In this document: in pieces, positions 1-51,188 of the stretch | Layout of the letters: every line of letters begins with the position of its first letter | Position numbering within the stretch: position 1 is the stretch's first letter | Assembly: GCA_964014485.1 (NCBI GenBank) | Contig: CAXHAT010000029.1 | Coordinates: 1-51,188 of the forward strand | Source of the DNA: an uncultured Deferribacteres bacterium | GTDB taxonomy: Bacteria > Zhuqueibacterota > Zhuqueibacteria > Zhuqueibacterales > Geothermadaptataceae | Length of the DNA stretch: 51,188 nucleotides | Direction of reading: 5' to 3' | Notes under the pieces: generated by a model | What the model was told of the DNA's origin: nothing | Seen by the model: only the letters and a program-made list of their open reading frames with translations | Database searches by the model: none | Translations under genes and position numbers: made by a program

Positions 1-56
1 ATCCATCAATCCATCAATCCATCAATCCATCAATCCATCAATCCATCAATCCATCC
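1..56. repeat. 8-bp tandem repeat (ATCCATCA)x6 plus one variant ATCCATCC; truncated by window edge
   Basis: Read directly from the sequence; lies 29 bp past the exbD-like stop codon. Confidence 0.95.
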
Positions 57-85
57 AACATACCATTCCGGCTCCGATCACTTTG

Positions 86-622
86 CTAAATAATCCCTGC
101 ACTCAGAGAAACGCTCGGGAAAAGCAGCACCTGCCGCCCGTCAACGCGGTAGGAACGCGAGGCGTCCATCGTGCTAACCAGCGTCTGGTAATTTACCGTT
201 GGTTCCGCCTGAATAATCAACGCGTCAACGTCCGGATAATTTCCTTCGGCGGCGCCTTTGATTTCGAGCAGTTTTTGCGAAAGCGCTTCAAAATCATACT
301 CGCCTTCACTGCCTTTCGGAATGGTCGGCGTTTTATTCTCACCCGGTCGGATGAGTTCCAGTGCGCTGGAAATAAAAAAGCCGTCGCCCGTCACTGAAAC
401 GGTCAAATCGAGGTTTTTGACCTTTTCTTGCGGCTGCTCATTCGCCTGTTGAATCGCGCCTGCGGCAGGCGGTAAATCCAAATCGATCACGCCTATTTTA
501 ATGAACTCGGCGGAAGACAAAAGCAGCGGGATCAGCACAACCATCAAATTCATGATAGGCGTCAAATTCGGCTCGACGTCTTCCGATTCGTTGGTTCTGC
601 GCTGGGAAGGTTTATACGCCAT
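86..622 (-). CDS. ExbD/TolR-family protein (AglQ/AglS-like); conserved TM Asp replaced by Asn
   Basis: N-terminal EPNLTPIMNLMVVLIPLLL TM motif; periplasmic LIIQAEPTVNYQTLVSTMD ExbD signature; adjacent to exbB-like gene. Confidence 0.9.
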   Translation of the reverse strand: MAYKPSQRRTNESEDVEPNLTPIMNLMVVLIPLLLSSAEFIKIGVIDLDLPPAAGAIQQANEQPQEKVKNLDLTVSVTGDGFFISSALELIRPGENKTPTIPKGSEGEYDFEALSQKLLEIKGAAEGNYPDVDALIIQAEPTVNYQTLVSTMDASRSYRVDGRQVLLFPSVSLSAGII

Positions 623-637
623 TCTTCAACCTCCCTT

Positions 638-1288
638 CTATTGATTGCCCGTGATCAGGTTGATCAATTTCACCGTGTGCTCATCGATCTCGTCGATGAT
701 TTTGGTCGTTTTATTATGCAGGTAAGTGTAGATCAGAATTGACGGTACAGCGACGGTCAAGCCCAAAAGCGTGGTGTTCATCGCCGTACTAATTCCGGCG
801 GCGAGCATACGCGATTTCTCGGCGGCGTCGATGCCTGCGATTGAAACCGATTTGAACGCCAGAATCAAGCCCCAGATCGTGCCCATCAGCCCGATCAAAG
901 TGGCGACGTTAGCGATCATCGCCAGAAAACCGGTGCGCTCTTGCAATTTTGGAATCACTTCAAGCGTGCCCTCGTCGACCGAGTTTTGGATGCTGCGAAA
1001 ATCAAATGTCTTGCTGTCGGAAACCTTGCGCAAACCAGCGCCGACAACGCGCGCGAGCGCTTTATCCGGCGCCGCGTCACACAACGCCACGGCTTCCTTG
1101 TATTCCCCGGCTTTGACCAGTTTACGAATTTCCGTCATGAACTTCGGCGCATTGATGTTCGAGCGCACGAGAATATAAACAATTCTTTCAATCGCAATCG
1201 CCGCTGCAACAGCCGCCACAATCGCGAGGATCATCATATAAAAAAAACCGTCTGATGAAGGGGAAAACCCCGAAACAATTTCGCCCAT
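638..1288 (-). CDS. MotA/TolQ/ExbB proton channel protein (AglR-like)
   Basis: Three TM segments; IANVATLIGLMGTIWGLI and LAAGISTAMNTTLLGLTVAVP motifs; GGAGG RBS upstream. Confidence 0.93.
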   Translation of the reverse strand: MGEIVSGFSPSSDGFFYMMILAIVAAVAAAIAIERIVYILVRSNINAPKFMTEIRKLVKAGEYKEAVALCDAAPDKALARVVGAGLRKVSDSKTFDFRSIQNSVDEGTLEVIPKLQERTGFLAMIANVATLIGLMGTIWGLILAFKSVSIAGIDAAEKSRMLAAGISTAMNTTLLGLTVAVPSILIYTYLHNKTTKIIDEIDEHTVKLINLITGNQ

Positions 1289-1509
1289 TCAGGGACCTCC
1301 TAAGTCATTTTTCCTAAATACTTCTATTTTCTGTCCATTGAACGCTGACAGAATTTTTGAACCCTGGCAAAAAATTCCAAAGTTGTCATGCTGCAAGCAT
1401 CTTTTTTGATCGAACCCTTGAACGTTATCCGTACCGGGCGACAATAAAGATTTCTCCAGACTGACAAACCGGAGCTTTTTCGACAAGTCGGTCAGCGTTA
1501 AAAAATGTG

Positions 1510-1974
1510 CTATTTCTTTTCTTTTTTCTTCTTCTTATGGCTCGACTTCTCCTCTTTCGCCAGCTTGAGCGCCATTTCAATTTTGCCAAGCTTTTTAGGA
1601 GCGTCGAGTTCTTCGTCAAAGAGGAAAAATTCCTTCGGCAAAGACTTGATCTCCTTTGCGAAAGAACGATCCAGCTTCATCAATTCGCCCAAAATCGGCT
1701 TTTGCCGCTTGGGGATAATGTCGACGTTCGGCTTTTCAACAACGGCTTCGATGTTGATTTCCCCCAAAACCATCTCGTCGTTTTTCTGCTGATCTTTTTT
1801 TTCCTGATCAACTTTTTCCGTCTTCTTTTTCTCTTTTTTCTCGTCTTCCTTTTCTTCGCTGTTGGCTTGCGCCGCGCCTGCGGATGCAATCGCCAGACTG
1901 AGCAGGAGGAAAGTCAGTCGAGAGATATTTTTGAGTTTATTCATGATGGTTGTACCTTTATTTTTGCGAATCAT
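1510..1974 (-). CDS. Small exported protein, GltF/CglF-like (true start possibly the second Met, MNKLK)
   Basis: Signal peptide, charged linker, then LGEINIEAVVEKPNVDIIPKRQKPILGELMKLDRSFAKEI, which resembles the GltF 'IEG..xKP....R....LxxxRxxF' pattern as recalled; position between TPR genes and exbB. Confidence 0.6.
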   Translation of the reverse strand: MIRKNKGTTIMNKLKNISRLTFLLLSLAIASAGAAQANSEEKEDEKKEKKKTEKVDQEKKDQQKNDEMVLGEINIEAVVEKPNVDIIPKRQKPILGELMKLDRSFAKEIKSLPKEFFLFDEELDAPKKLGKIEMALKLAKEEKSSHKKKKKEKK

Positions 1975-4900
1975 TATTCAATAAAACGCCTTTGTGCTCC
2001 GGCTTCGTCGCACGCGAGTCCCAGTCCGGGATGTGTTTTAGAAAAACCAGTGCTTCCAAGCCGCCGCCCGAACCGTCGCCGTCTTCAACGCGCAGTGCAA
2101 GAATATTTTTACCTGAGCGCAAAAACTCAGAAAAATCATACACTTGCGGCTTGGCGCCCTTGGCCGGACTGCCGTGCGTGCTAATCAATTCACCGTTAAT
2201 ATAGAATTGATAGCCGTCATCAGCGGAAATCTGGATTTGCCCTGAAACCGGCAATCCCTTCACGTCAATCGTCTTGCGGAAGAAAGCTTTTTTCGCACGC
2301 TTGGCGTTTGAAACAGCGCCAATTTTTGTCAGAACGTCCGAAGAATCGACTTGGGTAGAATCCGTCGCATCGACGTCTTCATAAAGCCATATTTTCTCCG
2401 CGCGATAAGCCGCAAAAGAGCGCGCCGTTTCTAAAATGTCCGGCTTTTTCCAATTCGCCGCCGCAAAGCCCGGCAACGTCCATCCGTTTTGTTCAACCGT
2501 TGTCGTCGTCCAGGTTAAATCGCTGACGATGCGATAATCTTGCAATGTCAAGCCGAGAAGCCCGACATGCGCCTCCGGATCGCTCTTGACCAACGCCGCC
2601 GTCAGTTTGTCGACGCGACTGTTGTCGTACTTGAAATCAAGGCAAAACTGGTAGCCCTGCTTGAGCAGCGCCTTGTTCTTGTCCGCCAGCGCGAACATAA
2701 AATCTTCAAAAGTGAACTTGGCGTTCTCAAAAACCGGGTCGCCGTCTTCTTTGGATTTCCGATCAAAGCCGGCGTGGTGCGATTGCGCAACTTTTCGCAA
2801 TGAATCCGTGTTTGCCGTTGCATTCTCGACAAATTTGATCGCTTCATCTCGGGCAATTTTCAGCGCCTTGTTTTCGATCCGATTCTCCGCCGCCGTTGCC
2901 AAAGTCGTTCTGAAGCTTTTCAGCGCCGCGGCCGAGAAATTTGTTGACGCATCGAGCCATTTCTTCATTTCTCCAGCCAGCGCTTGGGCTTCCGCATCAT
3001 TTTCAACCAACATTTTCGGAAGCTGCACAAAACTATTTTCAAAATCGTTCTCGGCGTCCTGCGCAAGCTTCAGATATTCGTCCGCCAGCAACTGCCGCGT
3101 GGTCACAATGCGCGTTTTCGACGCTTCCACCCACTGATTATCCAGGCCCAAATCGCCCGATTCTTTCAAATTTCGCGTGTGCGCCGCAACGATCTCATCA
3201 ACCAGCGGGCTGATGTACTTTTCCAAAAGCGCGCCGCGAAAAGTCAACTTTTTCGAACGGTTTAAGCTCGCCGGGACAGGCGCTTGCAAAAGGCTCTCAA
3301 CCGAGGAAGAACCAAGCTCGGCAACGTCATAAATCGTTTCGGAAACCTTTTCCTTCGAACGTTTGATCCAGCGATCCGCGACCACTAAAGTCGTGTCAGC
3401 AAATTGAATCTTATCGTCGGCGCTTTCTTCCTTAACCTTCGCCGCGGCTGTCTGATATTTTTTCGACAAGGTCTGCAAAATATCAATGCTGTTGCGGTAA
3501 GCGTCGAAGGCCCGTTCGTAGAGCGAGGACGCGGTCTCATTAATCTCTTTGCGCGCAACAATTCGCTGCGCGTCGGCCATGCCGCCGATTTCCTGTTTGG
3601 CCCACGTTTCGGCAAACTGCTCATAAGCGTAGCCGATTTTGTAGGTCGATTCGTACAATTTGATCGTGCCGTATTTTGCAACTTTGGCGTAGCTGTCGAC
3701 AAGCTCGACCAACATCGTCTTTTTCTGATCCTTGCTTGCTTGCAGGGTCGAAGCGGGCAGCTCGAACCGGATATCTTCGTAGCTTTTCAATTTCAATTCG
3801 GTGAGATGGAAAAGCGCCTCGGCGGCGAAAAATTTATTGCCGTCCTTGCCTTCCTTTAGAAAAGCGTCACTCTTGGCGACGGCCTTTTCGTACTCCGTTT
3901 TCGCTTCAGGAATCCGACGAATCGACTCGTAATATTCACCTCGACGATAAAACGTCTCGACTGTGCGCGGCGAATCTGGAAACTTCCGCGCGTAATCGTC
4001 ATAAACGCGATTGGCTTCCTCAAGCTCATTTAGTTTCAAATGATAATTCGCGACGTCGTAAAACAAATCGTCCGCGTCTTCCGAGCCTGGGTAGCGATCA
4101 ACGAACTTGTGATTGACGCGAATAGCGCGCCCCCAGGATTCCGCTTTGGCATAAAAAACCGAAGCGTTATAAAGATGCGCTTCGCCTTTCGTCGAGTCGG
4201 GGTCTTCTTCGCCCAACCGCTCAAAGATATTCGCCGCGTTGCTGAAATCTTTCAACTCGCCGTAATCGATAGCCATATTGTTGAGCGACATGAGGTAGTA
4301 TTTTGACGCAGCGTATTCTTTTGAGAGTCGCTCGTACGTCTCAATCGCGCGCTTGTATTCCTTGCCGCGATCAAAGGCGAGCCCGGCGTTGAAAAGCGCT
4401 AAATCCGCAAACTCCGCATCCGCCACTTCTTCCGCGACGCGAATGTATTCTTCCGCCGCTTTAAAATGCTTGTCTTCTTCCGCCAATGCTTCCGCTTGCA
4501 AATAAATCGCTTCCGCCAAACGCTTTTTGGCCTTGCCGGACAGCTCGGGCGAATAATCTTTTTCGCGCAGTCGCTTCGAAACGATTTCGACGCTCTCAAA
4601 GTCACGGCTGCCGAAATAACTTTCCATCACCAGGTATTCCGCATCCGCCGCCAGCGAATCGTTCTGAAAATGTTTGAGCACCGTTTTGAAATATTTCAGC
4701 GCATTGCGAAAATTATTCTTGTTGTAATAGATCGACCCTGCCTGTGCGAGACGCGCCGGAGTTTCCACATCTTGTGGAAAGAGTTTGATGAAATTATCAA
4801 TCGCCTCGACCAGCTTTTTTTCGCTCGCAGTCAAATCTTCCGGCTGGGGGTTCAAGTCGACGCTCGTCGTGTCCCGCCCGCGCACTGTTTCCGCCAATTC

Positions 4901-6472
4901 CGCAACGTCGCGAACGCCAAGATCGCCCGACGCTTGCGAGACGAGATCCTGCGCCAGCGCAACCGCGTTTTTCGCCGACTCCAGTTGATAGTCCGAATCC
5001 CAATATTGATTGCTGATCGCGATGTATTCGTCGTAGGCTTGAGACGAGCGCTCCAGCTTCGCATCGAGCGTCAGAGCCATGTTCCAGTGCAATTTTGCCG
5101 CACTCGTATCCTCGGGAAAAGCGCGCAAGTACTCGCGCGTATCGCTCACCGCCTGCCCAAAAAGCTCGCGGTCGTCGATTTGTTCGGCAACATCCAGAAG
5201 CATGTTGATATTTGAGCGCAGCGCGTGTTCCGCAAGTCCCCGGCCTTTCGTGCGGGCGTCTTCATCTTCAACGCGCACCCACCATTCCGAGCCTTCGTTG
5301 TATTTTCTGAACAATTCTTTGCGGACGAGATAAGTCTGCTCGTCATCCTCAAGATACCGGTAGGATTCGGCAATTTTTGCCTGGATCACCGGCGCATCAG
5401 GTGCGTAAGGGTAAAGCTTCAGCAAAAGTTTGTACGCCGCAACCGCCTTCTCGTGCTCTTCTTTCACTTCCATGTAGGCGTCGCCGATTTTCCGCAGAAT
5501 TTCTATGCCATAGCCGCGCCCGCCCAAAGCCGAAAGGAATGCTTCCGCACCTTCAACGCCTGAATGATCGAGAAAGCTGACGCCGATATATTCGATCGAT
5601 TCTTCGCGCAAGTTCGGGTTGGTAAATTTGTTGTTGGGATCAATCTCTTCTGCGCGCGTAACGTCGTCCGCCAGCAAGGTAAAATATCGGATGGCTTCGG
5701 AAAAATTGTTGAGCTTGTAATACGCCCAGCCCAGCCTGTAGAGCGCTTCGTTGTATTTCGGGCTTTCTTTGTATTCCAAAATACGTTCATAAATCGCGAC
5801 GGACTTTTCCAAATCAGACTGCGGCGGGTTGAACCAGTACTCCGCTTGGCGCATCAACACGTCCGGCACGTAGGGACTGCCGGATTGTCGATTGAGAAAG
5901 TCTTCGTAAAGCGCCAAAGCGTCTTGTTTTTGTCCGGCTTCTTCGGTTAAAAACGCGATGTTGTATTGTGAATCATCGATCAACTGGCTGGCGGGAAATT
6001 CTTCAATAATCCGTGAGTAAAGCGCGAGCGGTTTTGTGTAATCACGTTTTGGTTCGGGCGGCGTAAAACTAACGCCCGCCGCATCCAGAGAGTCGAGAGT
6101 TTGACCGTAGGCTTCCTGCGCCTGCATGTAGTTCTCGGCGGCGTCTTCGTAGTGCAATTCCGCCAGACGAAAAAGCACTTTATCCAACACGTTGCTTTCC
6201 GATTGGCTTTCGACGAAAGCCTCAAGTTCCGAAATGCCTTTACGGCGCAAGACGGCGCGTTCGCTTTCGAGACGATCGCGCTCTTCCTGGTAAAATCTTT
6301 TGTATTTCAGAAGCTCGTCCACGCTATAAGAGCGCAGGAGCGAATCACTGATTTGGTTGGCTGTCAGTTGGCTGACGTCGCCGTTTTTTTGCGCCGTCAG
6401 CGATCCTGCGCCGAAAGCCAAAAGCGATGCGGGCAGGAAAAAGTATTTTCTAAATCCGTGAAGCCAGTTCAT
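1958..6472 (-). CDS. 1504-aa exported TPR protein (GltD/AgmU-like) with C-terminal jelly-roll carbohydrate-binding-like domain
   Basis: Signal peptide; many BamD/YbgF-type TPRs (DKVLFRLAELHYE, EALYRLGWAYYKL, DLALFNAGLAF); C-terminal FFRKTIDV..QISADDGYQFYING..LRSGKNILALRV. Confidence 0.8.
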   Translation of the reverse strand: MNWLHGFRKYFFLPASLLAFGAGSLTAQKNGDVSQLTANQISDSLLRSYSVDELLKYKRFYQEERDRLESERAVLRRKGISELEAFVESQSESNVLDKVLFRLAELHYEDAAENYMQAQEAYGQTLDSLDAAGVSFTPPEPKRDYTKPLALYSRIIEEFPASQLIDDSQYNIAFLTEEAGQKQDALALYEDFLNRQSGSPYVPDVLMRQAEYWFNPPQSDLEKSVAIYERILEYKESPKYNEALYRLGWAYYKLNNFSEAIRYFTLLADDVTRAEEIDPNNKFTNPNLREESIEYIGVSFLDHSGVEGAEAFLSALGGRGYGIEILRKIGDAYMEVKEEHEKAVAAYKLLLKLYPYAPDAPVIQAKIAESYRYLEDDEQTYLVRKELFRKYNEGSEWWVRVEDEDARTKGRGLAEHALRSNINMLLDVAEQIDDRELFGQAVSDTREYLRAFPEDTSAAKLHWNMALTLDAKLERSSQAYDEYIAISNQYWDSDYQLESAKNAVALAQDLVSQASGDLGVRDVAELAETVRGRDTTSVDLNPQPEDLTASEKKLVEAIDNFIKLFPQDVETPARLAQAGSIYYNKNNFRNALKYFKTVLKHFQNDSLAADAEYLVMESYFGSRDFESVEIVSKRLREKDYSPELSGKAKKRLAEAIYLQAEALAEEDKHFKAAEEYIRVAEEVADAEFADLALFNAGLAFDRGKEYKRAIETYERLSKEYAASKYYLMSLNNMAIDYGELKDFSNAANIFERLGEEDPDSTKGEAHLYNASVFYAKAESWGRAIRVNHKFVDRYPGSEDADDLFYDVANYHLKLNELEEANRVYDDYARKFPDSPRTVETFYRRGEYYESIRRIPEAKTEYEKAVAKSDAFLKEGKDGNKFFAAEALFHLTELKLKSYEDIRFELPASTLQASKDQKKTMLVELVDSYAKVAKYGTIKLYESTYKIGYAYEQFAETWAKQEIGGMADAQRIVARKEINETASSLYERAFDAYRNSIDILQTLSKKYQTAAAKVKEESADDKIQFADTTLVVADRWIKRSKEKVSETIYDVAELGSSSVESLLQAPVPASLNRSKKLTFRGALLEKYISPLVDEIVAAHTRNLKESGDLGLDNQWVEASKTRIVTTRQLLADEYLKLAQDAENDFENSFVQLPKMLVENDAEAQALAGEMKKWLDASTNFSAAALKSFRTTLATAAENRIENKALKIARDEAIKFVENATANTDSLRKVAQSHHAGFDRKSKEDGDPVFENAKFTFEDFMFALADKNKALLKQGYQFCLDFKYDNSRVDKLTAALVKSDPEAHVGLLGLTLQDYRIVSDLTWTTTTVEQNGWTLPGFAAANWKKPDILETARSFAAYRAEKIWLYEDVDATDSTQVDSSDVLTKIGAVSNAKRAKKAFFRKTIDVKGLPVSGQIQISADDGYQFYINGELISTHGSPAKGAKPQVYDFSEFLRSGKNILALRVEDGDGSGGGLEALVFLKHIPDWDSRATKPEHKGVLLNNDSQK

Positions 6473-6503
6473 GGTGCTGTATCTTCAATTTATATTTCTA
6501 AAT

Positions 6504-6562
6504 GGAGTGCGACGCTTCAGCATCGCATCGCGTTTGTCTTCAACGCTGAAGCGTTAGACTCC
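6504..6562. repeat. REP-like inverted repeat (GGAGT..ACGCTTCAGC / GCTGAAGCGT..ACTCC)
   Basis: Inverted arms visible between the two TPR genes; related copy GAGTCAAACGCTTCAGCGTTTG at 45798-45819. Confidence 0.7.
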
Positions 6563-6609
6563 TGCGTTGTATTGTATCCATTGCCAATGCTTAAGCATTG
6601 GGTTCCAAG

Positions 6610-9477
6610 TTATTTCTTTTTCTCGACTTCCGTCGTCTTGGCGTCGAAATAATTCTCTTTGAAATTCTTTTCCATCTCGAGCTTTTTCAAGCGCAGTTTT
6701 TCCGCTTCAACTTCTTTGGCAAGCCGTTTCGATTCCGCTTCAAAAGCCGCCAAACGCGCTTCTATTTCCGCTCTTCTCTTCGCGAGAATCTGCTCAATCG
6801 AAACAATACTCTGCGTATAACCCGCGATCTGGTCTTCGCGACTATTCAGGTTCTCGAGCGTAATGTCGCTCATGCCGTAGCCCGTAAAATCCGTCCATTG
6901 ATCAAATTCCGACTCAACTTCTCCCCCGCTCCGGCCGTTCAACCACGTTTGGAATCGGTCGATACGATCTTGCAAGGCCGCCAAATCGTCTTGCACCACG
7001 CGCAAATCAATAAACTGGCTGGCTTCAGGATTCTTGGCAAGCAGCGCCTGTGTTTCGTTCAAATATTCGTGAATTTTGCTTTTTTCCAACTCCATCTCGC
7101 GCAGCATGTCGCGCACAACTTCTTTGCGCTGCTTTCGGCTGCTTTCCATCATTGCAAGCGGGTAATTCACGAAGTAATCGGAGTCTTTCAGTGACTCGTC
7201 CAGCCCTTCCGTCACCAGTCTGTCAATCAATTTTCCGCGTCTTTTTTCCGCTTTCTTAAGAACTTTCCGATCTCCGGCTTCTTTCGCTGAAGCGATCAAA
7301 GCGTCATAATCGCGCAATAAGCTGTAGAGTTTTTGCCGCTCTTGATTCTGTGCATCCGGCCAAGCTTCGCCCACGCCGGAGCGATAACGCATTTTGATTA
7401 AACTGTCTTGCAGTGTCTGCTTTTTTTCGGTCACATTTTTATACAATTCCGGGCGTTGCTGCTCAAAAACCAATTTTTCCAAACGTTCAACTTCATCCAA
7501 CTCAGCCTGTAGAGCTTCGCGCTCCGCGTGGTAATCTCCGGCGCGATCCAGAGCCTCTCTCGCATTCGAAACATAGCGCAAATCCGTCAATGCGTCGCCG
7601 GATTGATTGATTTTTCGCTTACATTGCGCCGCAAGCACGAGCGCTTCATAAGTATAATCGCTGGAAACAAAGCCGCCAAACAGCGCTTCCGCGTTAGCAA
7701 TCGAAGCGTCAAAGTCGCCCTTTTTCATCGACGCCCAGGCCTTGCCGATCAAGGCTTGATCGCGGCCGTCGGCGCCCCTGCTTATTTCTTCAAAATACTT
7801 CAAAGCCCTGTCGTATTGGCCTCTTTCGTAATGAATAAAACCCAATTTCAAGAGCGCATTGTTGCGCAAAAGGGCAAGCTCGGCGGAAGACCACGGCAGG
7901 TTTTTCATATTGCCGATTTTCGAAAAAATCGTGACGGCTTCGTCGTAGTTTTGACGGTGCGAGAGCACAATTCCCAGCAAGTACTGCCCAGGCAAATGAT
8001 ATTTCGAATCATTGGAAATTTTCTTAAGCGCTCTCTCCGCCAATTGATTTTGGCGGTGTTTTAGACCAAAATATCCGGCAATAAAATAGACGCGATTTTT
8101 GACTTGGTCGCCAAACTCGGCTTCGCGTTTTTCAAAAGCGGCGAATTTCTCGGAAAAGACGTTTTTCAGGTTACGGGTTTGCGCGATGGTCAGCGTACGC
8201 AAAAATGCGTCTTCAACAAACGGATTGTCGGGGAAATTGTCGATTAGGTTGGTGAAGTCTTCCAACGCTTGCTCATAGTGAAATTGAGCATAGCGCGATT
8301 CGCCGCGATAATAGTGCGCGCCGTCGAGCCGCTTATAATACGGCCCGAAGTCCCTCAATAATTGATCGAGCTGCATTTCGCACAGTGCGTACTCTTCATT
8401 CGCGTAATTGAGCAAAGCGTCGGTTAAATCGCGTTGCAGCATACGATTTCTTTCGCGTTCCGCGCCGTGCTTGAGCAAGGAAGCTTTCATCACGAGATAA
8501 GCGTGCAATTTCGCTTCATAGTCGGCCTGCCTCGCGCTGCGCCATTGCTTGAAAATATCGCTTAACGATTCTCTGTCTTCTTCGAAAACATTTGCGACGC
8601 CGAACAGCTCTTCGAAGCGCTTCTCAAGATTTTTCTCATCATCGCTATCTGCGCGCTCGCTCGGCCCGCTTAAGCGTCCCCCGGATTCAACGCGAATAAA
8701 CTGCATTTCATCGACAACGAGATTGAGTTCCGGCAAATTCTTGGCATAAACCGGCGCAGCGCCGGCGTAAATCGAATCGCCTCCGGCAACAGCCAAACGG
8801 GCGAATTTGGCCACGCGGTTTTTCTGATCGTCTATGCGGTACAGAAGTTCGCGATCTTTTTCCTGGTCGAGTTTACGTTCTATCGCGGAAAGCTCGTTGT
8901 GATAGCTTTCCAGCAATTCGGAATCCAGGTAATGGCCGCCGAGAAATTGCAGCAATTCTTCTCTGCTGAGGGGCGTGAATTCATCGAAACGATTCGCTTC
9001 AATCAGCGCATTAATCGAGTCTTGTAAAACGGCGGCTTCATCTGCTTCAGCGAATTTTTCGCCTGCATCCAATCGTCTGCGAAGGCGCTCGATTTCACCG
9101 GTCAAATCGACGACGCGATCTAATTCGCTCGAATATTCAACGATGAGCTGATCTAAATCGCGGTAGTACGGTCCAAAATCAGGATCGTCCGCGACGACTC
9201 TTTTCAAGCCGCGCGCCTTAATTTCGGCGGAAATATTTCGAATGGCCTGGAGCAAAAGGGTCTCTTTCGCCGCCATATCGATAAGGTATCGTTTGCTTTC
9301 ACGATCAAAATAAAAGCTCAAACGATCTTGATATGAAATATGGATGGAATCTTCAGCGGTACGCCTGGTTTGACTCTGACTATGTTGCACGGCGGTAACG
9401 AGAAACGTCACCGTCAACGCAAATAGCGCCCAGGTCGGAATGATGAAACGCTGAACTCTCCTTAGTTCTTTGCGCAT
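6610..9477 (-). CDS. 955-aa exported TPR/coiled-coil protein (GltC-like)
   Basis: Hydrophobic N-terminal signal; TPRs (AHYYRGESRY, NALLKLGFIHYERGQYDRALKYF, DQALIGKAWA); long C-terminal coiled coil. Confidence 0.75.
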   Translation of the reverse strand: MRKELRRVQRFIIPTWALFALTVTFLVTAVQHSQSQTRRTAEDSIHISYQDRLSFYFDRESKRYLIDMAAKETLLLQAIRNISAEIKARGLKRVVADDPDFGPYYRDLDQLIVEYSSELDRVVDLTGEIERLRRRLDAGEKFAEADEAAVLQDSINALIEANRFDEFTPLSREELLQFLGGHYLDSELLESYHNELSAIERKLDQEKDRELLYRIDDQKNRVAKFARLAVAGGDSIYAGAAPVYAKNLPELNLVVDEMQFIRVESGGRLSGPSERADSDDEKNLEKRFEELFGVANVFEEDRESLSDIFKQWRSARQADYEAKLHAYLVMKASLLKHGAERERNRMLQRDLTDALLNYANEEYALCEMQLDQLLRDFGPYYKRLDGAHYYRGESRYAQFHYEQALEDFTNLIDNFPDNPFVEDAFLRTLTIAQTRNLKNVFSEKFAAFEKREAEFGDQVKNRVYFIAGYFGLKHRQNQLAERALKKISNDSKYHLPGQYLLGIVLSHRQNYDEAVTIFSKIGNMKNLPWSSAELALLRNNALLKLGFIHYERGQYDRALKYFEEISRGADGRDQALIGKAWASMKKGDFDASIANAEALFGGFVSSDYTYEALVLAAQCKRKINQSGDALTDLRYVSNAREALDRAGDYHAEREALQAELDEVERLEKLVFEQQRPELYKNVTEKKQTLQDSLIKMRYRSGVGEAWPDAQNQERQKLYSLLRDYDALIASAKEAGDRKVLKKAEKRRGKLIDRLVTEGLDESLKDSDYFVNYPLAMMESSRKQRKEVVRDMLREMELEKSKIHEYLNETQALLAKNPEASQFIDLRVVQDDLAALQDRIDRFQTWLNGRSGGEVESEFDQWTDFTGYGMSDITLENLNSREDQIAGYTQSIVSIEQILAKRRAEIEARLAAFEAESKRLAKEVEAEKLRLKKLEMEKNFKENYFDAKTTEVEKKK

Positions 9478-9820
9478 CGTATCCTCTTCACAGTTGAGGC
9501 GGGTTATATCTGAGAAGTCTAATCTCTGCTTTTTAACTGCGAGCCTGACTCATCCTTGAATTACTTTCCATTTTGGCGGATCGCAGCAGCGTACGTATTA
9601 TCCTGCGGGCGTCAATTTATGTCTTTCAAAATTCACAGCCGTGAAGCCCCTTCCCGGTGTCTAATCAATGCAGGCGGAATCGTTCCGTTCGCACGCTTCT
9701 CAACTATATACAGACGCATAGGGCGGATTACAGAACAAATTTTCAAATGAGAGAAATTGAAGGCGGGTTAAAACCAAAATCCCATATTCGATTTTTTCGT
9801 TTGTCTTGTTCAGAACAGAA

Positions 9821-9949
9821 GGAGTGCAAAGCTTGCTTTGCCTCGCATCCGGCTCAAACAAACGAAACTCATTTTTCAACAAAAGATGGCGTGAACCGCA
9901 TGATTGGGCAAAAGCCCGCCGATGAAAAGCAAGGCAAGCCTTGTACTCC
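9821..9949. repeat. Inverted pair of GGAGT-type REP-like hairpins (REPIN-like)
   Basis: GGAGTGCAAAGCTTGCTTTGC (9821-9841) vs reverse complement of 9929-9949 GGAGTACAAGGCTTGCCTTGC, 18/21 identical with a compensatory change in the stem. Confidence 0.7.
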
Positions 9950-10084
9950 TTTCTCATTTTGCCGATGCAGCCGGCGGACGTCCGGACGCGGGGTTTTATG
10001 AAAGCCGTGCAGGATGCACCAAGCATACCAATGCACTATCAGGCAAGTTGAACACTAAGATTTGAAATTATCGGATTGTTCCGA

Positions 10085-12280
10085 TCAGGAGCTTTCTTGC
10101 AAGGCCGGCGTTGGGGAGTCATCGTCCTGAGCGCCGCCGGCTCTCCATTGCAGCATAATACGCGCAATATTCGTTGCGTGGTTGCTCATTCGACGAAACT
10201 GTTCGAGTAGATCCTGGTGCGTTTCGCTGGTGAGTTGGCTTTCCGGCACGTCGTCGCGCAGACGTTCAAAATGCGTACGCACGAACGCTTCTTCCAAAGA
10301 GCGGTGTTTTTTAAACTTGCGTTTCATCTTCTTGGCTTTTTGCAAGTCAACGTCTTTGAAAACGGTCAAAGCGCGTCCGACCTGCTTGATGGTTTGTTGG
10401 TGGAAATCAATGAGTTCTTGCCGCCCTTTTTCTGAAAACTGGTCTTGCAGCGCCAGCCACTTTCGAGCGCGCGGGGCCAAGTTTTTGTGAACAATGTCCG
10501 CAATCTGCTCAAACTCCGTCACGGCGTACATCATCTGAAACGCCTCTTCCGTTTGCTCTTCCGAGATGCTTTGTTGACTGATTCGCGTCAAATACAGGTT
10601 CGTTTTATCATATAGAAAATCAACTTCCTGCTCAATGTTATTGATTTCTTCAAGAACTGCTGCGTCCCGTGATACGAATGCATTGAGAATTTTTTCCGCC
10701 ATCGTTTTCGCTTTTTCCGCGATCACCAGAATTTCCGCTTTTGCCAGACTCAGCGCCAGCACCGGCGTGGAAATAAGAGCATCATCGATGAATCGCGTTT
10801 TGTATTTCTCTTCAATCGTCTCTTCTCGATCAGGAAGAATCTTCAAAATCAAGTTCGCGGACTGACGGGCGAATGGCAGGACAATCAAGGCCGTTGCAAT
10901 ATTGAAAATGGTGTGCGCATTGGCGATTTGGCGTGGTACAATAGCCGCCAATTGCTCCGTTCCCGAAAGACCAGGGTCGCCTTGTGGTGAAATAGAACGA
11001 ATGAACTCGGCAAAAGTCGGTATCCAAAAAATGAACACCAGCACGCCCGCCACTTGAAAAAGCGTGTGTGCAGCGGCCACGCGCTTGGCTTCTCGTCCGG
11101 CGCCCAAACTCGCCAGTCCGGCAGTTATACACGTCCCGATATTGGCGCCAAGAATAAGCGGAACCCCCGCTTCCAAAGTCAGCAAGCCCTGAATCGCTAG
11201 AACGATCAAAATTCCCGTAAAAGCGCTGCTGCTTTGGATCAACGCCGTAAATGCGGCGCCGACCAAAATGCCAAGCACGGGATTTTCAAGCGTAATGAGA
11301 AGGTCAATAAACGGCTGCCATGAACGCAGCGGATACATCGCTTCGGACATGATGCGCATGCCGAAAAACAATAACCCAAAGCCGAGAATCGTTTCGCCGA
11401 TGTTTTTCGCCTTTTCTTGTTTGGCCAAAAAATGTACGCCCATACCCAGCGCTACCATGAGCAATGCATAGTCCGTCAGCTTGAAAGCAACCAATTGCGC
11501 GGTGATGGTTGTACCAATGTTCGCGCCCATAATCACGCCAAGCGATTGCACGAAAGTCATCAGTTGCGCCTGAACAAAACTGACGAGCATCACCGTCGTT
11601 GCACTGCTGCTTTGAATAATCATCGTCACAAAGGCGCCGACCCCAAGCGCAACAAAACGATTGTGCGTCAGTTTGCTCAAAATGGTTTTCATCCGGTCGC
11701 CGGCGGTCTTTTTCATGCCGTCGCTCATCATTTTCATGCCGTAGAGAAACATGCCGAGCCCGCCCAAAAGCCCGATGATTAGCATGAAAACCCAATTGCC
11801 TTTTCGTGCCGAAGCTTTGTATAAAAGCAAATTATTTTCGCCGCCGGATTGTATGTCCAGCTTTGCCGCGAGCACATATTCGCCCGCCTTACTGCCAAGA
11901 TTTACTCGCACTGCTGCAAGACCGTTTTCGTCCGTGTAGGCGAGGTCTTTCGAGATAGAAAATCCTCCTGCGCCTTTCGGCGAGGAAATGAGAGAAAATC
12001 GTACCGGGATATTGGAGACCGGTTGCCCGTTTTCATCGTTAGCTTGCACGCGAATGGGTTTGGACAGAGAATCGCCGACAACCGCATACTGCCCGTCGCC
12101 GGAAAAATTGGGGATCGTTGTTGATGGTGGTTTAGTGAGAGAGATTTGCTGCAAGCGAGCCGTTTGACCCAAATGTTTTTCTGCAGCCCAACCAAGTTGC
12201 GGAATGAGCAAAAGAAAAACGCCCCGCCACAAAAGGCGCTCTCCGTGTATAAAAATATCAGGCCAACTCTCTTGTCTCAT
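10085..12280 (-). CDS. Na/Pi cotransporter (NptA/YjbB family) with N-terminal exported Ig-like (Big_1-like) domain and C-terminal PhoU-like domains; start uncertain (GTG 12301 or ATG 12280)
   Basis: Two QSSS motifs (IIQSSSATT, LIQSSSAFT) and two GANIGT motifs; PhoU-like C-terminus (EFEQIADI, FRRMSNHATNIA); N-terminal DENGQPVSNIPVRF..TDENGLA Ig pattern. Confidence 0.9.
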   Translation of the reverse strand: MRQESWPDIFIHGERLLWRGVFLLLIPQLGWAAEKHLGQTARLQQISLTKPPSTTIPNFSGDGQYAVVGDSLSKPIRVQANDENGQPVSNIPVRFSLISSPKGAGGFSISKDLAYTDENGLAAVRVNLGSKAGEYVLAAKLDIQSGGENNLLLYKASARKGNWVFMLIIGLLGGLGMFLYGMKMMSDGMKKTAGDRMKTILSKLTHNRFVALGVGAFVTMIIQSSSATTVMLVSFVQAQLMTFVQSLGVIMGANIGTTITAQLVAFKLTDYALLMVALGMGVHFLAKQEKAKNIGETILGFGLLFFGMRIMSEAMYPLRSWQPFIDLLITLENPVLGILVGAAFTALIQSSSAFTGILIVLAIQGLLTLEAGVPLILGANIGTCITAGLASLGAGREAKRVAAAHTLFQVAGVLVFIFWIPTFAEFIRSISPQGDPGLSGTEQLAAIVPRQIANAHTIFNIATALIVLPFARQSANLILKILPDREETIEEKYKTRFIDDALISTPVLALSLAKAEILVIAEKAKTMAEKILNAFVSRDAAVLEEINNIEQEVDFLYDKTNLYLTRISQQSISEEQTEEAFQMMYAVTEFEQIADIVHKNLAPRARKWLALQDQFSEKGRQELIDFHQQTIKQVGRALTVFKDVDLQKAKKMKRKFKKHRSLEEAFVRTHFERLRDDVPESQLTSETHQDLLEQFRRMSNHATNIARIMLQWRAGGAQDDDSPTPALQESS

Positions 12281-12322
12281 CACGACAATACTATGTAACA
12301 CACTTCGGATAACATTCGTGAG

Positions 12323-12342
12323 CTTAACGTTGAATTAACACA
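12323..12342 (+). promoter_or_regulatory. Candidate Pho box (11-bp periodic TTAAC direct repeat)
   Basis: CTTAACGT-TGA-ATTAACAC, with further TAACA half-sites at 12296 and 12310, between two phosphate-related divergent genes. Confidence 0.45.
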
Positions 12343-12426
12343 CAATTCATTTTTTCTTCAACTTTTAAAAGACCGTCGCCAATACATTGAAACAACCCTG
12401 TTATTCAACCTAACCGGATTTTTGTT

Positions 12427-13245
12427 ATGTCAAACAAGAAAACTTTAGAGAACAAGCAAGCTGCGCCTAAAAAAATAGACACAAAAGTTTATGAGAAACA
12501 ACTTGCGCACCTCCAAATAGAACTTGTCAAATTGCAGGAATGGGTCAAGCATGAAAAACTGAAAGTTGTGGTCATTTTTGAAGGGCGTGACGCAGCGGGG
12601 AAAGGCGGCGTGATCAAACGGATTATGCAAAGACTCAATCCACGAGTTTGCCGCGTCGTCGCGCTCGGCGTGCCAACAGAACGTGAAAAAACGCAGTGGT
12701 ATTTTCAGCGCTACGCCGCGCACCTGCCAGCATCCGGCGAGATGGTGCTTTTTGATCGGAGTTGGTACAATCGCGCCGGCGTTGAGCGCGTTATGGGATT
12801 TTGCACTGACGAAGAATATGAAGAGTTTTTACGGTCTTGCCCCCAGTTCGAACGCATGCTCGTTCGTTCGGGAACCATTCTCATTAAGTATTGGTTTTCT
12901 GTCAGCATTGAAGAGCAGGAAAAACGATTTCAAGACCGATTGCTCAACCCGGTCAAACGCTGGAAGCTCAGTCCAATGGATTTGAAATCACGCGATTTGT
13001 GGGAAAAATATTCCATCGCCAAAGATAGAATGTTCGCCTATACAGACATCAAACAAGCGCCGTGGTTCGTTGTCAATGCGGATGTTAAAAAACGTGCTCG
13101 TCTGAACTGCATTCACCACTTGTTAAGCCAAATTCCCTACGATGATTTGACGCCCGATCCCATGGAACTGCCGCAGCGCAGCGAGTATACCGGCTACATC
13201 CGCCCGCCAATCACAGATCAGACTTTTGTTCCGGAAGTTTATTGA
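12427..13245 (+). CDS. ppk2: Polyphosphate kinase 2 (single domain)
   Basis: FEGRDAAGKGG Walker A, LFDRSWYNRAGVERVMGFC, WKLSPMD signatures. Confidence 0.97.
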   Translation: MSNKKTLENKQAAPKKIDTKVYEKQLAHLQIELVKLQEWVKHEKLKVVVIFEGRDAAGKGGVIKRIMQRLNPRVCRVVALGVPTEREKTQWYFQRYAAHLPASGEMVLFDRSWYNRAGVERVMGFCTDEEYEEFLRSCPQFERMLVRSGTILIKYWFSVSIEEQEKRFQDRLLNPVKRWKLSPMDLKSRDLWEKYSIAKDRMFAYTDIKQAPWFVVNADVKKRARLNCIHHLLSQIPYDDLTPDPMELPQRSEYTGYIRPPITDQTFVPEVY

Positions 13246-13261
13246 ATTTGATGAACCGCTG

Positions 13262-16200
13262 TCAAAAAAAAGCCCGCACTTCAGCTTTCGCGATGTGTAT
13301 TGTGCGAGGGCGGTCAGGCTCGTTTCGGCCCTGGTAAGTGATTGAAGCGTTGAGGTTTTGGGAGAGGCGGTAATTGAAGGAAAAATTCCAGCGAAAAGTG
13401 TCGCCGGCGCGGTTGCCTTGCGCGAGTTCAAAAGGAATCGGCTGCCCTGGCGCGGCGTCTGCCGTCACGCTCGTGTACTCAATTTCGCTCCGGAGCACGC
13501 CCTTGCCGCTGAGAGAATAAACCGCGCGCGGCTTCAGCGTAATTTGCCGAACGGTTGTCGCCGGATCGGGCGCTTCGTCGCGATCTCGCCCGAAAATTGA
13601 ACGCAAAGCCAGCTCGAAACGCGGGCGCGGGCGATAAGAAAAATCGCTTTCAAAGCGTAGGCCGCGCACAAAGCGATCAAATCTGCCGGGAATGGAAAAC
13701 GTTCGGTCTTCGCGCCGTTGAATCAATTCAAATTGTCCCGCCACATTTTTGGCCAGCGTTCTATTCAATCGCAGTTCATGCCTGATCTCCCGCCGTCGTT
13801 GACCGCCTTCAAGAAATTGATTATTCAAACTTTTGGCCGTCACCAATCGATAGCGCAGCGAAAAATCCCGCCGACTTTGGTAAAGGTGGAAATCCTGCCG
13901 CAAGCTCAAATTCCCTAGCAAAGAAAATTCCTGATTCTGGTAGCGCGAAAGGTTGAAAAAGTAAATATCGCGTACATCCGGATCGCGCGTTTTCTCTTCG
14001 ACCCGCACCAATGTTTCGCCGGAAAGCGGCATGAGCAGTTTTTGAATCCCAGAAAGCGTCTTCTTGTTTTTCAACGCCGTTTCAGGCTTGACGCGCAATT
14101 GCAAACGACTGCGTAAATCGGAAACAGGGATGAATTCGTCGGTCGGCACCAAGCGTCGGATAAAATCGCCGAACGGGCGTTGAACATATTCATTTAAATC
14201 ATCGCTGAAAATGTAGTTGCCTTCCCCCTCGCGCACACGAAAAAAAACTTCCTCCTGCTGGTTGACCTGCGAATTGGAAATTTGGTAGCGCGCGTCCAGA
14301 CGCACGGCGCGCCGCCAGCCGTGCCAGCCCAAACGTATTTCCGCCAAATCAGTGCGTGTGTTTTGGCGCAGACTATCCGTGTAATCGCGCTCACGATGAA
14401 CATAATTAGCGCTTGCCTGTATATTTTTCCAGCGTTGAATCGAAAAAGCGTAGGACTGCGTCCGCGCCTCGCTGGCTTGTTGAAAAACTTCGCCGATGCG
14501 ATCATCATCTCGCCGAATTGAATATTTGGCCTCAAAGCGTGCGTTTTGCCATTTTTCCAGAGCAAAACCGCCGGTATAATCGCCGAAGCGGAAACCGGTG
14601 CGGAGCGTATCAAAGCGTGCGTCTTTCTTGGTTTCTTGTTCAATTTGAAAGATGGGTCGAATAAATCCAAGGCGCCGGTTCAGCGCCCCTTTCTGCCGCA
14701 TCCAGGAATCTCCGCTCGACAAGGTTCTCGTTTTTCGTGCAATGTTTTCGATGCGATAGTTTAGGTTGAGCAGGTCGGGGCGTCGCCAATTCGCGCCAAT
14801 CTCCCAGCGGTCGGAATTGACGTCTGCTGCGTCTTGTTGCAACGCGCCAAGAGTACCATAAAACTGCATTTCGTTCCACGGCTCAAAACGTAATTCCGCC
14901 TCACTGATCGATTCTCCAAGTCCGGCCGTAACGTCTTGAATATCCCAACGTCTGCCGAATTCGATCACGTCCGCACGATCAATGTCTTGGTAGCGCTCCC
15001 CACGTCTACGGTGCTTAAGTCGCAGCGAACCCTTGCCTAAATTCCGCCCTAAAAAGCGCAATTTTTCCGGCGCATAATTTAGTTCCCAAAAAGATGCGCC
15101 GCCGCGATTGTCATCATCGTTTAGTCCTGAATAAAGATTGTTGTCAAAACCACTGACAGCGATTTCCGAGCGCAAAGTAAGTCCGGGAAGCGGCGAAGCG
15201 TCAATGCGAAAATCAGCAAGTTCGTTGCGTTGCGCCTTCGGCAAAATGACGAATGGTCGATAACGCCCGGCGCCCTCACCAACGAAATCGTAGTTGCCAA
15301 AACCGGAATATCGGTAGTCTCCATTTCCGTCGCCGAAATCTGAAAAACGCACGCGATAATCGCCGTTGCCCCTGCCGACAAAAACAAAAATTGAGTCTTG
15401 CAGAAGATAACTGCCCTGGTTTTCGCCAACGAAAAGCGCGCCGTCGACAAAGGCGAGACTGTCACCGGCGCCGGAGAGCGTTTCGAGCAATTCGTCAGTC
15501 AGCGGCAGGCCGAGAGGGTTGTTTTTATCGTCGCTTTCGCGCAACAGGGTCGTGCGTATTTTCAGTTTGTCGCCAAACGTGCGGATGTTTGCTTCCGAGC
15601 CAAACAAAGTGCGCTGAAATTTTTCATCTGAAAATTGAAAATCGATTGTAATGCGCGAATCGCCGGTGATAAGCCGATTGCGTGTAAAGGTCATTTGCCC
15701 ATTGCCGTATTCGATGACATAGTCGTTGTTTTCACCGCGGATCATCGGCTCGCCGTCAATCCAAACGCGCTCGGTTCCGGCAAGAATGATAATATCGACC
15801 TGGCCTTTGTCTCCGGTCAATTGATAAGGGCCCTGGTTGCCCTCGACTCCCAATAACTCCATCGTGTGGAAACGCCCGCGTGAAACGGCTCCAAAGATGG
15901 ATATTTTTGCCGCGCCTTGCTCAACGTTTATGGCAGCGCCTTGCAATTTCCGACGAAATCCGGCAAACTCCGTCCCCGAAAACGTAAGTTCATAATCCCC
16001 CATCGTCGCGTCAAAATGTCTGCCTTTGAGATTAATGAAAACCTGGTCGATTTCACGCAACGTTTGTGTATTTCCTTCCGGCTGGATCGGCGTATTCTGG
16101 TCGGTGAGCGCAGCAGTCACCGCAATATCTTCCGTAATATTTCCAGAGAGTTGGAGGCGCAGCCCGGAATCTACGCGTAAATTCTGATTTGAACCGACAG

Positions 16201-16687
16201 ACACGCCGCGCGTCAGACTACCGCTTCGCTTCAAATCAGAGACGTAACGAGGGTGCGCCTCGTCGCGAAAACGGTCATCAAGATTGATTGTACGCAACAG
16301 ATTTTCCAGGGCTTGTGTCGTGTCGGTTCGCACCGGCTCAATTTTGCGATTTTGAAAGCGCCTTGGGGTGGGCAGCGGCAGGCGTGTGTAAGAAATTTTT
16401 AACGTTTGCCCGAGGGTTGTCGAGTCGTTTTCAAGAATAATTACAGCAGCCGCGTAATCGATTTTGTATTCCGTTTCTCGTTGCAAGAGACGATTATTCA
16501 GAAAAAGGCTGTCGGAACCGACAACGAGAAAGCTGTCTTGCAGGCTGATCGTTTCTTGAATTTGCGAGATTTGAACGGTACGTTTTTTCTGGAAGAGATT
16601 TTCGGCGGGTTGAGAAAAACTTCTGCTCGGCAATGCCGCCAATATGCACAAACTTAGAACGACAACTGCTGCACGGCAATGGCGCAT
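13262..16687 (-). CDS. Large outer-membrane beta-barrel protein, FCB-type conserved hypothetical (start ATG 16687 overlapping the upstream stop; ORF track starts at 16708)
   Basis: Signal peptide; SGSLTRGVSVGSNQ..SGLRLQLSG..TDQNTPIQPEGNTQ motif; alternating beta-strand pattern; C-terminal AEVRAFF. Confidence 0.7.
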   Translation of the reverse strand: MRHCRAAVVVLSLCILAALPSRSFSQPAENLFQKKRTVQISQIQETISLQDSFLVVGSDSLFLNNRLLQRETEYKIDYAAAVIILENDSTTLGQTLKISYTRLPLPTPRRFQNRKIEPVRTDTTQALENLLRTINLDDRFRDEAHPRYVSDLKRSGSLTRGVSVGSNQNLRVDSGLRLQLSGNITEDIAVTAALTDQNTPIQPEGNTQTLREIDQVFINLKGRHFDATMGDYELTFSGTEFAGFRRKLQGAAINVEQGAAKISIFGAVSRGRFHTMELLGVEGNQGPYQLTGDKGQVDIIILAGTERVWIDGEPMIRGENNDYVIEYGNGQMTFTRNRLITGDSRITIDFQFSDEKFQRTLFGSEANIRTFGDKLKIRTTLLRESDDKNNPLGLPLTDELLETLSGAGDSLAFVDGALFVGENQGSYLLQDSIFVFVGRGNGDYRVRFSDFGDGNGDYRYSGFGNYDFVGEGAGRYRPFVILPKAQRNELADFRIDASPLPGLTLRSEIAVSGFDNNLYSGLNDDDNRGGASFWELNYAPEKLRFLGRNLGKGSLRLKHRRRGERYQDIDRADVIEFGRRWDIQDVTAGLGESISEAELRFEPWNEMQFYGTLGALQQDAADVNSDRWEIGANWRRPDLLNLNYRIENIARKTRTLSSGDSWMRQKGALNRRLGFIRPIFQIEQETKKDARFDTLRTGFRFGDYTGGFALEKWQNARFEAKYSIRRDDDRIGEVFQQASEARTQSYAFSIQRWKNIQASANYVHRERDYTDSLRQNTRTDLAEIRLGWHGWRRAVRLDARYQISNSQVNQQEEVFFRVREGEGNYIFSDDLNEYVQRPFGDFIRRLVPTDEFIPVSDLRSRLQLRVKPETALKNKKTLSGIQKLLMPLSGETLVRVEEKTRDPDVRDIYFFNLSRYQNQEFSLLGNLSLRQDFHLYQSRRDFSLRYRLVTAKSLNNQFLEGGQRRREIRHELRLNRTLAKNVAGQFELIQRREDRTFSIPGRFDRFVRGLRFESDFSYRPRPRFELALRSIFGRDRDEAPDPATTVRQITLKPRAVYSLSGKGVLRSEIEYTSVTADAAPGQPIPFELAQGNRAGDTFRWNFSFNYRLSQNLNASITYQGRNEPDRPRTIHIAKAEVRAFF

Positions 16688-17610
16688 TATTTTCCTATTG
16701 AATAACAAAAGACGACATTTTGAGCGCTGTCGAGAAGATACAAGACGTTTCGAGTAAGGGCCAGGCTTGTGATTTTTTGATTGGCGGTCGGGAATTGGGG
16801 GCTGCTTTGCAAAACGGGGCTGCCGTCATGAGCAAAAACCTTCAGGTCGTTGGTTCGCTCTTCAAGTATAAAAATATGCTCTCGAGAAACAGCGATTTCC
16901 GCTACCGGGCTTGAATTTTCCAACAAAATTTCGTTGAGAAAATTGCCGAAATAATCAAATTGAATGACGGATCGTCTTTCATTATCCGCAACGAATACAG
17001 CCTTATCTTCAAATACAGCAAGACTTACGGGGGAACCGAGAACACCGGCTCCCCAATCGTAATCTCCAAAACTTTCAACCGGTTCGAATTCAGCGTTTAA
17101 CTTCAGAACTCGATTATGTTCTCTTTCAGCGATAAACAACTCGCCAAAATTAGAAAACGAAACTGCGATGGGAAAAGCGAATTGTAATCGTTGATCTTCC
17201 GCCTGCCTACCGAGAATCGAAGCAACAAAATTAAGCTTGCGGTCAAAACGCTGGATACGACTATTGTTGTAATCTGCGACAAAAACGTCAAGACCGTTTT
17301 CAGCCCAAATCGCGACAGGCGAATCGAATTGCTCATCTTGCCAGCCGAATCCACCCACTTCACGAACAAATTCGCCTTCACTGTTAAAGCGCATGACGCT
17401 GTTTTTCGATGCATCAATGGCGTAAATATCGTTTTGCAGATTTACGGCAATCGACGTAAGGCGAGACTGCGCAAAATCGTCTCTCTCGGGCTTTGAAAGT
17501 TGGATTGTTTTTGTATGTCTGAGCTCAACAGTCTGAGAAATGAGCTTCGGCGGGATTGACATAATGAGCAATGAACCACTAAAAGTCACAGCAAAAAAGC
17601 TGTCGTTCAT
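16687..17610 (-). CDS. NHL-repeat beta-propeller protein (start uncertain; ORF extends to 17673)
   Basis: Repeated FDSPVAI..VFVADYNNSRIQRFD, FAFPIAV..LFIAEREHNRVLKLN, SPVSLAV..VFVADNERRSVIQFD. Confidence 0.85.
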   Translation of the reverse strand: MNDSFFAVTFSGSLLIMSIPPKLISQTVELRHTKTIQLSKPERDDFAQSRLTSIAVNLQNDIYAIDASKNSVMRFNSEGEFVREVGGFGWQDEQFDSPVAIWAENGLDVFVADYNNSRIQRFDRKLNFVASILGRQAEDQRLQFAFPIAVSFSNFGELFIAEREHNRVLKLNAEFEPVESFGDYDWGAGVLGSPVSLAVFEDKAVFVADNERRSVIQFDYFGNFLNEILLENSSPVAEIAVSREHIFILEERTNDLKVFAHDGSPVLQSSPQFPTANQKITSLALTRNVLYLLDSAQNVVFCYSIGK

Positions 17611-17856
17611 TAGTCGAAACGCGTCGGATATTTTTTTGGCAAAGCTGCTTTTTTGACGATGATTGATTGACATAGTTCACCCGAAATTTCCGCCCTGTCG
17701 TCGCAAGCGGTGCTGAGACGACAAAAGCCTGTGCTCGTGCTTGATGTGAAATTATACTTGCAAGCTCCGGATACGATCCCGGTTCAATGCTTTTATCATG
17801 CCATAATTTCTCAAACACAAACACAGGCTTCTCTAAGGCCTGATCATTTTCACGCC

Positions 17857-18414
17857 TTAAACTTCCATAATCTCGATCTCTTTGTTCTTCAAAACTTCGT
17901 CTATCGATTTAACATGTTTGTCGGTAGTCTTTTGAACTTCATCCATGTACGTATGCGATTGATCTTCCGACAACTCATGATTTTTTTCGAGCTTTTTTAA
18001 ATGCTCGTTGGCGTCACGACGAATGTTTCTTATAGCAACCCGCCCGTCTTCCGCAAGCTTTCTGCAAATTTTCACAAATTCTTGTCGTCGTTCTTCGTTA
18101 AGCGGCGGAATTGGAACGCGAATTATTGTGCCGTCGTTGGCTGGGTTGAATCCCAAATCGGCGGTCAAAATCGCTTTTTCAATAGCGCCAACCAGGTTTT
18201 TATCCCACGGCTGAACAGTAATCAAGCGCGCGTCAGGCGTGGATACAGTCGCCACCTGGTTTAGGGGCATTGGGCTGCCATACGCGTCTACTTTCACTGG
18301 ATCCAACAAAGCCGGAGAAGCTTTACCGGTACGAATTTTCGCCAGCTCGTCGCGGGTGGCTTGAACGGTCTTGTCCATCCGATCGCTTGCATCGTTAACA
18401 ATCTCGTGTGACAT
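17857..18414 (-). CDS. frr: Ribosome recycling factor
   Basis: IRTGKASPALLD, IRVPIPPLNEERR, RVAIRNIRRDAN. Confidence 0.98.
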   Translation of the reverse strand: MSHEIVNDASDRMDKTVQATRDELAKIRTGKASPALLDPVKVDAYGSPMPLNQVATVSTPDARLITVQPWDKNLVGAIEKAILTADLGFNPANDGTIIRVPIPPLNEERRQEFVKICRKLAEDGRVAIRNIRRDANEHLKKLEKNHELSEDQSHTYMDEVQKTTDKHVKSIDEVLKNKEIEIMEV

Positions 18415-18417
18415 GCT

Positions 18418-19140
18418 TCAATTCCCGGTAATTTTTGTTCCAATTTTTTCGCCGCGAATAACGCGCTCCAAATTACCTGGCTGGGTGATGTTGTACACGA
18501 TGATCGGTAATTTATTGTCCATGCAAAGCGTTGCGGCGGTTGCATCCATGACTTTCAAACTTTTATTCAAAATATCCATGTGCGTCAATGTATCAAACAT
18601 TTTCGCATCACTGTTAAGTTTTGGATCCGAGTCATAAACGCCGTCAACCTTGGTCGCTTTCAAAATCACTTCCGCTTCAATTTCGATGGCGCGCAGAGAA
18701 GCGGCGGTATCCGTTGTGAAATACGGGTTGCCTGTCCCTGCAGCAAAAATGACGACGCGTCCTTTTTCCAGATGCCGAATAGCACGACGGCGGATAAAAG
18801 GTTCAGCCACTTCTTCCATTTTGATCGCGGTTTGAACGCGCGTGAAGACATTGTGACGTTCGAGATAATCCTGCAGCGCAAGCGAGTTAATCACCGTCGC
18901 CAACATTCCCATATAGTCAGCCTGGACGCGATCCATGCCGCGTGCGCTTGCTGAAAGGCCGCGAAAAATATTGCCGCCGCCGATAACAATCCCGACTTGA
19001 ACGCCGAGACGAATGACTGTTCTTATTTCCTGCGCCAGTCTGTCAACAACATTGGGATCAACACCTAATCCTTGCTCACCCATTAACGCTTCTCCGCTCA
19101 ATTTGAGCAGTACGCGCTTAAAAGCCGGTCCTTGCATCAT
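18418..19140 (-). CDS. pyrH: UMP kinase
   Basis: [30 protein letters not shown]. Confidence 0.98.
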
Positions 19141-19189
19141 CTATCCTGTTTCCACTAATCCTGTGATGGGAATCTTGAGCTTAATTTTT

Positions 19190-19786
19190 TTATTCGCCGC
19201 CTAACTGAAAACGCGAGAAACGCTTAATGCCAATGTTTTCGCCGATTTGCGCGATAGCTTCCGTGACTAGCTCTTTTATTGTAAGGTTCTGATCTTTGAC
19301 AAAATTTTGCTCCAGCAAAACCATTTCCTGACAGAATTTATCGAGCTTTCCCTGGACAAACCGATCAAGAATATGTTCTGGCTTTCCTTCATTCAGCGCT
19401 TGGCTGCGGTAGATTTCTCTCTCTTTTTCAAGCGTTTCTTCAGGAATTTCTTCACGGCTCACGGCAACGGGATTTGTTGCAGCAACTTGCATGGCAATGT
19501 CTCGAGCAAGCGTTTGGAACTGCTCCGTTTTCGCAACAAAATCCGTTTCACAATTTAACTCAACAAGAACGCCAAGCTTGCTTCCCGGGTGAATGTACGC
19601 TTCAATGATACCTTCATTCGTCGTCCGCCCGACTTTTTTTTCTGCCAGGGCGGTTCCGCGCTCGCGAAGATATTCAACTGCCTTATCAAAATCACCGTCC
19701 GTTTCCTGGAGCGCTTTTTTGCAATCCATGATGCCCGCGCCGGTCTTTTCACGCAGCGCCTTAACTGCGCTTGCCGCTATCGCCAT
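19190..19786 (-). CDS. tsf: Elongation factor Ts (short 198-aa form)
   Basis: [42 protein letters not shown]. Confidence 0.98.
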
Positions 19787-19818
19787 TCTATCTTTTCTCC
19801 AAAAATATATTGTTAGAT

Positions 19819-20613
19819 TTAACTAGCCAACGCCGCTTCTTCTCCAGCGGTTTCAACAACTTCAACCGGAAGTTCCGCCGCTTTGTTTGCTTCTTCTTTA
19901 GCCGCAGCTTCTTCTTCTTTTTGACGCTCCCTCGCCTTTCCAGCTTCCATAATCGTGTCCGAAATTGCGCGCGTTATGAGCGCGATTGCCTTGAACGCAT
20001 CATCGTTGCAAGGAATGGGAAAATCGATCGGATCAGGATCAGAATTTGTATCGACCATGCCGATAATCGGGATGCCAAGTTTTTTCGCTTCGGAAACGGC
20101 GATGCTCTCTTTTCTCGTATCGACAATAAACATCGCGCCCGGCAGACGATTCATATCGCGAATCCCGCCCAAGACTCTGGTCAGTTTTTCGAGCTCGCGC
20201 TCAATCATCAGGATTTCTTTCTTACCGATTTTTTCGTAGGTGCCGTCGGTAGACATTTTTTCCTGATTTTTCATGCGTTTGATGCTTTTGCGGATCGTAC
20301 TGAAGTTTGTCAGTCCGCCTCCAAGCCATCTGTGGTTGACAAAAAATTGTCCGGCACGCTCAGCTTCGTTGCGAATAATGTCGCTTGCTTGTTTTTTGGT
20401 GCCGATGAACAGGATCGATTCGCCGTTTCGAATGATCTTAGCGACGGCGTCTTGCGCTTTTTTTAATTGGTCGAGCGTTTTTTGCAAATCAATGATATGA
20501 ATGCCGTTGCGTTCCATAAAAATGTACTTGCGCATTTTAGGGTTCCAACGGCGCGTCAAATGACCAAAATGAGCGCCTGCTCCGAGCAGATCCTGTACTT
20601 TTAGTTCTTTCAT
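19819..20613 (-). CDS. rpsB: 30S ribosomal protein S2
   Basis: [41 protein letters not shown]. Confidence 0.99.
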
Positions 20614-20625
20614 GAAATCTCCAAA

Positions 20626-20726
20626 ATTTGGGGTTACGCCTCCGCCGAATCAATTCCTGACAATCTTACGCGTAGTAAAGGCATTACAAACGCACCCCGA
20701 TTGCGCTTAATCCAGCGTGTGTGATT
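20626..20726 (-). ncRNA. t44 / S2 (rpsB) autoregulatory leader
   Basis: Minus strand reads TCACACACGC...GGGGTGC...GGAGGCGTAACCCC directly upstream of rpsB, matching the conserved ACACAC / GGGTGC / GGAGGC.TAACCC blocks. Confidence 0.85.
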
Positions 20727-20752
20727 TTAGAAAACTGTTTCTTATAAACCGC

Positions 20753-20785
20753 AAAAACCCATCCCGTCGAGCGGAATGGGTTTTT
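20753..20785 (-). terminator. Rho-independent terminator after rpsI
   Basis: CCCATTCCG-CTCGA-CGGGATGGG stem-loop followed by TTTTT on the minus strand (A-tract on the other side). Confidence 0.85.
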
Positions 20786-20804
20786 AAAATTCATTCGTCG
20801 AATG

Positions 20805-21197
20805 CTATCGTTTCGAGAATTGAAATCTTTTGCGCGCGCCTTTCTGGCCGTACTTTTTGCGCTCAGTCATACGCGGATCACGCGTCAAGAATCCCCGGGC
20901 TTTCAATGCCGGGCGATGATCTTCATCAAGATGCACAAGCGCACGCGCAATTCCGTGCCGCATGGCTCCGGCCTGTCCGGAAAGCCCTCCGCCGTCCACG
21001 TTGGCGTAGACGTCGTATTTGCCCAGCGTTTCGGTCGCTTGAAGCGGCTGTTCGATGATCATTTTAAGCGTTTCGCGCTTAAAATAGTCGAGTACAGGCC
21101 TTTTGTTTACAATAACTTGCCCGTCCCCCGGCAATAGCCGTACGCGCGCGACCGCATTCTTTCTACGGCCTGTTGCAATGTGCGCCATTTCTTTCAT
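20805..21197 (-). CDS. rpsI: 30S ribosomal protein S9
   Basis: [40 protein letters not shown]. Confidence 0.99.
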
Positions 21198-21221
21198 GGA
21201 TTCCTCAAAATATTTTCTATG

Positions 21222-21650
21222 TTATGCTTCAAGCAGCGTCGGTTTCTGCGCTTCGTGCGGATGCGTGCTTTCATTGTACACAAATAGTTTTTTCAAAAGC
21301 TTTCGCCCTAATTTATTATGGGGCAACATTCCCCAAACCGCTTTTTTAATAATGCGGTCAGGATGCGTCCGCAACAAAGTCTCAAAATCTACTTGCTTCA
21401 ATCCGCCAGGATAGCCCGTGTGCCGGCTATAAATTTTTTGCTGCGATTTTTTCCCGGTGACTTTCACCTTGTCAGCGTTCACGACAACAATAAAATCGCC
21501 AGTGTCCATATGAGGCGTGAAGTACGGCTGGTGCTTGCCGCGCAGCCTTGTTGCGATCATCGAAGCCATTCTGCCTAGCGTTTGGCCGGAAGCGTCAACC
21601 ACGAACCACTTCTTCTCGACTTCATTAACTTTTGGAATATACGTTTTCAA
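21222..21650 (-). CDS. rplM: 50S ribosomal protein L13 (TTG start)
   Basis: [36 protein letters not shown]. Confidence 0.99.
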
Positions 21651-21741
21651 AACAGTCGTCTCCTTGTCAAATACAGACGGCGAAAGTAAAGAAAAAAGGG
21701 TTGTTTGTCAAGCGGAAATTCGAATGTTGATACATTTCAAT

Positions 21742-22632
21742 TTAAATCTGCGATGAATCCAGACAATGCTTGTAGCCGATAAATTTATAAGCCAGCTTTG
21801 CAGCCAAAAAATCTGGATGAATTAGTCCAAAAAGAGGAGACAATTCCACAATATCGGCGGCAAAAACATTTTTGGTTCGAAATACTTCCTTCAAAAATTC
21901 AAGAGTATTGTACCAAAAAAAGCCGCCCGGTTCCGGCGTTCCGACAGACGGCATGATCGACGGGTCAAAAAAATCCAAATCAAACGTCAAATAAACATTT
22001 TCCCCAAGTGCATCGACAGCGCTTTGGCGCCAGTCACCACCCTTTTGCATTTCAGATGCATAAAAAAGCCGCGAGCCGGAGCGTATTCCTTTCTCTTCGC
22101 CTTGGACGCCGCTTCTCAAGCCAACGCCGACAAAATCGCATATCTCATTAACCCGCGCCATGACACACGCATGGTTCAGCTGTGACCCTTCGTATGAATC
22201 GCGTAAATCACTGTGGGCGTCTAATTGTAGAACGGAAAAATCGCCAAAGACTTTATTCGCCGCTCGCACAAGCGGAATGGTTATGCTGTGTTCTCCGCCC
22301 AAACTCAGAACAAATTTTCCGCTTGAATAATGCGCTTCGGCTTCTTCTTGAATCTGTACGAGGTTTTCGGCATGGTTCGCTTCGTTTGGTCTCAAGAAAT
22401 TAGCTGTAGAAATACCGGTTCTACATGGTTCGCACTTCAACTCATCATCATAAAATTCAACCTGTTGCGAAGCGGCAAGAATAGCGTTTGGTCCGCTCGC
22501 GGTTCCTTGAATATAGCTCGTCGTCGCTTCATAGGGAATTGGCAAAACGACGCTCTTTGCGGCTTCAAATGCAGAAAGCTCGTCAGGTAAGCCCAAAAAA
22601 TTTTGATCCACTGAAAGTGTTTTCATTCGCAA
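21742..22632 (-). CDS. speB: Agmatinase (ureohydrolase family)
   Basis: GGEHSIT, LDAHSDLRD, TFDLDFFDPSIMPSVGTPEPGG metal-binding motifs. Confidence 0.93.
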   Translation of the reverse strand: MRMKTLSVDQNFLGLPDELSAFEAAKSVVLPIPYEATTSYIQGTASGPNAILAASQQVEFYDDELKCEPCRTGISTANFLRPNEANHAENLVQIQEEAEAHYSSGKFVLSLGGEHSITIPLVRAANKVFGDFSVLQLDAHSDLRDSYEGSQLNHACVMARVNEICDFVGVGLRSGVQGEEKGIRSGSRLFYASEMQKGGDWRQSAVDALGENVYLTFDLDFFDPSIMPSVGTPEPGGFFWYNTLEFLKEVFRTKNVFAADIVELSPLFGLIHPDFLAAKLAYKFIGYKHCLDSSQI

Positions 22633-22700
22633 CGGTAAAAATGCTTGTTTTCTGCACTGAATTTTGAGAAGTTCATGTACAAATTTATGGCGAGGATTGT

Positions 22701-23903
22701 ATGTTTCTCGAATTTTTTCTCCTACTCAAAAACGACGGTCTTCCGGTCACCATTCGCGAATATCTTGATCTATTGGCGGCGCTCAAGAAAAACGCTGTCA
22801 ATTACAACGTCGATGATTTTTATTACTTGTGCCGCACAGTCTTTATTAAGAATGAGCAGCACTTGGATCGATTCGATCAATTATTCGACAAATATTTCAA
22901 AGGGATCGATGCTTTCGATCCGGGTAAATTTGCCAAGATCCCGGAAGAATGGTTGCGCAAAAACCTGAGTCGAATTCTAACAGACGAAGAAAAAGCGCAA
23001 ATCGAGGCTATGGGCGGCTTGGACAAGCTGTTTGAAAAGCTGCGCGAGCTTTTAGAAGAGCAGAAAAAACGCCACGAAGGCGGCAACCGCTGGATCGGGA
23101 CAGGCGGCACTTCTCCGTTTGGCGCTTATGGCTTTAATCCGGAAGGCGTCAGGATGGGTCCTGAAAGCGCCGGTAATCGCAGCGCTGTCAAAGTTTGGGA
23201 AATGCGTGAATTCCAGGGATTAAACGACAATGTCGAGCTGAACACGCGCAATATGAAAATGGCGTTGAAGCGCTTGCGCATTCTCACGCGCGAAGGCGCC
23301 CCGGAAGAATTAGACGTTGATAAAACGATAAAGAAAACTTCCGAAAACGCCGGGATTTTGGACCTTGAGATCGTCCCCCAAAAGAGAAATAACGTCAAAG
23401 TCTTGATGTTTTTCGACATCGGCGGCTCAATGGACGATCACGTTGAGTTGTGCGAGCGGCTTTTTTCAGCAGCCAAATACGAATTCAAACATTTGGAATA
23501 TTATTATTTTCATAACTGCATTTATGAGCGCGTTTGGAAGGATAACGCACGCCGTTGGCGGGAATCAACGCCGACTTTCGAAGTGCTCAACAAATTTAAT
23601 TGTGACTATAAAGTTATCATCGTCGGAGATGCGTCGATGGCGCCGTATGAGCTTTCCTACGCAGGCGGCAGCGTTGAGCACATGAACGATGAACCCGGCA
23701 TGATCTGGCTGGAACGCATCAAAAACAAATTTCCCCACACAGTCTGGCTCAACCCAGTCTCGCAACGTTACTGGCCGCTGACTCAAACAATTCAAATCCT
23801 GCAAAACTTCATGAACAATCGCATGTTCCCGATGACCCTGGCTGGGCTGGCGCAAGCTATGAAAGCGCTCAAAAATCGTAAACTCACCAACCTAAATGCC
23901 TAA
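22701..23903 (+). CDS. vWA domain protein (CoxE-like, MoxR-partner type)
   Basis: RHEGGNRWIGTGGTSPFG motif; MIDAS-like FDIGGSMD; VIIVGDASMAPYE; VWLNP. Confidence 0.88.
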   Translation: MFLEFFLLLKNDGLPVTIREYLDLLAALKKNAVNYNVDDFYYLCRTVFIKNEQHLDRFDQLFDKYFKGIDAFDPGKFAKIPEEWLRKNLSRILTDEEKAQIEAMGGLDKLFEKLRELLEEQKKRHEGGNRWIGTGGTSPFGAYGFNPEGVRMGPESAGNRSAVKVWEMREFQGLNDNVELNTRNMKMALKRLRILTREGAPEELDVDKTIKKTSENAGILDLEIVPQKRNNVKVLMFFDIGGSMDDHVELCERLFSAAKYEFKHLEYYYFHNCIYERVWKDNARRWRESTPTFEVLNKFNCDYKVIIVGDASMAPYELSYAGGSVEHMNDEPGMIWLERIKNKFPHTVWLNPVSQRYWPLTQTIQILQNFMNNRMFPMTLAGLAQAMKALKNRKLTNLNA

Positions 23904-23930
23904 CAGCGAAACTACAGACAACCAGCCGTC

Positions 23931-26900
23931 CTACTTGACCAAAGCCATTTTTCGCAAACCGTTAAATTCTCCCGCTCGGATCGTGTAAACATAAACGCCG
24001 CTGGCTGCTACGCGTCCAAAATCATCGCGCCCGTCCCACACAACTGTGTGAAACCCTGCATTCACGGTTTCTCTGTCAATGAGCGTACGAATTGATTCGC
24101 CCAGCATATTGAAAACCTGCATAGTCACGGCGCTCGCTTCAGGCAGCGCGTAGCGGATCGTCGTGGAAGGATTGAAGGGATTGGGATAGTTTTGCGACAA
24201 CTCGAACGATTCCGGCATAATGTTAACCGCCGCCAATGACGGCTCAGCAAAATCCGAGCGCCCAACGACCAGTTTGAGCCTTTTCGGATGCTCCAGCCCC
24301 CTGCCTGCAACAACATAGCGCCGCGTTTCACGAAGATTTTTCGCGATCCCGGCATCTTCATCCACCAGCCAGACGTCAAATTCCGCCGGAACATCCTGAA
24401 CGCCGTCGAAAGTCAGCGTAATTTCCTCCGTCCTGCTCGAAACCGCTTCAAACTCCCACGTCTCGCCATCCGAAAAAACAGGACGGGCGTCGGCCGTAAA
24501 CCTCTCCGTCGCTTTGCGCCAACCTGGTCGCGTGAAGTAAACGGAAACGAATTCATCCCAATGTGGCGGTTCAGGTTGATCGAGCGCGTCGAAAGAGAAT
24601 TGTGCATCATTGCTGACAATAAAATCGAGCTGATCTCGACTACTCATTATCTCGGCGATGATTCGAATTTTCCAGAGAATTACTAGGGGCGTTTGCGTAG
24701 TTTTCTGGGTAGAGCCCACATTCGGATTGATACGCAAGGTATCAACATCGTTAACAAAAAGCGCATAACCTGCAAACGGATTCAAAACACCTGAAGCCGA
24801 AACTGCTCGCCATGCGCCGTCGTAAATCATAACTCGACCTTGTGCCGGGGCTTCTCCGTTTGCCAAAGCGGTTTTTGCAAGCGGAACGTCAAAATCAAAA
24901 GGACTGCCGATATAGTTCCAGCCGGGGTGTAGCTGAATTTCGAAATGTTCATCGGTCAAAACGGTTGTTCCCGGACCGGCCGTTAGTTTGGCGCTTTTTG
25001 TCTCTCTGACCAGAAGCCAGTATGCACGTCCCGGTATAATTTCTGGAATTTCTGGCAAATCAAGCGCAGTAGAATTGAAACGTGGTTCAAAAAAGCGCCA
25101 TTTTCGATTATCTCGTTCGCCAAGCGCCTTACGAAAAACGTCTTCCGGATTATTATTTGTGATTTGTAGGGGAAAAGAAACGAGTCGATAGTCGTCGGAG
25201 CCGGAGCCTGTGTGAATTGTGCCGGGTTGTTCAGCTCCGCCTTCCGATACGTTGACGGATATTGATGCGAACTGGAAATCGTTCCCCAGATTAGGTTCAC
25301 GAACAATTTGACTGTCCGGATCAAAAAATTCAAACTGATACTCAACTCCGCTCGACGTTGCGAATTGTCCGGAAATTTCTCCGCGATAGGTATGAACGGA
25401 CTTGCCTGGTTCGGCTGTTGGGCGAGGCGAAACGCGATCTAAAAACGAAGGTTCTACAGTCCTGGACATGGGCGTTCTGATTGTATCGTTAGCCCCAGCC
25501 GTGCGAAAAAGCATGCTAACTGTCGGTACGCCAAAATCATCGATGATATGCGCGAATACTTCTATCGGCCCGCCTGCGATCACAGCGTTAGGAGATACCG
25601 GGCCGCCGCCGGCAAAAACAGGTTCAGCGCTTTTGTTCACCTTGACCATCATAAAACCTTCCACAGGCTTGCTGTTGCCGTCAGTCGCAGTAATATCGAT
25701 TCTTACAGAATCATCGTTAGCCTTTTTCGCTTCAACCCACAGCGTCTTTTCGCCGACAATTGCCGCGAAAGCAATCGCTTCATTCTGACTTTTTGCTGTA
25801 AACCGCAGCGAGTCGCTGTTTGGATCTTCGAAAAAACCTTTCAGATTAATTTGTTCAGCGGGTTCGCCTACGGTCAATCCCAGATCAGGTAAAACTTGTG
25901 ACAGTTCAGGCGGCTGGTTTGTGTCGACAATTCTTAAAATAAATGAGGTTTCCACATCGCCTTCCCAGCCGTCTTCTGCCGTAACGGTTACGATGGTTTG
26001 GCCGACTTTTAGGGGAGACATGTCAAGAATGCTGTCACCAATAATTTGTACAAAAGCAACTTCCGAATCGCTTTGCCGCGCTGAAAACGTCAGACTGTCG
26101 CCCGCGTCAAGGTCGCTGAATATGTTTCTGACAATCAGGTTAATTCTCTTTTCTGAGGTTAACGCACGAGTCTCCAATCTCAGGTCGGGAATCCTGTTTT
26201 CGACAATCGGTTCGCGATTGATGCGAATCGGAATGAAGACGCTGTCCGAGCGTGCGCCGCACGGGTCTTGGATACGGAAGCTTACGCCTGCATCGAGAAC
26301 AGTATTGGGTTCATTTGATACGCTCATGCCGTCCATAAATTGAAACCTTAAGCGCGGCGGCGACAATTCCATCGAAATATTTACCCCAGACTGTATGGGA
26401 AAATATTCGAAATCGGCCAATTGCAAAACGTTTTGCGGATCGTCCGCATCAGAGAAAGTCAAGCTGTCCTGAAGTGAATGGAATGCGGCGGAGTTCGCAT
26501 GAAAAGTCACACAAATTTCCGTTTCCGATGCGTACGCTGCTAACGGCTCTGCATTTTCATCCACGACAAATCGGTACATTTTTGAGGCTTGGGCGTTCAG
26601 ATGATCGTGCGCCGTGATCATCACCGTTGTTGTTCCCGTCCGGAGCGGGGTAAACACAAAGGAATTGGTCGAGATTTTGGTGAATTCAACAATTTGCGGC
26701 TCCAATACTTCAGCAGTCAAGTTTCTGATTGGGCCGCATGCGATTGTATCGGGATCCGTGAACTCGACAAACAAATTTGTTAAAGTTGTATCCGTACAGA
26801 CTGTCCTGAGCTCCGTGTCGTATTTCAAACGAATTTCTGCGATTTCGGGGTTAACAACTTCCGGCGGGCTGTTTTCCTCAACTCTCACCTCAAATTTATG

Positions 26901-27866
26901 TTCAGCATACATGAAATCCTGATCGCCGGCAAACAATGTAACAGTGGCGAGATCACCAGCGTCTTGTTGCGGCGTTATTCTGACAACACTACCATCGCGT
27001 TGAATATCGAGGACCGAACTAGGCGAGGCTTCAGGCGCTGTAAACAAAAGTACGTCGTTGTCAGGATCAACAAACAAAGTGTCCAGGGTAAAGGTCCATT
27101 CACAGCCTTCGGTAAGCGTGATTTGCTCGGGTAAACTCCCGATATACTCGGGTATCCGATTGACATAAACGCCAACCGCCAGCGAACCGTCGACTATTAT
27201 GTCTGAAGAAATCGTGATTATCGCATTGTGTACATCGTCGCCTGCGCTTGAAATGCGATCTCGATTGACGCGCGCATAGATTTCCTTAATCTCATCTGCA
27301 TCAACGGTAATATTCTGACTCCCGACAAACCCGCCCATATTACTGAGAGAAACGCCCAACCATTCTGGATCGCTTGATACAAAATTGAGCGTAATCGGAC
27401 TCTCATTATTATGGCTTACAGTAAAGCTTCTGGTTATTTCGGTGCTGCCAAAATCCAACAACGTTTCTGAGACGGCGACAATCGTCAGGACCGTCAGGGC
27501 GACCGGTATTTTTTCGGGGTCTTCCATAGAGCCGGAGATTTCTCCGGTTATTTCTCCTGCATGATCGCCCGGAGAAGGAAGATTGGCATCGTCAACATCA
27601 ACGTTGACCACTCCATTACCGTTCGGAGCGATTGTTAAACTAACTTCCTGCCCATTATCGTTTAATTTTATCCAGTTTTCAGAGGCTTTCATTGTAACGG
27701 TAATTTCCTCGGCGCTTCCATTTATTACCGTGACTTTTCCGGTGATCAAGTCGTCGCTCCTAAATTGCAGAGGATTTGGATCAGGCGTGAGCGTCAGCGT
27801 TTGTCTGGCCGCAGCCGAGGTATGTAAGATAACCAACAATGCAGCATATGTAATCGCTTGTCGCAT
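23931..27866 (-). CDS. 1311-aa secreted protein with BACON/Ig-like and cadherin-like repeats and a C-terminal FlgD-Ig/T9SS-type sorting domain
   Basis: Signal peptide; repeated F.DPD.D.L.F.A motifs (FVDPDNDVLLFTA, FSDLDAGDSLTFSA, FEDPNSDSLRFTA); C-terminal LSQNYPNPFNPSTTIRY..WDGRDDFG..ASGVYVY..KMALVK. Confidence 0.85.
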   Translation of the reverse strand: MRQAITYAALLVILHTSAAARQTLTLTPDPNPLQFRSDDLITGKVTVINGSAEEITVTMKASENWIKLNDNGQEVSLTIAPNGNGVVNVDVDDANLPSPGDHAGEITGEISGSMEDPEKIPVALTVLTIVAVSETLLDFGSTEITRSFTVSHNNESPITLNFVSSDPEWLGVSLSNMGGFVGSQNITVDADEIKEIYARVNRDRISSAGDDVHNAIITISSDIIVDGSLAVGVYVNRIPEYIGSLPEQITLTEGCEWTFTLDTLFVDPDNDVLLFTAPEASPSSVLDIQRDGSVVRITPQQDAGDLATVTLFAGDQDFMYAEHKFEVRVEENSPPEVVNPEIAEIRLKYDTELRTVCTDTTLTNLFVEFTDPDTIACGPIRNLTAEVLEPQIVEFTKISTNSFVFTPLRTGTTTVMITAHDHLNAQASKMYRFVVDENAEPLAAYASETEICVTFHANSAAFHSLQDSLTFSDADDPQNVLQLADFEYFPIQSGVNISMELSPPRLRFQFMDGMSVSNEPNTVLDAGVSFRIQDPCGARSDSVFIPIRINREPIVENRIPDLRLETRALTSEKRINLIVRNIFSDLDAGDSLTFSARQSDSEVAFVQIIGDSILDMSPLKVGQTIVTVTAEDGWEGDVETSFILRIVDTNQPPELSQVLPDLGLTVGEPAEQINLKGFFEDPNSDSLRFTAKSQNEAIAFAAIVGEKTLWVEAKKANDDSVRIDITATDGNSKPVEGFMMVKVNKSAEPVFAGGGPVSPNAVIAGGPIEVFAHIIDDFGVPTVSMLFRTAGANDTIRTPMSRTVEPSFLDRVSPRPTAEPGKSVHTYRGEISGQFATSSGVEYQFEFFDPDSQIVREPNLGNDFQFASISVNVSEGGAEQPGTIHTGSGSDDYRLVSFPLQITNNNPEDVFRKALGERDNRKWRFFEPRFNSTALDLPEIPEIIPGRAYWLLVRETKSAKLTAGPGTTVLTDEHFEIQLHPGWNYIGSPFDFDVPLAKTALANGEAPAQGRVMIYDGAWRAVSASGVLNPFAGYALFVNDVDTLRINPNVGSTQKTTQTPLVILWKIRIIAEIMSSRDQLDFIVSNDAQFSFDALDQPEPPHWDEFVSVYFTRPGWRKATERFTADARPVFSDGETWEFEAVSSRTEEITLTFDGVQDVPAEFDVWLVDEDAGIAKNLRETRRYVVAGRGLEHPKRLKLVVGRSDFAEPSLAAVNIMPESFELSQNYPNPFNPSTTIRYALPEASAVTMQVFNMLGESIRTLIDRETVNAGFHTVVWDGRDDFGRVAASGVYVYTIRAGEFNGLRKMALVK

Positions 27867-27913
27867 TCAGGAAACCTCTTTTGGCTTTAATAATCTCATA
27901 TTCAAAAAATGAA

Positions 27914-28453
27914 TTAGCGTGGGAACCCTGGCGGATCAGACGGAGGGCCGGGTAATATCGGATCGGGCTTCAAGATCAGGTAGGCGGCCACACCGCCGGA
28001 AGCCAGAACGCCGGTTGTCGCCAAAGCCCAAATTCTGCGCTTTTTCTTTTTCTGGCGAACGGCACGTGTACGAATGTCTCGTTTGGCTTTATCAACTAGC
28101 GCGATAAACAATTCAGGATCGTTTTCACGGTCTGGATTGAATTTGGGGCGGATGGCGAGAAGGGCGTCGACGGCTTTACGGGCGTCTTTTTCGTGGTTGA
28201 GCGCAACGTGACTCAACGCCTTTAGCTTATAGGCGCGGACTTTCAGGTTTTCTTCGCTGAAGCCGTCGGGGAGGCATTTTTCCAGCGAATCGATGGCCGC
28301 TTGAAAAAGGTCGCGGTCGTAGAGCAATTCCGATTCTTCCAATGTCGCTCTACAAGGCGACTGGCCTTGCGCAAAATTCGGCGCTATGAGCAGAAGCGCG
28401 AACAAACAACAGCCGCGAAATGACATCCGCTTTTTTGAATTTCGATCTTTCAT
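27914..28453 (-). CDS. Exported TPR-like protein with basic stretch, C-terminal hydrophobic segment and Pro-rich tail
   Basis: Signal peptide; RAYKLKALSHVAL..ARKAVDALLAIRP TPR; KKKKRRIWALATTGVLASGGVAAYLIL; PGPPSDPPG. Confidence 0.7.
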   Translation of the reverse strand: MKDRNSKKRMSFRGCCLFALLLIAPNFAQGQSPCRATLEESELLYDRDLFQAAIDSLEKCLPDGFSEENLKVRAYKLKALSHVALNHEKDARKAVDALLAIRPKFNPDRENDPELFIALVDKAKRDIRTRAVRQKKKKRRIWALATTGVLASGGVAAYLILKPDPILPGPPSDPPGFPR

Positions 28454-28513
28454 TTTACCCCTTCAATCTCTTATCTCGGTGTTGGAAAATTGTTTTTTGA
28501 ATAAGCGATGAAC

Positions 28514-31225
28514 TTATTCACCGCTCTGCTGCGGCGTTATTGGTGCGAGAAATTCTTGCTTTTCTTCTGGCGTCAATTGACGTTTTACAATTCGCTCGAT
28601 TTGGGTCGCTAGCGATTCGGGGGCGGTTGTCCAGAAACGGATTTTTTTGTCTGAACTGCCGGAGATCACGGTTTTGCCGTCCTTGCCGAAAGTCACGTCC
28701 CAAATCCAGGCGGCGTTGTCATCCAGCACAATCGGGTTGATTTGCGTATTGCGAATGTTCCACAGTCTGACCGTTCCGTCTTCGCCTCCAGAAGCCAGCA
28801 TGGTCCCGTCAGGATTAAAATCGACGGAATTGACCCCGCCTGCATGGCCTCGGAGCGCAACGGCTTCCTGCAAGCCTTTTTTAAGATTCCAAAGCCAAAC
28901 GTTGCCGTCCGCGCCCGCCGCCGCAATGGCCCCGGTCGCGCTAAAATCGATGTCGCGAAGCATGCTCGACGGATTCGGCAGGACGATTGGCCCGCTCTGT
29001 AATTTTTCCAGATTCCAAAGCAAAACCAGGCTGTCGAGGCCGCAGGAAATCATTGCCTGCCCGTTGTCGCTGAACTTGACGGCGTGAACGCTCGCACGGT
29101 GTGATTTCAAGGAGTCGATCTGGATAAGTTCCGCTTCGGCGTTCCAAAGGCGGATCGTACTGTCGGCGCCAGCCGTTGCGAGAAGCGAACCGTCCGGGCT
29201 AAAAGTGATTGCCCATACCCAGCCCGTGTGTCCCGTCAGACGCGTTGGTCCAGCCTTGCGGTTTGCCAAATCCCAGACCAGCACGCTCAAGTCGTCGCCG
29301 CCGCTAACGATTTTGCCGCCGTCCGGGCTAAAAGTAAGAACGCGCACGCTGCCCATTTGCTTACCGACGGTTTCCGGTTGCGTCGGATTGTCGATGCGCC
29401 AGACGCGGATCGTACTGTCGGCCCCGCCGGAAGCGAAGGTTTGTCCGTCCGGACTTATTGCAATAGACATGGCCCAGTCTTCGTGCGCCGCAAGCGTCTT
29501 TGGGCCGCCGAGGCGTTGGTCGCCGGAAATCTCGGGGGAGTTTAACGTCACCCGCAACGCATTGTAAACTTCATTGATAAAAAAGCCGGGGCTGCGTTTG
29601 TTCAAAGTATGCGCACGTTTCGCCAGCAACGCCGCCAACGTGTCACGTCCTCCTTGCCGCTGTAACGTTATTGCCTGTAGAGCAATGTCGCGAGCGAAAA
29701 CGCCGTTGGTGGTGCGTTGGAGTGCAAATTGGCGTTGAGTTGCAATATCTCTCGCCGCAGCCGCCGCCTGGGCACTGTCGGCAGCTAAAGCTTCATTACG
29801 CTCCGCTTCTTTTCTAGCTTCAGCTTCCGCTAATCGTGCAAGAGTTTCTTCGTTCTTTAAACTATCAGAAATGGCTGCTTGTCTAAGTGCGACAGCTTTT
29901 TGTCTGGACTCTTCTATTTTTAAACTATCCGCAACTCGCTGGCCATCTAAAGCGGTCTGCGCTTTTTCTGCTTCCACTTCCGCCCTTTTTGCTTGTGCAT
30001 CTTCTGCAAGCTTCGCCTGTCTTGATTGCTCAAGAAAAAAGTATGCTACGAAGCCTAAAGCAACAATTAGCGAAATAACGAGCGCTGCGAACGCATATTT
30101 AGCTCTTTTGACCACAGTCGGCGTTAAAAATTTATCCGGCCAGTGCTTGTCGATCCATTTGCGATCAAAGACGATTTTGTAGATCGGGTTGCGTACGATC
30201 AGGCTGGTTCCGTCGCGCCGGACAATTCCGCTGAGTTTCAGGCGGGTAAGCGTTTGGGATTGCTCATCGTCTTCATAAGGTTTTTTGCCCAGACGAATCG
30301 CTTTGTAAGCTTCCATAATTTCAGACTGATCAGATGCATCAGCTGTGATCCAATTTTGGACATATTGCAGGTTATCGTCCTGCGTGCTCATTTTGCCGAA
30401 AAACGTACGTCCGACCAAGCGGTCTACGTCGTTTTCTGAAAAGCGGCGGTTTCGATTTTCCGGGAGTTCTCTGGCGATCGTCGCACAGGTTTTCTGGGTG
30501 AGGTAAGGGTGGCCGCCGGTCCATTTCAAAATCCAGCGTAAAATATCCCGTCCGTCTTCTTGTTCGCGATCAAAGCCCGCAGCAAGCGGCAAGGCTTCGT
30601 CGTAAGAAAAATCGGTCACTTCAACGCGTTTGCCAATATTGAACGGCGTCCGGCGATGATCTTTTATCAATTCGCTCGGCGTAGCGACGCCGACGAGGAC
30701 AAAAGAAAGGCGCTGATACTCGGAATTCTCAGAACGCCTGTTGTACAAAGCACGAATGGTGGCGAAGAAATCGTCGGTAAAATCCATTCGCAGAGTTGTG
30801 TCAATTTCGTCTATAAAAATGACCACCGGCGTTTCAATTTCCGCCAGAAGCACGTCGTCAAAATACTCAAACAGGCGCTGGACAAAACCTATCTGACTCT
30901 GCTCTTGCCACCAGTCGAGAATCTCCGCTTCCAATCCGAGCGATTTATGAATGCGAAACAATAGCCCGAAATACCACTCTTCCGCCGAAAGGTTAACGCC
31001 AACTTCATTCAAATCGATTTGAACCGTTTTGACGCCTTTCTCTTCTAGCGCTTGAGACGTTCGAACCATCAGACTAGACTTGCCAACCTGTCGTGAGGAC
31101 AAAACGTAAGCGAATTCTCCCGCTTCGCACAGCGTTTGCAGTTCCGTGTCCGCGTTGCGTGCCACATAAAAGGGATCGTTCGGATTGACGTTGCCGCCAA
31201 CGGTGTATTGCATCCGATCAGCCAA
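28514..31225 (-). CDS. AAA_35-like (STAND-type) P-loop NTPase - TM - coiled coil - 7 WD40 repeats (TTG 31225 or ATG 31213 start)
   Basis: YVARNAD, Walker A LSSRQVGKSS, Walker B VVIFIDEID, TPFNIG, WTGGHPYLTQ; TM YAFAALVISLIVALGFVAYFFL; seven WD40 repeats counted. Confidence 0.9.
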   Translation of the reverse strand: MADRMQYTVGGNVNPNDPFYVARNADTELQTLCEAGEFAYVLSSRQVGKSSLMVRTSQALEEKGVKTVQIDLNEVGVNLSAEEWYFGLLFRIHKSLGLEAEILDWWQEQSQIGFVQRLFEYFDDVLLAEIETPVVIFIDEIDTTLRMDFTDDFFATIRALYNRRSENSEYQRLSFVLVGVATPSELIKDHRRTPFNIGKRVEVTDFSYDEALPLAAGFDREQEDGRDILRWILKWTGGHPYLTQKTCATIARELPENRNRRFSENDVDRLVGRTFFGKMSTQDDNLQYVQNWITADASDQSEIMEAYKAIRLGKKPYEDDEQSQTLTRLKLSGIVRRDGTSLIVRNPIYKIVFDRKWIDKHWPDKFLTPTVVKRAKYAFAALVISLIVALGFVAYFFLEQSRQAKLAEDAQAKRAEVEAEKAQTALDGQRVADSLKIEESRQKAVALRQAAISDSLKNEETLARLAEAEARKEAERNEALAADSAQAAAAARDIATQRQFALQRTTNGVFARDIALQAITLQRQGGRDTLAALLAKRAHTLNKRSPGFFINEVYNALRVTLNSPEISGDQRLGGPKTLAAHEDWAMSIAISPDGQTFASGGADSTIRVWRIDNPTQPETVGKQMGSVRVLTFSPDGGKIVSGGDDLSVLVWDLANRKAGPTRLTGHTGWVWAITFSPDGSLLATAGADSTIRLWNAEAELIQIDSLKSHRASVHAVKFSDNGQAMISCGLDSLVLLWNLEKLQSGPIVLPNPSSMLRDIDFSATGAIAAAGADGNVWLWNLKKGLQEAVALRGHAGGVNSVDFNPDGTMLASGGEDGTVRLWNIRNTQINPIVLDDNAAWIWDVTFGKDGKTVISGSSDKKIRFWTTAPESLATQIERIVKRQLTPEEKQEFLAPITPQQSGE

Positions 31226-33338
31226 TTAAGTTCTCCCTAAAATATTGTCTGTAAAGCTCGCAGCGGACGACTTGCCTTTGCCCGTCCATGCGGACAAGTC
31301 CCGCTCCCTCAAGCCGCCGGAAAACGGTTTGGTCGTTGCATTTCCATCTTCGATTAATGCGTTTCAGGCCGTCAATCAATTCCGGGTAGCCTTGTAAGCG
31401 GTAAACAATGCGGCGCAGGTGGTCGCCAAACGGGCCCAAGTTGTCTTTGGCGTTTTCAAAAAGTGCAGTCGGCGAATGCTGTTTGCTCGCAACGACGTTG
31501 TAGGCTTTTCGAATCAAGTACGGATGTCCGCCGACCAGATCGTACAACTGGTTCACCTGGAGAGGGTTCAAAGGGTTGTGGTAACGCTCATTGAGATCGC
31601 TGACCTGTTTCATTGTAAAGTCAGGCAATAAAACGGATTGTCCCACATTGAACGGGCTCTGGTTAAGATTTTGAATAAACTGGTAGGGTTCGGTTGAAGT
31701 CACAAGAATGAGATCAAGTTTTTTCCAAACAGGTTTTTGCGGGTTTTGACGGCTGTTATGCCACGCGCGCAGCATGCCGAAAAAATTGTCGGTGAAGCCC
31801 GTGGCAAACACGCGGTCAACCTCATCCATCGCAAGAACAAGGTCGCCGTCCAATTTTTTCAAGATATAATCTTCAACATAAGAAGTGCAGCGCATAATAT
31901 TGCCCAACGGCAATTGCCAGAATTTTTCCGCCTGATCTTCTATCTTCAAATTATAGCTCAAGGCGCGACAAAATTGGGTAAAAAAGATGGTTTCATCTTC
32001 GAACATCGATTTATCGAACTGCTGGAAATCGAGCATGACAATCGATTTTCCAATTTTGGCCGCTTCCGCTGTAGTGCGCACAAGAAGAGAGCTTTTGCCG
32101 ATTTGTCTTGGGCCTTTGATCGTAATCGTTGCGCCGTTTCCGCTGCGGACACCATCGATTGCAATATGATCGACTTCACGCTCAACATAAAAACGTGAAT
32201 TCGGCGCCATAGCGCCTTCTACTGTCTCCAGAATTTGTGACGATATTTGCGAATCTTCTTTTCCAAGATATTTTGTGCGCTCGCTCAATTCTTCCGGAGC
32301 GAAAACGGAAATTTCCGCCGTCTTCTCATGGTCCGCTTGCTCTTTCTTGAGATCGACCAAAAGCTCGTCCATGTATTGATAACGCTGCTGCAGATCTTTC
32401 GTGAGGGCTCTGGAAATAATTCGCTGCAAACCGCTCGTGGCGTCGCTCCGATATTTGTTCAAGGGTTGCGGCAGTTGATCGCGAACCTTGGAAAAAACCT
32501 CACCGAGCAGTTTGCCAAAGGGTCGTTCTTTCGTTATCATTTCGTAAATAATCACGCCGACCGCCCAAATATCCGTGCGTCGGTCGACGTTGCTTGAGCT
32601 TTCCAATTGTTCCGGCGACATGTAGGCCGGCGTTCCCATGCTCACCCCGGGCAGCGTAATGCCGGAGTCCGTCTTGCCAGGCGACTCATCTTGCTTCTTC
32701 AATTTTGCCAGGCCGAAATCGACGATTTTCACGCGTCCGGCTTTGTCTAGTAATATGTTTTCCGGCTTTAAATCCCGGTGAATTATATTTTGTTCATGCG
32801 CGTGGATGCTGCGCATACCGTCGCAAATCTGAATCGCGACTTCAAGAACTTCGTAAATCTCCAAGTCTCGCGCTCGAATGAGCTGGCGCAGCGATTTGCC
32901 GTCAATAAACTCCATCACCAGATACGGCAGGGTCAACCTGTCCTTTTCGCGTACGCCAAAATCGAAAATGGTAATGATATTCGGATGCATGATGGAAGCG
33001 GCTGCCGTTGCCTCGGTTTGAAAACGGCTCACCATCTCGTCGTCATTGACAAATTTGGCTCTCAGAATTTTGACAGCCGCAAGTCGCCCCATATTTACGT
33101 CTTTCGCCAAGTAGACTTCGCCCATCGCGCCGCCGCCGATTTTCTCTTCAATCCGGTAGCGCCCAACCTGCTCGCCAAGTTCAAGCGCCTCTTCGCGTTT
33201 TTCACCACTTGCGGATGACTTGCGTGTTCCCTCACTGTGGTCGGTGGCCGGTTCCTGCGGTTCGTCGCCAATCCATACGTCGAGCGTAGCTCTCAGCTTT
33301 TTGAGAAAATTGCGCATAAAAGCGCTTTGCGTCGCCAT
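31218..33338 (-). CDS. Hanks-type Ser/Thr kinase fused to C-terminal AAA_35-like NTPase
   Basis: GGGAMGEVY, AVKIL, HRDLKPEN, DFG, GTPAYMSPE; then FYVERE, GPRQIGKSS, LAMDEVD, SPFNVG, GGHPYL; no TM segment; GGAGGAG RBS. Confidence 0.92.
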   Translation of the reverse strand: MATQSAFMRNFLKKLRATLDVWIGDEPQEPATDHSEGTRKSSASGEKREEALELGEQVGRYRIEEKIGGGAMGEVYLAKDVNMGRLAAVKILRAKFVNDDEMVSRFQTEATAAASIMHPNIITIFDFGVREKDRLTLPYLVMEFIDGKSLRQLIRARDLEIYEVLEVAIQICDGMRSIHAHEQNIIHRDLKPENILLDKAGRVKIVDFGLAKLKKQDESPGKTDSGITLPGVSMGTPAYMSPEQLESSSNVDRRTDIWAVGVIIYEMITKERPFGKLLGEVFSKVRDQLPQPLNKYRSDATSGLQRIISRALTKDLQQRYQYMDELLVDLKKEQADHEKTAEISVFAPEELSERTKYLGKEDSQISSQILETVEGAMAPNSRFYVEREVDHIAIDGVRSGNGATITIKGPRQIGKSSLLVRTTAEAAKIGKSIVMLDFQQFDKSMFEDETIFFTQFCRALSYNLKIEDQAEKFWQLPLGNIMRCTSYVEDYILKKLDGDLVLAMDEVDRVFATGFTDNFFGMLRAWHNSRQNPQKPVWKKLDLILVTSTEPYQFIQNLNQSPFNVGQSVLLPDFTMKQVSDLNERYHNPLNPLQVNQLYDLVGGHPYLIRKAYNVVASKQHSPTALFENAKDNLGPFGDHLRRIVYRLQGYPELIDGLKRINRRWKCNDQTVFRRLEGAGLVRMDGQRQVVRCELYRQYFRENLIG

Positions 33339-33853
33339 TGTCTCTCCTCCGCACTAATCGTGTCGCTTTCAAAGCATGCTCAGGTGTTCTGATTTTAAAA
33401 GAGTTCTGAATTTATTTGAAAAGCAGGTCGGCTTGTGGAGAGCGGCAAGGTTGGAACCCGCTTGAGCAGGAATATACAAGTTCGGCAAAAATGCATAATA
33501 AACCCCTGGACAAGTTCCCCCGCGATTTGCGCCAAAAACAATCAGCGCATTTAACATGTGGATCAACCTATGTTAATACGATTAAACGTCCAAGCGTTTC
33601 TCGTCCGGAAGCAGAGTCGATCCTTTCGACGTAACGTGCGGATAATCTTCCGCAGTTGTGAAATAAATCGGAGGCCGAAGTGTTACAAACCGAAAATCCG
33701 TTACATTGTTCTCGCCAAATTCCTACCCGCCACTCAGAGTCGCAGATTCCTGACGCATCAGCATTTTTCAGTTCAAATCATAATAAAAAGCGTGGGCGAA
33801 ATTCTTCTCCAAGTCAGCTTGATAACCTTTTCGTCCTGGTATACGCTAATTTC

Positions 33854-33868
33854 TGGCACAGTAATCGC
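33854..33868 (+). promoter_or_regulatory. Candidate sigma-54 (-24/-12) promoter upstream of the ECF sigma gene
   Basis: TGGCACAGTAATCGC vs consensus TGGCACGNNNNTTGC; GG and GC correctly spaced. Confidence 0.35.
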
Positions 33869-33935
33869 GATAGGTTGCGGCGTTGGTTGGCAATTTGATT
33901 CTCAATGACTTTCATGCTCATCCCGCCTGATCGAA

Positions 33936-34772
33936 TTGTCGAAAGTAAAACTCAAATTTAGGGGATTTGGAATGTTAGTACACTACTCTCACACAGCTAA
34001 ATGCACGGGGCTTGATCCGGGCAAACGAGCGATTCTGAAAGCGCTGCCTCAACTTGCCGAAAACGATCACAGCGCAACGACGCAATCAAAAGCGATTCCG
34101 TCCGACTTCCGCACATTGTCACATTTAGAGTTGGTTAGGTTTTTGGGCGATCATCCCGGAAATAATGCGGCATGGCATGAATTCCGGGAGCGCTTTCACA
34201 AACGCATCTATCATCGAATCGTGCGCACATGCAAACGCATTGGCTATCGCGAAGGCGTCAGGCATGCTGAAGATTTGACGCAAGAGGTTTACATCAAGCT
34301 TCTGAACAAAAATGCAAAAGCTTTGAAAACGTATGAAGGCCTCTGGGAAAACACCGTTTATTGCTTTCTGGACGTGATTGCAGAGCGCACCGCCAAATTG
34401 AATTGGGAGCGATCAAACATGCAAAAACGGATTCCGCAGAATAAGTGCAAATCGATTCATGCACCCGTTCACTCCGCTTCAAAAGATGACGCCATTTCGA
34501 TTCTCGGCACAATCGATTCGAATTCTTCACTTGATGCGCAACGTTACGCCGACGTTCTGGACGCGTTGCAAGTTTGCCTCGGCCATCTGCTCCGCAACAA
34601 GCTGCACGGCAAACGCGACATGCAAATTTTTCACCTGTACTTCGTCGAAGGTCAGACTTCTGAAGAAATTGCGCAAACGCCCGAAATCGGTATTTCGCCC
34701 AAACGCGTGGCCAATAGAATCACGGAGTTAAAGCGGCAGGTTTCCGCACATTGGCGAAAGTATGTGAATTAG
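33936..34772 (+). CDS. ECF-type sigma-70 factor with N-terminal extension (start may be ATG 33972)
   Basis: Sigma-2 AAWHEFRERFHKRIY..HAEDLTQEVYIKL; sigma-4 RDMQIFHLYFVEGQTSEEIAQ..ISPKRVANRITELK. Confidence 0.88.
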   Translation: MSKVKLKFRGFGMLVHYSHTAKCTGLDPGKRAILKALPQLAENDHSATTQSKAIPSDFRTLSHLELVRFLGDHPGNNAAWHEFRERFHKRIYHRIVRTCKRIGYREGVRHAEDLTQEVYIKLLNKNAKALKTYEGLWENTVYCFLDVIAERTAKLNWERSNMQKRIPQNKCKSIHAPVHSASKDDAISILGTIDSNSSLDAQRYADVLDALQVCLGHLLRNKLHGKRDMQIFHLYFVEGQTSEEIAQTPEIGISPKRVANRITELKRQVSAHWRKYVN

Positions 34773-35179
34773 GATGACGTTAAAGAAGGCAGCGCATAAG
34801 TGCAAACAACATGCGCAAGAAGTTGGTTGTTTTTTTCCGAGATTAGTTCCACCTCGCCGACCGCCAGGCGCTTGCCGACTTTCAAAAGTTTGGCAAACGC
34901 AAGCACATCATCGGCCGGAGGTCTTCTCAGAAAATTGATGTTCAGATTTGAAGTAACAGCTTCATAAACAGGACCAAGCTCAGCCAGGACGGCTATGTAT
35001 ATTGCGGCGTCGGCCAGGGTCATGAGAGCAGGCCCGGACACAGTGCCGCCGTATCGCAAATGCTTCTCTTCCACGATTAGCCGCAGGCGCGCTCTTCCCT
35101 CGCCTGCGGCTTCTATTTTAAATGTTTTCGCTTGCCCGTCAAAAAACGCTCGCAGTTCTTCCAGCGTCAATCCCGCCAT
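34769..35179 (-). CDS. PaaI-family hotdog thioesterase
   Basis: LRYGGTVSGPALMTLAD, AVTSNLNINFLRRP, LKVGKRLAVGEV. Confidence 0.92.
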   Translation of the reverse strand: MAGLTLEELRAFFDGQAKTFKIEAAGEGRARLRLIVEEKHLRYGGTVSGPALMTLADAAIYIAVLAELGPVYEAVTSNLNINFLRRPPADDVLAFAKLLKVGKRLAVGEVELISEKNNQLLAHVVCTYALPSLTSS

Positions 35180-36249
35180 AGCTCATGAATCCGGTTTTTG
35201 CGAATTGCCGCAGCCGCCGTTTTTGCCCCGGCCTTGACAACGAAATGAAGCTGCGCAAATCGTTTGTCTTTTGTAAATCCACGCTCAAATCTGGCGAAAA
35301 TTTGCTGGATGATCACGGCGATTTTGTACATGCCGTAGACATAATAAAACAGCGGTTCAAAAGGCACTCTCCCGCTCATTTTCACGTATCGCTCCACAAA
35401 ACTGCGCCTGTCGAGATTGCCCGGCAAACGCGTTAGCCCAAACATGCGCAACTCGGCGGGATCATTTTCTTCCGCCCAATACGCAAGCGTCGTTCCCAAA
35501 TCCATCAGCGGATCGCCAATAGTCGCCATTTCCCAATCCAAAACGGCGGTGATTTCCGCAAGGTTTTCAGGATTGAGAATGATGTTGTCATACTTAAAAT
35601 CGTTGTGAATCAGAGCGCCGGGATTCTCGCTCGGCAAATTTTCGCTCAACCATTCCCCGACCGATTCCATATCTTCAATCTCTTCCGTTTTGGCGGCGGC
35701 GTACCTTTTTCGCCAACCGGAGATTTGTCGTTCGATGTAGCCCTCGGGCTTTCCAAGATCGCCCAGGCCGGCGCGCTCAAAGTCTACGCTGTGAAGTTCA
35801 GCGAATGCGTCAACAAATGCGGTTGACAATTTTCGCATGGTTTCGGTGCTCAAATCAACGCCGGCCGGCGGCTTTGCACGCAAAATTACGCCGGTCACAC
35901 GTTCCATGACGTAAAACGGCGCGCCCAAAACATCAGCGTCGTCGCAACAGAGCAACGCGTTCGGCGCCTTGGGATAAACATTGTGCAGCCTGGAAAGAAT
36001 GCGGTACTCGCGCCCCATGTCGTGAGCGGATTTGATATTCGCGCCGAACGGCGGACGGCGCAGCACAAGCTCTCGCGAGCCGAACTTCAGAAGATAGGTT
36101 AAATTGGAAAAGCCGCCGGGAAATTGCAAGATTTCAAGCTTTCCCTCGACGTTTGGCAGGTTATCTTTCAAATAAGTTTCAAGTCGTTCAAGGTCTAAAT
36201 CTTCCCCTGAACGAATCTCCCCCGGTGCGTCTATACTTCCGTGCGACAC
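35167..36249 (-). CDS. APH-family phosphotransferase (ACAD10/11 kinase domain / LvaA-like); GTG start
   Basis: QFPGGFSNLTY, VLRRPP, SAHDMGREY, LIHNDFKYDN, VLDWEMATIGDPLMDL. Confidence 0.92.
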   Translation of the reverse strand: MSHGSIDAPGEIRSGEDLDLERLETYLKDNLPNVEGKLEILQFPGGFSNLTYLLKFGSRELVLRRPPFGANIKSAHDMGREYRILSRLHNVYPKAPNALLCCDDADVLGAPFYVMERVTGVILRAKPPAGVDLSTETMRKLSTAFVDAFAELHSVDFERAGLGDLGKPEGYIERQISGWRKRYAAAKTEEIEDMESVGEWLSENLPSENPGALIHNDFKYDNIILNPENLAEITAVLDWEMATIGDPLMDLGTTLAYWAEENDPAELRMFGLTRLPGNLDRRSFVERYVKMSGRVPFEPLFYYVYGMYKIAVIIQQIFARFERGFTKDKRFAQLHFVVKAGAKTAAAAIRKNRIHELWRD

Positions 36250-36277
36250 TCATCCCTCCTCAAAACATCGAAAACGC

Positions 36278-36547
36278 CTACATCACCATCGCAATGTCCG
36301 GACTCTGTTTTAATTTTTCAAAAATTGATGTGCGGTGGCGTTCGTCGGTAACGATTGTTACAAGACTCAAACTGATATACTTGCCGCGTGAGCTGGTTTT
36401 TGAAAAGTTCAATTTGTACTCGTTCTCCCCCATGATCTGCGCAATTGCCGCGCGGAGCTTTTCTTCGTTTCCGCCAATTACCGTGTATCGCCACTCGCGC
36501 GGATAGGTCAGTTCGAGACTTTCTTCGATATCATTGATGTTCAGCAT
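36278..36547 (-). CDS. DUF493/YbeD-like small ACT-fold protein
   Basis: LTYPREWRYTVIG, SSRGKYISLSL, ending IAMVM. Confidence 0.85.
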   Translation of the reverse strand: MLNINDIEESLELTYPREWRYTVIGGNEEKLRAAIAQIMGENEYKLNFSKTSSRGKYISLSLVTIVTDERHRTSIFEKLKQSPDIAMVM

Positions 36548-36571
36548 GTCTACCTCTCAAAATAAACCCGG

Positions 36572-37780
36572 TTATTTTTTGACGTCGACGCCGTATTTTT
36601 TTAATAATGTACGTGCAAGCACTGACTTATGCACTTCGTCCGGACCGTCATAAATTCGTGAAGCGCGCTCGTGACGATAGTAAAACGAAAGAATCGTGTC
36701 GTCCGTCATCCCGGCGGCGCCGTGGGTTTGAATAGCGCGGTCGATCACCTTCATCATGACATTAGCGACGAAAAACTTGATCGTTGAGATTTCAGTCCTC
36801 GCGGCGTAGGTTCCCTTGGCGTCGATCAGGGCCGCTGTGTTGAGCACCATGAAGCGCGCGGCGTCAATTTCGGCTCGACTTTCCGCGATCCAATTCTGGA
36901 CAGTTTGCTGTTTGCCCAAAACGCGTCCGGGGGAAATTTCCCGCGTCGCGGCGCGCTGACACATCATATCCAGCGCACGTTCAGAAATCCCGACCCACCG
37001 CATGCAATGATGGATGCGCCCCGGGCCGAGCCGCGTTTGCGCCAGCGTAAAGCCCTGACCTTCTCCTCCCAGAAGATTTTCCTGCGGCACGCGAACGTCC
37101 GTGAAACGCACCTCAGCGTGGCTAAAATAATCGCTTCCCGCTTCGCCCATAATCGGGATATTTCGAATCAACTCAAAGCCGGGCGTATCGAGCGGGACGA
37201 TAATTTGACTGGCTCTCTGGTAAGGGTTTTGAGCTTCAAGATTTGTCTGCGCCATCACAATCGCGAAATCCGCGCCGTCCGCCGAGGAGGTGAACCATTT
37301 GTGGCCGTTGATGACGTAATCATCGCCGTCTTTTTTGGCGGTCGTGCTCATCCACACAGGATTTGAGCCTGCGTGTTCCGGTTCGGTCATCGCGAAACAA
37401 CTGCGAATTTCCCCGGCAATCAACGGCTTGAGAAATTTTTCTTTTTGCGCTTCCGTGCCGAATTCAAGTAAAATTTCCGTATTGCCAATGTCCGGCGCCT
37501 GGCAATTAAACAGGTAATGCCCAAGCGGCGAATGCGCCAGGACTTCGCTCACATGCCCGAATTCATAGAGCGACAAGCCAAGCCCGCCCAGGTTTTTAGG
37601 CAAATGCGGCGTCCAAAGCCCAAGCGACTTGACGCGCTTCCGTTTTTCATCAAGCGCGTTTTTCAGTTCGTCAAACTTTTGCTCCAGAAGCAACGGCTCC
37701 AGCGGCACGGCTTCTTCTATCACAAATTCGCGGATTCGAGTCAGAATCTCAGCAAGCTCTTCGCTCTTCTGTAAAAGCAT
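36572..37780 (-). CDS. Acyl-CoA dehydrogenase (ACAD10/11 / LvaC-like)
   Basis: FNCQAPDIGNTEIL, RSCFAMTEP, AQTRLGPGRIHHCMR, RIYDGPDEVH. Confidence 0.93.
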   Translation of the reverse strand: MLLQKSEELAEILTRIREFVIEEAVPLEPLLLEQKFDELKNALDEKRKRVKSLGLWTPHLPKNLGGLGLSLYEFGHVSEVLAHSPLGHYLFNCQAPDIGNTEILLEFGTEAQKEKFLKPLIAGEIRSCFAMTEPEHAGSNPVWMSTTAKKDGDDYVINGHKWFTSSADGADFAIVMAQTNLEAQNPYQRASQIIVPLDTPGFELIRNIPIMGEAGSDYFSHAEVRFTDVRVPQENLLGGEGQGFTLAQTRLGPGRIHHCMRWVGISERALDMMCQRAATREISPGRVLGKQQTVQNWIAESRAEIDAARFMVLNTAALIDAKGTYAARTEISTIKFFVANVMMKVIDRAIQTHGAAGMTDDTILSFYYRHERASRIYDGPDEVHKSVLARTLLKKYGVDVKK

Positions 37781-37789
37781 TCTCTCGGC

Positions 37790-37845
37790 TTACAGTTTAC
37801 AGTTTACAGTTTACAGTTTACAGTTTACAGTTTACAGTTTACAGC
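37790..37845. repeat. 7-bp tandem repeat (TTACAGT)x7 plus TTACAGC
   Basis: Read directly; ends 9 bp upstream of the ACAD start codon on the minus strand. Confidence 0.95.
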
Positions 37846-37862
37846 ACTAACACTCGCAGTCT

Positions 37863-38576
37863 TCAAACGTAAGTCCTCATCCCGTCCGTTTTCAAATGCG
37901 GAACTTGATTGTGCGCAAGCAAGGTGATGCGGTTTTGGGTGAACAGGAATTCCGAAAATGAAGCGTTGCGAATGACCCAACTTGTTTCCATCGTCTTGCC
38001 GTTTTCCAACCCAAGGACATAAGCCAACGTCGCGGCAATCGGTCCCGCCGAGGTAAAAACAGCGACGCGTTTTCCACGCTGGTGATCGTTCAACACGCGC
38101 TTTACGCCGCGTTCAACGCGAGCGCGAAAAGTTTGCCACGACTCGACGTCGTCATAACCGAGTTCGCCGCGCGACCACTCAAGCATGAATTTCTCAAAAA
38201 AGGTAAAATATTTTTTGCGGGTCTCAGCGCTCCAGCTTTTCACTGGTGCGGCAAATGAGCGATAGGCTTCATCGCGTTCGGTCAATTCCAACGCCGCGCG
38301 CCTGACGGCCTGAGGGCCGGAATGTTCTTCAAATTCATCCAGCAGGACGGCTTCCGGATATGAAACGCGCTTTTCTGAAAAAACTTCCTGGACGAGACTT
38401 TGGGTCTGCTTTTGCCGTTTCAGCGGCCCCGAATAGACGGCGTCGAATCGCATTTCAGCTTCGAGCATGTACTTTCCCAGCGCCGTCGCCTGCTTTTGTC
38501 CAAGCGAGGAAAGCTCGTCGTAATGATCTTTGTAAAAAGTCGCCTGCCCGTGGCGAATGAGTGTCAACGAACTCAT
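37863..38576 (-). CDS. Histidine phosphatase (phosphoglycerate mutase) family protein
   Basis: LIRHGQA, SGPLKRQKQT, VAVFTSAGPI. Confidence 0.92.
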   Translation of the reverse strand: MSSLTLIRHGQATFYKDHYDELSSLGQKQATALGKYMLEAEMRFDAVYSGPLKRQKQTQSLVQEVFSEKRVSYPEAVLLDEFEEHSGPQAVRRAALELTERDEAYRSFAAPVKSWSAETRKKYFTFFEKFMLEWSRGELGYDDVESWQTFRARVERGVKRVLNDHQRGKRVAVFTSAGPIAATLAYVLGLENGKTMETSWVIRNASFSEFLFTQNRITLLAHNQVPHLKTDGMRTYV

Positions 38577-38609
38577 GTTTCCGTCAATCCAATCGTGCGA
38601 ACTTCTGCG

Positions 38610-39368
38610 TTAAAGCGCGGTGATCCCGCCGTCTAAAACCAGGCAGTGCCCGGTGATAAATCCTGCTTCGGGCGAGCACAAATAAACGATCGCATCGGCG
38701 ATTTCTTGCGGTTCGCCCAGCCTGCCTACCGGTAAGCGCCTGGTGAGCATGGCTTCGGACTCCCGCATATTTTCCAATGCGTTTTCAACCATCGGCGTGC
38801 GGGTATAGCCGGGACAAACGGCGTTGATTCGTATGCTTTTCCGGGCGTACTCAATCGCAGCCGTCTTGGTCAGCCCGATGACGCCGTGCTTGCTGGCTGA
38901 ATAGCCCGCATTCTTGGGGTATGCGCCAAGTCCCGCGATAGAAGCCGTGTTTACAATTATTCCATCTCCCTGCTCCAGCATGCGCTCGATTTCGTACTTC
39001 ATACAATAAAAAACGCCGTTCAAATTGACGGCGATTTGGCGTTCCCAATCTTCAAAAGAATGCGTGTGAACCGGACGTTCCTCGCACACAATCCCGGCAT
39101 TATTAATCGCAATATCCAATTTCCCGAATCGGCGAACGGTTTCATCCACCATTCTTCGGACGCTGTCCGGTTTGCTGACGTCCGTCGCAAAAAACCGAGC
39201 ATCGCCGCCGTCTTTAACGATTTTATCGGCAAGCGCTTCGCCTGCTTCCGTTTGAACGTCGCAGATCATGACTTTCGCACGCTCTCGAATAAATCGCCGA
39301 ACCGTTTCAGCGCCGATGCCGGAGCTGCCGCCTGTGACGATCACGACTTTGTTTTTGAAAATTGGCAT
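38610..39368 (-). CDS. Short-chain dehydrogenase/reductase (start ATG 39368; ORF track 39407)
   Basis: VTGGSSGIG, NNAGI, YSASKHG, IRINAVCPG. Confidence 0.95.
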   Translation of the reverse strand: MPIFKNKVVIVTGGSSGIGAETVRRFIRERAKVMICDVQTEAGEALADKIVKDGGDARFFATDVSKPDSVRRMVDETVRRFGKLDIAINNAGIVCEERPVHTHSFEDWERQIAVNLNGVFYCMKYEIERMLEQGDGIIVNTASIAGLGAYPKNAGYSASKHGVIGLTKTAAIEYARKSIRINAVCPGYTRTPMVENALENMRESEAMLTRRLPVGRLGEPQEIADAIVYLCSPEAGFITGHCLVLDGGITAL

Positions 39369-39474
39369 TCTATTGGGGGGTATTTTGAAAAAGGCTGGGG
39401 TTGACAAACATCCTTAGTGAAGATGGATTGGTTTAAAAGCCCGGCAAAGTCTGTGGCCCTAACTTGAAAAAAAT

Positions 39475-39724
39475 ATATCGGAATTCGCGTAACCTTCGTC
39501 GTTTTCGATCTCGCTTTCAGCGGCAATGAATGGTTCTGAATTCGTCTCCCTACACTCCGACTCCTGTATCAATTCTGGTTCCCTCCTCCGCGAAACGCTT
39601 CCGCGCCTCTTCGTACGCAATGCTGGTCTCTTATTCGATTCCGTATGGCTCGGTTCCGTAGTCAGCTTCCACAATCAGTGATCAGATTCTTGTGCGTCGT
39701 CTCTCTCGAAACGAATTCCGATAT
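39475..39724. other. 250-bp intergenic element bounded by perfect 13-bp inverted repeats (MITE-like element or structured RNA)
   Basis: ATATCGGAATTCG at 39475-39487 and CGAATTCCGATAT at 39712-39724; interior strongly purine-skewed on the minus strand. Confidence 0.5.
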
Positions 39725-39726
39725 TT

Positions 39727-41478
39727 TTATGAAAAAGGATAACCCTCCGTTTCTAAAACCGTTTGCGCCAATGCGCGCGTCAAGCCAATCGTGTCGATTG
39801 GTTGCAATTTCGTCAGTTCTTGAACAAAAGCCAACTGCTGCGCCAACGCCTCGTCTTTTAGAAATCGCGAAAGCGCAGTTCGCGACCATTGCGCGATATT
39901 TTCAGCGGCGGCGCTCACATAAACGCGCACCGCAGCGATATGCGCATCGTCGCATTTCCCGGACAAATTGAGCTTTTGAGCGCGAAGAAGAGCGGACTCC
40001 GCAGCGTAAGTCTCCATAATAATGTCGGCGATTCTGCCAAGAACTTCCTGCTCTCGTTCCAAAGCGTTGCCAAACGCATTCGCCGCCGCACCCAAAACGA
40101 TCAGGGCGCAGCGTTTGAAATTCTTCACTCCGGCGCGTTCTGCGGCAAAAGCTCCCTCTTCCTTTGCGTTGTCGCCAAGTCCCGAAGCCGCCTCGCCGAT
40201 TGCATCGAAAAGCGGTAAATTTCCTTTCGCGGCGCTCTTCAAAAGCCTTCCCGGAACGAGCAGACGATTGATCTCGTTCGTGCCTTCAAAAAGTCGATTG
40301 ATTCGGCTGTCCCGGTAGATTTGCTCGATGACGTAATCCTGCGAGTAACCGTAACCGCCGTGCAATTGCACGCCTTCATCAGCGCAGAAATCCATCACTT
40401 CGGTGCCAAGCACCTTTGCCAGCGAGCACTCAAGCGCATATTCCTCAATCGCCGCCAATTTGTGCGCCTGGTCTTCGTTATCGCCAATCAGCGCGTCGAT
40501 GTAGCCAATTGTCCGATAAGTCGCGGATTCAAGCGCGAATGTACGCGCAGCCATTTCGCCGAGTTTTTCCTGAATCAATCCAAACGAAGCTATTGGCTGT
40601 TTGAATTGTTCGCGTTCCTTGGCGTATTTCGAGCAGATTTCCAAAATGATCTTGCAACTGCCCACGCCGCCCGCACCGAGCTTGAACCTGCCGACGTTGA
40701 GAATATTAAACGCGATCTTCGCACCGTCGCCGATTTCGCCAAGCAGATTTTCAACCGGAACCTCGACGTTTTCAAGCATCAATTGCGTCGTCGAAGAAGA
40801 TTTAATGCCCATCTTCTTCTCTTCCGCGCCGGACTTCACGCCGTGTGCACGCTCAACAATAAATGCGCTGAAATTTTTTCGTTCACCGTCAACTTTGGCG
40901 AAAATGATGAAAACATCGGCAAAGCCGCCGTTGGAAATCCACATTTTCGTGCCGTTCAAAATCCAGTGTTTGCCGTCTTCCGACAACACGGCTTGCGTTT
41001 TTGCGCCCATTGCGTCGGAGCCTGATTCCGGCTCAGTCAAAGCATAGGCGCCGATCAGATCGCAAGCAACCATCTTCGGCAAGTAGTGAGATTTCTGCTG
41101 CTCGTTGCCAAAATAAACAATCGGCAGCATCCCGATCGTCATATGCGCGCCTACGGAAACGCTGAAGCCCGCGGCGCGAGACATTTCTTCCGCAACGACC
41201 GTAGCGGCAAGTTTGGATAAAGATGAGCCGTCGTATTTCTCTTCAACCTCGATTCCGAAAATGCCAAGCTCGCCCAATTTCCGCAGCAACGCTTGCGACA
41301 GGCCCGGCTCCTGCTTTTCCAGACGCTCCATGTTCGGCACGATTTCATTCTGACAAAAATCGCGCGTCGTTTGACGAATCATCGCAATTTCATCGTCAAA
41401 CTCTTCCGGAATCAAAACATCGTTCGGCGCTGAGTCTTCAATTAAAAAAGCGCCGCCTTTTAAAAATTTGTTTTCCAT
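39727..41478 (-). CDS. Acyl-CoA dehydrogenase (long FadE/ACAD9-like form); start ATG 41478
   Basis: MENKFLKGGAFL, AYALTEPESGSDA, KMGIKSSST, ILNVGRFKLG, YRDSRINRLFEGTNEINRL. Confidence 0.93.
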   Translation of the reverse strand: MENKFLKGGAFLIEDSAPNDVLIPEEFDDEIAMIRQTTRDFCQNEIVPNMERLEKQEPGLSQALLRKLGELGIFGIEVEEKYDGSSLSKLAATVVAEEMSRAAGFSVSVGAHMTIGMLPIVYFGNEQQKSHYLPKMVACDLIGAYALTEPESGSDAMGAKTQAVLSEDGKHWILNGTKMWISNGGFADVFIIFAKVDGERKNFSAFIVERAHGVKSGAEEKKMGIKSSSTTQLMLENVEVPVENLLGEIGDGAKIAFNILNVGRFKLGAGGVGSCKIILEICSKYAKEREQFKQPIASFGLIQEKLGEMAARTFALESATYRTIGYIDALIGDNEDQAHKLAAIEEYALECSLAKVLGTEVMDFCADEGVQLHGGYGYSQDYVIEQIYRDSRINRLFEGTNEINRLLVPGRLLKSAAKGNLPLFDAIGEAASGLGDNAKEEGAFAAERAGVKNFKRCALIVLGAAANAFGNALEREQEVLGRIADIIMETYAAESALLRAQKLNLSGKCDDAHIAAVRVYVSAAAENIAQWSRTALSRFLKDEALAQQLAFVQELTKLQPIDTIGLTRALAQTVLETEGYPFS

Positions 41479-41498
41479 GAACCAGCTCACCCCCAAAA

Positions 41499-42188
41499 TC
41501 AAACAGTCGTCGTTTCGTTTTTCTCGATAATGTCTTTGGGAACGCCTAACGCCGCGAGTATCGTTCTCAAATGCTCGCAACTCAACTCATAGACGTTCGA
41601 ATTGTGAATATGCGCCGTCAGCAGAACGCCGAACCAAGCGCTTTCTAAAAGGCGCGCAATTTCTCTTGTCGTGAGCTTGGTGACCATTTCTTTCTTCTCG
41701 CGCGCTTCGTCGATATGCTGCTTAAACATCGTGTACAAGCTGGTCACTTCGATTTCGCTGACCCAGGGAATTTCCGGATAAAGCTGCGCTCGCTCGGCGT
41801 AACCCAGCGTCGTCTTTTTCGGTCTGCGGCGAATATTGGCGATTAAACTCACCACGCTCAACGCCAAGCCGCGCGACTGATTATATGTTTCTGCACCTTT
41901 CAAAAAAAGGTGGCGAATCGCTTGAACGCCGGACTTTGCGTTCAAGCGCTGCTCAACCATGCGTTGAAAGTTCCAGACTTCAAACGCATAAATCATCACG
42001 TCTTCTTTTTGGCTGAAATAATTAAACAGCGTGGCGCGGGAGATTTCAGCTTCCTCGGCGATTTGCTCCACATGAATATCACGAAACGTGCCGTCCTTCC
42101 CGATCAATCGCATGGCGCACTCGAGAATCTGTAGTCGGACTTTCGCGCTTTTCCTGTCTCGGAGGGGAATCTTCTCAGTCGCTTGCAT
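41499..42188 (-). CDS. TetR/AcrR-family regulator (start probably ATG 42188, MQATEK)
   Basis: HTH IHVEQIAEEAEISRATLFNYFSQKEDV. Confidence 0.92.
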   Translation of the reverse strand: MQATEKIPLRDRKSAKVRLQILECAMRLIGKDGTFRDIHVEQIAEEAEISRATLFNYFSQKEDVMIYAFEVWNFQRMVEQRLNAKSGVQAIRHLFLKGAETYNQSRGLALSVVSLIANIRRRPKKTTLGYAERAQLYPEIPWVSEIEVTSLYTMFKQHIDEAREKKEMVTKLTTREIARLLESAWFGVLLTAHIHNSNVYELSCEHLRTILAALGVPKDIIEKNETTTV

Positions 42189-42201
42189 CGTCGTCGCCAA
42201 A

Positions 42202-42274
42202 TTAGACTCTTGCTCAAATTTAGACCATCGTCCAAACTTTGATTCCAATCTAATTTTTTCAATTTAAATGTCAA
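42202..42274 (-). promoter_or_regulatory. Sigma-70 promoter (TTGACA-16-TAGATT) overlapped by three tandem pseudo-palindromic operators
   Basis: TTAGACTCTTGCTCAA (42202), TTAGACCATCGTCCAA (42220), TTTGATTCCAATCTAA (42238) at an 18-bp period; -35 at 42274-42269, -10 at 42252-42247. Confidence 0.75.
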
Positions 42275-42751
42275 GTTGTTTTTGTTAAGAACTGCAACAA
42301 ACTCACTCGCTCAGGTCAGATTCGCCCAACCCGGACAAGCTGGAACAAAGCAGTAGCGGGTATTCAACCTCGTGACTTCACGCGGAAATGCTAAGATCCA
42401 CAAACTTTGCAGAGTTTTAAAACGGTAATTTAGAGATATGTTCTGGGGTCTCACACTCTGGACATCTGGATCACTAAACTCAAAATTTTAAATTCTCTGC
42501 GTACTGGAAAGTCTTGCCAAGAATTGGTACAAAACGACTCAACAGACGCTAATTGGTCGCATCGCATTTTGTGGCGTTTTGAACGACAAGCAAAGAGCAG
42601 TTTGGACGATTTGGGAATTGCCCGCCGCGCTCTATCTTCATCCGCGTTTGAAAAAGACTTTTGATGACAAAACCGGAACGCGGCGCCGTCCTTAACGGCC
42701 CGCATTTTCCGGCGGTTACAAGAATGAAAGCGCGGCAGGAAATAGTTAAAA

Positions 42752-44107
42752 ATGTATTTGAGAACCAAAATGACGCTGGCGGCAACGTTCACCGTCATAA
42801 ATGCAATCATGTTTTCACCATTCGCTCAAGCAAACGAGAACCGGCGTTTCCCGACTCCGGTGATAACCGAAATCGAAGCAACCGGCTACATCAGTGCGAT
42901 GTGCCTGAACGTGCGGCAAGCGCCGGGCGTGCGCTCGGAAATCATCGCGCATTTATTTAAAGGCGACAACGTGGACATTATCGAAAGTCGAAGCCTGGGC
43001 GGCGCGCATCAGTGGCGGCGTGTAATGGACGCTTCCGGATTTGTGGAAGGCTGGGTTTACGGCAAGTACGTTTCCGGCGACGTCGTCAAATCAGACTTTG
43101 TTATTCCAGACGATTACAAAGAACCAAAGACGCCGTCGTTGATGGAAAATGTTTCCGCGAAATATGTCGGCGTTGCGGCCTGTCAAACGTGCCACGACAA
43201 GCCGCACGGCGGTTTTGCTCTCGGCGAATACGGCGTGTGGCGCGATCACTATCATGCCGACGCTTTTGAAACTTTGAAAAAAAGTTACACGAAAGCTTTC
43301 GCTAAAAAACGCGGCGTGGACGATCCGCTGACGGACTGGCGCTGCCGCAAGTGCCACGTCACCGCTTTGGGCGCACCGCCGGAACGATTGGCGGCGAGTT
43401 ACCGCGACGAAGACGGCGTTGGCTGTGAAGTGTGCCACGGGCCCGGCGGCGATTATTTAAACGACCATTGGCCCGGAACCGCAGGCTACGAAAAACGCGA
43501 GACGTTGGGTTTCCGCGTCCTGCGCGATATTGAAGAGCGCGACCAATTCTGCCGCTCTTGCCACAATCCGCTCAGCCCGACCTACAAGCCGTTCAACGTG
43601 GCGGCGTTCTCCGAAGCCATTCGCCATTGGCCGGAAGAAGATTTTCAAGCGTTCGCCGAAGCTAAAAACGCCGGCGTGCCCGAAGCGCAGCAGATTGCCC
43701 AAACGCCGCCGAAGCCTGTGCCGCAAAAAACGGTTCCGCCGCCAAAGCTTCCTGCTGCGAAAAAAGATGCGAAACCGGCGCCTGCGCCAACAAACGGCGG
43801 CGCTCGCTTGGCAGGCGCGCCCAAGGAAACGTTTCTCAATCGCAACGGCGCCAAGCGCGGCAAAGTCTTTTTCTCGCATTTTGCTCACTTCGACTATGTT
43901 GAGGCGGAAACCGAGGCCGAGAATTGCCTGGTGTGTCACCACACAACAAAGCCAAAAGCGCGCCCGGAAAATTGCGGCGTTTGCCACAAGGTTCAGCCGA
44001 CGGCTGCCGCGCCGAGTCGCGAGAAAGCCTTTCACAACACGTGCCGAGCCTGTCACAAAGAAATTGAAGCTGGGCCTAGAACGTGTACGCAGTGCCATGA
44101 ATTGTAG
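42752..44107 (+). CDS. Exported octaheme cytochrome c: SH3b domain + c554-like tetraheme + Pro-rich linker + class III (c3-like) tetraheme
   Basis: LNVRQAPG..IIAHLFKGDNV..GWVYGKYV SH3b; CQTCH, CRKCH, CEVCH, CRSCH; VFFSHFAH, CLVCHH, CGVCH, AFHNTCRACH, CTQCH. Confidence 0.9.
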   Translation: MYLRTKMTLAATFTVINAIMFSPFAQANENRRFPTPVITEIEATGYISAMCLNVRQAPGVRSEIIAHLFKGDNVDIIESRSLGGAHQWRRVMDASGFVEGWVYGKYVSGDVVKSDFVIPDDYKEPKTPSLMENVSAKYVGVAACQTCHDKPHGGFALGEYGVWRDHYHADAFETLKKSYTKAFAKKRGVDDPLTDWRCRKCHVTALGAPPERLAASYRDEDGVGCEVCHGPGGDYLNDHWPGTAGYEKRETLGFRVLRDIEERDQFCRSCHNPLSPTYKPFNVAAFSEAIRHWPEEDFQAFAEAKNAGVPEAQQIAQTPPKPVPQKTVPPPKLPAAKKDAKPAPAPTNGGARLAGAPKETFLNRNGAKRGKVFFSHFAHFDYVEAETEAENCLVCHHTTKPKARPENCGVCHKVQPTAAAPSREKAFHNTCRACHKEIEAGPRTCTQCHEL

Positions 44108-44130
44108 CGACGCGATGCATCGCGTCTATA
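44104..44130. repeat. GTAG-type REP-like palindrome
   Basis: GTAGC-GACGCGATGCATCGCGTC-TATA; perfect 18-bp palindrome at 44109-44126, with the GTAG overlapping the cytochrome stop codon. Confidence 0.7.
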
Positions 44131-44205
44131 GCTGCCGCTATGGCCGACGAAAATTGTAAAGAATCCGGAAAAATCAACATGCACAACAACGTGAGGAAAC
44201 CGGAA

Positions 44206-45783
44206 ATGTCGTTAAAATCAAAATTGCCAAAAACAGCCGCGGCGACGCTCCTTTTATGCAGCGCCGCCTTTTCGCAAGAAAACCAAATCGGCGGCCTTGA
44301 AAAAGCCGCCCTTTCGGAAGAACGGCAAGCGCCTGAAGTCTCCGAAACGCATGTGGAAGAAAAAGAAGCTTCAACGCCGACAGTCGTTTTGAAGCCCTGG
44401 CAACCGCAAGACCGTTGGCGCGTGTCGAAATACAGCGCGCGAAGCTTGAGAAATCGCTGGCGCGTACTCGATGCGACCGGCGTTCCGGTGCCGCGCCCTT
44501 CTATTTTCGATCCGTACAATCAGAATCCGCTGAAGGGCGACTTCCCGGTTTTGGGCCAAAACACGTTCATGGTTTTCACCGGCGTCGCCACCCCGGCGTC
44601 TGCATTTTCCTCGCAGAACAACGCGGCGATTCAGGCGAACAGTAATTTTGTCACGGCGCTGGAGTTTTTTCACGGCTCAACGGTATTCAAGCCGAAAGAT
44701 TGGAGTTTGAAAGCTTCGGCCAACGCCAAGCTGGATTTCATCGACGCCAACAAAAATCAAAACATTGATCTCCTGGAATTGTTTGGCGAAGTGAAGCTTT
44801 TCGACGTTGGCGACAATTTCGATTTCACTTCATTGCGCGCCGGAATTCAGGGCTTTGCCTCTGATTTCGACGGCTTTATTTTCAAGGACGTCAACCTGGG
44901 CGCGCAGCTTTTCGGCGAATTGCGTCAGAATCGGCATCAGTGGGCTCTGGCTTATTTCGACCGTCTCAACAAAGGCGGCTCCGTCGCTGACTTCAACCTG
45001 TTAGGCCAGCAAGTCTTTGCCGCCAGCCTGTTTTGGGAAGATATTTTCAAGCCTGGCTTCAAAACGGTTTTTTCGTTTCTTTATAATCGCGACCGCGCCG
45101 TTGACGAGAACAATCTCGATGTTTTCTATCTCGGCTTCGCCTCTGCCGGGAATTTTGGCCGCTTCGAATTCAATCCCACGTTCAATTTTGCGTTTGGAAC
45201 GGAAGGTTTTAATCCCATCGCCCAGAGCGAAACGACGGTCACTGCGTTCCTCGCCGGGATGGAGTTGGCGTATGTCAAAAACCACCGAAACTATCGCACC
45301 GCCGCCTTTGTCGCGTCCGGCGACGGCAACCCGAACGACGACCAAGCGACCGGTTTCGATAGCATTAACGACAACATCGCGCTGTTTGGGGCGGGCAACA
45401 GTTTCATTATTGGCGCAACGCAGTTTTTCACCAACGCCAACAGTTTTCTGCCTTCAAATCGCACGGAAGGAATTTCAAATTTCGTCAACCCGGGCATGGT
45501 TTTGCTCAATCTCGGCCTCGATCTCGTGTTGACGCCGAAAACGTTTTTCCAGTTCGACGCGAACAATTTTCGCTTTTTAAATACGTCGTCGCTGGAAAAC
45601 GTCGATGAAAGACAGGTGGGCAATGAAATCGTGGCGGCGCTGAATTACCGGGTTTTTCTGAATGAGAATTTCATTTTCCAACTCGGCGGCAGCGCGTTTT
45701 TTCCGGCGGCCGGCGGCGAACAGGTTTTGGGCGACGGGAGCACAGTTTTCACCGCCAAAGCGGCGCTGGTAACAGTGTTTTGA
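44206..45783 (+). CDS. Outer-membrane beta-barrel (porin of a putative porin-cytochrome complex); start ATG 44206, ORF track 44140
   Basis: GAGG RBS; signal peptide (AAATLLLCSAAFSQ); DPYNQNPLKGDFP motif; aromatic/Asn-rich beta strands; C-terminal ALVTVF; lies between two multiheme genes. Confidence 0.8.
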   Translation: MSLKSKLPKTAAATLLLCSAAFSQENQIGGLEKAALSEERQAPEVSETHVEEKEASTPTVVLKPWQPQDRWRVSKYSARSLRNRWRVLDATGVPVPRPSIFDPYNQNPLKGDFPVLGQNTFMVFTGVATPASAFSSQNNAAIQANSNFVTALEFFHGSTVFKPKDWSLKASANAKLDFIDANKNQNIDLLELFGEVKLFDVGDNFDFTSLRAGIQGFASDFDGFIFKDVNLGAQLFGELRQNRHQWALAYFDRLNKGGSVADFNLLGQQVFAASLFWEDIFKPGFKTVFSFLYNRDRAVDENNLDVFYLGFASAGNFGRFEFNPTFNFAFGTEGFNPIAQSETTVTAFLAGMELAYVKNHRNYRTAAFVASGDGNPNDDQATGFDSINDNIALFGAGNSFIIGATQFFTNANSFLPSNRTEGISNFVNPGMVLLNLGLDLVLTPKTFFQFDANNFRFLNTSSLENVDERQVGNEIVAALNYRVFLNENFIFQLGGSAFFPAAGGEQVLGDGSTVFTAKAALVTVF

Positions 45784-45797
45784 TGATTCAAGAAAAA

Positions 45798-45819
45798 GAG
45801 TCAAACGCTTCAGCGTTTG
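45798..45819. repeat. REP-like hairpin CAAACGCT-TC-AGCGTTTG, same family as 6504-6562
   Basis: GAGTCAAACGCTTCAGCGTT vs GAGTCTAACGCTTCAGCGTT (minus strand, 6542-6561). Confidence 0.65.
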
Positions 45820-45825
45820 TTGTAA

Positions 45826-46009
45826 AATCCCCTCCGAGGAGGGGACGATGACCGCAAAGTGCGCGGAGCGCGGCTTGGCGGTTATCCAGGGTGGGTTTCA
45901 CCGAGCGTTGGTCTAGAATTTCGAGTGTGAACGACGCGTAAACCCGCCCCTGACCGCTGCTCAACGGCTTCGCCGGTCGCAGCAGTCGTCCCCTCCCTGG
46001 AGGGGAATT
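45826..46009. repeat. REPIN/MITE-like element with TCCCCTCC..GGAGGGGA terminal hairpins
   Basis: TCCCCTCCGAGGAGGGGACGA (45828-45848) vs reverse complement of 45986-46006 TCCCCTCCAGGGAGGGGACGA (19/21); inner GGGTGGGTTT / AAACCCGCCC arms. Confidence 0.8.
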
Positions 46010-46014
46010 CTGAG

Positions 46015-46045
46015 TCTCGTGACAACGGTCTCCATTGTGACGAGA
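46015..46045. repeat. Short hairpin TCTCGTGACAA..TTGTGACGAGA
   Basis: 11-bp arms with one mismatch. Confidence 0.55.
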
Positions 46046-46065
46046 AGCACAAAACTGTTTTTCAC

Positions 46066-46136
46066 GTCATTCCCGCGCAGGCGGGAATCCAGAAAAACGT
46101 GCAAAGCCAATAGATTCCCGCCTGCGCGGGAATGAC
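46066..46136. repeat. dRS3/RPE-like palindromic repeat GTCATTCCCGCGCAGGCGGGAATC..GATTCCCGCCTGCGCGGGAATGAC
   Basis: Perfect 24-bp inverted repeat containing the ATTCCC-N8-GGGAAT core. Confidence 0.85.
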
Positions 46137-46193
46137 TAAATGAGCGCTCTGTATCTTGCGACTCGGTTTCTAACGATTTAAAAGAGAATACAG

Positions 46194-49100
46194 ATGAAAT
46201 TCGCACAACCACGAGCAACTGGATTACGGGGAATTTCAAAACTTTTCATCATCGCCTGTCTTGGCGTTTCGACAACAGGCGCCTTCGCCGCGCCTCAGGC
46301 GGAATCGGTTGAAAAAGAGAAAAAGTCCGCGAAACGAACAGACGAAATCTACCTGCCGAAAAAATTGACTGAAGCCGACATTCAATTTATGTTTAAGGAT
46401 TCGCGCTCCTGCGTGACGTGCCACCAAGGCATTGAATCGATGCACGGCGACGGGGACGGACAAGTGGGCGTGACCTGCGTCGGCTGCCACGGCGGCAATG
46501 GCGATGCGGAGAAAAAAGAAAAGGCCCACGTTAAACCGAAAAACAAGAATTTTTTCAAAACTTCGGCGAATCCGGAGCACGCTTACACCGCGTTCAATAA
46601 CGAATCCGGCGAATTCATCCGCTTTATCAATCCCGGCGATTTCCGGGTGATGGATCAGACGTGCGCCAAATGCCACGCCGAGATCACCTCAAAAATCCTA
46701 ACGTCGTCGATGACGCACAGCGCGATGATTCCACAGGCCGGGCTCTACAACAACGGCATCCACGACGCCAAGATTCCTGTTTACGGTGAAGCTTACATGC
46801 CCGACGGTTCGCCCGCGATTTTGACAACGCCGAACAACGACAAAACGGCGCAGGAATTTAAAAACGGCTTGACCAGCCTTGTCGATAAATTGCAGCCCTT
46901 GCCGCGATTTGAAGTCACCCCGGCGACCGACGCTTTTCGCGTGCTTGAACGCGGCAACAACGACGCTGGCGCGCGCGGCCCCGGCACGGACTTTCATGTA
47001 GCGGGCGGCTCCATCGTGCTCAACAAAACGCGCCTGAACGACCCGACGCTCTGGTTTCTCGGCCCCAACCAAACGCGCGGCGATTTTCGCAGCAGCGGCT
47101 GCACGGCTTGCCACGTGCCTTACGCCAACGATCGCGACCGTCTCGCTAGCGGGCCGGTGGTTTCAGCATTTTGGGATCGCGGCGGCAAAGCCGGGCATGC
47201 CGGAACAGGCGATAAAAATATTCCAAAAGACGAGCCCGGCCATCCCTTCGCGCACAGCATGACGCTGGGCGTGCCGACTTCGCAATGCATTACGTGCCAC
47301 CACCATCAGGGCAACGGCGCCATTTCGAGCTATGCAGGAGCGATGTGGTGGGATCAGGAAACGGACGCCAAACTCGTTTTGAATGCACGCGAGCAGCGGG
47401 ACGAAAATATTAGCGAGAAAAAACGCGAAAAGCTAGCGCGCGCCGGAAAGCTTTTTGAGGACATTCAGTTCGCCGATTTCTACGGCCATTCGTGGAACTT
47501 CCGAAAGGTTTACAAGCGCGACCTGAAAGGCAATTTGCTGGACAAAGCTGGAAACATTGTGCCGGACGACGACCCGAAACGATTCGACAAAGCCGTCCAT
47601 CTGCGCGACGTCCACTTTGAAAAAGGTATGCACTGCATCGATTGTCACACGCAGCAGGATGTTCACGGGGATGGGCGGCTTTGGGGCGCGATGGCCGACG
47701 CGATTGAAATCCAGTGCGAAGATTGCCACGGCACAGTGGCGCAAAAAGCCACGCTGGTGACCTCCGGCCTGAACGGCGGTTTCGCCATGGCGGATCGTCG
47801 TACCGGCGCCAAAACGCAGTTTGGCGAGCGGCAGTTTGTGATGAAAAAAGGCAAGGTTTTTCAACGCTCAAAAGTCTACAAAGATTTGGAGTGGGAAGTG
47901 CCGCAACTCGCTGATATCGTCGATCCGAAAAGCCCGGAATTCAACGCTGTCGCGGCGCGAGCGAAAACGCTTTTGAAAGGCGGTGAAGTCTGGGGCGAGC
48001 CGGTGAACGATCTTGGCTCGCTGGCGCACAACACCGAGAGCATGGATTGCTCGGCCTGTCACAATTCCTGGAACACGACCTGTTACGGTTGCCACCTTTC
48101 CGCAGAGGTCAACCAAAAAGAGGACAACATTCACTACGAAGGTTCGACGACGCGGGCGTACGTGAATTACAATCCGCAAGTCATCCGCTCAGACGGCTTT
48201 ATGCTCGGCGTCGGAGCCAGTTCCAAGGGCAATAAAATCCAAACCATTCGCTCGGCGACCGCCGTGACGGTGACGGTGCGTGATCGCGGGCGCAATCAGG
48301 TCGTGCATCAGCAAAATACGATTGCGGCGAGCGGGCATTCCGGCTACGCAGTTTCGCCGAACACGCCGCACACGGTGCGAAAAACGGAAACGCGCGACTG
48401 CTCAAGCTGCCACATTTCAGCGAAAAACGACAACAACTCGTGGATGGCTTCGACGCTCGGCTTCGGTACGAACATGGTGAATTTCATTGGTGAATTTGCT
48501 TACGTCGCCGCCGGGAAATCCGGCATTCGCGCAGTGAAAGTGACTGAGGGCAAGGAGCCGCAGCCAGTCATTGGCAGCAATTTCCACAAAATCCTCCATC
48601 CGAAGTCAGCGCAGAAATTTGAGAAAAACGGACGGCGTTTGCAAACGGCGCGAAAATCGAGTTCGAGCAATGCGCGCAACATCGCAACGCGCGGCGAGTT
48701 TGTCTTCGTCGCCGACGGGCCGGGCGGATTCAGGGTTTACGACCGGGCGAATATCGCCAACAAGGCAAAGGCTCAGAAATTGGTCAAAACGCAAAACAGC
48801 GGCTTTGGCCAGGACACGCACATCAAAACAAAATTCGCCACCGACGTTGCGCTGCCTTCAACTGTGCCGATGAATCCGGATCGTCCGCAGCGCCCGGAAA
48901 ACCTGGAAACGCCGGTCGCGGATTTGTTCCGCTACGCTTTCGTCACCGATTTGAAGGAAGGCTTGATCGTCGTCGACGTGAACACGTTCACAGATCATCA
49001 ACCGCAAAATAATTTCATCAAACGTGCGGCAACTTTTAATCCGGGCAATAAATTGCGCGGCGCGGTGAAAATCCAAATCGCTGGCAATTACGCCTACATC

Positions 49101-49841
49101 GTCAGCGTGAAAACCGGGCTGCATGTCGTGAATATTGAGAATCCGTTGCAGCCCAAGCTGGTCGCCAATATTGGCGCGCCGGAGATCACGGTCGCGCGTT
49201 CGCTCGACATTCAATTTCGCTATGTGTTTATCGCAGACAAGGTTGGGTTGAAGGTGGTCGATATTACTTCGCCGCAACGCCCGCGCCTGGTGAAAAATGC
49301 GAAAATCCCGCTCGCCGACGCACGCGACGTGTACGTGATGCGAACCTACGCCTACGTCGCCGCCGGGAGCGACGGCCTGGCGATCATCGACGTTGAAAGT
49401 CCGGAAGCGCCCAAGTTGATTGAAAAATTTACTGCGAATGGTCAGCTCAACGACGTTCACGCAATCACTACAGGCGCGGTCAACGCGAGCATTTTTGCCT
49501 TTGTCGCGGACGGTAAGAACGGCCTACGCGTGTTGCGCTTGATCGAGCCGCCGTTTACGCCGGGGCATCTTGGTTACTCGCCCAAGCCTACGCCTGCATT
49601 GCTGGCAACGTTCAAAACGTCCGGCCCGGCGGTCGGCATTGCCGAAGGCGCAAAACGCGACCGTGCGGTGGATGAAAGCGGCAACCAGATCGGCGTTTCC
49701 GGACGGCTTGGCTCACATCCGCTGAATCGCAGCGACCTTGACCGATTGTTGAAAGTCAACGGCAAGTTTTTCAAAGTTGAAGATAGCCGAGATGTGTTCA
49801 AAAAAGCGAAACCGGCGCAGGAGTCGTCGGGGCAGGAATAA
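46194..49841 (+). CDS. 1215-aa exported decaheme cytochrome c fused to LVIVD-repeat beta-propeller
   Basis: Signal peptide; ten CxxCH (CVTCH, CVGCH, CAKCH, CTACH, CITCHHH, CIDCH, CEDCH, CSACH, CYGCH, CSSCH); repeats such as YAYVAAGSDGLAIIDVESPEAPKLI. Confidence 0.92.
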   Translation: MKFAQPRATGLRGISKLFIIACLGVSTTGAFAAPQAESVEKEKKSAKRTDEIYLPKKLTEADIQFMFKDSRSCVTCHQGIESMHGDGDGQVGVTCVGCHGGNGDAEKKEKAHVKPKNKNFFKTSANPEHAYTAFNNESGEFIRFINPGDFRVMDQTCAKCHAEITSKILTSSMTHSAMIPQAGLYNNGIHDAKIPVYGEAYMPDGSPAILTTPNNDKTAQEFKNGLTSLVDKLQPLPRFEVTPATDAFRVLERGNNDAGARGPGTDFHVAGGSIVLNKTRLNDPTLWFLGPNQTRGDFRSSGCTACHVPYANDRDRLASGPVVSAFWDRGGKAGHAGTGDKNIPKDEPGHPFAHSMTLGVPTSQCITCHHHQGNGAISSYAGAMWWDQETDAKLVLNAREQRDENISEKKREKLARAGKLFEDIQFADFYGHSWNFRKVYKRDLKGNLLDKAGNIVPDDDPKRFDKAVHLRDVHFEKGMHCIDCHTQQDVHGDGRLWGAMADAIEIQCEDCHGTVAQKATLVTSGLNGGFAMADRRTGAKTQFGERQFVMKKGKVFQRSKVYKDLEWEVPQLADIVDPKSPEFNAVAARAKTLLKGGEVWGEPVNDLGSLAHNTESMDCSACHNSWNTTCYGCHLSAEVNQKEDNIHYEGSTTRAYVNYNPQVIRSDGFMLGVGASSKGNKIQTIRSATAVTVTVRDRGRNQVVHQQNTIAASGHSGYAVSPNTPHTVRKTETRDCSSCHISAKNDNNSWMASTLGFGTNMVNFIGEFAYVAAGKSGIRAVKVTEGKEPQPVIGSNFHKILHPKSAQKFEKNGRRLQTARKSSSSNARNIATRGEFVFVADGPGGFRVYDRANIANKAKAQKLVKTQNSGFGQDTHIKTKFATDVALPSTVPMNPDRPQRPENLETPVADLFRYAFVTDLKEGLIVVDVNTFTDHQPQNNFIKRAATFNPGNKLRGAVKIQIAGNYAYIVSVKTGLHVVNIENPLQPKLVANIGAPEITVARSLDIQFRYVFIADKVGLKVVDITSPQRPRLVKNAKIPLADARDVYVMRTYAYVAAGSDGLAIIDVESPEAPKLIEKFTANGQLNDVHAITTGAVNASIFAFVADGKNGLRVLRLIEPPFTPGHLGYSPKPTPALLATFKTSGPAVGIAEGAKRDRAVDESGNQIGVSGRLGSHPLNRSDLDRLLKVNGKFFKVEDSRDVFKKAKPAQESSGQE

Positions 49842-49906
49842 CCAGCAAATACAGGGACGTATTGCACACGTCCCCACCATACATGCTTTTTAAAATCATC
49901 CCGCCA

Positions 49907-49974
49907 TGTCATTCAGGAGGAATCTATTTTGCCCAGCCCGTGAAGTGGGCAAAATAGATTCCTCCTGAATGACA
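49907..49974. repeat. Perfect 29-bp inverted repeat with 10-nt loop (TGTCATTC..GAATGACA family)
   Basis: TGTCATTCAGGAGGAATCTATTTTGCCCA / TGGGCAAAATAGATTCCTCCTGAATGACA. Confidence 0.9.
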
Positions 49975-50026
49975 ATCGGCGGCGTCACCCATAGATTAAA
50001 ACTTTGTCCTAACAATCGAACGCTCA

Positions 50027-51188
50027 ATGATCATCGCTGAACCTAAATCGAAAACTGTCGAAAAAACGCCCGTTCAAAACCTGCGGACGATGCACAAGCG
50101 TCGTGAGCTTTTTCATGATCGTTGGACGATTGCGGGCGGCGCCAGCGGCGTGGCTGAAGTCTCAGATTTACTGTCGCCATCCGATCTCAAGCGCTTTGGA
50201 ATTTTCGACAAGTACGACGACGCTTTTTTGACGGAGATTAGCCACGACGTTTCCGTGGCGCAGTGGAAATCGGGCGCCGTCCTTTTTGAAGAAGGCGGTT
50301 ATATCGACGTAGCGTTTTTCATTGTAACCGGCAGCGTCGACGTTTTTGTCAATGGAACTTCAGAAGCCAGGATCGGCGGTTCGCACCACGATCAGCAGAC
50401 GCGCAAAAATCGAAAGTCGCGTCAGCGTCTGACTTATCTTTCAGTGATGGATTTCAATTTACCCATAAACGGTCGAATGCGGCTCGGCTCCGGCCATGTG
50501 TTCGGCGAAATCGGGGCCTTGAGCGGCTGGCCGCAGTCGGTGACGGCCCGCACGGCGACCAAGTGTCTTTTGGTGCAAATTCGCAAACCGGCGCTGCGCA
50601 AAATGCGCGATCAATCACCCCATTTCAAAGACTGGATTGACGATATTTATCGAAAAAATTACTTGCCGTTGGAGCTTAAGCGCACGCCGGCTTTTCGAAA
50701 ATGCGGCGGCGAGTTTATCAAAGCATTGTCTCAAAAGGTTGAGTTGGTTTCTTGCCGCAAGGACGCTGAAATCGTGCTGCAAGGCGCGCCGGTTCAGTCG
50801 GTGTACATCGTACGAGCGGGATTTGTCAAACTCAGCCAGAATGTTGATGGACGGCCGTTCGTCGTTTCCTATCTTTCCAAAGGCCAGATTTTGGGCGACG
50901 TCGAGCTTTTAATGGAAGGCGTCGAGACTTGGCAGTTTACGGCTTCTTCCGTCAAACGCAGCGAATTGATCAAGATTTCGCGGCGCGATTTCGAAGAAAT
51001 TTTCATGACGCATCCGGCGGTCGAAAAGCAATTGTGGCGGCGCGCTGAAAAGCGAATCAAGGAATCCGGTCACATCAAAGAAAATCTCAACGGCGCCGCT
51101 TTTTTGGACGACGCGCTTGAAAAAGGTCTGCCGCAAGGGCGCAGCATTCTGGTCATCAATCTCGATCAATGCACGCGCTGCGATGATT
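50027..51188 (+). CDS. Tandem cyclic-nucleotide-binding domain protein with start of a 4Fe-4S ferredoxin domain; truncated at window end and absent from the ORF track
   Basis: Translated by hand from ATG 50027: LFEEGGYIDVAFFIVTGSV..GHVFGEIGALSGWPQSVTA; second domain IVLQGAPVQSVYIVRAGFVKL..LSKGQILGDVELL; ends LVINLDQCTRCDD in the same frame. Confidence 0.88.
   Translation, partial: MIIAEPKSKTVEKTPVQNLRTMHKRRELFHDRWTIAGGASGVAEVSDLLSPSDLKRFGIFDKYDDAFLTEISHDVSVAQWKSGAVLFEEGGYIDVAFFIVTGSVDVFVNGTSEARIGGSHHDQQTRKNRKSRQRLTYLSVMDFNLPINGRMRLGSGHVFGEIGALSGWPQSVTARTATKCLLVQIRKPALRKMRDQSPHFKDWIDDIYRKNYLPLELKRTPAFRKCGGEFIKALSQKVELVSCRKDAEIVLQGAPVQSVYIVRAGFVKLSQNVDGRPFVVSYLSKGQILGDVELLMEGVETWQFTASSVKRSELIKISRRDFEEIFMTHPAVEKQLWRRAEKRIKESGHIKENLNGAAFLDDALEKGLPQGRSILVINLDQCTRCDD

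Follow-up and report, generated by a model that had tools for sequence, protein, structure and literature searches.

A TPR-ExbB-ExbD operon of the KSB1 lineage as a probable version of the Agl-Glt core complex

Which machine is encoded by a gene cluster in which two giant TPR proteins and a small exported protein are followed by ExbB and ExbD? The question is raised by the left end of contig CAXHAT010000029.1 (here C29) from an uncultured bacterium; the window, meaning the whole stretch of DNA analysed, is 51,188 nucleotides long and equals the entire contig. A preliminary description postulated a motor operon resembling Agl-Glt in a genome of KSB1 type, and the latter guess agrees with the names given to close homologues. 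Our answer, with a probability of about 0.82 for the explanation as a whole, is that the cluster represents the form which the Agl-Glt "core complex" described by Luciano et al. (2011) takes in the KSB1 lineage. It would be a seven-gene operon in the order GltC-like, GltD-like, GltF-like, AglR-like, AglQ-like, AglS-like, GltG-like, with five genes in the window and the remaining two on contig C369, where it ends at a strong hairpin. The features are as follows.

1..48, no strand: octamer repeat, six copies of ATCCATCA at the contig end; the break separates the first ExbD gene from the second
86..622, minus: first ExbD/TolR-type subunit, AglQ position, 178 aa; PF02472 ExbD 52.8 bits (cut-off 25.4)
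638..1288, minus: AglR-like MotA/TolQ/ExbB-type channel subunit, 216 aa; PF01618 MotA_ExbB 89.1 bits (cut-off 22.9)
1510..1974, minus: small exported GltF-like protein, 154 aa; signal peptide, K/E-rich linker, conserved core at residues ~66-120
1958..6472, minus: GltD-like TPR scaffold, 1504 aa, exported; residues ~60-1000 GltD-like, then a helical extension and an end domain
2033..2545, minus: beta-sandwich end domain of the 1504-aa protein, residues ~1310-1480; resembles sugar-binding N-terminal domains of GH2 enzymes, rhamnosidase and PA14
6610..9477, minus: GltC-like protein, 955 aa; coiled coil, TPR (residues ~350-650), K/E-rich coiled coil; exported or anchored
C369 169-675: second ExbD, 168 aa
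C369 656-1819: AgmX/PglI-type TonB-like gene, 387 aa

All five reading frames listed in the preliminary description (TPR 955 aa, TPR 1504 aa, small exported protein, ExbB, ExbD) proved real and co-oriented, at the coordinates given above. The two TPR frames are far longer than chance would give, and their products show 28-53% identity to the counterparts in relatives. The operon does run to the left edge, where the contig ends 85 bases past the ExbD stop within the ATCCATCA repeat. At the start of contig C369 the reverse complement of ATCCATCA stands in five copies, then come (CAACACTC)5 and the second ExbD, so that both genes which had been predicted to lie left of the window, a second ExbD and a TonB_C/AgmX gene, were found there. 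The join between the two contigs relies on the repeat and on synteny rather than on a sequencing read; none of the public contigs searched bridges the repeat, and the same repeat also stands at the end of a third contig, C307. The synteny survey that had been proposed gave all seven genes contiguous and co-oriented in the same order (TPR955, TPR1504, small gene, ExbB, ExbD, ExbD2, AgmX-like) in six of six relatives, with different flanking genes in each, and on C369 a 14-pair hairpin with a T-run lies 3' of the last stop. A match to the second ExbD is present in 151 of the 167 genomes of the phylum, a count which takes in the unpublished genomes G016 and G023. New is that the same genome carries a second, paralogous seven-gene cluster.

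The channel subunit scores far below the NCBIfam equivalog cut-offs of both TolQ (72 bits, cut-off 221) and ExbB (49.9 bits, cut-off 206). Searched against Myxococcota genomes it gives top matches of 133-145 bits, with everything beyond the second tier at 77 or less; within its own genome, 147 bits for the paralogue stand against at most 74 for the remainder. A tree places it in a clade of 81 rows (SH-aLRT 91) together with the ExbB of related loci, including ExbB-ExbD-ExbD triplets of Myxococcota and Bdellovibrionota; neither TolQ nor the other paralogues belong to this clade. The AglR anchor in this tree was inferred from Myxococcota genomes with GltG near or above its cut-off, not from M. 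xanthus itself.

The transmembrane Asp of ExbD/TolR proteins is the proton carrier. An alignment of eight loci revealed a new feature: the first ExbD carries Asn in place of this Asp in seven of the eight, and the second ExbD has Asp in all eight. Across 80 loci the second ExbD has Asp in 69 of 69, and the first is divided between Asp (33) and Asn (27) among 60. The stand-alone Myxococcota triplets have Asp in both ExbD genes.

A strong similarity to a Glt protein is found in the 1504-aa scaffold, in favour of its description as GltD-like. By blastp it aligns over 887 aa at 25% identity (E 3e-42) with the protein that occupies the GltD position in the Myxococcota genome G171 and whose gene adjoins GltE, GltF/CglF (105.7 bits, cut-off 90) and GltG (579 bits); a paralogous GltD-like protein matches over 946 aa with E 1e-74. 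Of the 19 matches in four Myxococcota genomes, 18 have a GltG-family match no more than ~6 kb away. All 41 genomes searched conserve the scaffold, residues ~60-1000 are a core common to several phyla, and this giant partner is kept together with the motor across phyla. It also passes the NCBIfam YbgF model (105.6 bits, cut-off 90.1), but since the Myxococcota GltD-position protein shows the same YbgF and BamD matches, such matches are a general property of the GltD family.

The end domain of the scaffold is new for a GltD-like protein and appears to resemble sugar-binding domains. An NCBIfam rhamnosidase match covers residues 1337-1479 (E 1e-7), and an AlphaFold2 model of residues 1280-1504 (mean pLDDT 79.4) finds GH2 beta-glucuronidases, galactosidases, rhamnosidase and PA14 in the PDB with Foldseek (best E 2e-6, probability 1.0, query-normalised TM-score 0.37-0.47). 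Among 80 loci it is restricted to KSB1 loci of the cluster-1 type and one other locus, L022.

The 387-aa protein is GltG-like at the domain level, although not as an equivalog. It passes the model of the AgmX/PglI C-terminal domain (NF033768, 86.1 bits, cut-off 40), a cut-off passed by none of 14 control genomes, and is 39% identical to the GltG end domain over 82 aa (E 3e-17). Against the GltG model it reaches E 3e-23 and 82 bits, short of the equivalog cut-off of 650; TIGR01352 tonB_Cterm is passed with 30.6 bits (cut-off 27.1), and no FHA domain was found in the protein. The label GltC-like fared similarly for the 955-aa protein, for which position and profile speak, whereas the 46 bits (E 3e-12) reached with the NCBIfam GltC model fall far short of its cut-off of 450. 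Its family aligns by hhalign with 19 Myxococcota GltC proteins over 412 columns (Prob 98.0, E 2e-13); the control, an alignment with the family of the 1504-aa protein, gave Prob 96.1 over 158 columns. Its gene lies directly upstream of the 1504-aa gene, as GltC does of the GltD-position gene in the Myxococcota genomes G168-G171. None of the operon proteins passes a Glt equivalog cut-off (GltC, GltG, GltE, CglF/GltF).

The small protein gave no match in family searches, and the preliminary naming as GltF-like holds by remote profile comparison only, the NCBIfam GltF/CglF model giving no match. Its conserved core was read from an alignment of eight homologues. A core-only profile of 54 columns, built from 24 FCB-type sequences without the signal peptide, matches the small proteins in GltF position of a Myxococcota paralogue cluster (E 2e-8; no match in the reversed database). 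By hhalign the core aligns with 29 GltF/NfsF-like cores of Myxococcota over 46 columns (Prob 85.6, E 5.6e-6), and Prob stayed at or below 1.7 in 21 controls, of which one was reversed and 20 were shuffled. The core-only profiles did not reach the true GltF of the G1 cluster, so the link consists of one profile-profile comparison and of position. We propose, as a new assignment, that the protein is probably a remote relative of GltF/CglF in the GltF position. A predicted complex with the GltG-like end domain reaches ipSAE 0.37, where the best of three controls has 0.02; contacts agree between runs to at least 84%, and the pLDDT of the partner is at least 46. In the benchmark 116 of 157 solved complexes passed the ipSAE mark, as did 2 of 215 mismatched pairs; those passing at 0.60 or below were 18 of the 157 and both mismatches. 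This hints that the small protein might bind the GltG-like end domain.

As had been noted, no GltE-sized gene separates the GltD-like gene from the small gene; the 1504-aa frame in fact overlaps the annotated start of the latter. Models of CglB, CglD, GltE and GltJ gave nothing at cut-off in the 97% complete genome, and in six relatives neither the operon nor its surroundings encode an outer-membrane component or barrel.

The bridging model of AglR5QS, GltG-GltD and GltF, as far as the available text of PMC11761067 sets it out, served as mechanistic template. By homology, the two ExbD-like proteins, of which only the second retains the transmembrane Asp, would form a heterodimer that plugs an AglR-like pentamer in the inner membrane, and the proton-motive force would energise this motor. 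The transmembrane helix of the GltG-like protein would dock on the channel, its long Gly/Ser/Pro-rich linker would span the cell wall and its TonB-like end domain would grip the giant GltD-like scaffold in the periplasm. The GltF-like and GltC-like proteins would couple this shaft to an outer-membrane or cell-surface partner, and the sugar-binding-like end domain suggests a glycan as load or anchor. The machine would most likely move or position envelope or surface components.

The postulate of a machine driven by proton-motive force and distinct from ordinary Tol-Pal and TonB is supported by the Glt similarities, and the context that would speak for the ordinary systems, tolA/tolB/pal or a TonB-dependent receptor, was looked for in the operon and the flanks of six relatives and is absent. 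That the operon encodes a second system of Tol-Pal type, one for tethering the outer membrane or for constriction at cell division, with TPR proteins that act like CpoB/YbgF, is nevertheless an alternative, if an unlikely one. TolQ is the best named NCBIfam match of the channel, both TPR proteins match YbgF/CpoB and BamD TPR models, and the operon is near-universal in the phylum, as expected of a housekeeping system. However, those TPR matches are generic, as seen above, and elsewhere in the genome contig C77 carries a TolB-like gene of full length (302.7 bits) beside an OmpA/Pal-like one, and contig C43 the best TolQ-like gene. A Tol-like job could still be the function of the core complex. 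Even less probable is an ordinary TonB-ExbB-ExbD transducer serving TonB-dependent receptors, for instance in oligosaccharide import, with the TPR proteins as accessories. The ExbB and ExbD Pfam families and the TIGR01352 score fit it, and in the available text of Raut et al. (2019; PMC6851124) the F. succinogenes cluster FSU_2397-2403, of the same annotated order, is up 1.2-1.73-fold on cellulose and TonB-dependent cellodextrin import is proposed. Against it stand the low ExbB equivalog score, the clade apart from the other ExbB/TolQ of the genome, an end domain type whose cut-off no control genome passes and the giant partner conserved with the motor; the genome also has further ExbB/ExbD sets for receptors.

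Could the operon be a working gliding or surface-translocation motor, equal to the full Myxococcus machine and with outer-membrane parts that escaped recognition? Homology to AglRQS, GltD, GltG and GltC fits, as do the two paralogous clusters, reminiscent of the multi-machine Myxococcota, and the GltF-like protein, GltF being placed in the glider-specific Group A in the available text of Luciano et al. In the same text, however, the core is held to be insufficient for motility and to occur mostly in bacteria not known to glide. With CglB, CglD, GltE and GltJ all short of their cut-offs and no barrel encoded nearby, we regard this as very improbable; the operon alone is unlikely to drive gliding.

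The core-complex reading is best judged beside the known systems. Tol-Pal and TonB-ExbB-ExbD share with the KSB1 operon the MotA/TolQ/ExbB channel, the ExbD/TolR plug, the proton-motive force and a bitopic protein with a TonB-like end domain. Unlike them, the operon has a channel in a separate clade, two different ExbD genes, an AgmX/PglI-type end domain and a motor conserved with giant TPR partners, and TolB, Pal and receptor genes are not adjacent. To Myxococcus xanthus Agl-Glt and its Nfs paralogue it is homologous in the motor, the GltG-type transducer, the GltD scaffold, the GltC-like and remotely the GltF-like protein, and the GltC-GltD-GltE-GltF-GltG order of the Myxococcota genomes examined agrees with it. 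It differs from M. xanthus in having the motor genes within the operon and no FHA domain on the GltG-like protein, and GltE, GltJ, CglB and CglD were not found by model searches of the genome; it differs from the stand-alone Myxococcota triplets in the first ExbD without Asp.

This kind of core complex has been known since 2011 (Luciano et al.), including an FCB example without GltE in Fibrobacter. Cellvibrio japonicus CJA_3312-3319 has the same order, GltC, GltD, [GltE], an extra gene, AglR, AglQ, AglS, GltG, with sizes of 660, 964, 244, X, 231, 181, 173 and 323 aa (Luciano et al., 2011, Table S3, PMC3169522). Its ExbDs (181/173 aa) are nearly equal to those of KSB1 (178/168 aa), and its extra gene, of an unnamed family, has the position of the small KSB1 gene, a likeness by position; GltE (244 aa) is present there and absent in KSB1. 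In F. succinogenes S85 the core complex is listed as Fisuc_1892-1897 (PMC3169522), probably the same genes as FSU_2397-2403, judged from annotated product order only in the available text of Raut et al.; the sizes are 746, 1292, 212, ?, 164 and 308 aa (Table S3 and Fig S1, PMC3169522). KSB1 has longer proteins (955, 1504, 387 aa), its GltD-like protein has the added helical extension and sugar-binding-like end domain, and a small GltF-like gene, none being listed for Fibrobacter, stands between scaffold and motor. In the available text of PMC6851124 an OmpA-family gene, FSU_2396, lies upstream in Fibrobacter, and KSB1 has no upstream OmpA. It is nevertheless the Fibrobacter cluster whose layout is closest to the KSB1 operon: both belong to the FCB lineage, lack GltE, have a TonB-like protein without FHA domain and, by published order and sizes rather than sequence, share the order TPR, giant TPR, ExbB, ExbD, ExbD, TonB-family.

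The five genes at the left end of the window and two more on another contig very probably belong together as an Agl-Glt core complex. The preliminary description had proposed such an operon with five co-oriented genes; the ORFs bear out all five, head to tail on the minus strand, and Pfam matches four of them. It also predicted a second ExbD gene and an AgmX-type gene beyond the left edge, and both are present on this other contig, C369, after a matching repeat.

Window 6610-9477, minus strand: GltC-like protein, 955 aa, TPR families (Pfam)
Window 1958-6472, minus strand: GltD-like protein, 1504 aa, TPR families (Pfam)
Window 1510-1974, minus strand: small protein, 154 aa, no Pfam family; signal peptide (AQA/NS) and K/E-rich sequence by eye
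Window 638-1288, minus strand: ExbB-type channel, 216 aa, MotA_ExbB at 89.1 bits (Pfam)
Window 86-622, minus strand: first ExbD, 178 aa, ExbD at 52.8 bits (Pfam)
C369: second ExbD, 168 aa, PF02472 at 44.5 bits
C369: AgmX/PglI-type (GltG-like) protein, 387 aa, its start overlapping the end of the second ExbD

The genome under study (G000) comprises 8.4 Mb in 465 contigs and is rated 97% complete; the window is the entire contig C29. This contig ends 85 bases past the stop of the first ExbD gene, within six copies of ATCCATCA. A genome-wide search for ExbD found a frame at the extreme start of the 4.4-kb contig C369, which starts with five reverse-complement copies of this octamer and then has (CAACACTC)5. 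The ATCCATCA repeat is found at seven places in the genome, three of them contig ends, and the repeat alone is therefore no proof of the join. In the loci of six relatives the seven genes are contiguous and co-oriented without exception, with the ExbB-ExbD-ExbD triplet unbroken in all six; given this synteny, and judged by gene order, we consider it settled that C29 joins C369, the row in G000 itself being split across two contigs by the repeat. Contig C307 was rejected as a continuation of C29: it starts with the same repeat, but its first gene is on the opposite strand. Logan contigs from three DNA runs of one study cover only window 305-1300, do not reach the repeat and have no loose ends. 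Like (ATCCATCA)n, the second octamer (CAACACTC)n is a tandem repeat found elsewhere, at five genome places, and the two are adjacent on C299 and C369.

Window 1-48; C369 8-47 and 98-137; also on C47, C56, C299, C307, C313, C212 and C281: octamer repeats

Both repeats sit between the two ExbD genes here, a spot which in the relatives measures about 10-180 bases.

The flanks of the seven genes are different in all six relatives and differ from those in G000, from which it follows that the unit consists of these seven genes. Within the window, sites resembling promoters or terminators occur no more often than in shuffled sequences; a 14-pair hairpin with a T-run after the last stop on C369 alone stands out. 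The genes surrounding the operon in G000 are phosphate-related on both sides, and none of these is kept in the six relatives.

Window 10085-12301, minus strand: Na/Pi cotransporter fused to PhoU domains, with an Ig-like N-terminal stretch
Window 12427-13245, plus strand: polyphosphate kinase 2
C369 2023-2733, plus strand: PhoB-like response regulator, downstream of the AgmX-like gene

An ORF of 1148 aa (window 13262-16708, minus strand) has no Pfam family, and one stretch of it faintly matches the model of SprA, the T9SS translocon (22.7 bits, cut-off 200).

The channel was compared by way of channel-family representatives, three of them named (Chitinivibrionales, Raymondbacteria and a Myxococcales bacterium, 48% identical), and of a scan with a 7-row channel alignment which gave 80 loci, with titles including Myxococcota, Bdellovibrionota-type, KSB1, Latescibacterota and Fermentibacterota. 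Close channel homologues are labelled "candidate division KSB1" or "Calditrichaeota" by their sources and several related loci carry KSB1 titles; the label KSB1 used here comes from these relatives of the channel, some record titles being unreliable, and is not a placement of G000. Five Myxococcota genomes, reached via the same representatives and scan, served for comparison. Against these the channel gives best scores of 133-145 bits, a second tier at 118-129 and the rest at most 77; in its own genome a paralogue scores 147 bits and the rest at most 74. A quick IQ-TREE analysis of 91 channel proteins places both KSB1 copies within an 81-row clade (SH-aLRT 91) with the channels of the 80-locus scan. 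Outside it, across a branch supported at 96, are TolQ, which scores 239 bits with the TolQ model, and the remaining ExbB/TolQ paralogues from G000 and the Myxococcota genome G171. By inference we take the top Myxococcota clade to be AglR itself; it consists of stand-alone triplets in Glt-carrying genomes (GltG at 711 and 579 bits) other than M. xanthus. Several channel-family representatives (P0131, P0134, P0137, P0142 and others) have 430-439 aa, double the usual length, one cluster being named from Candidatus Raymondbacteria; these may be channel-ExbD fusions.

Two ExbD genes follow the channel: the first was obtained from 60 of the 80 loci and the second from 69, and the entire co-oriented row from the GltD-like to the GltG-like gene is present in 20. 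The transmembrane Asp of ExbD/TolR-type subunits is the proton carrier. At this position the first ExbD has Asn in seven of eight aligned sequences and the second has Asp in all eight. The loci of the scan give a similar picture for the second subunit (Asp in 69/69), with the first divided between Asp (33/60) and Asn (27/60). The Asn-type first ExbD accompanies clustered core-type operons; both Asp residues are kept in the stand-alone Myxococcota triplets and in the Bdellovibrionota triplets.

Such a motor might also belong to an ordinary TonB system or to a second Tol-Pal system. The TonB alternative is unlikely: no receptor gene is adjacent to the operon or present in the flanks of the six relatives, the channel clade is a separate one, and the end domain of the 387-aa protein is of the special AgmX/PglI type. 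Against the ExbB equivalog the channel scores 49.9 bits with a cut-off of 206, and against the TolQ equivalog 72.2 bits (cut-off 221), the TolR score being 21 (cut-off 127). Gene content does not support a second Tol-Pal system. A TolB-like and an OmpA/Pal-like gene are on a different contig, C77, and the downstream genes are the second ExbD, the AgmX-like gene and the PhoB-like regulator. A tolA/tolB/pal or TonB-receptor context downstream, which would have spoken against the proposed operon, is absent from the genes on C369 and from the six relatives. A Tol-like job for the core complex itself is possible.

The Myxococcus gliding and spore-coat machines are presumed to descend from the Agl-Glt core complex. 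A true gliding motor is an unlikely reading of the KSB1 operon, the glider-specific parts that could be tested being absent. The best scores in the genome for the adhesins are 13 bits for CglB (cut-off 200) and 39.8 bits for CglD (cut-off 400); the model of the cytoplasm-facing GltJ gives 27.7 bits (cut-off 450) with the match confined to the end domain, and the models NF033757 (CglB), NF033759 (TraA) and NF033763 (TraB) have no relevant matches. All matches of the GltE model NF033758 are to TPR proteins encoded away from the operon, on contigs other than C29 and C51 (the latter carrying a second cluster), and GltE gives no match to either TPR protein of the operon at E up to 10. No barrel-type or outer-membrane gene lies beside the operon in the six relatives. 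Since no outer-membrane gene goes with the operon, and CglB, CglD, GltE and GltJ were not found, gliding by this machine alone is unlikely. The one paper found on gliding motility in KSB1 is about gld genes only.

The reading as an Agl-Glt core complex is carried, besides the motor, by the GltD- and GltG-like proteins. One Anaeromyxobacteraceae genome has a GltG of 710.9 bits, above the cut-off of 650, and G171 one of 579 bits. Next to the latter are GltF/CglF (105.7 bits, cut-off 90) and GltE (172 bits, cut-off 225); the GltD position is taken by a TPR protein of 1089 aa, whose gene has GltC directly upstream. In blastp the 1504-aa protein is 25% identical to this 1089-aa protein over 887 residues (E 3e-42), matches a paralogous GltD-like protein at E 1e-74 over 946 residues, and has local matches only to GltE and GltC. 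Of the 19 matches it has in four Myxococcota genomes, 18 are no more than about 6 kb away from a GltG-family match; it therefore detects GltD relatives and not TPR proteins at large. No GltD model in NCBIfam surfaced in any scan. The shared GltD-like part covers residues ~60-1000. Some 500 residues are extra compared with known GltD members, and the last 225 are modelled as a beta-sandwich (mean pLDDT 79.4) for which Foldseek finds N-terminal sugar-binding domains of GH2 enzymes, a rhamnosidase and a PA14 domain (best E 2e-6, with modest TM-scores of 0.37-0.47). Among the 80 loci this C-terminal extension is found in the KSB1 cluster-1 type, that of C29 and C369, and in one other locus only.

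The 387-aa protein has a single transmembrane helix, and its linker is long and of low complexity. It passes the AgmX/PglI C-terminal domain model NF033768 with 86.1 bits (cut-off 40), a cut-off which none of 14 control genomes exceeded, and TIGR01352 tonB_Cterm with 30.6 against 27.1; it stays below the cut-off with Pfam TonB_C (23.8 against 24.6) and with the GltG equivalog (82 bits, E 3e-23, cut-off 650). Over 82 residues its end domain and the GltG end domain share 39% identity (E 3e-17), and no FHA domain was found on the 387-aa protein.

For the 955-aa protein the evidence is of a more remote kind. It reaches 46 of the 450 bits which the GltC model NF033756 has as cut-off, and its blastp match to a Myxococcota GltC-like protein is weak (E 9e-5). 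The family aligns with 19 GltC proteins by hhalign at Prob 98.0 over 412 columns, to be read against a control in which the TPR family of the 1504-aa protein gives Prob 96.1 over 158 columns. The gene is in the GltC position directly upstream of the GltD-like gene, the same placing as in the four of four Myxococcota genomes checked. In the Protein Atlas only TPR clusters, without taxa, appear at values of at least 0.94; rows from Myxococcota, Fibrobacterota and Pseudomonadota lie below 0.9 and are leads only.

The small protein has no match to the GltF/CglF model NF033764, the best in the genome being 13.4 bits. A profile of its eight KSB1 homologues, run against the 7,287 ORFs that the fetched loci contain, detects small ORFs in the same position in Latescibacterota and Fermentibacterota and also GltF-position genes of a Myxococcota paralogue cluster. 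When the profile was rebuilt from 24 FCB-type sequences as 54 core columns without the signal peptide, it found the Myxococcota paralogue-cluster proteins at E 2e-8 and nothing in a reversed database. The true G1-cluster GltF was not reached by this core-only profile, one core-only iteration included; a full-length iteration reached it at E 4.5e-8 and is not relied on because it includes the signal peptide. Compared profile to profile with 29 GltF/NfsF-like cores from 20 Myxococcota genomes, the small-protein core gives Prob 85.6 and E 5.6e-6 over 46 columns, and the controls, one reversed and 20 column-shuffled, give Prob 1.7 or less. Common to both families is an ungapped pattern I-[ED]-[GA]-x-[VLI]-x-[KR]-P followed by R, L, F and I/L at fixed spacings. 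From these sequence comparisons a remote homology of the small protein and GltF is probable. Of the likeness of the non-motor proteins to GltC, GltD and GltF which the preliminary description had claimed, that to GltD thus stands; that to GltC is found by profile and position and falls far below the model cut-off, and that to GltF is found by remote profile only.

In the Myxococcota genomes G168-G187 the small proteins which the GltF/CglF model itself detects fall into as many as three score levels in a single genome (about 93-109, 54-68 and 33-46 bits). L100 is a further GltD/GltE/GltG-like cluster, whose GltF-position gene escapes this model and is detected by the KSB1-derived profile. Searches for GltF/CglF homologues outside Deltaproteobacteria in the literature gave nothing beyond Luciano et al., 2011 and a 2020 preprint whose seven core genes do not include GltF.

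The predicted complex of the small protein and the GltG-like end domain has an ipSAE of 0.37, the best of three controls giving 0.02; the pLDDT of the partner is ~47, and the runs agree in at least 84% of contacts. Of 157 solved complexes 116 reach the ipSAE mark, as do 2 of 215 mismatches, and values up to 0.60 come from just 18 of the 157 and from both passing mismatches. The model hints that the small protein might bind the GltG-like end domain.

The genome contains a paralogous cluster of seven genes in the same order.

C51 (locus L017) 5016-13026, minus strand: TPR 474, TPR 981, small protein 124, ExbB 211, ExbD 151, ExbD 169 and AgmX/PglI-type protein 444 aa (66.4 bits)

The GltG-like protein of this cluster (L017 5016-6350, minus strand) has a longer cytoplasmic N-terminus (residues ~1-130) where Myxococcus GltG has its FHA domain; this N-terminus gave no Pfam match at E up to 1. 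A third protein with an AgmX/PglI end domain (54.5 bits) is encoded on C78 (locus L018, 4709-5866), far from any ExbB or ExbD gene, and has as neighbour a 972-aa protein with TolB-like propeller repeats (L018 1238-4156). In many genomes of the phylum the second ExbD is matched twice. All 41 genomes of a class-level sample have a match to the 1504-aa protein. The second ExbD is matched at E <= 1e-10 in 151 of 167 phylum genomes (99 of 105 high-quality ones), 24 of the 151 having only a weaker match (best E 3.7e-19 to 3.1e-25) in the range typical of the paralogous cluster; the 41/41 and 151/167 tallies take in the unpublished genomes G016 and G023, on which no other claim depends. With matches this widespread the core is a near-universal, vertically kept trait of an entire uncultured phylum.

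How the machine might work can be sketched from homology with Tol, Ton and Agl motors and from the AlphaFold-based model of the Myxococcus machine (PMC11761067). The channel would be a pentamer with a heterodimeric ExbD plug and one proton site, and the helix of the GltG-like protein would dock on the channel. Its linker would pass through the wall and along the GltD-like scaffold, and the small protein together with the GltC-like protein would form the bridge to an outer partner. A cluster of Fibrobacter succinogenes, FSU_2396 (OmpA), FSU_2397 and 2398 (TPR), FSU_2400 (ExbB), FSU_2401 and 2402 (ExbD) and FSU_2403 (TonB-family), is up 1.2-1.73-fold on cellulose (PMC6851124), and work cited in the same paper places FSU_2397 and FSU_2396 together with cellulases in a vesicle complex. 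By its gene order, the sole basis, we infer that this cluster is the Fisuc_1892-1897 cluster. The cellulose-linked cluster and the sugar-binding-like domain, taken together, point by analogy to a glycan-related load for the KSB1 machine.

It is a further and bolder step to read the small protein as a true GltF orthologue in a glycan-loaded GltG-GltD-GltF-GltC shaft with an asymmetric, one-Asp stator; we consider this joint reading unlikely, with roughly one chance in five. If it were true, GltF would be part of the ancestral core and not a deltaproteobacterial invention, and what the published non-delta clusters have as their "additional gene" would be GltF as well. The KSB1 machine would then have a complete periplasmic force-transmission shaft (GltG, GltD, GltF and GltC) and an asymmetric stator with a single proton-carrying Asp, and the GltD-like protein would hold the load, a glycan or a surface complex that handles glycans, by its sugar-binding-like end domain. 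The core complex would also acquire a testable job: driven by protons, it would move or position the surface polysaccharide machinery of FCB bacteria, which would suit the co-purification of the Fibrobacter cluster with the cellulose-degrading complex.

Luciano et al., 2011 (PMC3169522) define a Group B consisting of gltC, gltD, gltE, gltG, aglR, aglQ and aglS, which outside Myxococcales and Bdellovibrionales forms a clustered "core complex" of unknown function; in the passages describing it this complex also has one extra gene without a myxobacterial homologue, and GltF is assigned to the glider-specific Group A. The examples given there are Cellvibrio japonicus, in locus-tag order GltC 660, GltD 964, GltE 244, the extra gene, AglR 231, AglQ 181, AglS 173 and GltG 323 aa, and Fibrobacter succinogenes, with TPR 746, TPR 1292, ExbB 212, one doubtful gene, ExbD 164 and TonB-family 308 aa, listed without GltE. 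The core complex has been in print since 2011 and its function is still called unknown in the parts of these sources that deal with it (PMC3169522; 2020 preprint). The KSB1 row of 955, 1504, 154, 216, 178, 168 and 387 aa has the same order as these published complexes. It shares with them the clustering of the members in one region or operon, found in six of six relatives, a TolQ-like channel with two distinct ExbD-like genes of the AglRQS lineage rather than of TolQR/ExbBD, an exported GltD-type TPR protein, and a GltG-type bitopic protein with a TonB-like C-terminal domain. It differs from the known members in being without GltE, as is the published Fibrobacter member in its listing, in having a GltG-like protein without FHA, an extended GltD-like protein and Asn in the first ExbD. 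The system is thus of a kind known since 2011, an FCB example included, and no new kind; for tractable carriers it offers as handles a candidate GltF equivalent outside Deltaproteobacteria, a glycan-binding-like scaffold domain and a stator with Asp in one plug subunit only.

Follow-up and report, generated by a model that had tools for sequence, protein, structure and literature searches.

The window, i.e. the whole stretch of 51,188 nucleotides analysed, is an entire contig (C29) of its genome (G000), and its right-hand end (42752–51188) carries four co-oriented ORFs on the + strand, A to D, the last of which runs to the contig end. With eight CxxCH motifs in A, ten in C and none in B or D, these ORFs confirm the first-pass annotation, which had described four co-oriented genes with a total of 18 such motifs. 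It had also let the cluster continue past the right edge, and the operon does carry on, its second half lying on another contig (C251) of the same genome, which brings it to eight genes (A–H) with 28 c-haems:

42752–44107, + strand: A, predicted periplasmic octahaem cytochrome (SH3, c554-like tetrahaem resembling PtdD, and class III (c3) tetrahaem)
44140–45783, + strand: B, predicted 18-strand outer-membrane beta-barrel of AlgE/Occ fold, with a likely start at 44206 (525 aa)
46056–46140, unstranded: palindromic, REP-like repeat between B and C, outside the system
46194–49841, + strand: C, predicted periplasmic decahaem cytochrome c (approximately residues 60–760) followed by a seven-bladed LVIVD beta-propeller
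49901–49980, unstranded: second palindromic repeat, in the C–D interval, outside the system
50027–51188, + strand: 5' part of D, comprising a pair of cNMP-binding-fold domains and the beginning of a ferredoxin with four clusters (PtdE-like)
C251 2–430: remainder of D, its 4Fe-4S half
C251 489–1319: E, predicted dihaem-b membrane protein
C251 1530–2696: F, predicted membrane-anchored decahaem cytochrome
C251 2763–3737: G, FHA-FHA protein
C251 3946–6258: H, FAD-FHA-FHA-2Fe2S flavoprotein

The continuation of D was located with a full-length homologue as the query against the own genome, residues 2–415 aligning with C29 and residues 417–558 with C251; when the truncated D served as the query, no continuation emerged there. 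In addition, one 1776-base contig from a public run (X1) covers positions 50450–51188 of the window together with C251 1–1036, without a mismatch and with one base between the two. As X1 may be the source sample, this bridging contig is a second assembly rather than an independent sample. The downstream genes include the membrane cytochrome b (E) and the FAD oxidoreductase with a 2Fe-2S domain (H) that the first-pass annotation had proposed to look for, and its reading of D as cNMP-cNMP-ferredoxin stands for the two cNMP domains, while the window holds only the first three ferredoxin cysteines (CTRCDD). The two repeats are dispersed, the first giving 276 blastn matches spread over 135 contigs of G000 and the second 55 matches over 31 contigs.

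For A, Pfam domains SH3_3, Cytochrome_C554 and Cytochrom_CIII were found, the best PDB sequence match is cytochrome c554 (1bvb, E 4e-9), and a signal peptide was recognized by eye. Full-length homologues at two other loci (L001, L002) show 47–52 % identity, and the c554-like domain shares 24–35 % identity with c554-like proteins of three to five haems encoded at related loci.

No match to B was found in Pfam or NCBIfam, and searches of the PDB with the sequences of B and E returned nothing significant. The AlphaFold2 model of B (525 aa in the database gene call; pLDDT 92.4, pTM 0.89) predicts 18 membrane strands, with a conserved loop L7 of 60 residues. AlgE was the top fold match in both Foldseek and VIA-align (Z 28.1, rmsd 2.9 Å over 356 residues), the small-solute channel OccD2 scored close to it in VIA-align (Z 26.5), and MtrB was not among the fold matches listed by either program. 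AlgE and the Occ (OprD-family) channels have the 18-strand fold in common with B, yet identity to AlgE is 10–13 %, and B is partnered with cytochromes instead of polysaccharide synthesis genes: the neighbours scanned include neither a synthase nor a glycosyltransferase. Alginate_exp (PF13372) was found in just 1 of the 120 listed homologues. Therefore, although AlgE is the best match and automatic alginate-export names occur among the Atlas neighbours of B, we consider it extremely unlikely that B exports a polymer, with C as a periplasmic redox enzyme modifying this polymer or an envelope component, given also that B–C occupies the place that a porin–pentahaem pair takes elsewhere.

C combines a haem region with LVIVD repeats in Pfam. 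All 36 aligned homologues keep the ten CxxCH motifs, 13 further invariant His and two Met, with no further conserved Cys. Since the invariant His are enough for ten bis-His haems, and neither CxxCK nor an extra conserved Cys is present, no catalytic haem is evident, and C may, judging from these motifs, be an electron carrier instead of an enzyme. A lipobox was not seen by eye. The predicted propeller superimposes on 1l0q (Z 32.1, rmsd 2.1 Å over 275 residues), and the AlphaFold2 model of the haem region was discarded as unusable (mean pLDDT 58.5, with 501 of 1142 residues below 50). Sequence searches of the PDB with C gave nothing significant, and by sequence no solved structure is related to this large decahaem–propeller family. 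The profile match to octahaem nitrite reductase covers two motifs (E 0.0025) and was not accepted as kinship. The haem region matches ExtM (NF040943) weakly (E 1.9e-28), at 99.1 bits compared with a curated cut-off of 800. The single B–C fusion among 7998 longer candidates (P0241) is missing the B end as well as the first three C haems, probably through chimeric assembly or a deletion, and was therefore rejected.

B lies immediately upstream of C in all 43 loci that hold both (40 pairs passed the gap rule, and the other three adjoin with overlapping open frames). Their hosts range from KSB1-like bacteria to cultured Sphingobium, with 36–80 % identity for B and C across phyla. The cluster survey that had been proposed for this locus thus shows a recurring gene order, which together with the complete conservation of the C motifs indicates that the cluster is not a chance one. 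B occurs in 25 of 151 genomes of the phylum, and all of these belong to the set of 27 that have a close E; the remaining two of this set carry a PtdB-type porin and a pentahaem at the B–C position. B shows no detectable kinship with these porins (hhalign probability 0.4 % against alignment A5, equated with PtdB from gene order only), and the A5 profile has no match in G000, which is 97 % complete. Strict mutual exclusion of the two outer modules at the genome level was rejected, as three genomes (G114, G567 and G569) hold both.

How B and C may fit together was predicted from B and C residues 658–1200, i.e. without residues 59–657, which hold nine of the ten haem motifs, and without A. The complex scored 0.81 compared with 0.00 for the best of three controls; at the mark set for this score, 116 of 157 solved complexes pass, as do 2 of 215 mismatched pairs. 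The runs share at least 93 % of their contacts, with a partner pLDDT of at least 88. According to the strand order of the model, the named B contacts are all periplasmic turns or the N-terminal arm, and the B interface positions are more conserved than the barrel mean (0.72 vs 0.59), those of C being close to the remainder of that half (0.65 vs 0.63). The propeller half of C is thus predicted to dock under the barrel on its periplasmic turns, instead of through the lumen. Binding between barrel and decahaem, which the first-pass annotation had put forward for modelling, is therefore supported, while the haem wire through the barrel that went with it is not indicated for the part of C modelled.

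Like MtrCAB, MtoAB and PioAB, the locus has a barrel gene adjoining that of a decahaem predicted to bind the barrel. Outward extracellular electron transfer, in which haems from the N-terminal part of C, or else the c3 domain of A, would extend into the barrel and hand electrons on to minerals, humics, electrodes or other cells, fits this porin–multihaem layout and its 28 c-haems. It also fits the fusion of some B-family barrels to an N-terminal cytochrome, as in P0089 (one of 119 homologues) and in an Atlas cluster of 57 B-like barrels (TM 0.85), 91 % of which carry Cytochrom_CIII. However, B has 18 strands and the conserved L7, as opposed to 26 strands in MtrB and MtoB, no surface cytochrome, lipoprotein or other, is predicted in the operon, and the hosts include Sphingobium, which are aerobic heterotrophs and are not known as metal respirers. 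In addition, C carries one haem per 74 residues compared with about 33 in MtrA-like wires (PMC5566968). On the other hand, residues 59–657 of C stood outside the complex and were poorly modelled alone, so they may still insert into the pore, and since a 16-strand barrel can carry haem in models of Cyc2 (PMC13741234), strand number alone leaves room for transfer to the surface. In Cyc2, too, a small barrel is joined to a periplasmic haem domain, reminiscent of the B-family members with an N-terminal cytochrome domain, whereas B itself is unfused, lacks a haem motif and has 18 strands instead of the 16 predicted for Cyc2. On balance, extracellular transfer appears rather unlikely, and the non-Mtr type of porin–multihaem redox system named in the first-pass annotation is supported.

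D has two Pfam cNMP_binding domains and a tail with a 16-Cys pattern, for which DmsB is the best match. The phosphate-binding cassette of CRP-type CNB domains holds Glu and Arg. In D the first cassette (FGEIGALSGWPQSVT) has Gln in place of this Arg, as do all 11 proteins of the D clade, and the second cassette is degenerate; by contrast, Arg is present in 25 of the other 27 listed proteins, no cassette being matched in the remaining two. Since the phosphate-binding Arg is replaced, gating by cyclic nucleotides, as had been envisaged for the cytoplasmic end, is doubtful by its sequence in the D clade and would fit the wider family better. The FHA domains point instead to a possible control by phosphothreonine.

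E is a stand-alone protein of 277 aa, encoded directly downstream of the Fer4_11/cNMP gene D across the bridged junction. It has five hydrophobic segments, WxxxHx13H twice (83 and 252) and SGLVG at 125, which corresponds to SGxxG. The first His pair is invariant in 8/8 aligned proteins and the second in 7/8, one being cut short. Although E matches Pfam Ferric_reduct weakly (E-value 0.002; 18.6 bits vs a cut-off of 28), it has the two HX13H haem-b pairs that the ferric reductase/NOX superfamily carries on membrane helices 3 and 5. In NOX proper an FNR-type dehydrogenase domain is joined to the membrane part, a fusion that E lacks. Downstream of E, F shows ten CxxCH motifs and one N-terminal helix, and a profile including it retrieves alphaproteobacterial decahaems. 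H consists of Pyr_redox_2/3, two FHA domains and Fer2; among solved sequences 7a76 comes closest to it (E 4e-9), and its best NCBIfam match is YpdA. The alphaproteobacterial loci carry an FNR-type flavoprotein (FAD_binding_6, NAD_binding_1 and Fer2) instead of this YpdA/TrxR fold, probably in the same role.

In five loci (L056, L100, L103, L104 and L105) the ferredoxin and E form a single ORF, and FAD–ferredoxin fusions occur in L085, L087, L092–L095 and Sphingobium herbicidovorans. These fusions thus give the membrane cytochrome a flavin partner of its own in the cytoplasm. A quinone-coupled cytochrome would need neither ferredoxin nor flavoprotein; furthermore, NADP+ reduction by donors such as Fe(II), Mn(II), nitrite or sulfur species is uphill, and ferric-reductase/NOX proteins transfer electrons outward. 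All this argues against inward flow, i.e. oxidation of such donors at the pore and passage of the electrons through E to the quinone pool. We regard this direction as very unlikely, despite the inward flow into quinone proposed for the genome-described PCC4 subgroup II of Fe(II) oxidisers (He, Barco, Emerson, Roden 2017, PMC5566968), the ptdAB transcripts in oxygen-deficient waters and the presence of ptd in Nitrospirales (10.1101/2023.11.21.568154), and the precedent of Cyc2 (PMC13741234).

The surroundings of the loci raise the question of signalling. Genes for FHA proteins, Ser/Thr kinases and PP2C phosphatases lie next to many of them, FHA-like domains are fused to F in four of the eight alphaproteobacterial proteins scanned, and many loci have, ahead of B, a gene for an HbpS-like protein in which a lipobox can often be made out by eye. 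In two loci (L004 and L005) B–C is paired with a NapC/NirT-like tetrahaem instead, a family that feeds electrons outward from quinol, and the cNMP link is kept even there. These features would suit a redox sensor, in which the haem chain would serve less to move electrons in bulk than to inform FHA, kinase and cNMP circuits in the cytoplasm of the redox state outside. Yet none of the redox parts examined is fused to a kinase, cyclase or DNA-binding output domain, the fusions place the cNMP domains between flavin and ferredoxin, where a control input would sit, and the own-genome operon has neither an HbpS-like gene (tblastn) nor a kinase gene, which makes sensing quite improbable.

By gene order and motifs, the inner half is already catalogued from genomes as PCC4/Ptd, so that the system is not wholly uncharacterised, as had been supposed, while the pore B and its ten-haem partner C appear undescribed. 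The putative porin–cytochrome operon ptdABCDEFG is known from genomes, with its function stated to be completely unknown (Elbon, Stewart, Glass; bioRxiv 10.1101/2023.11.21.568154). Matched through gene order and haem counts rather than sequences, PtdE, PtdF and PtdG correspond to D, E and F, the tetrahaem PtdD to the c554-like domain of A, here fused to SH3 and c3 domains, and a porin and a flavoprotein are common to both. The present operon differs in that C and B replace the pentahaem PtdA and the porin PtdB, in its flavoprotein H, whose fold is not that of the PtdC type, and in the added FHA-FHA gene G. No 5-haem ORF was found among its eight genes, five-motif ORFs occurring elsewhere in the genome, and the term LVIVD is absent from the main text of the preprint. 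A relationship of the Ptd pentahaem to ExtKL/MccSep was rejected (weak match, E 7e-13; no conserved extra Cys in 14 aligned proteins).

As described for PCC3/4, the inner-membrane protein has five helices, SGxxG and two WX3HX13H motifs and was likened to ferric reductase/NOX (PMC5566968). The PCC4 account also resembles the present operon in the Fer4_11 gene directly upstream, the 4- and 10-haem cytochromes and the lack of an extracellular cytochrome, and differs in its 5-haem cytochrome, in its porin family and in having no decahaem-propeller. Some PCC4 clusters may hold a B-type porin. Functional tests of PCC4/Ptd were not found in the literature searched, nor was the B–C pair in the open full-text literature, a non-exhaustive search with subscription journals and bioRxiv supplements outside it; in the sole paper combining LVIVD, multiheme and cytochrome, the LVIVD protein is a separate one.

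A functional analogy, and only that, may be drawn with Geobacter extHIJKLMNOPQS, in which a small-solute porin lies beside periplasmic multihaems and MccSep/ExtKL is a shown periplasmic polysulfide reductase (PMC5877670, PMC13510729). The porin–multihaem layout is shared, as is the weak ExtM match, whereas the present operon lacks a Rieske/cytochrome b6 pair and C has no conserved extra Cys or Sec.

Considering all this, we propose, at about even confidence, that the chain exports electrons from NADPH and ends at a decahaem in the periplasm, whose substrate would be a small solute entering through the pore; an Mtr-type wire is not favoured. Electrons from NADPH would enter H (FAD, 2Fe-2S) in the cytoplasm and pass to the four 4Fe-4S clusters of D, the two b haems of E in the inner membrane, the ten c haems of the anchored F and the eight of A. 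They would then reach the ten haems of C at the periplasmic mouth of B, where C would reduce a solute let in by the presumably narrow 18-strand pore, at a guess a metal chelate, an oxyanion or a quinone-like shuttle. Against this chain speak the acidobacterial-type B–C loci, as searches of three small genomes with such loci (G158, G162 and G163) did not find E. More tentatively, and at somewhat below even confidence, B–C could be an interchangeable terminal module, i.e. a decahaem propeller oxidoreductase clamped under its own substrate channel, that plugs either into an NADPH-fed, split NOX-like chain under phosphothreonine or cNMP control or into a NapC-like quinol dehydrogenase.

As the complete gene set is present in the cultured Sphingobium herbicidovorans MH (NZ_CP020539.1, B6S01_RS18410–18455, with B–C at RS18420–18425 and the inner genes at RS18445–18455), direction, location and substrate are directly testable. 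PCC4/Ptd clusters have been read as candidate conduits for metal respiration or iron oxidation. The present variant shows one inner chain with two unrelated outer modules, and the fusions point to cytoplasmic NAD(P)H as its partner rather than quinone, which bears on the reading of porin–cytochrome genes in metagenomes as markers of extracellular electron transfer. If the terminal-module reading is true, bacteria of this kind, aerobes included, would spend cytoplasmic NADPH at the outer membrane under the control of signals.

The operon is real and widespread. Four ORFs lie on the forward strand of the window with 8, 0, 10 and 0 CxxCH motifs (18 in total), as the first-pass annotation had described them, and since genes on a second contig (C251) continue them, the operon comprises eight genes with 28 c-haem motifs, i.e.:

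42752–44107, forward strand: A, octahaem cytochrome (Pfam: SH3, c554, class III cytochrome)
44140–45783, forward strand: B, predicted outer-membrane barrel (no Pfam match)
46194–49841, forward strand: C, decahaem-propeller protein (Pfam: LVIVD)
from 50027, forward strand: D, cNMP-cNMP-ferredoxin protein (Pfam: two cNMP domains), ferredoxin tail on C251
C251: E, membrane protein, 277 aa
C251: F, decahaem cytochrome, 389 aa, 10 CxxCH, one N-terminal helix
C251: G, FHA-FHA protein
C251: H, Pyr_redox flavoprotein, two FHA domains, 2Fe-2S

The window is an entire contig (C29) of a genome in 465 contigs. A full-length D homologue spans both contigs (residues 2–415 on the C29 end, 417–558 on the C251 start), and the junction is bridged, with one base between the ends, by one 1776-base contig of the public sequencing run X1, which may be the source sample of the genome, making this contig possibly not independent. 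The downstream membrane cytochromes and FAD/2Fe-2S protein for which the first-pass annotation suggested looking are represented by E, F and H. Among the matches listed, the closest named homologues belong to candidate division KSB1, Calditrichia and Rhodothermales.

Palindromic REP-like repeats lie between operon genes (window 46056–46140 and 49901–49980; C251, locus L068, 1351–1470) and were matched 276, 55 and 278 times within the same genome, respectively. A TetR regulator found by Pfam scan (41499–42248, reverse strand) is divergent from A, and beyond it (35167–41580, reverse strand) are ORFs reading like two acyl-CoA dehydrogenases, a short-chain dehydrogenase, a phosphoglycerate-mutase-like protein and a phosphotransferase; this neighbourhood was not seen adjoining the cluster in relatives. 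The operon is followed by a LuxR-type response regulator (L068 6643–7269) and a HisKA_3 sensor kinase (L068 8288–9553).

The inner chain was known beforehand, from genomes. In the available part of He et al. (2017; PMC5566968), the cluster PCC4 comprises a porin, 4-, 5- and 10-haem cytochromes and a Fer4_11 gene upstream of a membrane protein whose motifs are those of E, and the available part of Elbon et al. (10.1101/2023.11.21.568154) names this layout ptdABCDEFG and calls its function completely unknown. To judge from these excerpts, the operon shares four PCC4/Ptd parts and would work like PCC4/Ptd, but lacks three defining ones, i.e. the pentahaem PtdA, the porin PtdB and a flavoprotein of the PtdC type, and was therefore placed as a variant, not a member. 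Also consulted were PMC5877670, PMC13510729 (Geobacter ext), PMC13741234 (Cyc2) and 10.1101/2022.05.06.490989.

Five hydrophobic helices, SGLVG and a pair of WxxxHx13H motifs mark E, and full-length D homologues show a 16-Cys pattern with DmsB as best match. For H, the closest solved sequence (7a76) and the best family (YpdA) were both far below family level; by eye, it carries GGGTSA and then YRR, which we take to be an NADPH signature, and no CxxC. One-ORF fusions of ferredoxin with E (five loci) and of FAD, cNMP and ferredoxin (six loci, plus Sphingobium) join the components that carry flavin, iron-sulfur clusters and b-haem in a single path. Inward oxidation, with electrons delivered to quinone, is quite improbable.

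In all 11 proteins of this clade, Gln replaces the Arg of CRP in the first cNMP cassette of D; Arg is kept in 25 of 27 other proteins listed (the remaining two had no matched cassette). Going by these residues, the cyclic-nucleotide gating proposed by the first-pass annotation is plausible for the wider family but doubtful in this operon. By sequence, three of the four FHA domains of the operon carry GR and SxxH residues, presumably phosphothreonine-binding, and in four of eight proteins scanned F is joined to FHA-like domains. Ser/Thr kinase and PP2C genes adjoin the clusters of many relatives; none lies beside this operon. A redox-sensing role seems unlikely.

AlphaFold2 (120 sequences) predicts B as a barrel of 18 membrane strands (pLDDT 92.4), compared with 26 in MtrB and MtoB in the sources as excerpted, with a 60-residue loop L7 joining strands 13 and 14. 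AlgE was the first fold match in both Foldseek and VIA-align (Z 28.1, rmsd 2.9 Å, 356 residues), Occ channels coming next in the latter (Z 26.5). Polymer export through an AlgE-like barrel is very improbable. Conservation is 0.67 in L7 and 0.69 in the periplasmic turns, against 0.51 in the other outer loops, and L7 may fold into the lumen, as in AlgE/OprD. B-family barrels are fused to an N-terminal cytochrome in P0089 (1 of 119 homologous proteins) and in an Atlas cluster of 57 members, and to SH3 in an Atlas cluster of 123 members (66 %). Both correspond to the outer domains of A, which is therefore likely to act at B.

The ten haem motifs of C are kept in 36/36 homologues, which share 13 further invariant His, 2 Met and no additional conserved Cys. 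With 74 residues per haem, C is sparser than MtrA-like wires, for which the available part of He et al. (2017; PMC5566968) gives about 33. Its C-terminal half is predicted to end in a seven-bladed beta-propeller (Z 32.1 to 1l0q); the haem region gave a poor predicted model, had no solved relative in sequence searches and weakly resembles ExtM/ExtN. N-termini of C proteins show, by eye, a cleavable-looking signal peptide and no lipobox. The family has many members: of the 8000 candidates scored, 7802 fell below E 0.001, some probably via the propeller alone, and 118/120 of the matches listed are 45 % or more identical to the query over no less than 97 % of its length. Deltaproteobacterial loci (L034–L037, L040) hold paired 11- and 10-haem ExtM-like cytochromes, distant relatives of the C haem region without propeller or B, then Rieske and ExtP-like cytochrome b genes.

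Three joint model runs of B (446 residues) and C 658–1200 gave a complex score of 0.81, against 0.00 for the best of three controls; the mark was attained by 116/157 solved complexes and 2/215 mismatched pairs, counts that hold only roughly for the alignments used. Runs share at least 93 % of contacts, with partner pLDDT of at least 88, and the model supports, as a prediction, binding of C by B. All named contacts on B, as read from the strand order of the barrel model, are on periplasmic turns, adjoining strand ends or the N-terminal arm, so that the modelled half of C would dock under the barrel. On C, contacts involve a propeller insertion (857–872, 897–903, 937–938) and 698–701/712, between haems 9 and 10; nine haem motifs lie in the other half. 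Interface conservation is above average on the B side and not on the C side. As to the haem wire through the barrel that the first-pass annotation suggested modelling, B-C binding gained support, the modelled half of C would sit beneath the pore, and a true surface conduit is rather unlikely.

Distribution figures are descriptions, not statistics, as the genomes counted include kin. In the phylum, a close E gene (E-value 1e-79 or better) is present in 27 of 151 genomes, counting our own, and 24 more have only weaker paralogues. B occurs in 25, all within the 27; in the two without it (G130, G032), the same D-E-F-G-H genes are preceded by a pentahaem and another kind of porin. B is directly upstream of C in all 43 loci holding both (10 duplicates removed beforehand; five further loci begin at most 72 bases from C). 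In the class of one alphaproteobacterial genome, E is present in 45/401 genomes; 20 of 47 E places were fetched, and the 19 passing the E threshold hold pentahaem-porin (13), B-C (four), neither within the stretch (two) or both (none). B and the porin of this pair are not detectably related (probability 0.4 %), and both modules occur together in three genomes. Full-length C is found on 13 sphingomonad replicons and the whole gene set in Sphingobium herbicidovorans MH. There, the flanks of the cluster (L110 1–7578 and 27038–28717) contain two ShlB/FhaC-family genes and a 2092-aa protein that has no Pfam match.

Elsewhere (L004 6735–14832, L005 6697–14080), B-C is accompanied by a NapC/NirT-like tetrahaem, a small cNMP-domain protein and monohaem cytochromes, one of this type being fused to DinB; these partners replace the Ptd inner chain. 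A PCC3-like cluster (membrane protein, 20–21-haem and 7–12-haem cytochromes, 4Fe-4S flavoprotein) is present in L002 (1–6436) and L096 (6410–13501), and in L002 it immediately precedes A-B-C, where the fetched stretch contains none of the Ptd inner genes. Many relatives have an HbpS-like protein of two or three domains ahead of B (L062 1753–3399, L056 4415–5968, L092 5469–7445, L020 3953–7270). By eye, many of these proteins show a lipobox, and those of Planctomycetota are fused to matrixin, once with RTX repeats as well; no His is invariant among nine aligned, and our genome has no match, A occupying its place. Near one relative's cluster, a SIR2-like gene beside an nSTAND1 NTPase (L066 16730–19999) is possibly a defence system.

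Linkage, motifs and fusions, together with the predicted folds and docking, would fit an outward flow whose direction, cofactors and substrate we infer: electrons from NADPH would enter H, run via D, E, F and A, and reach C; seated beneath B, C would reduce a small solute admitted by the pore. We give this reading an even chance; its weak points are that no catalytic haem is evident in C and that the docking covers the half of C outside the part with nine haem motifs. No description of the B-C pair was found in the literature searched by full text, a search that was not exhaustive and also missed the ptd preprint. As far as found, the new part is the outer barrel-decahaem module with its predicted periplasmic docking, and it is tempting, if tentative, to regard B-C as an undescribed interchangeable terminal module, which may plug into either an NADPH-fed chain or a NapC-like quinol dehydrogenase.
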